The position numbers and the translations under genes are program-made. The notes under the pieces are model-generated. The model did not search any database and had not been told where the DNA came from. It saw only the letters and a list, made by a program, of their open reading frames with translations. A stretch of DNA of 64,000 nt from Somniosus microcephalus (Eukaryota). Of this stretch, positions 1 through 64,000 are shown one piece after another. How positions within the stretch are numbered: position 1 is the stretch's first letter; each line of letters opens with the position of its first letter. Location: assembly GCA_052327205.1 (NCBI GenBank), contig CM126210.1, positions 177,878,001-177,942,000 on the forward strand, read 5' to 3'.

Positions 1-1163
1 CTCCGATGAGGACTCTCCACTGCTGTCCGTGTCTCCACACTCTGCTGATGCTCACTTGTGAGCTGTGATACACCAGGTGACAACACTACTCTATGTCCCG
101 AAGGTCCCACCGAGGTGCGTGTGTCTGCGCTGGTGCTGGGTGCGCTTACTTCTGCTGGGTGCGCTTACTTCTGCTGACGCTGCGCCCTCAGAGGCTGGAG
201 CTTCCTCTGAGGAGTCTGGCTGCAAAGCCTCTTTCTCCTCGGCAGTGGCAATGGGGGCTACGGATGGTCCTGTGGGGGAGTAAAGAGTTAGAGATGTGAT
301 GCCAAGGCTACTTGCACATTGCATTTGGCAGATGCTCATAAGTCCAAATGATGTGGCTACAGAATCATATCAGCAACTTATGCTATGTCAATGAGAGAGA
401 TGGGGAACTATTCTGTCACCAGCTTGCGGGCTTGCTCCTGTCTCTCCTGCCCCAGCATCCACAGGCACGTCAGCCCCAGCAATCTCAATCGCAGCTTCCT
501 CCCAGGGGCTCAGGTGGGCGATTGAGGGTGGTCCTCCTCCAGTCCTCGCACACTCTCGTCTATTGTGAGCTCTCTTTTCCTGCAATGAGACAAGTGGAGT
601 TTGAGTGAGAGTGCAGGAGTGAGTGTAGAGATTGCATAGCATAGATACTTAGAAGGAGACAAAGATGTTGTGAGGCTGCAAGACCAAGGGCCTGTGTGTT
701 GTCAGGTGTGTTCCAAGCATCAGAGAGGCTGCATGGTGGAATAGTTATGTGAATGTGAGCATAGAGAGAAAGGGAATGGGTAAGGGTGCATGGATGTGAC
801 TGTGAAGTGGGATGTGGAGAAAGAGATTGCTGAAGCTGAGTGCTGTTGGGGAAAGGCAATGGGGATCAGGGTTGAGGGTGATGGAAACTTTGTACTTACT
901 TTCCCTGTGCGGTGAAGGTCATGGAAGCGCTTCCTGCACTGCATCCAGGTCCGACGGGTGACTCCCAGAGAGTTGACCTCTGCAGCCACCTCCATCCAGG
1001 CAGCCCTGGTCTTTTTGGGAGGCCTCTTCCTCCCTGAGCAAGGGTAGAGGACCTCCCTGTGGGCCCTTACCCCATCCACCAATGTCTGGAGTGACGTCTC
1101 GTCGAATTTTGCGGCAGCTCGGCCTCTGCCGCTGGCAGCAGCTGGTGCAGGCTCCTCTGCCAT
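1..1163 (-). pseudogene. Harbinger Myb/SANT-like DNA-binding protein gene (exons 900-1163, 420-579, <1-269), frameshifted
   Basis: KFDETSLQTLVDGV...AAWMEVAAEVNSLGVTRRTWMQCRKRFHDL (trihelix/Myb-SANT pattern), then EKRAHNRRECARTGGGPP. GT-AG introns in phase. A 19-bp tandem duplication at 137-174 shifts the frame. Confidence 0.8.
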
Positions 1164-1418
1164 TGTGCAAGACTGGTTGAGAAGCCTGCAGAGGTTGAGA
1201 AGCTTGCTGGACACTTTAAAAGCACCATGAATTATGACATCATACTGTGGGGCTTTCTGACTGGAAATGGACAATTAGCAAGGGTGCCCACACACTGGGA
1301 CTTAATTGGCCACTTGAGGGAAAATTGTGTGCAGCTGACTGACCCATTTTTTTTCCGGGTCTGAACCCGACATTCGGGGAACCTGAAAATTTCCCGCACG
1401 ATCGGGAAAATCAGGGCC
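1..1418 (-). mobile_element. PIF/Harbinger DNA transposon, one end (extends beyond window start), inside a CASP8AP2 intron
   Basis: Terminus GGCCCTGATTTTCCCGATCG (minus strand) flanked by AAT; subterminal palindromes; encodes a spliced Myb/SANT-like protein typical of Harbinger ORF2. Confidence 0.75.
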
Positions 1419-1429
1419 AATGACTTTAG

Positions 1430-1690
1430 TTTGTGTTAATTGAAGGAGAAATGTGATCCAGGACACCGGAAAACTCTTAGGTCACCTTCGAATAGTGGCA
1501 TGGGATCTTGTATACAAACCTGAACATGCAGACAGCACTAGGGTTCAAAGGCTCATCTTTGTACAATGTAGCACTCCCTCAGTATTGGACCAAATTTCCA
1601 GCCCAGGTAACGTGCTCAAGTCCTGAAGTGGGGATTGAACTCGCGGCCACCAGACTGAAAGGCGAAATTGCAACCACTGAGCCAAGCTTG
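1430..1690 (-). mobile_element. Degenerate tRNA-derived Deu-SINE fragment
   Basis: Similar to 27000-27584 (gcactccctcagta, gtgctcaagtcctgaagtgggattgaac). Confidence 0.6.
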
Positions 1691-3489
1691 TGGTAGATGC
1701 CAGGTATGTATCTGCAATCTACCAATCTAACATGACATGTTGATGCTTTGCTGCACCAGAATTACAATATGAAGACACTTACCATACCATGCACGTGCAT
1801 TAGTAATGCAGACTCCACAATACAATAGCAATTTCCATTGTTTACCCTCACCAGAAGTACAGTCAGTTGCTTAAAAAAAATTACACATTTTATAGGGACT
1901 AAAATTTAGTAATGTAAAAAAGATGATAAATGTTAGTATCTTTTCCATGTGTTTCTGTACTGTTTACCTTACATGAAATGTAATCTCATTAACAGATTCA
2001 ATACGCACCAAAATGGCATTATACTATCTGAACGCGAAACGTAGAATCAACTATCCAAAATAAAGCTCATGGAATATAATGGCTACATTTCAATTATTTA
2101 TTTAGATAGGCCCCACAAGGTGGCACCTGCATTTATTGTCCCACCTCTGCCAAGTCTCACAGCTTTTGGTCCCCTCTCTATCTAACTCACCCTTCCTTAA
2201 TACAGTACTGGTTTTGTCCTTGTGTGTTTTACTGAAGTTGGAGATTTCACTGTTTCCCTTAGATTCTGAGATGGGGGAGGGCTGGATTTCTCAGCTAATG
2301 ACAGCTTGTAGGATTGACAGTGGATTCTGCTCCTCCCTGGAGCCCCCGCCATTATCGCCCTTCCATTGTTATGTGATTTTTTGTTCCTTTCCCTTTATCC
2401 CATTCTGGAATGTTTTACAAAACTCAACCAATTTGAAACATTGAAATCCACTTTATTATTCTGCAAGTATTTCCATGGCTTTGCACTCCTGGATCGTGTG
2501 AATAGATGCAATCAGTGTGGTCTTCTTTACTTTCTTCCTGATTCCTTGTTCCACTGTTGCCTTTTCAGGTTGATGAGCTCTTTTATGAAAATTTTCTTTT
2601 TCATTTGTTTTCCTTTATCGGTTGCGTGCGGTGTGCAAGGATTCAAAAAAAAAATGATTGGACTTTGTCGAGATAAAAATACATTGTAATGCTGGCAGTC
2701 GGAAAAAAATCCAGAGGGCCGAGGACCAGGATTTATCAACAACATTCCTTGGAAATTTCAATAAAAGTCGCAAGCTTATCATTTACACTGTATCATGCTT
2801 ACAGCTTTGATGGAGTCACATCTTAATACAGCTTTCACTCTTCTAGTACACATTTTTGAAAATTCACCACTAATTTCCTCTGCACAACTGGATCCTCAAG
2901 ACTTGTAGTACAGTACATTTAATTTTAAAGTCTGCCTATCCCTGTGATACAAGTTGACATGGTATAGCACCCATTTTCTGACAGAAGGCTAGTAGATTGC
3001 AGTCTTTCCTGGAATTATGGAGGTATCTTAATTAGAGTCCATTTTGTTCTGCATCTATTGCAGCAAAGTCAAAACTATAATTAATTGGTATTTCAAAACT
3101 GGCAGATTTTCTGAACGAGTCAATTTACAAGATGGAGGTACTGTACGTACAGCAAGCTCCAACACAAACAAATCTATGGGGATGGCCACCTGTGGTGTGA
3201 CAATTACTATCTATTTTAGCTTACTGATTGATTGTCCAGTGATATCCATTAATTGTTTTTAACACTTGGCTGCATTTGGTGACTAATTAGCCAAATGCAC
3301 GTGTGTTAGTAATCCAGGGTATTGACTTGCCCAGCATTTTTCCTAATGAAGATTGAGCACAGCCAAAATAGAAGCCATTTTCAGCATGCAGCTATGAAAA
3401 TCTCAAGATTGAAGGGCATTCTGTGCATCAAGACTACCACCCATAAGCATTGCAGTAGTTTGAAACATTAGTTATTATTTTCAACATAC

Positions 3490-3579
3490 GTGAAGCAGAC
3501 TGTCCATTTCCTTGATAGTCTGTGTCCAGGCCATCATAGATATCTATAGAGTTTTCATTGTCAGTCTTCACTGGAGAAA
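3490..3579 (-). CDS. CASP8AP2: CASP8AP2/FLASH second coding exon
   Basis: tattgtag|(V)SPVKTDNENSIDIYDGLDTDYQGNGQSAS|gtatgt resembles the FLASH N-terminal SPLKNNDEGSLDIYAGLD motif; head-to-head synteny with MDN1 as in human. Confidence 0.85.
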
Positions 3580-3898
3580 CTACAATATACACAAAGAGAA
3601 AGCCAACAAATACTTCAAAAATGGTTAAAAGCACAACAAAATATGAAACTGAACATATTCATTATCTGCAGCCGTGGAACCATCTGGGAAGTCGCAAGGC
3701 AGAAAATAATATGCAAATAAACACAATACACCCTTTCAGTCATCAGGGAGAAAAGGGGAACAGAGTGATAGAAAGAGTGAGGCAGTGTACACGCACACAC
3801 AATAAACTTCCAGATACTAATCACAAAATACCAAATTTGATGTTTACAGAAATGTCTTCGAAAATTACAAACCAGTGGTCAGACTTGTGATGCCCACC

Positions 3899-4295
3899 AT
3901 CATAGAATCACAGAAATATACAGCACAGAAGGAGGCCATTCGGCCATTGTGTCTGTGTCGGCCAAAAAAGAGCTATCCAGCCTAATCCCACTTTCCAGCT
4001 CTTGGTCTGTAGCCTTGCAGCACTTCAGGTGCATATCCAAGTACTTTTTAAGTGTGATGAGGGTTTCTGCCTCTACCACCCTTTCAGGCAGTGAGTTCCA
4101 GACACCCACCACCCTCTGGGTGAAAAAAGTTCTCCTCAACTCCCCTCTAATCCTTCTATAAATTACTTTAAATTTATGCCCCCTGGTTATTGACCTCTCT
4201 GCTAAGGGAAATAGGTGCTTCCTATCCACTCTGTCAAGGCCCCATATAATTTTGTACACCTCAATTAAACCTCTCCTCAGCCTCTTCCGTTCCAA
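3899..4295 (-). mobile_element. CR1 LINE 3' fragment
   Basis: LERKRLRRGLIEVYKII...TRGHKFKV...FFTQRVVGVWNSLPERVVEA; CR1-type tail (ttctatga). Confidence 0.9.
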
Positions 4296-5383
4296 CACTG
4301 TCAGGCCCATGCCCTCCCTGATGACAGACAGCAGGAAACCACCCCCACTCCAAATGCTGCCAAACTCCAGCAGCCCCACCACAGTTCTGCTAAAGCCCAG
4401 ATCATCCTCAGCTTGTGTTCATTCTAGATTCCAAAATACTGGAAATGCATCAAATAAACCACGAAAAAAATCAAATATTTCTCAAGGTGCATAGCCCTAT
4501 ACCCCTGCCCCAAGAAAATAAATCATCTGTCTTCACAACACTGGTATATTTCTTTGGGTTTTCGTGTACTGCTGTTCTGCAGCCCCCTGCACACACAACA
4601 CAAGTAAAGAAATGTTGGGTATAGCTACAGTTTAAATTGCAAGCATTGTGTAATTACTTCTGTTCACACATCATAGGCTTGCATTTGGGATTTGTCAGCT
4701 TTTTTGAAGCTATTGGTCAGCTTTTACTAGATTTGAAGGTTAACATGTATGTAATCTATCTAAGCCCTGTAACATGAGCAGATCTCCCACCGTGTGGTTC
4801 ACAGTGAGCTGGAAGAAATGCTTCAGACATTAAGATCAGAAACTAGCAGTCACCTGTCAAGAGGGACATTAAGGAAGGCTGCATATAGTGACAAGTCCTG
4901 GCCAGAATGGAGCTGATGAGTAATTTCCCCCATCAATCACGCCTGGAGACCGCACAGCTGTTAACTGGGATTGATTTTACGCACATCATTTGTATGCAAC
5001 TATTTTCCACTTGTGGCATTTTTCTGGAGAAATAATCAGTTGGTATTATGCAACTAACTATCTTCCACTCTGCTTTTTGCTGGAGCAATAACTCTGCTGT
5101 ACTCGGGAGATTCTGTTTGCTGTAGTTTTGGTCATGAATTCGGAAACTCTAAATTAAAAGTCCCGCCTCACCTCCAACTCATTGGCTGAGACAGTGGTGC
5201 CAATATTCACCCCAATTAAGGAAGGGCCAAGCACAAGGGGGGTATAAAAATCAGAAGGTTGTCATCCCCATGTAAAGTTATAAGCAGCCCTAGAGGAGAA
5301 CTTAAAAGCAGGATAGGAGAATTCTGCTGGGCCGCAACAAACTCAGAATTCATACTATGGAGATTGGAGATCACAAACACAGC

Positions 5384-6147
5384 AGCCCAGAAATTCGGGT
5401 CTCCACGGGTGAGTACGCACGGGGTACTCACCCGTAGGCCCGATGGAAGTGCCGGTTTCCTGCATGCACTGCGCATGCGCGGGAAACCGGCACTTCCGTT
5501 CCTCTGAAAGTAGGGGTTCAGAGGTCGAACGCGTGCACGGGGGAGTCTGCGCGTGCGCTTTGAACTTACTTTTTTTTTAAAAACAGGTTTTTCCGTGAGG
5601 GTAAGTCTTTAGAATTTAGAAATGTAAAAAGCAGGCGTAAGGCCTGCTTTTTACAAGGTAAGTGGTCAATTAATTAAAATTAAAACATTTTTTCCACAGG
5701 TTTATTATTTTAAAATACTTTAAAGCAAGGTAAGTTTATTTTTAGCCCCGTTAGAATATAAAATTATTTTTCAAAAATTTAAATTATTGTTTAAAATAGT
5801 TATTTAATGTAATTTATAGTTTATTTAAAAAATGTGATTTAAAACAAAATTTATTTGAAGGTTTACTGCTATTTTGGGGCCGTAGTATTTATAAGTCTTG
5901 ACAGCACTTCCTGTCAAGACTTATGAATGGAGCATTCCCTGCTGCCATTGGCTCTCCATGGCCCACGTGATCCCAGGGGATGCATTGAACTAACCGCGCC
6001 CCTGGGACACGCAAGCACTGCGCGCCGGCAGCTGGAACAGGCCCCGGATCGGAATTCCACGGGGCCCTACAGCTCAACTGCTGGCGCGCAAGGTAACAGG
6101 TCGGGGGCTTGCACCTGCAGGAAGCCCCCGACCCGAATTTCTGGGCC
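5384..6147. mobile_element. Non-autonomous Harbinger-type element (MITE)
   Basis: TIRs (A)GCCCAGAAATTCGGGTC / GACCCGAATTTCTGGGCC; GC-rich hairpin subtermini around an AT-rich core. Confidence 0.75.
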
Positions 6148-6233
6148 ATTAGGTTTTCTAAAATTGCAGCCACCTGTACATAATTATTTAAGCACAAGAT
6201 AAACTGGCATCGAGCATTCATGGTGTTCCTTAC

Positions 6234-6303
6234 CAAAACTGTCCTGTTGCAACAGATCATCATAAAGATAATCTGCGTTGCTGCTCCCGTCACCACTGTC
6301 CAT
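6234..6303 (-). CDS. CASP8AP2: CASP8AP2/FLASH first coding exon (exon spans 6234-6325 including 5'UTR)
   Basis: Acceptor tttttcttcactcag; ATG in strong context (atcATGG); MDSGDGSSNADYLYDDLLQQDSF then G|gtaag; phase 1 matches exon 3490-3579. Confidence 0.75.
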
Positions 6304-7814
6304 GATGTCTTTAGAAATTCTCCATCTGAGTGAAGAAAAAGTTCCAATCAACACACTATATTAGCATGCAATAAGAAAAATGTACAATTTTCATGGATTG
6401 TGCACACTTGTTAAACACCTCCTGCTTCATTAGCGGATATAGATTTGCCTACAGTCTGCTGATTTCCCCTTGTTGACAAGTCTTGCCAGTCAAGTTTTAT
6501 AGTGCAAGCTGAAAGTGCTTAAAAATACTCCATTTTGTCAAGGACACAGAATATGTAATTATTATCATCGATTCTTCACAATTACAGAAGTATATTGTAC
6601 ATTTAAGATGTTTCAGAATCACTGCCAGCTTGGTATTTGGAGGGTACCGAGTGAAGGAAGGGAAAGGAAACAACTCCCGAGGACAAAGCTGTATCTGCTG
6701 AACAATCTTCAGCTGCAATAGTACGACAAACAAAAACCTTGCTGCCACATTCAGTCAAAGAGCATACAGCCCAACATGACTGAAGTGTTATTATTAATGG
6801 GACGGAGACCATTGCATCTTTTAAGGGAAGAGCAGATAAACATTTGAAGCAGAGGAACAGCCAAGGCTATGGGGACAGAGCAAGAGTGGTAATAGTTTTG
6901 GATTGCTTCAGAAAACAGCCAGCACAGACGCTCAGCTCTCTCTCACTTCCACTGCAACTGACAACCAGCGGAGGAGCACGGGAACTTCAAATCTACAGAA
7001 TCTTACTAGCAAAAGCAGGGAAATGGATGCTGGATTCGAAATGTTTTCTGCACAAAACACAACTGGTTGCCATTCAATAACTTCTCAATGGAAGAAATTG
7101 GATCCTCAACTTCTATTGAAGTCCATACAACTACTTTATTTTAAAGACTTGAAATATCTGTAACTGGATAAATTATTTTGGCCTGTTCCCAAAAACCCTC
7201 CAAAATGCACCAAATCAGAATTTCTTGGAGAGGCAAACTCCAGAAAATAAATCTTTTGTCTTGAACTCTTGTAACTTCCTGCAGGCTTTCACGTACTTAA
7301 ATTATTTATTCCTTCAATATGGAAAGTTGAGTATAGCTACAGTTTAAATTACAGCAAGTCCCTGTCCCATACCATTCTCAGTGCAATTATTTGTTTTCAC
7401 TTGTCATTATTATACATTCTGGGCCATTTTGGAGGGTATTTTTGTGAAGGAACTAGTTAGCTTTTGCTAGTTTTGTAAGGAAAGGACTTACATTGATATG
7501 GCACCTTTCATGTCTGCAGGGTGTCCCAAAGTACTTCACAACCAATGAATTACAGCTTTGATACAATTTCTCCAGAGTTGCAGCATCCAATCAACAGGAG
7601 TGTGTAAATACTGTATGCAGCAACTCAAGGCAGCCATGAGCTACTGCACTAGAGACATTGATAAAAATAATTCAAGTATCAGTAATGAACATAGCTAACA
7701 TAACAGTAAACTACAGTTTTTTTTAGACAAAGTGCAGTCATAGAAAATGTATTTCTGGCACTGCACTCTCTTATTTAATTGTGTGCATAACAACAACATA
7801 TTATCAAGTTACAT

Positions 7815-10680
7815 CGAGTATACAGCACAGAAACAGGCCATTCAGCCCAACTGGTCTGTGCCGGCGTTTATGCTCCACACGAGCCTCCTCTCGCTCTACT
7901 TCATCCCACCCTATCAGCATATTCTTCTATTCCTTTCTCCCTCATGCTTATCCAGCTTCCCTTTATATGCATCTATATATATATATATATGCTATTTGCC
8001 TCAACTACTCCTTGTGGTAGCATGATCCACTCTTACCACTATTTGGGTAAAGAAGTTTCTCCTGAATTCCTTACTGGATTTATTAGTGACTGTCTTATAT
8101 TTATAACCTTTAGTTTTGGTCTCCACCACAAATGGGAACATTTTCTATATGTCTACCCTATCAAAATCTTAAAGATCTCAATTAGGTCACCCCTCAGCCG
8201 TCTCGAGACCCAGCCTGTTCAGTCTTTCCTGCTAAGTATATCCTCTCAGTTCTGGTATCATCCCTGTGAATCTTTTTTGCACCTTCTCCAATGCCTCTAT
8301 ATCCTTTTTATAATATGGAGACCAGAACTGTGCACAGTACTCCAAGTGTGGTCTAACCAAGGTTCGATTTAAGTTCAACAAAACGTCTCTGCTTTTCAAA
8401 TCTATCCCTCTGGAAATGAATCCCAGTGCTAGGTTTGCATTTTTTTATGGCCTTACTAAACTGCGTCACTACTTTTAATGATTTGTGTTTCTCTACCCTT
8501 CGATCCCTTTGCTCCTCTACCCCATTCAGACTTATTATCCAAGGAGTGCGTGGCCTCTTTATTCTTCCTATATACCAAGATTCACCACCTCATTCTTATT
8601 TATATTGAAATTAATTTGTCAATTACACACCCATTCTGTAAGCTTATTAATGTCTTCCTGTATTTTGTTACATCCTTCCTTTGTATTAACTGCACCTCCC
8701 AATTTGGTGTTCTCCGCAAATTTTAAAATTGTACAACCGATTCCGGCATCCACATCATTAATGTAAATCGTGAACAGCAGCGGTCCCAGCACCGATCCCC
8801 GTGGAACACCACTTTGTATCGTTTGCCAGTGTGAATAGCTACACTTAACCCCTACTCTCGGTTTTCTGTTCTGTAGCCAGCTTGCTATTCATTCTGCTAT
8901 CTATCCCCTGATTCCACATGCTCTGACCGTAGTCATGAGTCTACTATGCGGTACCTTATCGAAGGCCTTTTTAAAATCCAAATATATTATATAATGATTT
9001 GTATAGGTTTCTACTGCATTTCCCTTTTCTTCGAAGAATTCAGTAAGGTTGATCAAGCATGACGTTCCCTTTTGAAATCTGTGCTGACTACTTCGGTTTA
9101 TTATATTTTCGGTTTCCAGATATTTTTCTAGTACATCTTGGAGTAAAGATTCCATTATCTTTCCTACCACTGATGTTAAGCTAACTGGTCTGTAGGTCTC
9201 TGGACTTGTTCCATCTCCCTTTTAAATATAAGAACATTAGCTGTCCGCCAGTCCTTTGGCACTATTCCCTTTACTAACGAATACAGTGCCTTTGCTATCT
9301 CTTCCCTAACTTCTTTTAATATGTGCGGATGCTATCCATCTGGACCAGGAGTTTTATCTTCTCTAATTTTGATTAGTTTATCAATTATCTCCCCCCTACC
9401 CCCCATTTCTATCTTAAATGTCTTTATATCTTTTTTTGATCTCTTCTTCTAAAGTCATACCCACCTGGTTAGCTTCCCTTGTTCAGTAATTGTTCAATAT
9501 TTCTGCCATTTCCTGAGAGTTTAGCTTGTGCATCTCTTAGTGGCCCTATCCCTATCCTGATTTCTCTGTTATTTGTTTGTCTGAAGAATGCTTGACTTTT
9601 TTTTATATTCCTCGATAATTTTATTTTGTAGTTCCTTTTTGCTTTCCTAATTTTTTTGGACTTCTTTCCTAACTGTCACCCTCTCCTTTATTGGCTATGT
9701 ACTTGGGTGTGCTTTTTTCTTCAGTTTCAATTTTATCATTCTCTCTTTATCCATTATGGTGTTTCATTATTGGATAAAGCAGTTCCCGCTGTTGTTCTAC
9801 CTCTGTGCGTCAATAACAAATTCAAGTTTGCCTTCCCTACTTCTATTCTCATCCCCTCAAAATTTTGTTTTTTTCCTTTGATCTTTGTCTTACTTATGTC
9901 TTTCTCAATCATTATTTTAAACCTATGTTATGATCGCTATTACCTAAACGGTCCCCTATGCTTACTTCTCTTATCTGCTCGGATTCATTTCCCATTACTA
10001 GATCCAGTAGTGATTCCTCTCTTTATGTACTGGGTAAGAAAGGACCCCTGAACACACTGTAAAAACTCTATTCCCTCTTCCCCTTCTTGCCAGTTTATTT
10101 GGGGGTAGCCGAACTCTCCCATGATTATTATTCTATGTCTTTTACTCAGTTCATAGATTTGTCTACATATTTCTTCCTACACTTCCCTTCCACTATTAGA
10201 TGGTTTGCAGATTACCCCCATTAAGGTGATCGGGCCATCCTTTGTCTCAATCCATATGGATTCTGTGTCTATCTTAATGCTAGTTATGTCCCTTTTTTCT
10301 GCAGACTCTATCTGTTCCCCCTAATTATCGAATTCTCTATGACTACAACCTTTCTATTCTGCTGCTTCCCCTTGGACTGCCTCCTGCTCCATGGTGCCAT
10401 TGTTAGCGTTCTGGCCACCTTCCCTGTAGCCTTCATCCTGATCTTCACAGGTAGCAAGTATATTGTGCCTGTTGGATAGGACCAGTGTCTGCAGGGCCTC
10501 CTTCTCGATCTCCCCCTGGTTCTTCACCCTGTGCTGACTCAGACGTCACTAATTGAGTTTTTCCCTCCGTTTGTCTGGCATCAGCTGCTGCTCACCGTCG
10601 CTCTGTTTTTAAATCACTGGTGCTGGAGCTTCTCGCTCTTTGAGCTCTCTCTCTGCCTGCGCTCCTTTTAAACTGTTTAT
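7815..10680 (-). mobile_element. Degenerate CR1 LINE
   Basis: RT remnants VGKIMESLL...QHRFQKGTSCLINLTEFFE...IYLDFKKAFDKVPHSRL (8901-9170); CR1 3' tail near 7815. Confidence 0.8.
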
Positions 10681-10879
10681 CTAGTCTTTCCTCAAATCAG
10701 ACCTTTGACACTAGGGATTAATCCTGACTATTCTGCGCCATTGCTCCAACACGCAAATGTTGCCCTTATGTCTTGGCAACCAGAATTGGCCATTGTACAT
10801 TAGGTGCAGTCTGACTAGAGTACTACACAATTTGATCACTACTTTCACCAACTTCTGTTCTGTTTCGGCTATATAGCTC

Positions 10880-11520
10880 CTTCTTCTCTTAGGCAGTCCC
10901 TCGGAACCGAGGATGACTTGCTTCCACATTAAAAATGAGTTCGCAGGTGACTGATGAGTCCAATGTGGGACCTACAGTCTCTGTCACAGGTGGGGCAGAC
11001 GGTGATTGAAGGGGCAGGTGGGTGTGCTCCTTGCACTACCTGCGCTTGGCTTCCGCTTGCTCCCGGCGAAGAGACGCAAGGTGTTCGGTGCCTTCCCGGA
11101 TGCTTTTCCTCCACTTTGTGCGGTCTTGGGCTAGGGATTCCCAGGAGTCGGTGGGGATGTTCCACTTTTTCAAGGAGGCTTTGAGGGTGTCCTTGAAGCG
11201 TTTCCTGGGGCTCTCTTGCCGTGTCGGAGTTCCGAGTAGAGTGTTTGTTTTGGGAGTCTCGTATCGGGCATGCAGACAATGTGACCCGTCCATCGGAGCT
11301 GATCAAGCGTGGTCAAAGCATCGATGCTGGCCTGAGCCAGAACACTGACGTTGGTGCGCCTATCCTGCCAAAGGATTTGCAGTATCTTGCGGAGGCAGCG
11401 TTGGTGGTACCTCTCCAGTGCTTTAAGGTGCCTGCTGTACATGGTCCATGTCTCTGAGGCATACAGCAGGGTGGGTATCACTGCTGCTCTGTAGACCATG
11501 AACTTAGTGCCGGGTTTGAG
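10880..11520 (-). mobile_element. RTE-clade LINE 3' fragment
   Basis: [22 protein letters not shown]...[19 protein letters not shown]...[22 protein letters not shown]; short 3'UTR and (GAA)-type tail; same family as 32897-35979. Confidence 0.9.
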
Positions 11521-11748
11521 GGTTGTGAACCTTTGGAATTCTCTACCCCAAAGGGCTGTGGCTGCTGAGTCCTTGGGCAGATTCAAGGCGTAGATAGATA
11601 CGTTTTTGGACTCTGGGGGGAATCAAGGGATATGGGGATCGGGCAGGAAAGTGGAGTTGTGGTCGAAGATCAGCCATGATCTTATTGAATGGCGGAGCAG
11701 ACGTGAAGGGCCGTATGGTCTACTCCTGCTCCTAATTCTTATGTTCTT
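11519..11748 (+). mobile_element. CR1 LINE 3' fragment
   Basis: gttgtgaacctttggaattctctacccc...gatcagccatgatcttattgaatggcggagcag...ctcctgctcctaattcttatgttctta. Confidence 0.85.
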
Positions 11749-11749
11749 A

Positions 11750-12330
11750 ACATCACATTGTTGGTTGCTGCTTTCCATTTGTTAGAGATGTGGACCATCA
11801 AGTCATAAGACTCAAAGGTCTCGAACTTCATCTGAAGCTATTTCAGCACTGTATATGGAGAATGTCTGTCAATCATTTTTCCTACATAAATGTAGTTATT
11901 TACACTTGCCTGCATTAAATGTCATCTATTTTATAATTTGTGAGCTACATCTTAGTTTAGCATTTCCTCCAAATGTGACCAATTTGCACTTTGTTTTCAT
12001 CCAAGTCATTAAATGCAAGTTAAAAACACTTTGGGCATCTTCATGCTGTGGAAGTATGTCAAGGTCCAGGAAAGACCATTATGGTGCATTCACCTCACTC
12101 CAAAGTTTACAAATTTCTTTACATTACACGTACTCCTCAATCTCTTTCTCCAGCAAACATCTATCCAGCTCCCTCTTGAATTTGTTATTCTCCACCCCAC
12201 TGCATCCCCAGACAGTCTGTTCCATGTACTCACCATCCTCTCTGCAATGCTGTTGAATCTGAACTGTCTGTTCACCTTCCCTCTTTTCAACTTCCGTCCA
12301 TGCCTCCTGGTTACACTGTGGCCATAGGAC
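11750..12330 (-). mobile_element. Old CR1 fragments (also 10700-10875)
   Basis: Degenerate CR1 peptides LVRLHLMYNGQFW (10711 ORF) and ERMVSTWNRL (12090 ORF). Confidence 0.6.
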
Positions 12331-13549
12331 TAGTTCCAAGATTCAGTAAATACCACACAATATTCTTTTTTACCCTCCAAATCATTTGCTTTTTGCTGAA
12401 AAACAATCCATCACTTTCTTGGGTTTCCTAACACTACATTTTGCCACTATCTCCAAGGACAGTTTACGCCACACATTCACCAGCTTCTGTATCAGTCGTT
12501 AAAACTTAATGGTACATTCATCTTCCCTCTTCTGAGCTTGGGTCCATATCCCCATTAGAGTGATATCACACATATTATTCAAATTCTATATACTACTTAA
12601 AATCTTCAGTAGTTCAAAATGTTCCTTGAACCCTCCCCACGCAATGTAAATTCTCCCAGTTGCCCTCTGCTATGCAGTCAGGATCCTCTCCACTTTTTAA
12701 AAATTCATCTCAGGATGGGAGTGTCACATCCTGAAATGCAGCTGCATTTATTGCCCACCCCAGTTGCCTGAGAAGGTGGTGGTGGTGGGCCACCTACTAG
12801 ACCAATGCCTTGAGCTCATTTTCCAGATGGCATGGTACTGAGCCATACAAGCATGGAAGAACCCAGGTTAGATCTCCATTCTGTGCCATGTTGGCCAGAG
12901 AGCAGCAATGTGCTGAGGCAAAATAAAATTAGCTTATGGTTCCTGCTGCTGAACACTATCTAGTGGTTCCTGGAGTTTGACTAAAATACCAAAGGGCTGC
13001 AAATACTGACAGAACTGTACTCCAGCATTCAGGAGAATAAAGGTGAGGGCGAACAATGGAATGTGTACTGAAGCGCAGACGTCAAAGCAGGGGCCCAACC
13101 TCACCTTTGAACTTGTGGAGGCCACCAGAAAAACAACAGCCCCTCCTTTAAAGAGAATCTGAATGACAACTACAGCCCGGGAAAAAGAAAACCTTCAGTC
13201 AGGCATCAAAATGCAGCAAATAAGCACAACCCAAATAAACACAAATACAAATCTCCACTTATTTATGCTCCAATTAGGCAGTCAATGACTCAAGAGTCCC
13301 GTCATGCTCAGCATATAAAATGCATCAGTTTGAGTGCACAGCAACAATTATAGCACAACACACATACTGAGGGTGAGACAAGTGGCTGTGGGGAAGGTTG
13401 GTTATTTTTCTAATAGACTCGGCCAAATCAAAACAAACAGAAAGGAGAACGCAGATGCTTTTTTTTATAACTGTGAACGGTGGAAGTTGCGAGCGCCGGG
13501 CACACAGTCAATGGTGCTCTCTCCTGTCTGTGTCTGTGCCTATGCCTAC

Positions 13550-13770
13550 CTGTTTGTTTGTTTGTCTGTCTGTCTGTCTGTCTCACACTCTCTGCCTGCC
13601 GCCGCTCCCGGGAAATGAGAGCGAGGCTTCCCGCGCGCCTTCCACCCTCAACCTTCGCTCCGCCGACAAGGAGACGCCACCCAACCAAGAGAGTCCCGGC
13701 CCCCAGCACTCCGGCCGCAGCGCCATCTGCACGGGCTGCGGCGAACCGCTCCAAGCCGGGAGTCAAAGGC
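13550..13770 (-). promoter_or_regulatory. CpG-rich promoter and probable non-coding first exon of CASP8AP2
   Basis: Local CpG/GC-rich patch in an AT-rich background; minus-strand donor CAG|gtaggc at 13550/13549; (TGTC)n microsatellite at ~13550-13582. Confidence 0.55.
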
Positions 13771-13865
13771 TGTGTGCATTGTGGAAACAGCAAGATGTCT
13801 CAGCTAAAACAACAGAAAATGCTGGAAATACTCAGCAGGCTAGGCAGCATCCGTGGAGAGAGAAA

Positions 13866-13907
13866 CAGAGTTAACGTTTCAGGTCTGGGACCCTTCATCA
13901 GAACTGG
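13866..13907 (-). ncRNA. Minimal hammerhead ribozyme motif (PLE-associated)
   Basis: Exact reverse complement of 14492-14533. Confidence 0.7.
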
Positions 13908-14491
13908 AAAAAGCTGGAGATGTAACAGATATTAAGCAGGTGCAGAGACGGCGGTGGGGGGGAGGGGGGGTGTTAGGAGGGGAGGAAGGAATTGAAAGAA
14001 CACCCTGTACTTTTGTAAGAGGCAGGAAAGATAAAATGTTGCAAATGGGAATGGCAAAAATCATACTGCATGAAAAATGGGGGCAGGGATAATTATCTGA
14101 AATTGTTGAACTCAATGTTGAGTCCAGCAGGCTGCAAAGTGCCCAATCGAAAGATGAGGTGCTTTTCCTCGAGCTTACGTTGATCTCTCTGTCCTCGGGC
14201 TATTGCATTGTTCCAATGAAGCTCAACGTAAGCTCGAGGAACAGCACCTCATCTTTCGATTGGGCACTTTGCAGCCTGCCGGACTCAACATTGAGTTCAA
14301 CAATTTCAGATAATTATCCCTGCCCCCATTTTTCATGCAGTATGATTTTTGCCATTCCCATTTGCAACATTTTATCTTTCCTGCCTCTTACAAAAGTACA
14401 GGGTGTTCTTTCTATTTCTTCCTCCCCTCCTAACTGCCCCCCCCCCCCCATCTCTGCACCTGCTTAATACTTGTTACATCTCCAGCTTTTT

Positions 14492-14533
14492 CCAGTTCTG
14501 ATGAAGGGTCCCAGACCTGAAACGTTAACTCTG
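14492..14533 (+). ncRNA. Minimal type I hammerhead ribozyme motif (PLE-associated)
   Basis: ccAGTT-CTGATGA-a-GGGTC-cca-GACCT-GAAAC-GTT-AACT: conserved CUGAnGA and GAAA core, stem II, palindromic stem III (AACGTT), stem I AGTT/AACT. Confidence 0.7.
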
Positions 14534-14944
14534 TTTCTCTCTCCACGGATGTTGCCTGGCCTTTCCAGCATTTTCTGTTGTTATTTCAGATTTCCAGCAT
14601 CCGCAGTATTTTGCTATTATGATAGAATAGCTTACTAGTACTCACTGTCAAGGCTCGCTCATAAATACTGACTACATAGGTGAGATATTCGAGGTTGCCC
14701 AATACCCATGGAGCCGTACCTGATCAAGGAGTCGGAAGTTTTGGCAGTGGTGAAAATGAACAAAAATTATATTGCCAGAATATGAGCAAACAAGTTCTGA
14801 GTCTAAACCTTTTGTTGATGCATGGTCACTGCAGAGTTGGGAGACACAGCAACTCCCCTATTGTTTGGAAGTACAGTAGCCTGACTAGTGCCACCATACA
14901 GCAGGCATTTATCAGCACAACTCGGCTGGTCTGTACTTGCTGAG

Positions 14945-15070
14945 GAAACATAGAAGATAGGAGCAGGAGTAGGCCATTCGGCCCCTCGAGCCTGCTCCGC
15001 CATTCAATGCGATCATGGCTGATCATCCAAATTCAGTACCCTGTCCCTGCTTTCTCCCCATATCCCTTGT
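14945..15070 (-). mobile_element. Short CR1 3' tail fragment
   Basis: aacatagaagataggagcaggagtaggccattcggccc...gatcatggctgatc; similar copies at 26025-26165 and 63325-63460. Confidence 0.75.
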
Positions 15071-16374
15071 GAGGAATTTTGTGAGTGAAATTTATGACCA
15101 GCACCCCTGAGACAGATCACATACCCATTTAAAAGTGAGGAGCTGTGCTCTTTTTAAAGAGTAAAATACATCAGAATAGGCTAAAATGAGTGAGTCTCTC
15201 TTCAAATGAGTAAAAATATGGCAGAGTATCTGTAAATGAAGATTCTATGTGGAACATTTGCTTGTTCAAATTCATAAGCCTAGTCAACCTTTAATAATAG
15301 GTAAGATAGGTGATTGAAGAAAAGGGGAATAAGGGATATGGGCACAGGGGAATAGGCCTTTAAAGTAATACCTTTCAGGGTGACACTGAGTTGTTGCCCC
15401 AGTGTCACTAGATGGGAACAAAAATTGTTAAGGCAAATGCCCTAGGGCACCACAAACATGAACCAAACAATAATAACTATGTACAATACAGTGAAATGCA
15501 CAAATAATAATTAAATCTTAATGAGATTGTGGATATCAACTAATGGCTTTATACCCTGTGGCGCCAACTGGTCACAGAAGGCATCAAGCATACTTGTGGA
15601 CACACCATGCTCCCTCTCCAGGGACAATGCCACGGAAGAGAGGCAGGCAACCAAAGTGACCCCCTCCTCCCCTGTGCCACCACCCCCCTCCCCCCGCCGC
15701 CACCACCATCATATGCCCCGCTCATCCTAGACCGCTGCTTTAGCCAATGAGAAATTCCACCTGAATGGGGGTAAGATTGGGCAGGATCTCGCCACGCTCT
15801 CGAGCTCACAGGGCAATAGGATAAACAACAGTATGGACTTATTGGGACAGACTGTTTCTGTGTTGTAATTTCTATGTAATTCTAAAAAGGCATTCATTGC
15901 CTGCTTACTTCACAAAAAGACAGAGTGCCCCTCATAGCCACCTTCCACTTTGACCACTGATCTATGATCTTTCAGCTAAACAAGTTATGATTTACATTTT
16001 CCATGGTGTTAATAATTCATGTGGAAACACCTTCAAAAAAATTATAAAATAAAAAGACACTGTTTTATGCAAAAGTGAGGCAGGTTTCCATGTGGATGGT
16101 GTCACACCACGTATAATGTGAAGATGTTTTGATTGGAGTATTTGTATTTGGCAAACACATTGCAAAAATGTTCATTAAAGGCGTGTAAAATGCTATATGG
16201 GTAGCTTTTTAATGCTACACAATTGTAAATCTGAATTTGTTGCTTATTTAAAAAGAATGAAAATTTGTTTCAAGTTACTTTGCTTACTTACACGACTAAT
16301 TTTGTCAATCCATGCAACCGAGGCAGTAAAATGTTGATAAGCTGTTTTGGAGGAGGTATTCAGCTTTAAATGTG

Positions 16375-16528
16375 CAAGTGCCCCGGAAGTGCTCCTCTCA
16401 GTCTCTTCCACGTGTGGCTGTGTTGCAGCTAAAATTGTAACATGCTGCTGCCGGCTGTTTAACTTTCCTGCCATTTTATTCGCACAAATTGTCCTGCGAC
16501 CTCCTTTCCCCCGAGGGTCGCTGACAGC
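16375..16528 (+). promoter_or_regulatory. MDN1 proximal promoter / 5'UTR
   Basis: ETS site CCGGAAGTG 16383-16391, E-box CACGTG 16409-16414 and YY1-like GCCATTTT 16470-16477 just upstream of the ATG. Confidence 0.6.
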
Positions 16529-16624
16529 ATGGAGAACTTCGAGTTTCAGTTAGCGTCTCTTCCACTTATTGCCAAGTTAAACGAGAAGAGCCGCAACGAG
16601 CTGAACAAGTACTTGGCCAAGCAG
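16529..16624 (+). CDS. MDN1: MDN1 coding exon 1
   Basis: ATG in context cagcATGG; [32 protein letters not shown]; donor CAG|gtgagt. Confidence 0.93.
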
Positions 16625-19600
16625 GTGAGTGTTTGAGAGCTTGGCCCAAGCGGGGTGTGGGTCGTGTATCCCCACAGCTTCTTCCAACCTGGCGCAGATT
16701 TTGCATTTGGTTGTCCACTGACTCGGTAGAGTTTATTGTTTAGATAGACAATGTTGTAATTGTAGATTGCACCTGATTTAATTGAGACAAATGATTTGCA
16801 AACTGGCGTGAAAACACTGCTGTGGTTGTACAGTTAATGCATTTTGTTCAGGTAATGCCCGCTACTACAGGAGGGATGTCCGGTTTGTCACCCAGAGATT
16901 GGATAACGTCCAGTATTTTTTTTAACATTAAACCTGAGGTGTTGCTCCCGGAGTCAGGAGTCACAGTTTTATGGTGGATTATATGTTATGTTGGGGGTGG
17001 TAACTGACCGAATAAGTTACATTCCATTTTTATTATGTAGGATTTTTACTGGTGCTTGAATTTCACGAGGCATCATTATTCTGTGAAACTTATATGAATG
17101 TGTAGCTTTTATTCCTTTTACCTATGTATTTAATAGCTTTTAAAATAGTAAGGGTTGTGAATGCACAGTAAGGTGGTATGAAATTGTATCAGTTGTAGGT
17201 GGATATCTGGCACTTAGCAGTACCGGGGAGTGGGGTTTGTCTGCACTGGAGGAGAGCAGCTCTCTACTGTTGTAGACGGCCCTGGAGTTTGTCCCACGGC
17301 AGGGCTTTGGAAGAATGTCGAGGGGAATGGGGGAGGTTCTTTGGTTTGGCTTTACTGTGGCAAGGGAATGGGGTTTGGCAGATAAGTGGGGGCTGGAACA
17401 TGGGGTTTGGACCACTGATGAATTCTTGGTGTCTGTCAGTATGGAGGGCGGGGATAGAACAAACAACTTCCGACATTGAATTTGATTTTCTTTTTGTTGA
17501 TTCCTTTGGGGGCCGGGGGTTGGCCGGGGGGGGGGTGCGGGCCGGGGGCGGCCGGGCCGGAGGGTGGGGTGTTTGAATGGTAGTTGGTTCGGTGTTGTGA
17601 CAACAGGGATTTGAAAGGACATTAAAGGCAGCAGCTCTAGTTGATAAGGCCATTTTATTTTTAAAAACTAATAGAATTTGGGGTTTTATCACATAAGGCA
17701 TAGAATATATAAAGGTTACGGTAAAGATGAGCCTATATAAAACCTTAAGACCTTAAAGTAGGCTGTAGAGGGTCCGAAGCAGATTCACTAGGCTGCTGCC
17801 TTGTATGAGGAAATACAAATTCTTTTATGTCAAATATGAAGACAGACTTGGACAAATTGAGGCTTTTTTGTTAGAACAATGCAGATTACAGGGCAATATA
17901 ATAGAATTGTTTAAAATTATGACAGGATAAATAGAAGCAATAGTTGGGGGTTCAAAAATGAAGGGCTGTAGATGCAAGAGTAAATGTAAGATTTAGAACA
18001 GAGGGCAGGAGAAACTTATTCAGAGTTGAGGCTGTAGCATTCACTTCCAGGGTTGGTAGTTGAGGCAGAAAATATGTTGACATTCAAGATTAGATTGAAT
18101 AGATGGAAGATGGGATCTGGGAGCAGGTTGGGTAAATGTGATCAGAACCGAAGGGTCCCAGACCTGAAACGTTAACTCTGTTTCTCTCTCCATGGATGCT
18201 GCCTGGCCTGCTGAGTATTTCCAGCATGTTCTGTTGTTGCTGACATGGACTGGTTGGGTCGACTGGCCTGTTTACGTGTTGTAACTTCTGTGTATCCTTG
18301 CCCACAGTATACACTCTGTGTCTCAACCGTTGGAATGTAAATATTCCCACATTCTAATTACCATGAACAAAAACTCATTCTCTCTCTGCCTCTCCGCAAA
18401 ATATTGGCCTGGATTTTTCGGTTGTAATGACGGCGAAACTGTCAGTGTTCGCCATCATTACTGTGTACAACTGACAGTGACTTCTGGCATCCACACATGC
18501 GCAGTTAAATGTGGAAATCTAGAAGTTGTTGTCAGTGATTCCCAGCTCCTCCACAGGACGCGTTGTTGACGACCTCGCAGCTGACGCGAGCTTCTCCTTT
18601 TTACGCTGTAATATCGCTGTTAAATCCCCCCCCCCCCAAAAAGTTAAGCCTTGTTCGGTTAGGTGTAACTGGCCCTGAAAAACTAATTTTATATTTGTCA
18701 AATTTTTCCATTATGATAATTCCATAGGTTTTTGATATAATAATTATTATTTAAAAAAAAAAATTGATACTTCAGCTTCTAACTTAATCCCATGTGTATA
18801 TCCCAATCTTTAGTTCGTTCTCTGTAAAAAAAAAAAAAAAAAAAAAAAAATTATAAAAAGTGAAGGATAATCTGTGCATTTTACTTCCCGGTTTCACAGA
18901 AACCCCACAGTGCAGATAGAGGCCATTTCGGCCCATGGAGCCTGCACCGACACATATCCCACCCGATTCCCCATAACCCCTACACCAACACATATCCCAC
19001 CCTATCCCCGTAACCCCACGTATTTAATCCCCCTAACACTAAGGGTCAATTTATCATAGCCAATCAACCTATCCCGCACATTTTTGGACTGTGGGAAGAA
19101 ACCGGAGCACCCGGAGAAAACCCACGCAAACACGGGGAGAATGTGCAAACTCCACACAGACAGTCACCCGAGGTCGGATTCGAACCCGGGTCCTTGGCGC
19201 TGTGAGGCAACAGTGCTAACCACTATGCCACCGTGCTGCCACGGTTTGCTGTCTGAGAATTCTTCAATGTGCTTGGCCAGCTTGATGAAGTCACTGTTGC
19301 TGAACACTGGAAACCGCCCAGACTTGGCGCCAGAATCAAATTAACGTTGGGAAAGGTGAAATCTCAGCCACAGAGATTGCTAGATCTTTGTGTGAAGCTT
19401 TCTTTGAGGTCAGCGGCGAGTGCCGTCACTTAGCTGCTGATCGCAAAATCCAGGCCACTGTTAGAGATATTTAAATCTGTATTGTGTGTGATTGATTACG
19501 TTTCTCTCTCCCCCTCTCATCTATTCAGATTTGGAACGAGCAGGATCGCCAGTGTATCCTTAATGTCTTAGCCCAGCTACTGTTGGATAAAGAATGCACA

Positions 19601-22600
19601 CTGCTGATTGGACGTCATCTCAGGCCTTTGCTGTTGGATCTTCTTGAACGCAATGTGCAGGCGATTAAAGGAGCCGTATTCAACCATGATCTACATGAGA
19701 GACTGTGTGTGGCAATGAGCAAGCTTATTGATATCAGCCCTGATGTCATTTCGTAAGTCATTCCTCTTGTAATTCTGGAGATTGTAGAATCTAGCTGCTT
19801 GAGTGCTGTTGTATAGAACTAGATCATGTATTGACTTATGCAAATAGCTGCATTGTAGTAAATAAAATTACCCCTGGCTTAATTAACAATTTTTTCTTCT
19901 CCCTAATTTTCCATCTTTCCCGATGGTGAAGGGTGATTCCATGGGTCTTTGCTGCCCTATGGTGCAACACCATTCTTCATTTGTGTGCCCACAGTGAGTG
20001 TCTTGGCAGGCTGTTCAACATAAAGGCCTTTGTTGCTGAGGCCCATCCTGTCCTTGGTCTAATTGGAGTCGTCGGCACAATCTGCAATGGGATCCATGTC
20101 TGTTTCTTTCGTAACCCCTGCCTTCCCAGTACTTTGTACCCTGAGACCCAACTGTATACTAATAGTCAAGCATATACAAGCCCAATACTTAGCAGACACT
20201 CACTTTTCATCTCTGGCCATTTATTGTCATGTAATAATTTTATAGTAAGCAAAGCCTCGATTTCAAATTTTTTATCCTTGTTTTAAAATCCCTCCATGGC
20301 CTCGCCCCTCCTTATCTCTGTAATCTCCTTCAGCCCCACAACACCCCCCCCCCCCCCCCCGAGATAATCTGTGCTCCTCTAATTCTGCCCTCTTGAGCAT
20401 CCCTGATTATAATCGCTCAACCATTGGTGGCCGTGCCTTCTGTTGCCTAGGCCCTAAGCTCTGGAATTCCCTCCCTAAACCTCTCCACCTCTCTTTTCTC
20501 TTTTTAAGATGTTCCTTAAAACCTACCTGTTTGACCAAGCTTTTGGTCACTTGCCCTAATTTCTCCTCGTGTGGCTCGGTGTCAAATTTTTTGTCTTAAC
20601 ACTCCCGTGAAGCGCCTTGGGATGTTTTACTACGTTAAAGGTGCTATATAATTACAAGTTGTTGTTGTTGTTTTCGAATTGATGAAAATGTCCGCCTGTG
20701 CATCAGAATGAGATGATTGCTAGCTGTCAGTAAGGAAGAACAAACAAGTGTGAAGTGTTCTTGTACCCATTCTGATCGGGTTTTTAATGATTCATTCTTG
20801 GGATAAGACCAGGCCAGCATTTATTGCCATCCCTAATTGCCCTTGAGAAGGTGGTGGTGAGCTGCCTTCTTGAACCGCTGCAGTACGTGTGGTGAAGGTA
20901 CGTACTCCCACAGTGCTGTTAAGGAAGGAGTTCCAGGATTTGACCCAGCGACGATGAAGCAATGGCGATATACTCCTACGTCAGGATGGTGTGTGACTTG
21001 GAGGTGGTGGTGTTCCCATGCGCCTGCTGCTCTTGTCCTTCTAGAGGTACTGTTCTTGTATGTGCTGTTTAGAGATATTCAGGGAATGCAGGGGAATTAT
21101 TTGTGTGTAATAACACATTAATACATTTTAATTTGTAACTTCTGTAACTTGATTGTCTCCTGAAGGTTTGCACTGAGATACTTTAAGGATTCTCCACCAG
21201 TATTTCAGAGGCTGTTTTTGGAGAGTTCAGATTCCAATACAGTCCGATATGGTCGGAAACGCATGAAACTCCGAGACCTCATGAGTGCAGCATGCAGACT
21301 CCTGAAGGAAAACTGGATAATGTTCAGTGAATTGTGGGATTGGAGTGTATGCATTCCATTGTTGAGAAGCCATGATACCTTGGTCCGCTGGTATGTATAA
21401 GACTCCATAACCGATAACCACAGGTATTCAACCTGTTGGGGTGTTAATTAAAATCAAGCATTTTGAGTACTGAAATTTTATTGAATAAGCCAGTTATGCA
21501 AAAATGCCCTTGACGTGTATAATTTAATTTTTTTTTGCTAACTTTCATTAATACTTGCTCTTTCCCATTTATGCCTTTTATAGCATTTAACATTTCAGTC
21601 GGTGTATTGAAAATATGGTTAAATGATCATCCAGTTCGCAGTGAGCTATTCAAATAATCGGAAATTAAGGCATTTGAAAAATTGCAGTTGCTTTGCCGCA
21701 CTATAAAGAGTGTGTGAGGGCAAAAGAAGTTTGTGGGAGCAGGTTGGTGCAGGCAGCCAGTGTTTCACTGATTCCTCGTGCAATGAGCGCATTATCTCGG
21801 CTACATGGTTAGAGGAGGCTTTAAAAGGAGGCCAAATGTTTCCCTATAGGGAGGGTGGAAATACCAGACCAGTTATCCTGAGTTCATCAGCCTAAACATC
21901 TGGTATCTGGTTACAGACTGCACTGGGAGATGCGTCGGTAGCTTTCTGCTGTTGTGGCGCAATAGAGAACCATAGAAGAGGAGAAAATATAAAATCACTT
22001 GCCTTGGGAGGATTTGCTGTTGTAGTTCACATAATGGTCTTTCACTTCTGTGATTTGGGTTTAAATTTAAACCAGAGTGATGGGATGAATGTCTGCTGGC
22101 TGAGTTCTTTATGTAATGACTCTCGTCAGTGTAGATAATGGTCCCACAGTGCAAAATTTGCCCCGCCTCTTTCTCTTCTCTCCCGCCCCATCCCCAGTTT
22201 CTGACTTCAGCACCAAATTGGCAATCTCACTCGGGCCCAGCCTGGTCTGGGAAATGGAAAATTGTCAAACTAGTGCAGCTGTGCGTACTCTTTGACACTG
22301 GTGTGTCCGAACACTAAGGTGTCTCACCTAGAGTACAACATCTACTCCAAAAAACACAAGTAATCACTTGATTGTGAAAAAAGAACTACAAGCAGAGAGC
22401 TGTCCAATACGAGAGAGACACAGATGCCCTTCTTTCTTGCCCTTAACATTTAAACGCAGAAATAAATATTTCTGGGTGCTGTGACAAAATATGTTTTATT
22501 TAATAAAATAACAGTATCACTCCAAATAACTTGTTGAAATTACTTACTACTTCTTGCAATCCCCTCTGTTTGATACATTGTAGCCTCCAATATAACATTC

Positions 22601-25600
22601 TGTGTAGCTCCCTCATTAATGAAAACTATCCTACACTTTACATTTCCAAATGGGGTTTACTGCAGAAACAAAAGTGGGAAACATCCCTTATGTCTGCAAA
22701 ACTATATTGTCTGCCCATTTGGCAGGGAACTTGAGCCCTGGCTGGTCTGTAGGGCTTAATACCATAAAGCCTGCTGGAGTCTTGTGTGTGCATATAACCA
22801 TGTTTTTCTTTCAGGTACACGGCTAGCTGTCTTGCAGTTGTAACAAACATGAGTGATGAACAGAAGAACCATTTCTTCAAGAAGATTCTCACTACAGAAG
22901 AAGTGACAAATTTTAGACTCCAGTAAGTTTGTCGTACCAAGGTTAAATCAACTAAAATAAAGGAAACTTGCTCCAACTGCTAGATTGCATTTAAATCTTT
23001 CAAGTGAATTTTTTTGTGAATTGGTGAATGATTTCAGATTCTTAAGACATTTGTAAATTTTTGGAGGACTGTTGGCTTAAAAGCTTAATTTTTTTTGGAA
23101 CCAGTTTGAGGTTTTTGTATTTCTTGTGTTTAGTTTCTGTTACCATGTTAAATTATGAATGTTACTTGCAACTTTAATTGTGTGCTGGTCAATGATAGGT
23201 TTTATATAACACAATACAGCGAGATTCACAAATGAAATTGGGTCTCGGGCATTGAAGAGCCAACTAGGGACTTGATGGCAAGTGTATGTGTGTAATGCAG
23301 ACACATGTAACCTGTACATGTGCTTGCAAAAAAAAAAAAAAAAGTCCTCCCTGAAAAGTAGATCAGATTTTACACTAATTTTATGAAACTTTTTTCAACA
23401 TGGGCAAGTTTTAAAACTCTGTATAAAAGATGTTGGAAGTAGAAAATGTCATTTAACCTGTAAGAGTTTTTTGAAAATGAGCTATTTGAATAATTACTTA
23501 CAGATTTCTTTTGCCAATTAACTTGACAAGTAATAGATTCTTCTTTCCTCTGGGGAAAAGTAACTCTGCTGAGTTATTTTTACACCAGTCCATGTGATTT
23601 TTTTTGGATTTGAGCATACACTTGCCAACTTAATTACGTTTAACAAAAGCCAAACTTTTGTCATTTGACTTGTGCCCAAATTATACTGTACCAAACAGTG
23701 ACAGTGGTGCTAGCTGGTACTTGTTTGGTACGGCCTGCTTGCATTAGTGAGTGCAGGACGTTTGATATTGGCATGTGCACTCAAATGCACAGAACTCTGC
23801 TTTTGATCTTGGTGACAATCTTAATGATTCTTGATTGGCCACTCCATCATTCGGAATTGGTAATGCAGCAGGTCATCGGAGTTTACATTTTTTTTATTGG
23901 GTAAGCGCGATACTGTTGCCAAACAATTTTAGTTACTGCAAGATCAGCCACATGTTACTATACTTAATGTTTTACAATACACCAAAATCATACTGGGAAG
24001 GAAGAAAGAAAGACTTGCATTTATATAGCACCTTTCATGACCACCGGATGTCTCAAAGCGCTTTACAGCCAATGGAGTACTTTTGTGAGTGTAGTCACTG
24101 TTGGAATGGTAGGCTGGAACAATAGTCTATCACGGGACTATTGTGAATAAAACTTGTGATCTTAATAATTGGGACTTTCTGATTTTTAACTAGACTTAAG
24201 TACCAAGTAGCTTCTCTGTCATCGTATACTGGAACAGCATAATTGAGTCTGGTGGTAATTCTCTCTGTGATTCGTGGTTAATTTGTGCTTTGTCAGCACA
24301 CAATATCAAGTTAAAAATGATGCAGAAGCAGTAGAGACCAAAAGGTGGTAGAGGGGTGTATGCATATACATTTGGCTCTTCCATTTGCAGTGACTTTTTT
24401 TTTTGAAAAGTGAAAGGGAGCTTTGTTTATGTTTCTGCCTTGTCATTTTATGTCCTTGATTAACATCCCTGCTGATGATGTGAAACTTAAATTTCTGTGC
24501 TCTGCAGGTTTTATTTTTAAAATAAAACACATGTATATTTTGCTTCACAGGTTGTTGGAAGGTGACCTATTGCTGAATGTGGAGAAGGCCTTGGTTCTGG
24601 CAAATCCTAAGACAGCTCTGTGTCAGAAAGAGAAACAACTAAAATATACACAAGGACACATAGTGTCTGGAGATCTGTCTGAGAATGTTGTTGCTGTATG
24701 TGGAGTAGTGTTACCACGGAAACAACTCATCCATCAGGACCAGGTTGAATGTTCATTGAGATACATTTATCATTTTAGAATTGTACTTTTTTAAAAAATC
24801 AGGGTTTTGAGATCTTTATACTGAGGCCAATTCGTTCTAATCAACGAGTAACATCATGGGAGATGCATTGCATTAGTCTTCACTGATTCAAAATGTTGCT
24901 GATGTAGAAAACGTTAAGAAAGTTGACATAAATTTTGATGTCAACCCTGAAGCCATTATAAGTGTGTATTTAGATATTATTTGGTAGCTTTGTAGATAAA
25001 TACATAGCCCATTCTGGTACTGAGTCACACAGACTAGCAAGATCCAAGGTTAAGTCCTTTTGCCTATGTTAAGTTAGGTCAGCTCAATATTAGCGCTCTC
25101 TTCAATCTTCTGATGGTGACTCCTTTTTAGAGTATGGTTCCACAGGGAAAATCACGTTCTGGTACCCTGCTGGAAGTGGCAGTATTTGTGTGTGCCTCGG
25201 GAGGTTATTAAAGCACCGGAGATGTTGCAACTGATCCCAGTCCTGTTCTCATCTAACATCCTTGTACATGCACTTTCCAGCAGACGTCATAAAACAATTT
25301 TACTTCACATAAAAATAAGGCAATCTGACCCAATCTCTGAAGTGTTTATCCACTTGGTCCTATTACCATAGAACCTTCTCGATGCTCCTAGCATTTGTGT
25401 GCATTATTTTAAGACACTTGCCTGCACTCTTCCTGAGCTCTCGTAGGTTCATGGTTTTCTAGGACAGAAGGAGGCCATTTAATCCAACGCTCCTGTGCCC
25501 GTTCTCTGGAACAGAAAGCTATTTAATCCCTTTTAAAATGTTTCTTTCAAATATTAATCCACTTTCTAAGCTATTATGGATTCTGCTTCCACCACTGTTT

Positions 25601-28600
25601 CTGGTGGAGCATTCCACATCCTAACAGTCGGTTATTTAAAAAAAAATCTCCTAACTCCTCCTTTCCATCTTTTGGTGATTGATCTTAAAATTATGCCTTC
25701 TAATTACTGACCAGTGGAAATAGATTTTCTTGATTTAAAAAAAAGAAATGAAAATCTCTCCTTCATTCTCTTTCTTAACATACTCTAAGCTTGCTGTGTA
25801 GTTTCTACACTGTCTGTTCCCTGATCTTTCAATGTCATTCTCCACCATACTAGTTTAAATCCACCTGTAGTGTTTTATTAACCCTCCCCTCCAGTGTACT
25901 GGTGCCAGTATGGCTCAGACGAAGGATATTCCAACTTAAAAACTTTTCCCCTGTCGCAGCACTCTTCCCCTGAGCACCAAAAGTCTAAACTCTTCCCTCT
26001 TGCTCCATATGTGTAGTGCACATTTAAGAGCAGAAGTAGGCCATATGGCATATCGAGCCTGCTCCACCATTCAATAAGATCATGGCTGATCATCAACATC
26101 AACTCTACTTTCCCGCCCGATCTCCATATCCCTTGATTCCCCTAGAGTCCAAAAACCTGTCTATCAAATGTCTAATCCTATCTTGTCTTATCCTACCTAT
26201 CCTGTCTAATCCTATCTTGTCTAATCCTATCCTAGCTACCCTGTCCACTATGGCATTGCTAGTAAACCGGAGATTGCTACTTGGATGTCCTTTTCTTGAA
26301 TTTAGGACCTACTCCAGGAACTGCAATCTTCTCTTGCCTAAGCCATTGGTCCCGACATGAATTGTGGCTACTGGCTGCTCCCTCTCCCTTGCCAGAAGTT
26401 TGCATAGCCACTGTGTGATGTTCTTCACCCTGGTGCCATGGAAGTAACAGACCATGCAGGACTTGGCCAGGTCTATAACTCCGATAATGGAATCTTCTCA
26501 TACAACTGCCACTATTTTCTCCTTTGCACTTTTTCTCTCTCTGGCTTGGATTGCCCATTTCATCGCGTGCCAGTGTTGACCCAGACTATCCTCACCCAGG
26601 TCACTGCTGTTAACCCCCGTGTGGGTATCGAAGGTATTGGACAGCTTCGGGAACCTGGGGTTTTCTTGCACTTTCTGTCTCTATGGTGACCGTTGACTGG
26701 GACATGTGATCCTGAAACACCTCATTCTCCCAGATGTTCTGGAATGCAGAGAGTTGGTGCCAAAGCTCAGCGATCCTGCACTTGAGAGAATCCACCCTCA
26801 GGCACCTGATTTAAAAAAAAAAAGACTTGTATTTATATAGTGCCTTTCACAACCACCGGACGTCCCACAGCGCATTACAGCCAGTGAAATACTTTTTGAA
26901 GTGCAGTCACTATATTATAATGTAGGAAACGCGGCAGCCAATTTGCGCACAGCAAGCTCCCACAAACAGCAGTGTGATAATGACCAGATAATCTGTTTTT
27001 TAGTGATGTTGATTGAGGCATATATATTGGCCAGGACACCGGGGATAACTCCCCTGCTCTTCTTCGAAATAGTGCCAAGGGATCTTTTGTGTCCGCTTGA
27101 GAGAATAGACGGGGTCTCTGTTTAACGTCTCATCCAAAAGACGGCACCTCTGACAGTGCAGCACTCCCTCTACTACAACCTGAAGGATCAAATCTTCCTC
27201 GCAAACCGTGGACAACCATCAGCCGTCTCCGAACTGGTCATGGTAGATGCTGTCACCTTCTCCATAGATGGAAGATTCAAGCATCCCCATCATACGACTG
27301 TGGAGCTCCTAATCAGACCCTGGAGCACATCATTGAGCACTGCCCTCAGAGGAAATTTGCAGACAGCCTACAAGATATCCACGCTGTTACACCAGAAGCT
27401 TTGGCCTGGATATCTGACTGAGATATTGACATTTGATTTGCTTTGCTACTACCATACGAAAGAAGTAGTAGCACTGCACTGGAGTGTCAGCCTAGATTTT
27501 TGTGCTCAAGTCCTGAAGTGGGATTTGAACCCACAACCTTCTGACTCAGGCGAGGGTGCTACCAACTGAGCCACGGCTGACACCTAATGCAGACAAAAGA
27601 CTCCGACATCTTGCATTCCACACACATCCTGCAGGCCCCTGCCCCCTCTTTCTAATATTATGAACTTGGCTGAAAGGAAAACGTTTACTCCCTGACTTCT
27701 TACCCAGATTCTGAAGCAGTCCAGGTCACTGGATAGCTAGGAGGAGTAGAAACGTTGTCCAGCTTTGCCTTTTCTAATGGAGGGACACTAGGAGAGACCA
27801 GGCACCATGTGAGACTTTCAGTTGCAGCTGCAAAAATGTTTTTCTATTTCCCCCCCCCGCCCACCCCCCCCAGTATGGAATTTCCTATTATTACCACCAT
27901 TTCTGCACTTCAACTCTCTTTTTGGCAACTACTTGCTCCATGGTGGCCTTCTCCAAGTTGTTTCTAGAGTCTGGGCATTCAGTTAGTTCAACACCCTGGA
28001 GGGATCTCTGCACTGCCTCCCATCTCTGTTTTCCTACTCCGATGGTCACCCACCTCTTTCTTCACTAACTTGCCCTGTCTGTGGCACGGATACATTTTTT
28101 TAGAATGTACATCCCAGGGACGCTTCACTTTCCCATAGATGACCGAGTGCCCCAGCTGCTCCTCAAGCTTAGAATCTTTGGGCACAAGCACTTGGAGACC
28201 TTTCCTGCACACGTGGTCATCCTGGACACGCCTAGCATCCAGGGCCTCCCACACTGCGCAGGTATTGCACATCGCAGGCTAAGCTATCCCAACTCCCATC
28301 TAAACTAAACTCCTCAAACTCTATAATATGCACCTCGAGCATGAACTCCCTCCTAAAGCTAAACTCCACACGGCACTGGTCCTTTTGCACTCTACTAGCC
28401 TCTCATTAGCGCACGGAGATTCTGTGCAGGATGTAAATTTAAAGGTTGTCTTGCAGAAAATATCAATTCTGTAAATGAACAGGAATTGTAATTTGGGCAC
28501 TACTTAAATATTTTGATTTAGTTACTGCTGCAGGTTATTATTTCACTTTCCTAGACGAACTGTGATGTGGCCTGCTTATGTACAGATTTGTGTATGCATT

Positions 28601-31600
28601 AATATAACTGTCTGTAAATGCTTAGAATTTTTAAAGAACTAGATGATTGAATGTCCATGAAATCTTTAACTTTCAAAATGGTGTCCTTAATGGCAATCAA
28701 TATAATGTAACTTTTGATCTCTGGGTTTTCTAGAGTTGTGAAATCAGTCCTTTGTTGGTGCAGCAAGTTGTCACTCCAGCTCTTTCTAATGCAACGCCTG
28801 CTGATAACTGACACTAAATGATTTGACCAGCTTTTTATATATTTTAAAAGAATTGCTATTTTTGACAGTACTTTGTTTCCCCCCCCCCCCTTCTCTCTTC
28901 AGTGCATCAGTAAGCCCCCTGTGCTAGTAGCTTCCACCTACAATTATCTGCAGAACTTGGCCATGGCAGTGGTGTCCCAGAATGCTGTGCTGCTGGAAGG
29001 ACCAATCGGCTGTGGTAAAACTGCTTTAGTAGAATATTTAGCAGCGCTGACGGGTCGACAAAAGCCCCCTGACTTTCTAAAAGTACAGCTCGGAGACCAG
29101 ACTGATAGCAAGGTACGAAATGTGTAAATTCCTGGCTTTTTTTATTTGGAGAGGGCAGCAGTGGCGTTTTGTTTCTGTTCCCAGGCTTTTGTTGATCCCA
29201 GCTTGGCTGCCTGAAGATCCACATGAATAGCCTGAGGTGATCATTCTATTTCTCCATTACCCATAAATTTTCCAACTGTGATCGGCAACCCAATATGTGC
29301 AGAAATGGTGGGTTCAATCGTGCCTTGCAGCACAGCCCGATGGTGTAGCAGTCTTTCTCTTCACCCTCCCTGCTCCCCCCGCACCTAGGGTTTAAAAAAA
29401 AAAAGCTGTGCATCTGTGAGCCGTATCTTGACTTCCCCTCGGACTGCTTAATTCGAGTGAGAGTCTCGAAGGTCCATGAACAGACATCTCTCTGGGTGAT
29501 GCCATAAACTTGCAATGAGAATGGTTGTTTCCTAATTTTGACTTTAGTGTGTTTTTTCTCATCTGTTTCTAATCTGAATTTAGTGAACAGTTTTTTTTGT
29601 AGGGGAGAGAAAGTTGCATGTTTTAACCACTCTAATGAACCACTTCTTAAATTTTGTTTCAATTAATGATTTGTTTGTATATTAGATGTTGCTGGGACTG
29701 TATCGCTGTGCGGATGTTCCGGGGGAGTTTGTTTGGCAGCCTGGATCCTTGACTCAAGCAGTAACCAATGGATATTGGCTCCTCCTGGAGGACATTGACT
29801 ATGCACCTTTAGATGTAGTATGTATCCCCTTGGAGTATTTTACATTAAAGTATTAAACCATAGTTTTGATTAAATATAAAAATGTCCAATTTATAACGTA
29901 TGTAGTGCAAGGCTACAGAGCTGTTTGATTACCCACATGTAGACAGCATACACATTATTTTACTACATGAATCAACAGGACATTCGTATGCAGAGTGGCT
30001 CTTTATTATTGAGTACAGTGGAGTAATTCGATTTATTAATCTACATTCTGTGTGCTACTGCCATTGGCACAATCCTTATGGGCTTCTACCTCGTGTTGGG
30101 TTTTATGCTGAGTTGCTAGTGGGTATTTCCAATCCTTTAGGGACATGCTAACTACCTCGTGGGTCTGATCTGCATGGCTTAGGTCCATAAGCACGGGCAG
30201 TTTCTCGAATTGGGCCTATTCTAAATCGATCTATGATTTTTTGTTTTTAATTTCAGTATTTAATTTTACAAAGCAAGTACTAAACATTCATATGTAAGCT
30301 TGCCAGTAGTCGTAACTTTCACTCAACAAGCTTATTTTCTCAGCAGCAGTTTTACTGGTCAGATGCAAAACTGTTAATTGAAGGGATGTGTTTATCTGGT
30401 TGCTTTCTCATTTAATTGTACATTTCAGGATATTTTACTTTTTTCAATTCTTAATTTGACGGCAATAATTCCTCCTGCATTGCAGATATCGGTGCTGATA
30501 CCTCTCCTGGAGACTGGAGAGCTCCTGATTCCTGGATGTGGCGATTGTATAAAGACAGCGCCCGGATTCCAATTTTTTGCTACTCGAAGGTCAGACATCA
30601 CAAATTAGCAGTCTCAATTGTTTGGGGCTATCGAGTATACCAGCACAACAAACGGGATATTGAAGAATATTGCTTAAAATAAAGCATAATGGGGAAGATT
30701 TCCAACTTGTTGCCCTGGCGTAAAACTGGCATTGCACATCGACCGTCCATGACATCAGTGGCAAAACGGGCAGTTTCTTTAACACGCAGTTGATCTGCAA
30801 TGCCAGTTTAACTCCCAGGCGGCAGGTTGAAAATCTACTCCCATGTTACTAGTGCCAGTTAAACCATATGTTCTGCTCAAAGGACTGCGTAATCGAGAGT
30901 TCAAAATAAAAGGATTTATACTTTTTATTTGAAAAAAGTGTATATTTAAATAAAATTCCAATGCTAAGTTTTCCTGCTTCCTACACCTTTCAAACTTAAA
31001 ACTGGTGAGCATGCAGGCCTGTTGTTTAAAGTCATTTTTCACCACTAATGACGAGTCTGAGCTGATCAGGGTGATTTGACAGATGTATTCTGCCCCCACC
31101 ACTTAGGAGACAGTGAGATCTGTGGTGAGAGGGTTGTTTTCAGGCATGGGTGAGAAAAGTGGTGATTCTAGTATCCAATCACTTATAGTAAGCATTCTTC
31201 ACAAATATCTCTGCAGAATTCTCGCAATTTCATGAGAAGCACTCTTGGAAATGAGAGAAATCTTGCTTGAGGATCCTGCATTTAGTAACTTCACACCTGG
31301 ATGTGAACTTGCATAATTTATATCCAGTAGAGATGAGGACAAATCGATGTCGGGCACTTTAGCTAAGCTATACGTGCTTGGTCCAGTTAGGACAAGGCCA
31401 AACTGGATTGCTCTGATTTATTGCTGAAGAGAAACTGCTATTCAACAGGATGTTTGAATGACAGCAGAAATTGAACTGTGTCAAATGCTGAAACTTGAGC
31501 TATTTTTTTCTTTCCTTACCTGCAAGTCACTGGGTTTGTATTTAACCTCTCTAGGTTGTTTAGCAGCAATGCTGGTTGGTATAGACAACAAAACAGTCAT

Positions 31601-34600
31601 GCAACTTTGCTGGACAAACTCTGGACCAAAATCCAGTTGGACAACATGAACAGGACAGAACTAAAAGAGGTGAGTTTATTTTACTTTTTATCAAATGCTT
31701 TCCTCCCCGACCGCCAAAGAAATCTCTCCAAAGGTGCATTCTGGTAATGGAGTAATAACTGGAGCAGATGTCATTCTCCAAACTTCATTGTGCATTGTGG
31801 CCTAACATGCCATACATTATAGAAGTTTTGCACCCATCTGCCACTGGGTCCTCCAGCACCACTGTACATTCGCAGCTGCATCCACGATGCATCATGCTGT
31901 GCAAACGAGGCACCTTGGGGCCGTAGCAGTTTTCAGCACAGAAGGAGACCATTCACCCCATTGTGTCTGCGCCGACTTTGTTGGAGCAATCCGAAGCTAA
32001 GCCCACTGCTATGCTCACTCCTGATAGCTCTGTATCTTCCTCTGCTTCAGCTGTTTATCCACTTTTCCTTTTGAAAGATGCAACGATTTCTGCCTCAACT
32101 AATCCCCGCAGCAAAGCATTCCATCCTTTTAATAACTCTCGGCATAAAGAGATTTCTTCTAATCTCACTCCCTTTAGTGACCATTTTAAATGGATGATCC
32201 CTCCTCACTGACTCCCCAGCCAGAGAAAACCGTCTTTCCTATTCACCGCCTCAGAACCCTCAATTAAATCATTTTGGTCGTTTCTGCTTCAGTAGAATAG
32301 TAAATAGCATCTTTAGTCTCTCTCTTCATAACTGTTCATCATCCCAATGAACCTATGTTGCAGGGTCTCAATTATTGTTTTTATAATTGGGTGTCCTTAA
32401 CTGTGTACAGAACAATAGCTGTGTGGCTTTATCATTTCCTTGTACAAATTGATCATAATCTCTTCTCCTGTGTTTTGTCCTTTTATTAACCTGCACTTAC
32501 ATTTTCAAGAAATGGTGTTTGATCCCCTGGATCTCTCCGCTCATCAATATCCTTCACCATCTTTCCATTCCTTGTTTTCCTTCCCAGAATGTATGGCCTC
32601 GTGCTTCTCCACAGTAAATTCTATGTACCAGATGTCTGCTCATTCTGCTGACATGTCTGTGTTCTGAAAGTCTTCTGCAGTCCTGCTTGATGTTTGCCAA
32701 ACCCTGATTTTATCTCCGCACATTGATGATCTACTTCCTATGCCCAAGTCCAGATCACTTGTATAGTAAAAAGAAAAGTGGACCCTGCAACCTTTCTCCA
32801 GTCTGAGCAACACCTATTGACCCCCAACTAACAACTATTAACCTTAACCCTTCCTGTTCTAATTTAATGTTTCACTTCAGCCTGCTATGTTAATATCTTC
32901 TTAGGCAGTCCCTCTGAACCGAGGATGACTTGCTTCCACATTAAAAATGAGTTCTCAGGTGACTGATGAGTCCAATGTGGGACCTACAGTCTCTGTCACA
33001 GGTGGGGCAGACGGTAGTTGAAGGGGCGGGTGGGTGGGGTGCTTGGGTTGACGTGCGCTGCCTGCGCTTGGCTTCCGCTTGCTCCCGGCGAAGAGACTTG
33101 GTGTTCAGCGCCTTCCCAGATGCTTCTCCTTCACTTTGTGCGGTCTTGGGCCAGGGATTCCCAGGTGTTGGTGGGATGTTGCACTTTTTCAAGGAGGCTT
33201 TGAGGGTGTCCTTGAAGCGTTTCCTCTGCCCACCTGGGGCTCTCTTGCCGTGCTGGAGCTCCGAGTAGAGCGCTTGTTTTGGGAGTCTTGTATCGGGCAT
33301 GTGGACAATGTGACCCATCCATTGGAGCTGATCAAGCGTGGTCAAAGCTTTGATGTTGGCCTGAGCAAGAACACTGACATTGGTGTGCCTATCCTGCCAA
33401 TGTATTTGCAGGATCTTGCGGAGGTAGCATTGGTGGTACCTCTCCAGTGCTTTGAGGTACCTGCTGTACATGGTCCATGTCTCTGAGGCATACAGCAGGG
33501 CGGGTATCACTGCTGCTCTGTAGACCATGAGCTTAGTGCCGGGTTTGAAGTCCTGGTCTTCAAACACTCTCTCCTCCTCAGGCGACAGAAGGCGGCACTG
33601 GCACACTGAAGGCGGTGTTGGACTTCGTCATCGATGTCTGCCCTTGTTGACAGTAGGCCCCCGAGGTATGGAAAGTGGTCCACGTTGTCCAAGGCCTTGT
33701 TGTGGATTTTGATAATCGGGGGGCAGTACTGTGTGGCGGGGGCAGGTTGGTAGAGGACCTTTGTCTTACAGACGTTTAGTGCAAGGCCCATGCTCTCGTA
33801 CGCTTCGGTGAAGGTGTTGACGACGGTTTGGAGTTCGACCTCCGAGTGTGCGCAGACGCAAGCGTCGTCTGCATACTGTAATTCGACGACAGAGGATGGG
33901 ATGACCTTAGATCTGGACTGGAGGCAACGGAGGTTGAACAGTTTCTCGTTTGTCCTGTAAATTAGCTCCACTCCAGTGGGGAGCTTACTGAGAGTGAGAT
34001 GGAGCATTGCAGCAAGGACGATCGAGAAGAGCGTTAGTGCGATGACACAGCCTTGCTTGACCCCGGTTCGTACGTGAATTGGGTCTGTGGTGGAACTGTT
34101 GGTCAGGGTCGCGGCTTGCATGTCGTCGTGAAGCAGGCAGAGGATGGTGACAAACTTTTGAGGGCAGCCGAATTTGAGGAGGACACTCCATAATCCCTCA
34201 CGGTTGACAGTGTCGAAGGCCTTTGTGAAATCAAAGAAGGCCACGTACAGCGGTTGGTGCTGTTCCCTGCATTTCTCTTGTAATTGACGTGCGGTGAAGA
34301 TCATGTCCATTGTGCCCCTTAATGGGCGGAATCCGCATTGCGACTCTGGGAGGAGCTCTTCGGCCACTGGGAGAAGGCGATTGAGGAGGATTCTTGCGAT
34401 GACTTTCTCTGTGGCAGACAGCAGGGAAACTCCTCTAATTACCGCAATCGGACTTGTGACCATCTTCAAGAAAGGTGACAATTACGGCGTCTGAGATCCC
34501 CTGGCATGCTCTCCTCCTTCCAGATAAGAGAAATGAGTTCATGAATTCGCACCAGTAGTGCTTCTCTACCATGCTTTAGTGCCTCGGTGGGGATTCCATC

Positions 34601-37600
34601 TGCTCCTGAGGCCTTGCTGTTCTTCAGTTGTCGGATGACCTTTTCAACCTCATGCCGGGCTGGGGTTGTGCTGAGATGGTGGCGGGTAGCATGCTGTGGG
34701 ATGGAGATGAGGACACTCGTGTCGAAGAGAGAGTCATGGTTCAAGAGATCTTCGAAGTGCTCCTTCCAGCGGGCACTGACTGCCTCTCTGTCCTTGATGA
34801 GTACCTCTCAGTTCTTGGCCCGCAGCGGGGAAGGGCCTTGGGTGCTTGGGCCGTAGATGGTCTTGACTGCGCTGAAGAATCCATGCACGTCGTGGTTGTC
34901 GGCTAGCTGCTGGATCTCCTGCGTTTTCTCCACCCACCATCTGTTCTTTAGGTCGCGAGTTTTTTGTTGCCAGCTCAAGGAGCAAGGCGGTGGTTACACC
35001 TTCTAGGAAGGCAAATCTGAAGAAGAATGGCACCTCCGTGGGGTAGGCTTTGCCATAAAAAATGAACTGGTTGGGCGTTTCAGAGACTTCCCCATGCGGT
35101 ATAAACGAGCGCCTCATGATTCTTCGACTCACCCTAGCCTGGAGCCAGTGCGCTATGGTCATCAGTGCGTACGCCCCAACACTGGAAGCCACAGACGAGA
35201 CCAAAGAGGAATTCTACTCATCTCGAACAATCCCTGTCCTAAGTCCCAACGGGCGACAAGATAATCCTCTTTGGCGACTTTAACGCCAGAGTTGGAAAGG
35301 ACACAGACCTCTGGGGAGGTGTGATTGGCAGAGGGGGTAGGGAAAGCCAACTCCAACGGTACCCTCCTCCTGTCGAAATGCTTAGAACATGGCCTCGTCA
35401 TAACCAACCCCTTGTTCCGTCAGAGAGACAAGTACAAGGCTTCATGGCAGCACCCTCGTTCCAAGCACTGGCCTATGTCATCGTCTGAGTGAGGGACCGC
35501 AAGGATGTCCGCATCACCCGTGCCATGACAGGAGCTGACGACTGCTGGATAGACCACCGCCTAATCCGCTCTGTCCTCTCCATCAATGTAGCCCCAAAAC
35601 GGCGGCGGCAACAGAAACAATGCCGCAGGAAAATTAACGCTGGCGCACTCAGACCCTGCTAAGAAAGCCCGATTCAGCCTGCACCTCACAAACAACCTGA
35701 TGACTCCCAGTGATGCAGAGACACAGAGTGCCCACAGCACCTGCTCTGCACTCAAGGCCTCCATAATCAGCACCTGTGAAGAGACGCTCGGTCATTCGAC
35801 CAGGAAACACCAAGACTGGTTTGACGAGAATGACCAGGAGATCCAGGAGCTAATAAGTGCAAGCGCAAGGCATTCCTGATCTGGAAACAGCAACAGAACT
35901 CGAGAGCAAGAAAGCAGCTCTACAGACGCCTGAAGGCCGAGGTCCAACAAAAAACTCGTGACCTAAAGAACAGAACAGATATGTTAATATAACCAGCCTA
36001 TGACTACATCTATTCTTTGTCATATCTGACCTTGAGCATGTTCCATGCTGAAGCTAGATGTAAAATAGGGAAGAATGTTTTCTCTGGGTGCGGGGGTGGG
36101 TGGCGTTCAGTGGTGAGGGATCATTAATTTAAAATTGTGACTAAAGGGAGTGGGGAGCGAGGTTAGAAAAAATCTCTCTGCAAAAGTAGTCCTTTCTACA
36201 ACTGAGAGCTTTGTCATAATATGCAGACTTCAGGATATGTTGTAATGGAAAATTAATCGTTTTGGATTATATTCTAATTCCTATTGAGCTATTTTTAAGT
36301 GTTGACAAATGTATTAACGCATACTGTCTTGGGCTAGACGATAATTCTTGTTTTGGAAAAGGCATCTAAATATAAGGTGTATATTTCTATAAACTAACTT
36401 GCACCTGTGTAATATTGGCAGTGGACTGGAAGCTATTTTCATTGCAGAGTGGCACATAGGAGAGGGACAGTAATGCATATTTTATGGTGTTGAAAAATTT
36501 ATGAATATGGTTCTAAAACTCATACATCTTGGTGATTTCTTTCAACATTTACTATCTTAAACTTCCTGTTTTACAGGTGTTAGTAAACCGGTATCCAAGC
36601 CTGGAAATAGTAATAGATCGCCTTTTGGACATTTACTGCCAACTGACTGGCAAGAAACATCAAGGATCGCAAGTCAACTTGGCTGGAAATCATGGAAACA
36701 AACAAGTGCCTGATGAATGTGAAACAAAAACTGAAGATAAAGACTTGTGCCTTGAGGGAAGAGGATTATCTTTAAGGTTTGCAACAATTTGTTTTGGTTT
36801 GTTTTAAATAGTGACTTAGTGTTCTGCTCTGATAATCTAGTGATTAAAACAAGATTGAAGAGAAAGCTTTCATTGTTGTAAGCCTGAAATTTCGAATATT
36901 CTGTTGCTCAAAGGAAGATTTTTTTTATTTTCCCCTGCTTCAATCATAGTCCGTGGAGGAGGAAATTGCAGTTTCTATCTGTAGCAGGATGGTTAATGCT
37001 GAATACACAAATTTCACTTGAAATTCAGAAATAAATGTAAGACTCGCCAGCGTTGGGCAGTGCATGAAGGAAAAGTTCAGTGGCATGCTAGGCAAAGCTT
37101 CACATGACCCTTTTGGGGAGGCGATCCAGGAATAGTGTTTAAAACCGACCTGTGACAATACCGACGACAAATTAGTATGTGGTCATGGTGCATGCACTTG
37201 TATTCAAGTGATTTTTTATATAACATTAAAGTACTGCTTCTTTAAAGAGGAGTTCATAGCAACAAGTAAAATTTTTTTTTTAAATCAAAAAAGTAATTGC
37301 AAATTTTTAAAAACTTATTTAGAGATTTTTTTTCCTAAATTGAATGCTGATCAACCTTGTGGCTGATGGGTCACTGGTGTGGGGATACTGTTGTGCATAA
37401 TAGTGTCCGAGCTGATTAATACTGCACAGATGTGATGGTAGCATCTGGTTTAATGACTATCGTCAATAGGGAAAAACTGGACAATTTTTATTTCAAAAAG
37501 CATCCTGCACTTTACTGATACTGTATCTAGTAGGTTCATATCACAATGTTTGATTTATACAGTCCTTTTTACATTATTGATTTTGCTCTTGCCCTTTCTG

Positions 37601-40600
37601 TAGCTCAAATGTGTTTTAATTAAAAAAAATAAAAATAAAAATGATTTGTCTAGTGAAAGCAGGTCTGGTACAATACTGTATGCTTAATGGTTACATTTAC
37701 CATAATGTGCTCTCGACATGAATTTAGCGTATACTCTACCAGTTTGCATGAAATTGTTTTGCTTTATTCTGTCTAGAGATTTACTGAAATGGTGTGAACG
37801 AATAATTCCTAATTTTGATGGTACTTCCTCTTCTACGGCTCTCTGCATCTTCCAGGAGGTAAGGAGGAGATGAATTTACAACATACAGTTTGTGAAAGGG
37901 TTCTACGGAGTTTATTGATGGCTTAATACCAATAATGTGCAAATTGCGTCTGCTGTCCGTGTCCTAACTCGCACCAAGTCCTGTTCACCCATCACTGCCC
38001 CACATTGGCTCCCGGTTAAACAACGCCTCAATTTTTAAAATTCTCATTCTTGTTTTCAAATCCTTCCATGGCCTCGCCCCTCCTTATCTCTAATCTCCTC
38101 TATCCCTCCGATATCTGCGCCCCTCCAATTCTGGCCTTTTGAGCATCCCCGATTTTAATCGCGCCACCATTGGTGGCCGTGCCTTCAGCTGCTGAGGCCC
38201 TAAGCTCTGGAATTCCTTCCCTAAACCTCTCTGCCTCTCTACCCCTTTTTCCTCCTTTTAAGACTCTCCTTAAAACCTACCTTGTCTGCCCTAATATCTC
38301 CTTATGTGACTCTGTGTCAAATTTTATTTGTTGGTGCTCCTGTGAAATGCCTTGGGACATTTTACTATGTGAAAGGTGCTATATAAATGCAAGTTGTTGT
38401 AGCTGATTTTGGAAATATGCGGCTGCTTGAGCTTAAAATATTGAGGAGACACCGGTCGCTCTCGGTGACTGTAGAAAGGCATGTCGTGGAGCTTCCTCAA
38501 GTAGTTACCATGGTGTTTTGTTTTCCAGGCGCTGGATTGTTTTACAGCCATGATGTCTAAACGGGGGAGTCGGCAGAAAATGGCCGAGATCATTGGAAGC
38601 AAACTGAACATTTCAAAAGAAAAGGTACTGTTTCCTTTTAGTGTGGCATTCTCTCTTTACTGTGTATAGGATTAACTGGTAATCAGCGCTTTTTTTTGGT
38701 AATCTACATTTTTCCCTCCCAATTTTGGGGCTGATTTGCATCCTAAATTTGGTTCCACGATTATTGTCGTAAAAGCAGAATAAGGAAATTTTCTGTTTTT
38801 GTAATGTGGCTTTAGACTTTTTTTTAATTACTAACTTCAGCTACATGTATCCTTAAAACCGTTCCTTTGTCAAGGCAGTAGCTAGTAAACTATTCAGATT
38901 CATCCACATTTACAATGGACGTTGGCCTGGCTGCCTTCGTTGGTGCAACTCGCTGTGTAATCACCAGTTAGGTCAATTTGTTTGGCTGGGTCTGTATTTA
39001 AAATGTTAATCTGGGTTAGTTTGTATAGTGGGGAAGATAGAAAAGCTCCCTTTCTGTAGTAGCTCACTCATATTGGGATATCGTTGAGAGGGAGATGGTT
39101 AATTCTCAACATAACACCTGTGATGTGAAACATGTCATTTGGTATAAAGGCACAGTCTTAGCTACCCAGCTTAGGTTTCAGCTCCATTTCTGGCAGTTGC
39201 ATTTAGCCTTCATTTACTGGTAGGAATATTGTCTCGCATGTACAAATATTTAATTGGGCAATTGATTAAACACTAAGCAATGTGTTCCTGCCATGATATT
39301 TTGACTCCCTCTTTTTATAGACTTTTTTTTACTTTTGGTTATCTAAGTATTTGTAACTCGCTGCAGCTTACTGCTTCTGTGTAACTATCTTACTTGACAC
39401 ACTCAATTATTGTTTTAGCCTGAACATAAAGGCCTGATTGTGTGGTGTGTGTATATACTGTATTTTGGAGCATGCAATAGTGTGTTGGGCATCCCAGTGC
39501 ATTGTATTGTTCCTGTGGCCTGCTGTCCTATTCCCGACGTAATAAGGGTGTAGGCTTTGAATCCCAGGAGATTTGGGCTACGTGGAAAATGCCTGTTTGT
39601 TTTTTGCTGTGGACACGAGATAAAATTGGTAGAATGCCTGAACAATAACAGCTGGCATCTGACTTCAAGTGTGGGTGACCAAATTCTTGGAGAAATAACT
39701 TGGGTTTTCAGAAGCCAGTGAGGACAGAGGTGATAAGTGAACGGGACTTGGTGCGGGATAGCATACAGGAAGCAGAGTTTTGAATGAGCTGAAGTTTAGA
39801 GAGTGGCAGATGAGGGGGCCCCCAGCCAGGAGAGCATTTGAATAGTCGAGTCTGGAGGTGACTAGGCATGGGTGAGGGTTTCAGCGGCAGATGGGCTGGA
39901 GGAGGTGGGTTATGTATTTGAGGTGGAAGTAGGCAGTCTTTTGTAATGGAGATGATATGGGCTCAGAAGCTCTGTTCTGGGTCGAATAGGATGCTGAGGT
40001 TGAGAAGTACCTGCTAAACTGAATTCAGCTTTTACCAAGCTAGTTGGTTTGGGACCTGAGATCAGTGGCGTTGAATAATCTCCTGAAGTATGTAAGGTGT
40101 GAAATGCATGGGAGGGGGGGTGGCAAAGGATCTACACGAGTGGAGATTAGAACGTTGGTACCAGTTGACACTATTTGGACTCTGAACTCTTGGTGTTGGT
40201 ACACCCAGGTATTGTTTCCAATAAAATTATGATGAGTAACTGAGAAGGAAAAAAATTGGCAAGGGAGAAACTGCAGTGGGTACTGAGTTCTGCAGCAATT
40301 TCTGTGTCCAGTTGTAGAGCATGAAGGACTGTGGTTATGGGGAAGAGGAGCCTTGGCTTGAGTTTTCCCCTGCTTAGCCCAGGAACATTGAGGTGTATTG
40401 CAATCATTGCCCTGAAATCGCTAGGCTAAGACTAACTTAACACAAAGTAGTGATTGCTTCCAGGTCAGTTTGGCTCCGATTCAAACCGCGCTGTATTTTT
40501 ACTTAACTGAGCTATCGGGGACGGAGTTATTGATTAAACCGGCAACGATCAATTTTCCCTCCCCTCTTGCAGGTGATTGATATTGAAGTGCAGCATTTAA

Positions 40601-43600
40601 AGCTGTAGTATTGTTTCATCAGAGATGATGATTTAATGTTACTTGTGTTGCAGGCAGAGTTCTTCTGTCAGTTGTATAAACCTGCTGTTGGGCTCAGTGA
40701 GGTGGAAGTGACTGTAGGACGTGCTGTTTTGCCTCGAAGAAGAAGTGATGTCATCCTGTTGCAGTTGTAAGTGCAGTTTTAAAATTTAATATCTCAGTTG
40801 ATGATTTTAGGATTGCTTTTAATGAAGCTCAATTACTGTAATAATCAATATAACGCCAATAAATAAATGATTTGAAAGGATTAAGGCTACTGACTTGCAG
40901 TGACTGAACAAATTTAAGTTCTGTTTTTATGACCATGGTTTTTTTAAACTGACGTTTTAGGAATTACTTTCCAGATTCTACCAAGACACTAGTTTGTAAA
41001 AACATTGTGCAGTTTAATATTGTGCCACTTTTGAAAATTTCCTCAACCCCTATTATTGAATTTGTTTTGTTATGGTGCAGGTGACTGGGAATTTGGGGGG
41101 AAAAAATAATGTGATTGATACAGAAACTGCCAAGCAAGAGTCATGGTGTCTGAGAACAACGATTCGGTGATTTAAAAAAAAAAAAAATCTGTCACCACAC
41201 CCTTGCAGGATCTGTTTTGTGGCATTCGGACCATCTGCAAAAAGTAGAATGTTTTAATGTAATAGTCCCTGAAGAGGAGACTGAAGCAGCAGAACAGAGA
41301 ATAGTCACTCAGCAGCAGAAAGAGGAGTGCACTTTCTCCACACAACACCTTACTTCCTGATGTCATACTTTTTGTCAACCTTTTCCATTTATAAATTCCT
41401 CTGGGAATATTTGGAAGACCGAAGCCATTGTCTTAAGTCCCTGCCACAAACTTTGTTCCCTAGCCATCCCTATCCCTGGCTACTGTCTGAGGCTGAATCA
41501 GACCTTTCGCAACCTTGGTGTCCTATTTGACCCCAAGATTAGCTTCTGAAACCCCATATCCGCTCCATCACCGAGACCTCCTGCATCCACCTCATTAACA
41601 TCGCCCGTCTCTACCCCTGCCTCAGCTCATCTGCTGCTGAAACCCTCATACACCTCTTTATTACTGCCTAGACTCGAATATTCCAACGCTCTTCTAGTCA
41701 GCCTCACACGTTCTACCCTATGTAAACTTGGTCATCCAAAACTCTGCTGCCTGTCGCTTAACTTGGACCAAGTCCCGTTCACCCACCATCCATGTGCTCA
41801 TGGACCTAAATTGGCTCCTGATCTGGCAATGCCTTGTTTTTTTGTAAATTCCTATCCTTGATTTCAAATCTCTCCATGGCCTCGCCCCTCCCTATCTCTC
41901 CAGCCCTACAAGCCTTCAAGATATCTGCACTGCTCCAATTCTGGCCTCGTGCATCCCTGATTTTAATCACTCCACCATTGGCTGCCGTGCCTTCAGCTGC
42001 CTAGGCCTTGAGCTCTGGAATTCCCTCCCTAAGCCTCTGCCTCTTTACCTCCTTTTTAAAGATACTCTTTAAAACCTACCTCTTTGACCAAGTTTTTGGT
42101 CACTTGTGCTGATGTCACCTTGTATATTGGCTCAGAGTCAAATTTGGTTTGATAATGCTCCTGTGAAGCGCCTTGGGATGTTTTACTATGCTGAAGGTGC
42201 TATATAAATACAAGTTGTTGTCTAAATCTGTACTGGAATCTGCCTCTATATAAACAGGTCATTTTGTAATTGCACAGTTTGGCCACTGGTTGGCACCATC
42301 ATCAGTCATAAATTGCTCCATCCTTTCTAAAAATGCGATGCCATTAACCTGTTCTGATAGTTCAAGTGATGTTGAAAGATCCCATGGCATCATTCCAAGG
42401 AGTAGTTGGTTCTCCTGGCCGGTTTACTCTTCCCTCCACCAACACTATTTTGAAACTGATTCTCTTGCCTCTGGTGTTGGCTTGCGGCATCTTGAATGTG
42501 TGCGGTTAGTAGAGAGAGAACTAAAAGCAAAGGCATACCACTTGTTAAATGGGTTTGCAGTCTGCTACTTTTGCTGATTTTATAATGGTGGTTAACTGTG
42601 GCAAATGTCTTTCTGTCACTGCACATGTGGGGTTAAAGAACAGTTTTCCACAGGAAATTTGTCAGTTTTCTTGTGACTCATCCATTCAATTCAAATACAA
42701 GCATCATATAGGTTTGCTAAACAGCTCTAATAGAGTTGATAAATATTTAAATTTATGGAAGCATTTTTCTGTCCAGTTCCAATTTGGTTGTCTATCTAAA
42801 GCCATCAGAGAAATGCAAATAGGCCAAAGACAATTTGCATGGTGGTTGGCAGCAAATCGCCACTTGATGAGGGATCTGGTGCCAGATCCCCGTTCACATT
42901 GGGTAGCATGGCAGAGGTTATTTCTACTTTGTGTATTTGAAATGCTATTTAAGCTGCTATTTACTGCCCTGGTATTTCGATTAAGCAAGCATGACTTGGA
43001 TTAGTACTGCAGTGAACTTGTTCAGGAGTGAATGGATTGTATGTTTTTTACCAGCAGTCATGGTTTTTCTGAATAGTTTGATCTTGAATAGCCGTTCCAA
43101 TATGCCCATTGGTTACTGAGAGGTCTTTGATTTGAGGTTTCAAAAATTTAGTGTAATTTTTAATCATCAATCTACAATCCCAAGACTATATCTCTACATT
43201 GTAATTAACCTCTCTTTACTCAATACATTGCTAATGAGCATTTTTAACCAGGATGCTTTGTTTTTTATTCTGCGTGACTGAAATTCTTGTACTCTTTAAG
43301 GGAAACGCAGACCTTTTCAGCCACGCGACCCTCGTCTCTGCTATTGGAGCAGCTGGCTGTTTGTCTTGGTAAAGAGGAGCCTGTCTTACTGGTTGGTGAA
43401 ACGGGTACTGGAAAAACCTCTACTGTCCAGTACCTTGCCAGAATTACAGGTTGGTGGAACAATGTCAGTTGAATGCACTTCATCTTACTATGTGGAATAA
43501 GGTTGAATATTTCTTATGACGATAAAGTGGGAAAGTCAAGTCCGTGTAGTAAGAGAGATACTCTGTGGAAGGCTCCTGAATTAGATGATGGTGGTGTCAT

Positions 43601-46600
43601 GTTTGACTTCTAGTCTGTGTGCTCAATTCGCTGATCTTGGCTAGGGTAACATTAGGGATTCTACAGTTAGCCTCAGTGTCCTGGGCTATGAAGGGAGGGG
43701 AAAAAACCTGCCATGATTCAGGTTCCGAGAGTGCGCTTGTGTGGACGCCTGATGAAGACTGGATTGTGGTTGTCCATAATGCCCCATTTTGTGGATAATC
43801 CCCTGAACACACTATCTGGGCTGACGTTTGAAGAATGACCACTTAAACAAGGTACTGGAGGATGAGGACACTAGTGGAATTGCTCTCCAGCAGGAGCTGA
43901 TGTTTTCAGGAAAAAGTGGGAGGGTGTGGGGAGACTCAGGAGAAAGGGGGGGTGGGGTGGGAAAGTTGCCACCTAAATAAAGTTGAACTGTATAGCGCAT
44001 ACTTCTGTAATAAGTTATTAGAAGTCTGTACTTTGCTGAAGTGGGGATCACTGAACTTTTGTGTTCACCCGTTCTGTTGCATTTGGCTCTCCAGAGTTGG
44101 AATGGTTGTAACTGCACTTGTGCATTATACAGCAAAATGCTGCAATATTGTATGTCAGTTCCTGAAGGAAGGCAAATAAATGTGATTTTTAAAAATTTTA
44201 GCAGGCACTGTATAATTGGTGGCATTCTCTTTTTTTTCCTGACACTTTCTGTTGAACACTGATTTTTTTTGAATGACCATCAAAAAATGTTTCTTTTAGG
44301 GCAACCGTGCAGCAAGTTTTCTTCAGCCCACTCTATGCATTTCCTGAAATTAAAGTGTTGCTGTTTCAGCCAATTGATTGGAAGCTGAAATCCAATGATT
44401 GCCAGTTCAGATCCACCTTTTATCACACTTTTTTGTCTGTTCTGAGTCACATCGTTGGGGATGGAAACAAGTCAGACTTCTCACCCGCCCAAAAAATAAC
44501 ATTGGATAAATGTGTCTCCTGTTTGCTCACCTTGTTCTGGGTTTTTGTTCATGGCCAACATCAATAATTTGTCTATTGATTTATAATATCCAAATTTAGA
44601 GCACAAGCAGAATCTTTGGATATTATTTTGTCTAAATAGTAGCGAATTCATTTTTAAAATTTTATTTATTTCTTGGCAACAAACCATGGCTGAAGTTTTC
44701 TACATATCAATATTTCAGCAAATAAATTTAAACTGTCAATTTGGGTTTGTGTTTGATGACCCTTGGAAGTTCTGTTCTTGTGTGTTAAGTATTCTGGTGT
44801 AATTTGTTGTTTCAGGCCACAAACTGAAGGTGGTAAATATGAACCAACAGAGCGATGCAGCAGACTTGCTTGGAGGGTAAGTGTTGCATTTAAGGGCTGG
44901 TTTGAGGATTCTGATGGGGGAGAAGCTAGTATCTGAAGTATTAGCTGATTGCACACATGGCTATTTCTTGTCCTTAATTCTTATTTGGTGACAAAAAATC
45001 TAATTTAAATGACTAATGACTAACCTGAGATGATGGAAAGGTGATTAAAAATGCAATATTTCAAAATTTGGAATCTGCACTTTATGTTGGGCCTTGTGGT
45101 CTCAGTGGGCTGTTTAACTAATGACATCCTAATTGAATCTCCGACAGATTCTTTGCATTACTACCCGTGTTTCGCTACCAGTAATTAAAATGTTTACATT
45201 TTCTTACAGCAGAGACACCAGTCTAGGAACCAATCATAAAACATCAAGTTCAGTTTTTACAGGGAATCTATAGAAAGCCACAAAGCAATGCTGCCAGACA
45301 TGCCCCCCCCCCCCCCACCACCCCTGACACAGTGCTGTCGGGGCCAGGCCCTGCCTCTCATTGACGTCGGACACCAGGAATCCACTCGTGCTGCACCATT
45401 CACAGCTTTGTCAAACCCCAGGTTCCCCCTCTAGTGTTGCTCAGTCCTAAATATGCCAAAGATTATCTGGTCATTATCACATTGCTGTTTGTGGGAGCTT
45501 GCTGTGTGCAAATTGGCTGCCATGTTTCCTACATTACAACAGTGATTACACTCCAAAAGTACTTCATTGGCTGTAAAGCGCTTTGAATCGTCCAGTGGTC
45601 ATGAAAGGCACTACATAAATGCAAGTCTTTTCGTTAAAGAACATCTAGTGTGAAAAAGGGGAGCATAACCCACTTCTAGTAGCAGACTATAAATGGACAT
45701 TTAACGATTGGGATTTAATAATGAGACCACTGTCTGAAAACTATTAAGTTAGGGATATACTTCAAATACAGGGTATACCATAATGAGAGAAAAATGAGCA
45801 CATGGATAACATTGGTGCACTTCCTGGTGGCAATGCCAAGAGTAGCATCAGCATCCTTCAAGAGAAGGTTTCACTTTTGACTCATTCTCATGGAAGTAGG
45901 AGGCACATGCCCCAGGAAAGAGGCCAGTGAGGGAGGGATGACAGTTAAGTAAACTAAAGTAGGTGCCCCATAGAAGGGTACCTTCACTTCAAGTAACGTC
46001 AGTCAGCAGTCTAAATTTGATTTTCATTACTTGAACGCCAAACTCCCTGGTGAGGTTCTCCACTCTGGGTACATGAGTTCCCCCATGGGGGATGGCCGGG
46101 AGATCTACTGGTTCTTTATGACACTATTAAGTTCAGAAAATACTTGAACAGAAGGGTTTCTTTTCTTTAGAACATGGTTTTGAGAGCCAAAGTGCCCCTG
46201 ATTTTTAAATCTCTGAACCTGATCACTTTTTAAAGTAAGGTGCAACATCAGTTACTCCAAGTGCCAACAAATATGGCATGGGTTTTGATTTTAACTAACA
46301 TCTGGGATTTGTACTTGTTTCTGTTCAGGTACAAGCCGATGGACCGTAGACTTATTATGCTGCCTCTGCGAGAAACGTTTGAAGAGCTTTTCATTCAGAC
46401 GTACTCTAGGAAGCAGAACACTACTTTCTTGGGCCATATCCAAACGTGCTGCAAACAGAAGCGCTGGCAGGATTTACTCCGACTGATGCTGCACGTCTAC
46501 AAAACGGCCATCGATAAGGAACTGAAATCTAAGGACAACAGTGAGACATTTTTAAATGTTTTTGTTACATTGGCTTTCTGTGTGGGATGGGTTGGAGGAA

Positions 46601-49600
46601 GAGAATAGATTTTGGAAAAGTACATTGTCCATTGTTGCTTCTAGCAAATGGTCATTTTTAAAGCTGTGAAATAATAATGGATGGAAAAACACAATGCCTT
46701 CTCCCAAATATCTTGTTCCATTGTGATTCACATCCTCTAATGCCATAATAATTTATTTTAGTGTTACAATTGTATACTGGAAACTTGTCCCAATTGTCGG
46801 CAAAATTGACCCTAAAATGTGGCTTGTTTTGTCATGATGGATGCACGCAAGGTTTGTCAATGAAATTGAGTTCACTTTTGTGTGAGGTATTGTCACACTG
46901 TACAAAGTTAGCTATACTGTGCGTGTGTTTTGAAATGACAGTGGTAAAATAACAACTTGAATTTTTTTGTAACTACATATAGACCCGGATTTTGCTGGAG
47001 TGGGCCCTGTTAGTTCGACTTGTTCGTGCTCGTTTAGGTTTTAAAGAACTTTGCCCACAAATTTGCTGGCAGTGCAAGCTGATAATGGGGCCTTGGTGAA
47101 CAACAGGACCAATAGTCTATTTCCTTAATGAGGTTACATGATTGAGAAATAAACAGGAAGGACTTAGGAAGAGGGTGAATTCAAAAATTGGGTGTAGAGA
47201 GAAATGGACAGGAAAGAAAGATTGGATTGAGAGAGAGAGAGAGAAAAGAGGCAGAAAGGAAAATGAGAATTTAAAAAAAAAAAAAAAAAAAATTTGATGT
47301 TTTTATATCTCCAATAATTCACTACCTGAAGGAATGAAACTCCACACTTTTTAATTGTTCACTTTCTGGGCAAGGAAAGTTGATTGGCTGTTATGTACAA
47401 TTATCACATTGTTAAAATGGTACTTGCACTGTTGATTACTAGACTTAACTTCCTGTGGCGAGTTTAGTGGGCAATTGATGTGCAAATGCAGCAACTTTAT
47501 GAAAATCACGGGGATGTTAAGGGTGGGATGCAGTTTTCGCGAAGCTAACAGCGGAGCAGCGCAAATCGGCCAGCAACTTGTGGTGATTTGCAAATCATGG
47601 GGTATCTTTTGCCGGTCAATTTGCGCATTAATAAATGTGAATGTCATTCAGACACCGTTTCAGCATAATCTGAGTCATAGCTTAACAGTAGAATTTGGAG
47701 TATTGTATCTGAAAGGTGTTTTGTTTTATATAAAAGCTGATGTCCTCAGGGTAACAAAAGGTGTTTCGATTTCTGTGTAATTCACATCTGAAGAAGCTGA
47801 CTATCTGAATTTTTTTTTAATTTTTTTTAAACAATGGCATCTATTTTATTTTAGAAGCCTGGCTGAGAGAGAAATGGGAATTACTTGGTCTCCGTCTGAG
47901 TCAGGCTCAGCAACAAATGAAATTGACTGAATCGGCACTGGTATTTGCCTTTGTGGAGGTGAGGTGCGAGAGTGATTGACATCTTTGCCACTGAGCACTT
48001 GGAGTGATTCTCGAAGGGGGTCTTGCAATACTGGCTTGTTGCAAGGTTCTTTCATCAGTACTGTTATGATTGTGGGAACTACATTGCTTGTTCTCAAAAT
48101 ATTAAAGCGCGATTTATTTTTACAGTAAATTCTGGCCCGATGTATTGTAATTACTATCCTTGACTTCTGATCAAAAATTCAGGGCTTTCTGATTTTGTAA
48201 TTGATTTTTCTGTAATATTCCTGACAGTCACACATACAATGTATGGGAATGCCTCTATCCCAAATGATAATGACCAGCCTAATGCACAAGCCAGCAGAGT
48301 GCCAGTGAAAGCTGCTGAGAAATCGATAGTGAAGCTACTGTCTAACTGCCGGTGGCACACAGTGAAATCACTCTCTCTTTCTGGCTCATTCTTCGGGAGC
48401 AATCTACTTTAATTACATTTCCCTGCTCTTTTTCTCCACGCTTTTTAAAAAAAAAAGTATTTTTCTTGTTTAAATTCCATCTAAAACATTGTGGTTGGTC
48501 AGTTCAATAGTTACTTGTGATAACGCTCTCTATATTCTAATGCACTTGGACATGCAAAACATTTTTCCTAATTTGCCTTAGTACTCACCCTAAATTTATG
48601 CCTTTTTCTTTCCGATTCATTGACCAGCGGGAACAATCTTTTACCTTCACTTTTGAGCACTTCTATTAAAATCTGACCCCCAACCACTTTTAATTATACA
48701 GTAACAAAATACTGTGGATGCTGGAAATCTGAAATAACAGAAAATGCTGGAAACACTCAGCAGGCCAGGCAGCATCCATGGATAGAGAAACAGAGTTAAT
48801 GTTTCAGGTCGATGACACTTCGTCAGAACTGGAAAAAGTTAGAGATGTAACAGGTTTTAAGCAGGTGCAGGGGCAGGGAAAGGGGGTGGGGGGAGGGGAG
48901 GAAGGAACTAAAGGGACAGTCTGTGCTAGGATTGAACTGGAAAATTTAATTCACTTTGCTTCCAATTTCCACCCTTCCCTCACCTTCACATGGTCCATCT
49001 CCGACTCTTCCCTTCCTTGACTTCTCTGTCTCCATTTCTGGCGATAGACTATCGACAAACATCCACTACAAGCCCACTGACTCCCACAGCTACCTTGGCT
49101 ACACTTCCTCCCACCCCGCTTCCTGTAAGGACTCTATTCCATTCTCCCAGTTTCTTCGTCTCTGCCACATCTGTTCTGACGATGCCACCTTCCATACCAG
49201 TGCTTCCGATATGTCTTCCTTTTTCCTCAACCGAGTATTCCCCTGGCATTGCTTTCGACCGTGTCTGTTCCATTTCCCGCACTTCTGCTCTCACCCCTTC
49301 TCCCTCCCAGAACCACAATAGGGTTCTCCTTGTCCTCCCCTTTCACCCCACCAGCCTCCACATTCAACGGATCATCCTCCGCCATTTCCGCCACCTCCAA
49401 CGTGATCCCACCACCAAATGTATCTTCCCCTCGCCTCCCCTTTCAGCATTCCGAAGGGACCGCTCCCTCCGCAACACCCTGGTCCACTCCTCAATCATCC
49501 CCCAACAGCCCCTCCCCTCCCCACGGCACCTTCCCGTGCAAGCGCAGGAGATGCAACACCTGCCCTTTTACCTCCTCCCTTCCCACTGTCCAGGGCCCCA

Positions 49601-52600
49601 AACACCCCTTCCAGGTGAAACAGCGATTTACTTGTTGTACTTGCAATTTAGTATACTGTATTCGCTCACGATGCGGTCTCCTCTACATTGGGTAGACCAA
49701 ACGCAGATTGGGTGACCGTTTTGCGGAACGCCTCCGTTCTGTCTAAGGGGGACCCCGAGCTTCCGGTCGCCTGTCACTTTAATTCTCCGCTCCACTCCCA
49801 CTCTGACCTCTCTGTCCTCGGCCTCTAGCACTGTTCCAGTGAAGCTCAACGTAAGCTCGAGGAACAGCACCTCATCTTTTGATTAGGCACTTTACAGCCT
49901 TCTGGACTCAACATTGAGTTCAACAATTTCAAACTATAACTCCATCCCCCATTTTTTAAGGCGGCAGCTGTTGATGATTCTGCCATCCGCATTTGCAACA
50001 TTTTATCTCTTTGTTCAATCCTAGCACAGACTGTGTCTCTTTAGTTCCTTCCTCCCCTTCCCCCCCTCCCCCCGCCCCACCTTTCCCTGCCCCTACACCT
50101 GCTTAAAACCTGTTACATCTCCAACTTTTTCCAGTTCTGACGAAGGGTCACAGACCTGGAACATTAACTCTGTTTCTCTCTCCCACGGGTGTTGCGCAAG
50201 AATAGTATCACAACTGAACATTATTCTGTTTTCATTGAACATCCACGCGTGCACTTTCCAGCAAGGATCGTTCAGTAGTAATCAGGATAGAAGTGCGGGA
50301 AATGGAACGGACACGGTCAAGGGCCGTGTCAACCACAGTAGAGGGGAATCCTCAGTTGAGAAAAAAGGAAGACCTGTCGGAAGCACTGGTATGGAAGGTG
50401 GCATCGTCAGAACAGACGCGGCGGAGATGGAGAAACTGGGAGAATGGAATAGTCTCCTTGCAGGAAGTTGGGTGGGAGGAAGTGTAGTCCGGGTAGCTGT
50501 GGGAGTCGGTGGGCTTGTAGTGGATGTTTGTCGAAAGCCGATCGCCAGAAATGGAGACTGAGAAGTCAAGGAAGGAAAGGGAAGAGTCGGAGATGGACCA
50601 TGTGAAGGTGAAGGAAGGGTGGAAATTGGAAGTAAAGTGAATGAACTTATCTAGTTCAGGGCGAGAGCAGGAAACGGCACCGATGCAATCATCGATGTAC
50701 CGGAAAAAGGCGAGGGAGGGGACCTGAGTAGGACTGGAACAAAGAATGTTCCACATATCCCATAAATAGGCAGGCATAGCTAGGGCCCATGCGGGTTCCC
50801 ATAGCAACACCTTTAATTTGGAGGAAGTGAGTGGAGTCAAAGGAGAAATTGTTCAATGTGAGAACAAGTTCAGCCAGGCGGAGGAGGGTGGTGGTGGATG
50901 GGGACTGGTTGGGCCTCCGTTCAAGGAAGAAGCGGAGCGCCCTCAGGCCATCCTGGTGGGAGGATGGAGGTGTAGAGGGATTGGACGTCCATAGTGAAAG
51001 GGAGACGGTTGGGGCCTGGAAACTGTTAGTGACAGAGGGCGTCGGAAGAGTCGCGAATGTAGGTGGGTAGAGACTGGACAAGGAGAAAAAATAGAGTTGA
51101 GATAGGAAGAGATAAGTTCCGTGGGGCAAGAACAGGCTGAAACGATGGGTCTACCAGGGCAGTCCTGTTTGTGGATCTTGGGAAGGAGGTAGAAGCGGGT
51201 TGGGGGACTATGAGGTTGGCGGCCATGGAGGGAAGATCTCCAGAGGAGATGAGGTCGGTAACAGTCTTGGAAACAATGGCTTGATGTTTGCTAGTGGGGT
51301 CATGGTCCAGGTGGAGGGAGGAGGAGGTGTTGGAAAGCTGGCGTTCAGCTTCTGCACGGTAGAGGTCGGTTCGCCAAACAACAACCGCACCACCCTTATC
51401 AGCAGGTTTAATGATGATGTTAGGGTTGGATCGGAGAGAACGGAGTGCTGGAAGTTCAGAGGGAGGTAGGTTGGAGTGAGAGGGGAGCAGAGAAATTGAG
51501 ACGGCTGATGTCACGTCGGCAGTTAGCAATGAAAAGATCTAGAGAGGGTAAGAGGCCAGAGGGAGGGGTCCAGGTAGAACGAGAATTTGGAAAGCGGGAG
51601 AAAGGGTCAGCTGTGCGGGGGGGAAGACTCCTGGGTTCCCCTTGTCCTCACCTTTCACCTCACCAGCCTCCACATTCAACGGATCATCCTCCGCCATTTC
51701 CGCTACCTCCAACGTGATCCCACCACCAAACACATCTTCCCCTCCCCTCCCCTTTCAGTATTCCGAAGGGACCGCTCCCTCCGCGACACCTGATCCACTC
51801 CTCAATCACCCCTAACAGCCCTTCTCCTTTGCCTTCACCTGGCATCTTCCCGTGCAAGCGCAGGAGATGCCTTCCCACTGTCCAGGGCCCCAAACACCCC
51901 TTCCAGGTGAAACAGCGATTTACTTGTACTTCTTGCAATCTAGCATACTGTATTTGCTGCTCACGATGCAGTCTCCTCTACATTGGGGAGACCAAACGCA
52001 GATTGGGCGACCGCTTTGCGGAACACCTCCGCTCAGTCCGTAAGGGTGACCCTGAGCTTCCGGCCGCCTGTCACTTTAATTCTCCGCGTCACTCCCACTC
52101 TGATCACTCTGTCCTCAGCCTATTACATTGTTCCAATGAAGCTCGAGAAACAGCACCTCCTCTTTCGATTAGGCATTTTACAGCCTTCTGGACTTAATAT
52201 CGAGTTCAACAATTTCAGATAATAATCCCTGCCCCCATTTTTCATGCTGTATTATTTTTGCCACTCCCATTTGCAACATTTTATCTTTCCTGCCTCTTAC
52301 AAAAGTACAGGATGTTCTTTCTATTTCTTCCTCCCCTCCTAACCCCCCCCCCCCCCTTGTCTCTGCACCTGCTTAATATCTGTTACATCTCCAGCTTTTT
52401 CCAGTTCTGATGAAGGGTCCCAGACCTGAAACGTTAACTCTGTTTCTCTCTCCACGGATGCTGCCTGGCCAGCTGAGTATTTCCAGCATCCGCAGTATTT
52501 TGCTATTGTATTGGGAACCTTGTTGATTTTTCTATTCCCTAAGGTAAAGGCTCTGAACCTAACTAGCGTCCTATCGCCACTCAACTGAAATTAGTCGCTC

Positions 52601-55600
52601 GGCACAGACCAGAAAAAAAATTCTGGTTCAGTCATTCCTTTGACAATGTAATATTTTTTTCTCTCTTCCTAGGGTACTTTAGCACAGGCTGTAAAGAAAG
52701 GAGAGTGGATCTTGTTGGATGAGATCAACTTGGCCTCAGCAGAGACGCTGGAATGTCTGAGTGGACTATTGGAAGGGAATACAAGCTCGCTCGTGCTGCT
52801 CGACCGAGGCGATATTGGTACAAGAGCTTATTGCCTTATATCCAACATTATCTCTAAAGTAACTTATTTCATGTGTTCTACAAAATTAAGGCTTCCAGGT
52901 TGGTTTTCCACTTCTGGTGCCTTTGTTCCTTTCTGTTTGATGGTCAAAACACTGCTGCTGCCACCAACACGTCCCACAGGCAAGCCGAGGAAGATGTGGT
53001 CACTGGCAGCAGCGAATCATCTGGGGAGAAATAGTAGCTGCTTTTTTTTTACTTTTTATTTTCTCATGCCATATCTAGACCGGGAGGTGATCTCCTTCCA
53101 GGTCTCTGCCAGTGCTACTTTAACTTGTGGGGAAGGTGTGCAGCAAGGTGGTGAGCGGCTTTTTAAACTGTCTGACCCTCCTTTCTCGCAGGGAGCACCT
53201 GAATCTACTTTGCATCTCCCTGAAAACGTGCTTGAGATAGTAAGCAGGATTGCGTGGAGTTTTCTAGGTCGAAACACACATCTTGCCCCTTATCCATGAC
53301 TTGTTTCCGAAGTTTATTATATATAGCATGTTTACGGCAGATAGTTGGTAGAAACTCTTGGTTAGAGATTTGGGAAGTGGAGTAATTTGTGTTTGGGGTA
53401 GCCACTTGATGATAATTATGGAAGCAAAACGCTCTTACTCTGCATGTAATTGTTCATTATTTTTGCCATGCACATAACTAACTTGGTTTATCCTGTTTAG
53501 AGCCCATACACCGGGACCCAGAGTTTCGCTTGTTTGCCTGCATGAATCCAGCAACAGATGTGGGAAAGAAAAACTTGCCACCTGGCATAAGAAACCGGTA
53601 ACTAAAATGTCTTCTGTCTCTCTTCCCCACCCTTGCCACCCCTCAAAGAAGGGCCTACAAATTTTAGCTCTACACAGTGGTTTGCAATTTATTTCTGTTG
53701 CTTAGCAGGAAATTGCAATTTGAGCAGTACACACTTAACGGGCAGGCATTGAGAGACCCAAATAACTTGCACGGTAAAATATGTAAGAGGCACTCTGAAA
53801 CCATGGACACTCGCAAACTACAGGCAGTTTTCAATGCACCAAGTCCTTTTACAACTTAAAACACTGGGCACAGCCTGCTGCAAAGCTGCTGTATCTGGCA
53901 CTTTCCCGGAGTTGGGATCACTGGTGTTTGCTTCCTTTTCTGGCGCCTGATTCTGGTGAGGTCATTGCATACCAGGCAGGGCAAGGCACCAGCGGGTTTT
54001 GTGAAAGAAATGGCTTTTGTGGAATGGAGAGCTATTTACCCAGCATGCACAGTGGCAGAAAAACCACCCTATCTTGGGACTGTACACTTGCACAGCTCTG
54101 TCCCAGGGACAGATGGTTTCTCTCCAGCACATTGGACGCACTCTTTGCTTTTCTTCAATTGGTGCCATGGGATCTTTCATGCCCACCGTAGTATGGCAAA
54201 TGGCCCCATTAAAAGAAGGCACCTTTTGTAATGCAGCACTCCCTCACCATTGCACTGAAGTGTCAGCCTAGAAATATATGCTTAAGTGAATCTTGAACCC
54301 ACAACCTCTATATTCTAATGAGCTTTTGTGTGCAAACCAGTGCCGCCAACTAAGCCCAGATGACACTTAGACAACGGTTCCTTTTTGTATTTGGATCTAG
54401 TACTGCTTGTTCCTTTAACCAAATTATCTCACTTGCTTCCTCCTTGCCTGATTATGAAGCTTCATGTCTGTATTTGAGTCACATTTAACTAGGCCTTGTC
54501 CACAAAGCATTGTGTTTATAACATAAATTCAAATTAATTAGCCTTATTTGATCCATTCATTTAAAATATGTGAATCATGTTTCTTTTCAGTCTCTCTTTT
54601 TTCACTTCCAATAAAAATACATGCCTACCAACCTAGAAAGCTAGCTAAAGCCGACCAGTATCAAAAAACCGGACTCCTCAGAAATGGCCCTCGTTATAAG
54701 CATATGACGAGTAGTAACATGGGCTTTGTACATTCTTTCTCTTGTACTAAGTTTTTTTCTCCAATGCACGAAAGCTTGAAGGAGGAAATCCAAATGTTGA
54801 AGGCAGTGGAAAATTTTCAACCAAAAATGATGGATTCTGGTTAATAAACTTAACATATTTAATCTCCAAGAAACAAAGTGACGCTTGGATTTTGAACAGA
54901 ACAACCAGAAGTTATTAAACAGTCACTTTCGCAGTTCCAGCCCCCACCCCAGTATATACACCTCACTCCTATATTTGTGCAACGAATTAAAAAAAAAATA
55001 TAGTTCTGCACTCATTTCTTTGGGTGAAGGTTTAAAGGCACCTGCTTCACACGTCCTGTACGTGTACACGCTTTTCTGAATTCTGCATGTTCGAGTTCTG
55101 AATGGAAAGGACTCGATCTGAAATTTGTCCACAGTTCATTTCTGATGACTAATGTGAACAATTTGTCTGCCATTTCCCAATTCTCCAATTAATATTAATC
55201 ATTTAAAAGATTTATATAGTCTTCAACACTCTGTTTAATAGTTGCATTAAATTTATTTGGACCCATCTTCTTGTCTGTAGGCTGCTCTCATGTTATCAGT
55301 TTCTCTTCTGACCCTCATTTTAGTTCTCCAACTTATTGAGTAAAAAAAAAAATGAAGTCTTCGTTGTGCTGATCTTTTTACTGGTTTCTGTTGGCAGGTT
55401 TACAGAACTGTACGTAGAGGAACTAGAAGTTGAAGGAGATCTCCGAATCCTCATCTCTGATTATCTAAAGGGATTAAACGTCGGCAAGAAAACAATTCAA
55501 GGGATCATTGAGTAAGAATAGCTCTGTGATTCTGGCTTCTAGATTTTGAAATACCTGAAAGAAAAGACAGTGGGTGCAGCAAATGTTCGCAGTGAAGATA

Positions 55601-58600
55601 ATTTTAAACTCTTCTATTGCTAAAAGTAGACATTAGCTTTATGCTGGGGGGCGGGGGGGTGGTGGGGTGGTGGGGGGGTGGTGTCGGTAGTTTGACTACA
55701 TTGCATGGATCAGATTTTATTACAGCCATCACTTCATGTTGGGTACAATAAATTGAGGTGTTAAAGTCGCACTCTACATTTACTGCTGAACCGTGGTTCA
55801 TTTGCCATAGCCTTTGGATTCCCTGCTTGGCCCTTGGGTTTGAATGTGTAACGGATTTCGATGCTTTTATATAAAACTTGTAACAAAACTATACAACCCT
55901 TTATCTTCTCGTGAAGCTAAGTGGCGGTTTATTTTATCCACTTTTTTTTGTGTTGTCACGCCATTTGCGATCCTGATATGATTGCTATCTACTTCATTAT
56001 ATTCAGTTATCCTAATCAAGTGGCCAAAGATATTGCAGGACCTTCAGTGTGCCCTCTCTCTCCTCTCAGTTCCCGTAGCCATCGGCCTGTTCTTCCATTC
56101 TGGTCTCCCACACTTGGTCATCTTTTTGCAGCTGAGCCCCATTCCATCACTTTCCAGAGGGACTGATCTACTGCTGTACAATACTCATGCCATTTTCATT
56201 ATAATCTTCTCGCGATTCTGTTGCTGCACTGGTTGCTATCCTCATTTTTAGTGTTGATTAACTCTCTTCTCCAAGTTTCTTCCGAAGCCAGCCTGGCTCG
56301 ATTGTGTTCCTGAAGCTTCTGCTGCTGCTTCAAGGTTCAGCCCGTGGCACTGTTGAGTCCTCTGGCGAACTGGACCATGGGCCTGTTGCTACAGTGCAAT
56401 GTTGTGATTGTTAAACGGACACTGAGACTCGGCTATCCATGATGAGGGTACCTTGCTGACGGCTTGCTTACTGTGCTGTTGACAGTGCTGGCCAGCATCG
56501 ACAACAACATAGTAAGCAAATGGTCAAAGAGGTTACCGACAAAAAAAGGGATTCCAAAGACACTGCATGGACAACCAGTACACCCACATGGGTGTTAGTC
56601 CCAAGCCTGGATTTATAAGAAGTCCCGCAGGCAACTGGACAGGTCTATCATTACTATATAGAGAATTGACTGGATACTGGACTTTAACTCTCTCTTCTCT
56701 TCGCACTCTTACCTGGCTCTCTTCCTCGGGAGCAGTTGTCAGAGTTTGTTAAAATGCTTCCAACTGGAGCACTGAGCCACTTCATCTTTTATTCTTGCAT
56801 TTCCCTTGGTGTAAAATGATGTGTCATTTGAAGGCTGAATGCCCAAGGGTGGAGATTGTTCCCCTCTAGAATTTGTGGTTTAGTCAATGCAGTCTCTTCC
56901 ACTACAGGTTGTATCTGAGAGGACATGTTACTATAAATACTTGGAGTCCATCTCCATGATGCGGCTTTGCTATCCCAACAGCATATTGCAGGGACCAATC
57001 GGGGATAGTCGTTCTTTATTGTGTATTTGATAGTATCTGTATTCGCATCTTCCTCTGAAAACCTGTCTTTCTTTGTTAGGTTTTACTTGTCTGTGCGTAA
57101 GGAGGCAGACGTCAAGTTAATGGATGGTACAGGCCACAGGCCCCACTACAGCCTTCGGACTCTGTGTCGCGCTCTTAGGTTTGCAGCATTGAACTCGTGC
57201 AACAGCGTTCAGCGCTCGCTGTATGAGGTAAATGATGAATGTCACCTCCGTTAATCTTAACGTTGTCAAATTTAGTTACAGTAAATGTTACCCGCACATA
57301 ACTAAGAATATGTTAGGTAAGTGTCATGAAGTATGTCGTGTCTTATTTGGCGCCCAAAACACACACTCCTCATTCAAAGGTGTTTCTTCCCCTCATGGAA
57401 ACGCTGTTTATAGTTAGCAGGGGAGCTTGAACCTTACTGCAAATATATTGTTCCTACGTTTAAAGGTTTAAAAGCTGAAATTCAGTGCTGGGGAGAGTAC
57501 AGTAAATCCTATGCAATTTGCACTTGTTTCTTTACCCTCCTCACTCCCATCCCCACTTTTTATTTGTTTAAAATTCCTAATTCTCTACAGAATCAGGAAC
57601 TCGAGTTGCATGTCTAAAGTAATTTTCAAATTTTACAGGGTTTCTGTATGAGTTTCCTAACTCAACTGGATCGCATATCTCACCCGGTCGTTGAGAAACT
57701 GATCTGTCGTCATATTGTTGGCACCAATGCCAAGGCTGTTCTCCAGCAGGTATTGCCGTCTATTTTTTGCCAGTGAATGTTGTGTGTTCTGAAGTACTAA
57801 CGATCATCCATTTCTAAACCAATCTGGGATTAAGGCTTATTTCATAGTAATTAGTTGCAGAAATAGCATCATGTAATGGAAGTGTACTGTTTCCAAAAAT
57901 GATATAAAATGAGCAGTCTGGAATCTTTCCAATTTAATAACTTGGTGATTAAGACAGAACTTTAAAATAAGCTAAATTTGAGCTCCGGTTAATATTTTTT
58001 TAATGAATGCTTGATGTGCGTGCCGCTGGCATTATTGCCCATTCCCTAGTTGCCCTGCGAAGGCGGTGTAGCAGTTTGATATAACTGAGTCTTGCTCAGC
58101 CACTTGAGGCCAGTTAGGTCACCCATGTTGGCGTGGGTCTGGTGTCACAACCACTAACTACCATATCCCTGTAATCGAGTGGAAGCTTCAGGATATCAAC
58201 ACATTACAATCTACATTTTGAGTCGTGACTGGATAAGTACTCTCCCAGCACACTGAAGAAATGAGCATTGTACTGTTGCAGTATTTCAGATTTTTAGTGC
58301 GCAGTTGCGTTTGGGTAAAATGGTGCCATCAACTCCCAATTTCTGAATAAGGAGAAATACTGGTTTTGAAAATGGGGAAACAGTAATTCCTTTTTTTTTC
58401 TTTTAATATTTCAGCCCATCCCAGAACCAAAAGGAGGCCAGTCAGTACAGATTGAAGGCTACTGGATTGCAACAGGAGATAAGGAACCTGGTGTTGACAA
58501 GTTTTATATTCTCACACCCTCTGTCAAACTCAACCTAAGGGATCTAGTGCGAGTAGTTGCTGCTGGGTAGGAATCATTTTTCAGTCTACTAAATGAATTG

Positions 58601-61600
58601 AGGATCTTCAGTTTGAATAAGTTGCTGCACACACGCCAACCACCGGTATTCTGGTGACTGAGGGGATCTGTACTCGCCAACCTAGAATAACACTCTGGGA
58701 CCTTCATTGTAAGCCTGAGCCACTGGATCAGGCAGGTGGGGTCCTGGCTTAACACTTTGAAAGTGCAGCACTACCTCGGCACCAAAGAGTATGTGCTCAA
58801 GTGCTGGGGTGGGGCTTGAACCCACAACCTTCTGATTCATTGGTGTGAGTCCTACCGACTGTGCCAATTTGACACACCAAGTCCAAGTGTTGAAAGGATG
58901 CCTATTTCCTCCCGAGTATGAAAAACAAGGGGTTTTTGTATTCTTGTTAACAGACAAATTGTTCACATAAAAATAAAAAATAAAATGATACAAGACCAGT
59001 TTCTAATTCCTATTGCCGTCCCAAATTTGTGGCTCTCTTCCTCCTCCATGACCTGTTCTTCCACATGACACTTGCCACCTCTGCAACCTTGAAACACTAA
59101 CAGATATTCAACATTTTACCATTTTCTTTGGAAACATGCTGGGCACTTATTTTGTGTTCAACCAACTGTAGCTCACACTGATTGCCATTTTAATTTTATT
59201 TTTTGTTAATTGCTCAAGAATAGCCAAATGTCACAACTTTACCAATGTGTTTATTTACAATACAACCTCTGGTGTGTCACTTAAAGGATTCATCCAGTGC
59301 TTATTCAAGGAGAGACATCAGTTGGTAAAACCAGTCTGATCAGCTGGTTGGCATCTGCTACTGGAAACCACTGCGTGCGGATCAATAATCACGAACACAC
59401 AGACATTCAAGAATATATTGGCTGCTACGCGTCCGATGAAACGGGAAAACTGGCATTTAAGGAAGGTTTGTACAGTGCTTTTTTTTTTAGATAAAAATAT
59501 AATCTAGTTCACAATCTTTCCATTGCTGAGCTTGACTAATACTTTCTGAATTTTGCATGCAAATATTATAATGTGGTCTACATGCACATTACTGGTGTTT
59601 GCAGTCTGGATACTTTCACTGCACAGACAAAACTTGGTTAATTACTGTGGCCAATTAACCCCCCCCCCCCCCCCAAAAAAAAATCTCTCTGAAGGGTGCA
59701 TCTGACTCCATGGACTCTGGCAGCCCTCTTGACCCGCTGTATGACCATGAGGGGTACAGAATAGCTGCTCAATTGGATAGCAATCCGGAATGGGAGTCCT
59801 GACTTTGTCTTTATCTTCGCCCCTCCCTGGCTTCCCTTCCGATTACATAACAAACCTGGAACCATTCCGTTCTGTATAGCTTGAAAATTAATATATTGTT
59901 GGAGGTCAGAATGTTGGGTTTAGCTTGAATCAAGGGAGGTTTTCAATACAGTTTAAATAGACACCTATTTAATAATTACAAAAGTGTCTTTCATTAGCTT
60001 TTTACTGTCTCTAATTTGTCTCTCCCCCTTTCTCTGTCCTTTTTTTCTCTCCAGTGCTCCTCTCGTGCTTTCTACTTCAGTGTACTGCAGTTTTAGATGT
60101 TGAATTTGGCAACCCAGTATAATGCCCAGACAGTGCATGATTGTGCTACTACCTGGGCCAATGCTCCAGCAATTGATGGTTTTCAATGAGATTAAATCCT
60201 TTTTAACTGTTCAGTAGCTGTGTTTAGACTTGAAAATCACAATCCATTTTTTTTTCCTGATGCACTGTAGTCTTTTTTGCTTTGATGTCTGTTACAGTAT
60301 TGTTCCTTACTTGAGCCCCTTTCCCTGATATTGGGGGTGATTTTGGTGTTTCCATTGCTCCATATTTTGGCAAGAATTGGGCAGTAGTGAGACCAAAATT
60401 GCTACAAATGACTCGCCAACTTTTTCTCACCCGAGGACTGCTGCTATTTTAGAGCAGGCCTCAAAGTAGGCTTTCTGCCAGAAACAAGCAAGAGCCTCGT
60501 TGCTGTTTGCTAATCGGGGTCCTGTGATGTAGATCGGATCCCGATGCCATTTTTGAACTAAAAAGCACGGTGCCTGTGCTGCACAATCCTTGCCCACTGG
60601 TTCCAAAGCAGCCAAACTAGCGTCCCACAAAAGGATCGGTGGAAATCACTCGGAAATTGGCGCAAACGGTTCGGGTCTCTAATGAGCTAGGTCGGGCGGG
60701 TGAATGGCCTCCTTCTGTGCGTACTATTTTATGTACACTCTACACTGTTCTGTGGGAGAGGAAAGGAGGAGAATGACGACCTATGTTTGTGGAACTCCTG
60801 CCCGGTTCCTTGGAGATGTGTGGGAACCAACTAGATCAATTTCTCTCTGCATTCCACTTCGTTGTTGCTTTCCTGGGAGCTGACTGTGTGGTGATTCTTC
60901 AAGAGCCTATATTCTACTGTTCCATGTACACAGTGTTGTACATGTCTCATTACTGTATCATCTGGAACATTGGCCTGGAATTTGCAGTGGGTAATGACGG
61001 CAAACTATCAGCGTTCACTGTCATTGCTGCTCTGAAACTGACCGCAACGTCAGGATTTAGCGAATGTGCATCTAAACGCAAAATCCTGAAGTTGTGGTCA
61101 GTCATTGACTGCTCTGACACTGGCTGCACTGTGGAACCCCCTCCCCCTTCCCGGCCATAGCCAGCAATCGGTGTAATCAGTGAAACTGACAAACTTGGGC
61201 TTTTCTGCAGTAATATCGCTGTTAAAATACTCCATTAAATGTTAATCCTTGTTGGAATACGTGTAACTGGGGTTTTAACAGTGTATTGACTGATTAAAAA
61301 TTAGTTTTTCAGGGCCCGAATGTTTGTTTATTAGTGGGGTGTCAAATTTCTCCATTATGATAAAAATTTATTCATGATACTTCAGCTTCTATCTTATCCC
61401 CATGTGAGAGTCCCAATCTTTATTTTGCTCTAACAGTTTTTTTTTTAAAGTCGGGATAAAAGCAGCTTCTCGTTTCCTGCCTGGCATTTCTGCAATGTGA
61501 TTGGCTGCTTAGACAGCTTGTTGATGTCATTAGCAGCATCACACTAGGAATTCCCATTACAGAGCCCTGAAATCAACTGAACGTCGAAAAAGGCAAACTT

Positions 61601-63243
61601 CTCGCCACAGAAATCTCTGTGGGCAGTTTTCTTCAGGGCCATGTTTTACAGGGAACGGTTTTTGTTGGAGTAAATATGAGTAGTTAGCAACACTGTTGCC
61701 AAACTGAAATTTTCTATTTGTGACCAAAGTGCTGATGTGCCTTTTTTTTTCATTATTAAATAGGTGTGCTTATTAATGCTATGCGAAAGGGCCACTGGAT
61801 TATCTTGGATGAGTTGAATTTGGCCCCTACTGATGTTTTGGAAGCGCTTAATCGACTGCTTGATGACAATCGAGAGCTTTTCATAACTGAGACCCAGGAA
61901 GTAGTAAAAGCACACCGAAGATTCATGCTTTTTGCAACCCAGAACCCTCCTGGACTATATGGAGGCAGAAAGGTCTGTGCTTATCTGATTTGGTTTTCTT
62001 ATTTGCCAGGTGTGGGTGGCATGGGTTGGGAATGTCCCAGATGGACAATGTGAATGCTTGTTTTAATTGGAGCTTTGTACATACATATGAATTGTTCCTG
62101 AACTTGCCGTGCATTAGTATATTGCCATTGTAACTGAAGGCAGGATTGTGAAAAGGCATGGCTAAAATAACTGTCTGGAACCTACTTAACTCTTGAAGGA
62201 GTTTATTTTTGTGAAACTAAATAAAGTAACCCAATCATTCGATGGTATTTATCTGATTTTGATAGATGTTTGGGAAGCTGGCATAAAAATGTCACCACCC
62301 CCACCCCACCCCACCTTCTCTGGGCCCCCCCCCCCCCCCTCCCAAAAAGTTAATTCAGTTGTATTCTTCAAGCTGTGGGAAGCAGGATGTCATTGACTCT
62401 GACATCGTATCGTGATTCCTTCAGTTTTTTTTCTAGTTTTTAAAAAAAATATTGCATGTCTACAGATTTGTTCATGACTACAAAAATGTCGGCTGTGCAT
62501 TATAATGAGTAAGGAAACGTTGGGTAATACAAGATCGTGTCCTCCACCAGTCCTGCAGTAGTTGGGTCTGCACTCGTGTCTGGACTCCTAGAGTAGTGTA
62601 GGATTTATTTTATTTATATTTTTTAATTACCTTTTGTTCTAACTCTGACTTTAAATCCTATTTCTAGGTGTTGTCGAGAGCATTCAGGAACCGTTTTGTG
62701 GAGCTGCATTTTGATGAGCTTCCAAGTGCTGAATTAGAAATGATCCTTCACAAGAGGTGCTGCTTGCCCCCATCTTACTGTAAGAGGCTGGTTAAAGTTA
62801 TGCTGGATCTGCAGGTATTTCAGACAGTAATATTTATTTTTAAATCTGTTGATTTCTTGAAAGGGTTTTTCTGTAAGTTCATAATGAGAAATGTTGAGCA
62901 TTAAAGAATAATCCTCTGAAATAAAAAATGTTCAACAATTATTTTAAAAGTCTATTAATGAAGCAATTTTACCCGTGTCATTGGAATGCTAATGACCTCC
63001 TGAAGCCTGAAGTAAATAATGCAGCTTTCAGCCTGAACCAAACTGAAGGCTGCGAGTTTATTTATTTTTTATGGTATTCTAACAAATGTTTCTTAAAACA
63101 GTCATATCGTAGAGGGTCGAGTGTTTTTGCTGGAAAACATGGCTTCATTACCCTGCGAGAACTGTTTAGATGGGCTGAACGCTACAGGTTGGCTGATCAA
63201 ACTGTGCAAAGTTACGACTGGATTAAGCATATAGCCACTGACG
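16529..63243 (+). CDS. MDN1: Midasin (AAA+ ATPase, 60S ribosome biogenesis), 5' part of gene: 27 coding exons, 3868 nt, continues beyond window
   Basis: All exons are GT-AG and in phase. N-terminus [32 protein letters not shown] resembles vertebrate MDN1. Three Walker A motifs ([24 protein letters not shown]) and Walker B motifs (LLLEDID, ILLDEIN, IILDELN). Confidence 0.97.
17640..18130 (+). mobile_element. Degenerate CR1 LINE 3' fragment
   Basis: Decayed CR1 RT C-terminal codons (ctatataaaacctta..., gcagattcactagg, gtggtagttgaggcaga). Confidence 0.55.
18150..18240 (+). mobile_element. Short PLE 3'-end fragment starting inside the hammerhead motif
   Basis: gaagggtcccagacctgaaacgttaactctgtttctctctcc...ccagcatgttctgttgtt matches 14503-14582; CTGAT of the core is missing. 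Confidence 0.8.
18406..19456. mobile_element. Non-autonomous Harbinger-type element with a nested SINE
   Basis: TIRs GGCCTGGATTTTTCG / CGCAAAATCCAGGCC, flanks ATT/ACT; homologous copy at 60972-61640. Confidence 0.8.
18895..19241 (-). mobile_element. tRNA-derived V-SINE (HE1-like)
   Basis: Minus-strand head GGCAGCACGGTGGCATAGTGGTTAGCACTG...GGTTCGAATCC (A/B boxes); V-domain-like tgtgtggagtttgcacattctcccc; candidate TSD CGGTTT at 18889-18894 and 19242-19247. Confidence 0.85.
19529..19752 (+). CDS. MDN1: MDN1 coding exon 2
   Basis: ttcag|[42 protein letters not shown]...[15 protein letters not shown]...|gtaagt. Confidence 0.95.
20250..20672 (+). mobile_element. L2 LINE 3' fragment
   Basis: ...[24 protein letters not shown]; tail ggtgctatataattacaagttgttgttg. 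Confidence 0.8.
20805..21045 (-). mobile_element. Non-LTR retrotransposon 3' end (CR1/L2 group)
   Basis: ggccagcatttattgcc...cttgagaaggtggtggtgagctgcc; shorter copies at ~12740-12800 and ~58025-58070. Confidence 0.55.
21166..21390 (+). CDS. MDN1: MDN1 coding exon 3
   Basis: [39 protein letters not shown]...RSHDTLVRW; donor gtatgt. Confidence 0.95.
22815..22922 (+). CDS. MDN1: MDN1 coding exon 4
   Basis: tttcag|[35 protein letters not shown]|gtaagt. Confidence 0.93.
24551..24743 (+). CDS. MDN1: MDN1 coding exon 5
   Basis: cacag|[20 protein letters not shown]...[16 protein letters not shown]; weak donor gttgaa but phase fits exon 6. Confidence 0.88.
26168..26240. repeat. Short imperfect tandem repeat (tctaatcctatcttg)n
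   Basis: Several imperfect ~15-bp units visible directly. Confidence 0.6.
26822..27584 (-). mobile_element. tRNA-derived Deu-SINE (SacSINE1-like) with L2-like tail, interrupted at 27171-27469
   Basis: Head GGTGTCAGCCGTGGCTCAGTTGGTAGCAC...GGTTCAAATCCC; Deu-like core gagggagtgctgcactgtcagaggtgccgtc; tail aaaggcactatataaatacaagtc. Other fragments at ~24005-24105, 45462-45630, 54100-54370 and 58750-58880. Confidence 0.85.
27171..27469 (+). mobile_element. Ingi/Vingi-like LINE 3' fragment
   Basis: Encodes [51 protein letters not shown] (C-terminal zinc knuckle); ends ccatacgaaagaag. Confidence 0.65.
28903..29112 (+). CDS. MDN1: MDN1 coding exon 6 (AAA1 Walker A)
   Basis: ...[26 protein letters not shown]...[10 protein letters not shown]|gtacga. 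Confidence 0.95.
29686..29817 (+). CDS. MDN1: MDN1 coding exon 7 (AAA1 Walker B)
   Basis: [44 protein letters not shown]|gtatgt. Confidence 0.95.
30486..30589 (+). CDS. MDN1: MDN1 coding exon 8
   Basis: ttgcag|[34 protein letters not shown]|gtcaga. Confidence 0.94.
30691..30842. mobile_element. Small palindromic MITE
   Basis: ~55-bp imperfect inverted arms including perfect AAACTGGCATTGCA / TGCAATGCCAGTTT. Confidence 0.7.
31555..31669 (+). CDS. MDN1: MDN1 coding exon 9
   Basis: [38 protein letters not shown]|gtgagt. Confidence 0.94.
31940..32880 (-). mobile_element. Degenerate CR1 LINE
   Basis: Tail cagcacagaaggagaccattc and decayed CR1 RT sequence similar to 7815-8900. Confidence 0.55.
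32897..35979 (-). mobile_element. RTE-clade LINE with inverted 5' segment (RT on - strand 32897-34969; endonuclease on + strand 34970-35979)
   Basis: RT: [36 protein letters not shown] endonuclease: [38 protein letters not shown] at 32886-32896 and 35980-35990. Confidence 0.92.
36577..36776 (+). CDS. MDN1: MDN1 coding exon 10
   Basis: ttacag|[25 protein letters not shown]...LEGRGLSLR. Confidence 0.92.
37777..37858 (+). CDS. MDN1: MDN1 coding exon 11
   Basis: [27 protein letters not shown]|gtaagg. Confidence 0.93.
37945..38400 (+). mobile_element. L2 LINE 3' fragment
   Basis: Same family as 20250-20672; tail aaaggtgctatataaatgcaagttgttg. Confidence 0.8.
38529..38624 (+). CDS. MDN1: MDN1 coding exon 12
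   Basis: ttccag|[32 protein letters not shown]|gtactg. Confidence 0.93.
39700..40010 (-). mobile_element. L2 LINE internal fragment
   Basis: Reverse complement matches 41520-41790 (cagactcgactattc, caccaagtcccgttcac). Confidence 0.6.
40654..40766 (+). CDS. MDN1: MDN1 coding exon 13
   Basis: ttgcag|[37 protein letters not shown]|gtaagt. Confidence 0.92.
41430..42222 (+). mobile_element. L2 LINE 3' fragment
   Basis: ctagactcgaatattccaacgc, atccaaaactctgctgcc, ctctggaattccctccc, tail ggtgctatataaatacaagttgttg. Confidence 0.8.
43301..43449 (+). CDS. MDN1: MDN1 coding exon 14 (AAA2 Walker A)
   Basis: [49 protein letters not shown]. Confidence 0.95.
44816..44876 (+). CDS. MDN1: MDN1 coding exon 15
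   Basis: tttcag|[19 protein letters not shown]|gtaagt. Confidence 0.94.
46329..46540 (+). CDS. MDN1: MDN1 coding exon 16
   Basis: [40 protein letters not shown]...KDN|gtgaga. Confidence 0.92.
46982..47635. mobile_element. Probable degenerate Harbinger-type non-autonomous element
   Basis: Left end gacccggattttgc resembles the other GGCC(T/C)GGATTTT termini; right end not resolved. Confidence 0.35.
47855..47958 (+). CDS. MDN1: MDN1 coding exon 17
   Basis: [34 protein letters not shown]|gtgagg; tandem TAGAAG acceptor. Confidence 0.92.
48791..48832 (-). ncRNA. Diverged hammerhead motif (PLE-associated)
   Basis: Reverse complement reads ccagttCTGACGAagtgtcatcgacctGAAACattaactctg; stems II and III altered. 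Confidence 0.5.
50131..50172 (+). ncRNA. Degenerate hammerhead motif (PLE-associated)
   Basis: ccagttCTGACGAagggtcacagacctGGAACattaactctg; GAAA core mutated to GGAA. Confidence 0.45.
50285..52508 (+). mobile_element. Penelope-like element with inverted RT segment (- strand 50285-51620) and sense GIY-YIG/3'UTR (51630-52508)
   Basis: [31 protein letters not shown] and [10 protein letters not shown] on the minus strand; [30 protein letters not shown] on the plus strand; frameshifted. Confidence 0.9.
52401..52442 (+). ncRNA. Minimal hammerhead ribozyme motif (PLE-associated)
   Basis: Identical to 14492-14533. Confidence 0.7.
52673..52817 (+). CDS. MDN1: MDN1 coding exon 18 (AAA2 Walker B)
   Basis: [48 protein letters not shown]. 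Confidence 0.95.
53501..53597 (+). CDS. MDN1: MDN1 coding exon 19
   Basis: [32 protein letters not shown]|gtaact. Confidence 0.95.
55398..55511 (+). CDS. MDN1: MDN1 coding exon 20
   Basis: [37 protein letters not shown]|gtaaga. Confidence 0.94.
57080..57227 (+). CDS. MDN1: MDN1 coding exon 21
   Basis: [49 protein letters not shown]|gtaaat. Confidence 0.95.
57639..57749 (+). CDS. MDN1: MDN1 coding exon 22
   Basis: [37 protein letters not shown]|gtattg. Confidence 0.94.
58415..58566 (+). CDS. MDN1: MDN1 coding exon 23
   Basis: [50 protein letters not shown]|gtagga. Confidence 0.94.
59287..59465 (+). CDS. MDN1: MDN1 coding exon 24 (AAA3 Walker A)
   Basis: [47 protein letters not shown]...FKE. 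Confidence 0.95.
60972..61640. mobile_element. Non-autonomous Harbinger-type element, homolog of 18406-19456 without the SINE
   Basis: att-GGCCTGGAATTTGC...gtaatgacggcaaact; shared internal blocks taatatcgctgttaaa and gatacttcagcttcta. Confidence 0.7.
61764..61972 (+). CDS. MDN1: MDN1 coding exon 25 (AAA3 Walker B)
   Basis: [39 protein letters not shown]...[14 protein letters not shown]. Confidence 0.96.
62668..62814 (+). CDS. MDN1: MDN1 coding exon 26
   Basis: [49 protein letters not shown]|gtattt. Confidence 0.95.
63102..63243 (+). CDS. MDN1: MDN1 coding exon 27
   Basis: [47 protein letters not shown]|gtgaga. Confidence 0.95.
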
Positions 63244-63324
63244 GTGAGATTCTTTACTTACATTTTTATTTTTATTTAACCTTTTTTCCTCTTGTGGTCT
63301 TGCAGTGCTATGTAGCTTCCTTGT

Positions 63325-63460
63325 CATAAGAATATAAGAAATAGGAGCAGGAGTAGGCCATTTGGCCCTTCGAGCCTGTTCCGCCATTCAGTAAGATCAT
63401 GGCTGATCTTCTACCTCATCTCCACTTCCCTGCACTATCACCATATCCCTTGATTCCCTT
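63325..63460 (-). mobile_element. CR1 3' tail fragment
   Basis: cataagaatataagaaataggagcaggagtaggccatt...gatcatggctgatct; another tail begins ~63940. Confidence 0.75.
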
Positions 63461-64000
63461 AATTGTCCATGGGATAGGCTTGAAAAGTATCTATGCTTAC
63501 AGTAATAGCTGAGCAGCCCAAGGTGATTTGACCTTAATTTTCTTTCGAGAAGCATCTGACCTTTACTTGTCTTCCCATGATGATGTGACTGAGGTCGTGA
63601 ATACTGTCGGGGAAAATCACAGGTGTGGATGCTTCCTACTGCTCTGTTGAAGCTCCAACATGCCTTGCTGTCCTCCGTGTGATGTGTCTTTGCTCCTTTC
63701 TTCCCCAGTTCTCTTTTTTCTTTGTTTGCCATGCCATTGACCACGCCATGTTTCTCGTACCTGAGGGCTCCCAGAGGCATGGAGCTGCGTCCAGCAATGA
63801 TATTTCCTGTTCCTCTGGGGAGCCGTGAAGTGGGAATCCCGTAGCTACTTGTAAGGCATTGTGGCTGGTATCAGCTGGGTGGTGGAATATGTTGTCTGCA
63901 AATGATACCTCATTGGTGACATTTCTAAATCTGGTGAAATCATAGAATCATTGATTCTTGCAGCACCGAAAGAGGCCATTCGGTCCACCTTCGCATAATT

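Follow-up and report, generated by a model that had tools for sequence, protein, structure and literature searches.

What does a long palindrome with one hammerhead motif on each strand represent when it lies a short distance from a CpG-rich promoter, and does it serve the host? In Somniosus microcephalus such a structure sits between CASP8AP2 and a right-hand gene that we take to be MDN1, a name with which its AAA exons fit. We studied it in a window of 64,000 nucleotides (contig CM126210.1 of assembly GCA_052327205.1, positions 177,878,001 to 177,942,000 of the forward strand), the whole stretch of DNA analyzed here, whose own numbering is used below. The palindrome consists of two 5′-truncated 3′ ends of an abundant GIY-YIG Penelope-like element (PLE) joined head to head, and it is probably an ordinary relic without a role for the host. 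This layout is already published for PLEs in excerpts of PMC3846280, PMC8557442 and PMC4209133 (these papers, as well as PMC11167929, PMC8053094 and PMC6765202, are cited throughout for excerpts), and the locus is one more copy of it. It matters little by itself, as a further instance of a known layout in a very large family; the literature titles on shark PLEs and on CASP8AP2 with MDN1 include none on this locus.

Anatomy of the palindrome and its parent family

Self-comparison of the window confirmed an inverted repeat with arms at 13808-14183 and 14223-14582. On global alignment of the reverse-complemented left arm with the right arm, 10 substitutions are found in 360 aligned bases (2.8%) together with three gap events, one of which removes 9 nt from the right arm; the sequence-only reading thus described the arms fairly as near-perfect reverse complements, though they are not identical. 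The parts of the palindrome and its closest relatives in the window are:

13808 to 14183, minus strand: left copy, a 5′-truncated PLE 3′ end with the last ~29 endonuclease codons, the 3′ UTR/pLTR and the hammerhead; it points at CASP8AP2
14181 to 14620, plus strand: right copy, a 5′-truncated 3′ end of the same PLE, ~40 nt longer on its 5′ side and tailed; it points toward MDN1
14181 to 14183, no strand assigned: TGA, the 3-nt microhomology common to both copies at the head-to-head junction; family contigs match from 14181
14184 to 14222, plus strand: endonuclease-coding centre of the right copy only, with an open frame and paralog matches
14182 to 14313, plus strand: C-terminal 43 codons and stop of the GIY-YIG endonuclease (tblastn with the RT-EN protein P0039, E 5e-5)
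14583 to 14620, plus strand: tail extension of 35-38 nt at the right end only; the same tail occurs at 52511 and 48696 and is absent at 18238
48696 to 52511, no strand assigned: two further inverted family insertions in an MDN1 intron, with pieces of the RT, the CX4CxxC linker (49537-49563) and GIY-YIG

The centre had been taken for a 39-bp spacer, an interpretation that does not survive: 14184-14222 belongs to the endonuclease frame of the right copy and is no neutral spacer. An open frame of 43 codons followed by a stop (14182-14310) spans the centre and the right arm, the central sequence continues unbroken in the paralogs at 49804 and 52101, and family reads cross 14184-14222 as an opposite-strand joint 14183/14222. 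The overall span had been given as 13808 to 14620, and the element does reach to about 14617-14620; the right end, however, is a tail without a counterpart in the left arm. The left outer end lies within 2 nt of the tail-less end of an 89-nt family 3′ stub in MDN1 intron 1 (18150-18238, truncated inside the hammerhead core). Since 13808 coincides with this end while the copies at 52511 and 48696 are tailed, it looks like an RT start site rather than a random stop. Loose ends at 13808 mark the point where other family copies continue into the tail, and 1050 reads of the RNA run X21 likewise run on from 13808 into it. The two flanks show no target-site duplication (TSD), their longest common word being 4 nt, and there is no poly(A) signal inside the palindrome. 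A MITE or foldback DNA transposon was considered and set aside in light of the asymmetric ends, the lack of a TSD and the retroelement coding content.

The Penelope-like origin, which had also been proposed from the sequence alone, is borne out by the match of the endonuclease frame to an RT-EN protein and by the presence of both RT and GIY-YIG in paralogs within the window. Besides the focal pair, the 64-kb window holds six pieces of the family, with the 48696-52511 complex counted in its separate parts; the copies in this complex served as the family reference for the focal pair. A PLE-type RT is absent from the focal stubs and is found in the paralogs (48933-51615), where it matches RT-EN polyproteins. 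Relatives of this RT account for 49 of the 120 candidates, the best of which come from the sharks and rays Stegostoma, Mobula, Hypanus, Rhincodon and Chiloscyllium and point to a cartilaginous fish as the likely host; a Pfam search with the three paralog RT fragments alone returned no families. The GIY-YIG domain of the paralog at 51718-52197 is recovered by Pfam with an E of 0.0013, which is below the Pfam cut-off, and the paralog endonuclease carries the CCHH cysteines. The CX4CxxC linker at 49537-49563 is partly deleted in the 51.8k copy. A linker of the form CX2-5CxxC between RT and EN defines the Neptune clade in an excerpt of PMC8557442, and the window paralogs resemble that clade in having this linker as well as, at the C-terminus, a GIY-YIG endonuclease with the CCHH motif; Nematis also has a linker of this type. 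The family thus likely belongs to the Neptune clade, an assignment resting on the linker motif and the host. Contigs of run X2 have a summed depth of up to 5.8 million on the left arm as compared to 18 on the unique flank, a measure that does not equal copy number, and the family is plainly huge. For this run and three further ones (four of 24, with one of the two raw RNA runs, X21, among them), reads and contigs were compared with 12300-14222.

Formation and age of the inverted pair

5′ inversions of L1 elements by twin priming involve two primers, an inverted segment and microhomology at the joint inside the insertion. This geometry recurs at 50279-52511: the RT part of the insertion there (~residues 140-590 of P0039) is inverted on the minus strand, its plus-strand part runs from ~residue 597 through the endonuclease and the hammerhead (52407) to the tail, and ~25-35 nt are lost at the inner break. 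Twin priming is a candidate description of this insertion, whose junction at 51620 unites parts of the element that are not mirror images. The neighboring insertion at 48696-50195 joins a tailed minus-strand copy of ~240 bp to a 1.26-kb plus-strand copy at 48933, with 5 nt of microhomology at the junction; both hammerheads of this pair are altered in the core or in helix III. The focal pair differs from the L1 inversions in that both of its copies begin at the 3′ end of the element and both of these ends face outward.

For the focal pair, we propose as the somewhat favored route within the relic reading that the RT-endonuclease would have nicked both strands and each 3′-OH would have primed cDNA at one of two adjacent start sites, which define the tail. 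Both cDNAs would have halted, after about 380 and 440 nt, and their 3′ ends would have annealed over the TGA, followed by fill-in. The hammerheads would have come along as passengers from the terminal repeat of the element. With both strands serving as cDNA primers, one tailed end, one short end and microhomology at the junction are to be expected. The closest biochemical parallel is the Poseidon element PAc of Anolis carolinensis, as excerpted from PMC11167929: its protein cuts and extends both strands, in vitro RT has two adjacent starting points, by which the tail is defined, and a hammerhead lies in its terminal repeat. We apply these properties to the focal unit by analogy, since PAc belongs to another clade and Penelope/Poseidon elements, per the same excerpt, are without the linker. 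The insertion unit of EN+ PLEs, in excerpts of PMC3846280 and PMC8557442, shares with the focal pair its head-to-head inverted copies, a tail on one end, an overlap at the junction and an optional TSD. An inverted 5′-truncated copy with a 30-40 bp tail is described as typical of EN+ PLEs (PMC8557442, excerpt), and the excerpted portion of PMC3846280 gives head-to-head as the most frequent PLE arrangement and describes copies without a TSD. Even the 5′ shortfall of one copy is comparable, at ~40 nt here versus 37 bp in Pen2a_Av in the same excerpts. In contrast to that unit, both focal copies are RT-less stubs without a direct tandem repeat, and they belong to a shark-type family and lie beside a housekeeping promoter. 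Without an RT, the focal copy cannot move by itself.

The circumstance that speaks against twin priming is that the two truncation points are only ~40 nt apart. A single tail-primed cDNA that ended at 14181, bent back across a loop of 39 nt and served as its own template would explain this proximity more simply than two independent stops, and it would likewise leave an inert relic; the TGA match fits it, as do diagnostic bases that are common to the arms and absent from the paralogs. Self-priming has been proposed for PLEs in the excerpted text of PMC3846280. However, the left arm extends to the short family end and not to the end of such a template, the 48933 junction joins a tailed minus-strand copy to a plus-strand copy that does not have that end, and the 51620 junction joins non-mirror parts. 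We accordingly regard snap-back as a serious but lesser contender among the routes to a relic, and as possible, though rather unlikely, when set among all readings of the locus; other routes receive a small remainder. As twin priming and snap-back lead to the same final sequence, the focal locus alone cannot decide between them. In this regard, the presence in one window of three junctions, one near-mirror, one non-mirror and one of the twin-priming type, provides comparable material for the open question of how PLEs come to be inserted in inverted form.

Divergence between the two arms (2.8%) is lower than their divergence from the nearest paralog (6.8-7.0%), and both arms have changes of their own, a pattern that suggests a single origin of both arms followed by decay. 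An assembly artefact made from a fold-back read was considered as well. Inverted PLE structures are known from PMC8557442, in the part excerpted, to trouble assemblies, but the 10 substitutions and three indels between the arms, some of them common to real paralogs, the one-sided tail and the family-typical geometry make an artefact hardly credible here. Additionally, a contig of X2 crosses from the unique flank into the left arm and covers 27 letters of it, which is below the 31-letter bridging rule and in line with the left junction being real.

An alternative offered by the sequence-only reading was that of a neutral young insertion. Neutrality fits best; youth does not, given an arm divergence of 2.8% against a divergence of 0.2% between the unique flank and the X2 contig (3 of 1461 letters). 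The flank differs at 10 of 245 letters from X4 and at 45 of 636 from X5, these two being other organisms whose sequences do not extend to the left junction. Provided that the arms were identical when formed, these figures would place the insertion long before the split from X2 and a good part of the way back to X4; the counts are small, and the two templates may not have been identical to begin with. Of the arm differences, two fall in the inner half and eight in the outer half (Fisher p 0.053), which hints at conversion or constraint close to the centre.

Hammerhead motifs and read-through RNA

Each arm contains one hammerhead motif:

14494 to 14530, plus strand: minimal type I hammerhead motif with a 4-bp stem I, a 5-bp stem II closed by G.U and an ACGU palindromic stem III
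13869 to 13905, minus strand: identical motif of the left copy, with the predicted cut between 13873 and 13872

An identical, intact and outward-facing motif per arm had been claimed. The two are the same letter for letter, the predicted cut on the plus strand falling after GUU at 14526; the word intact needs qualifying on account of the G.U closure of stem II and the GUU triplet. Both motifs possess the CUGANGA and GAAA boxes, an NUH site, a helix I of 4-5 bp, an extra base after A9 and a palindromic helix III, and the conserved closing pair G10.1-C11.1 is absent, with G.U in its place. A descriptor of the minimal hammerhead has three matches in the window (the two arms and 52407) as compared to none in 200 shuffled windows, and a simpler hammerhead pattern has five as compared to 0.5 expected. 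The register of the motif is further supported by the loose-end consensus of other family copies, which shows A-U, or G-C with a GUC site. A search with the Rfam hammerhead models, which had been suggested as a check, came out negative: no hammerhead is among the three Rfam matches at E<=1, all of which are generic hairpins below the gathering score. Being generic hairpin matches only, these also gave no reason to identify the structure as a miRNA or RUF6.

As to variation in the family at large, loose ends at 13861 and 13885 reveal subfamilies that differ at the closing pair of stem II (A-U, G.U or G-C). The cleavage triplet of these subfamilies is GUU or GUC and, taken with the closing pair, constitutes a covariation series in a single repeat family. 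A block of 80 nt that surrounds the hammerhead, and was picked post hoc, has no differences between the left arm and the 52k paralog; it would be best read as a trace of selection in the source elements.

The motifs resemble the minimal hammerheads of metazoan PLEs, in the portion of PMC4209133 excerpted, in their core boxes, the 4-bp helix I, the additional base between positions 9 and 10.1, the palindromic 15.2-16.2 and the occurrence of pairs on opposite strands separated by a few hundred bp; such dual motifs at distances of 100-700 bp were already noted there. As putative members of that group, they differ from these in having G.U and not G10.1-C11.1, a 5-bp helix II and a GUU site. The same excerpt reports that the minimal form does not cleave as a monomer and cleaves weakly as a dimer, and for the anole element the excerpted part of PMC11167929 states that the hammerhead cleaves only with protein and is dispensable for insertion. 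Non-LTR retrozymes (bioRxiv 10.64898/2026.07.22.740005) are also short, non-coding, PLE-derived units with a type I hammerhead, and they too occur in a chondrichthyan genome; however, they are direct tandem units, whereas the focal unit is an inverted one that has a single motif on each strand. A retrozyme was rejected for this locus, as there is no direct tandem hammerhead repeat in 11000-18000.

The most elaborate proposal of the sequence-only reading was a functional RNA unit, in which transcription through the palindrome gives a hairpin for siRNA production or ADAR along with ribozyme cleavage of the transcript from either strand. Its first half is well founded as a matter of predicted folding: nearest-neighbor folding of 13790-14630, which leaves tertiary contacts, proteins and kinetics aside, returns long hairpins of about -698 and -691 kcal/mol for the two strands with 89% of the bases paired. 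Both motifs retain intact core nucleotides, and antisense small RNAs to Penelope copies in rotifers are described in an excerpt of PMC3846280. The second half, that is, a working ribozyme on either strand, is not supported, because hairpin and hammerhead folds exclude each other. On either strand the sense motif is always in the distal, second-made arm; in both read-through RNAs it is predicted to be fully paired to its complement, and forcing the hammerhead fold would cost 70.6 kcal/mol on either strand. Even in a nascent plus-strand RNA ending at 14530 the motif is predicted to be already paired. RNAs begun at the centre have a predicted stem II probability of 0.73-0.91 and a stem I probability of 0.00, and a swapped dimer is predicted at -8.5 versus -14.6 for two free monomers. 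The models thus predict a sense hammerhead that is buried in the hairpin upon read-through and active hammerhead folds that are not ground states. The idea that the two motifs might act as a dimer in cis also fails, because they lie on opposite strands. The G.U closing pair and the GUU site count further against a functional unit. We consequently judge it quite improbable, with a hairpin formed as a by-product without cleavage being possible on these predictions. For the inert relic that we prefer, read-through RNA, whichever side it came from, would form a hairpin of ~360 bp with the sense hammerhead trapped in it, and RNA started within the palindrome would have just one minimal motif, in need of a partner and probably of the protein of the element. 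This calls for caution, in that the palindrome would trap rather than deploy its hammerheads. Extrusion of the DNA as a cruciform, which had also been envisaged, is disfavored by the asymmetric 39-nt centre; with 320-bp Alu inverted repeats in yeast, a 9-bp spacer reduces breaks by 80% and abolishes fork pausing, per the excerpted text of PMC8053094.

The RNA run X21, of which 16.65 million records (~24% of the run) were read, has 6270 reads placed on 12300-14222, just 170 of them at >=99% identity. Its depth is zero in all 15 bins of 12820-13794 (74 letters at 13521-13594 being skipped), and since this includes the presumed exon 1 of CASP8AP2, the run neither supports nor refutes transcription of the palindrome. 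Among the 24 sequencing runs searched, no RNA run was listed as containing the sequence, a result that does not bear on expression. The family reads show no A>G excess indicative of A-to-I editing (A>G at 11 places, C>T at 11 and G>A at 10), and none of the four listed piles of read begins or ends is at the predicted cut site. Both results weigh against the functional RNA unit with little power, the reads being mostly from paralogs. The X21 family reads at 13795-14222 are strongly strand-biased, with first mates mostly in the sense of the element; for a dUTP-stranded library, this would mean that most of the family RNA is antisense.

Neighboring genes and the prospect of co-option

The genes on either side are represented by the following features:

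13401 to 13780, minus strand: CpG-rich likely promoter and presumed non-coding first exon of CASP8AP2, with a candidate donor at ~13551 and a YY1-like motif at 13728
~6233 to 6325, minus strand: candidate upstream ATG exon of CASP8AP2, predicted
3490 to 3579, minus strand: coding exon of CASP8AP2; both of its two candidates are CASP8-associated protein 2 (Rhincodon typus 90%, Mustelus asterias 83%)
16529 to 16624, plus strand: likely first coding exon of MDN1, with AAA exons downstream (AAA_5 E 0.005, below the Pfam cut-off)

The palindrome had been placed between the divergent promoters of CASP8AP2 and MDN1. It does lie between the two genes but is close to the CASP8AP2 promoter only: CpG-rich windows cover 13401-13900, and about 50 bp separate the end of the CpG cluster from the left arm, in agreement with the distance originally given, whereas the coding start of the right-hand gene is ~1.8 kb away, with an ETS-like motif at 16383, upstream of its first coding exon.

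This position invites the question of whether the left repeat was co-opted as a promoter or start of CASP8AP2, or whether the palindrome draws silencing or stops antisense transcription; a hypothetical role as bidirectional terminator or insulator had also been raised from the sequence alone. The left arm faces CASP8AP2 in sense orientation, X2 also shows its junction, with 27 letters of the arm covered, and pLTRs hold promoters according to excerpts of PMC6765202 and PMC3846280. The persistence that the insertion seems to show ~50 bp from a CpG-rich promoter is also an observation against the inert reading, as a harmful or a useful element could persist too. Against co-option stand the scattered substitutions and indels of the arms, the lack of a poly(A) signal within the palindrome and the nil depth of X21 in the bin beside the arm (13730-13794), though exon 1 reads are lacking there too. 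Moreover, the family is so large that some of its copies must land near promoters. Hence, we hold co-option to be improbable. A more specific version is that the left repeat serves as promoter or upstream start of CASP8AP2, that the hammerhead in the resulting leader is activated in trans by Penelope RNA or protein and decaps the message, and that the palindrome traps antisense transcripts as dsRNA. We consider it very improbable; were it true, CASP8AP2, a gene of histone transcription, would be tied to the activity of a retrotransposon. In general, the locus would gain importance if CASP8AP2 were driven or tuned by the left repeat, and none of the literature titles searched reports such a vertebrate case, which is weak evidence of absence. 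We retain the reading as an ordinary relic.

Several other repeats were observed around these genes. A (CTGT)n/(TTTG)n microsatellite at 13521-13594 lies at the candidate donor of CASP8AP2 exon 1. A short, dispersed, SINE-like repeat occurs at 11593-11749, 14947-15069, 26024-26165 and 63327-63461, one of its copies being situated between the palindrome and the MDN1 promoter. In a CASP8AP2 intron, a minus-strand ORF (720-1274) codes for a Myb/SANT-like domain (E 1.8e-11) and is presumably a piece of a Harbinger-type transposon. Two LINE fragments at 10887-11519 and 32899-34481 are 89% identical, the second with an RVT_1 domain (E 1.8e-31), and a further LINE-like stretch lies at ~8000-10300. 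Finally, a short imperfect CpG-rich palindrome with AT-rich flanks at 5395-5520, in a CASP8AP2 intron, is possibly a small derivative of a DNA transposon.
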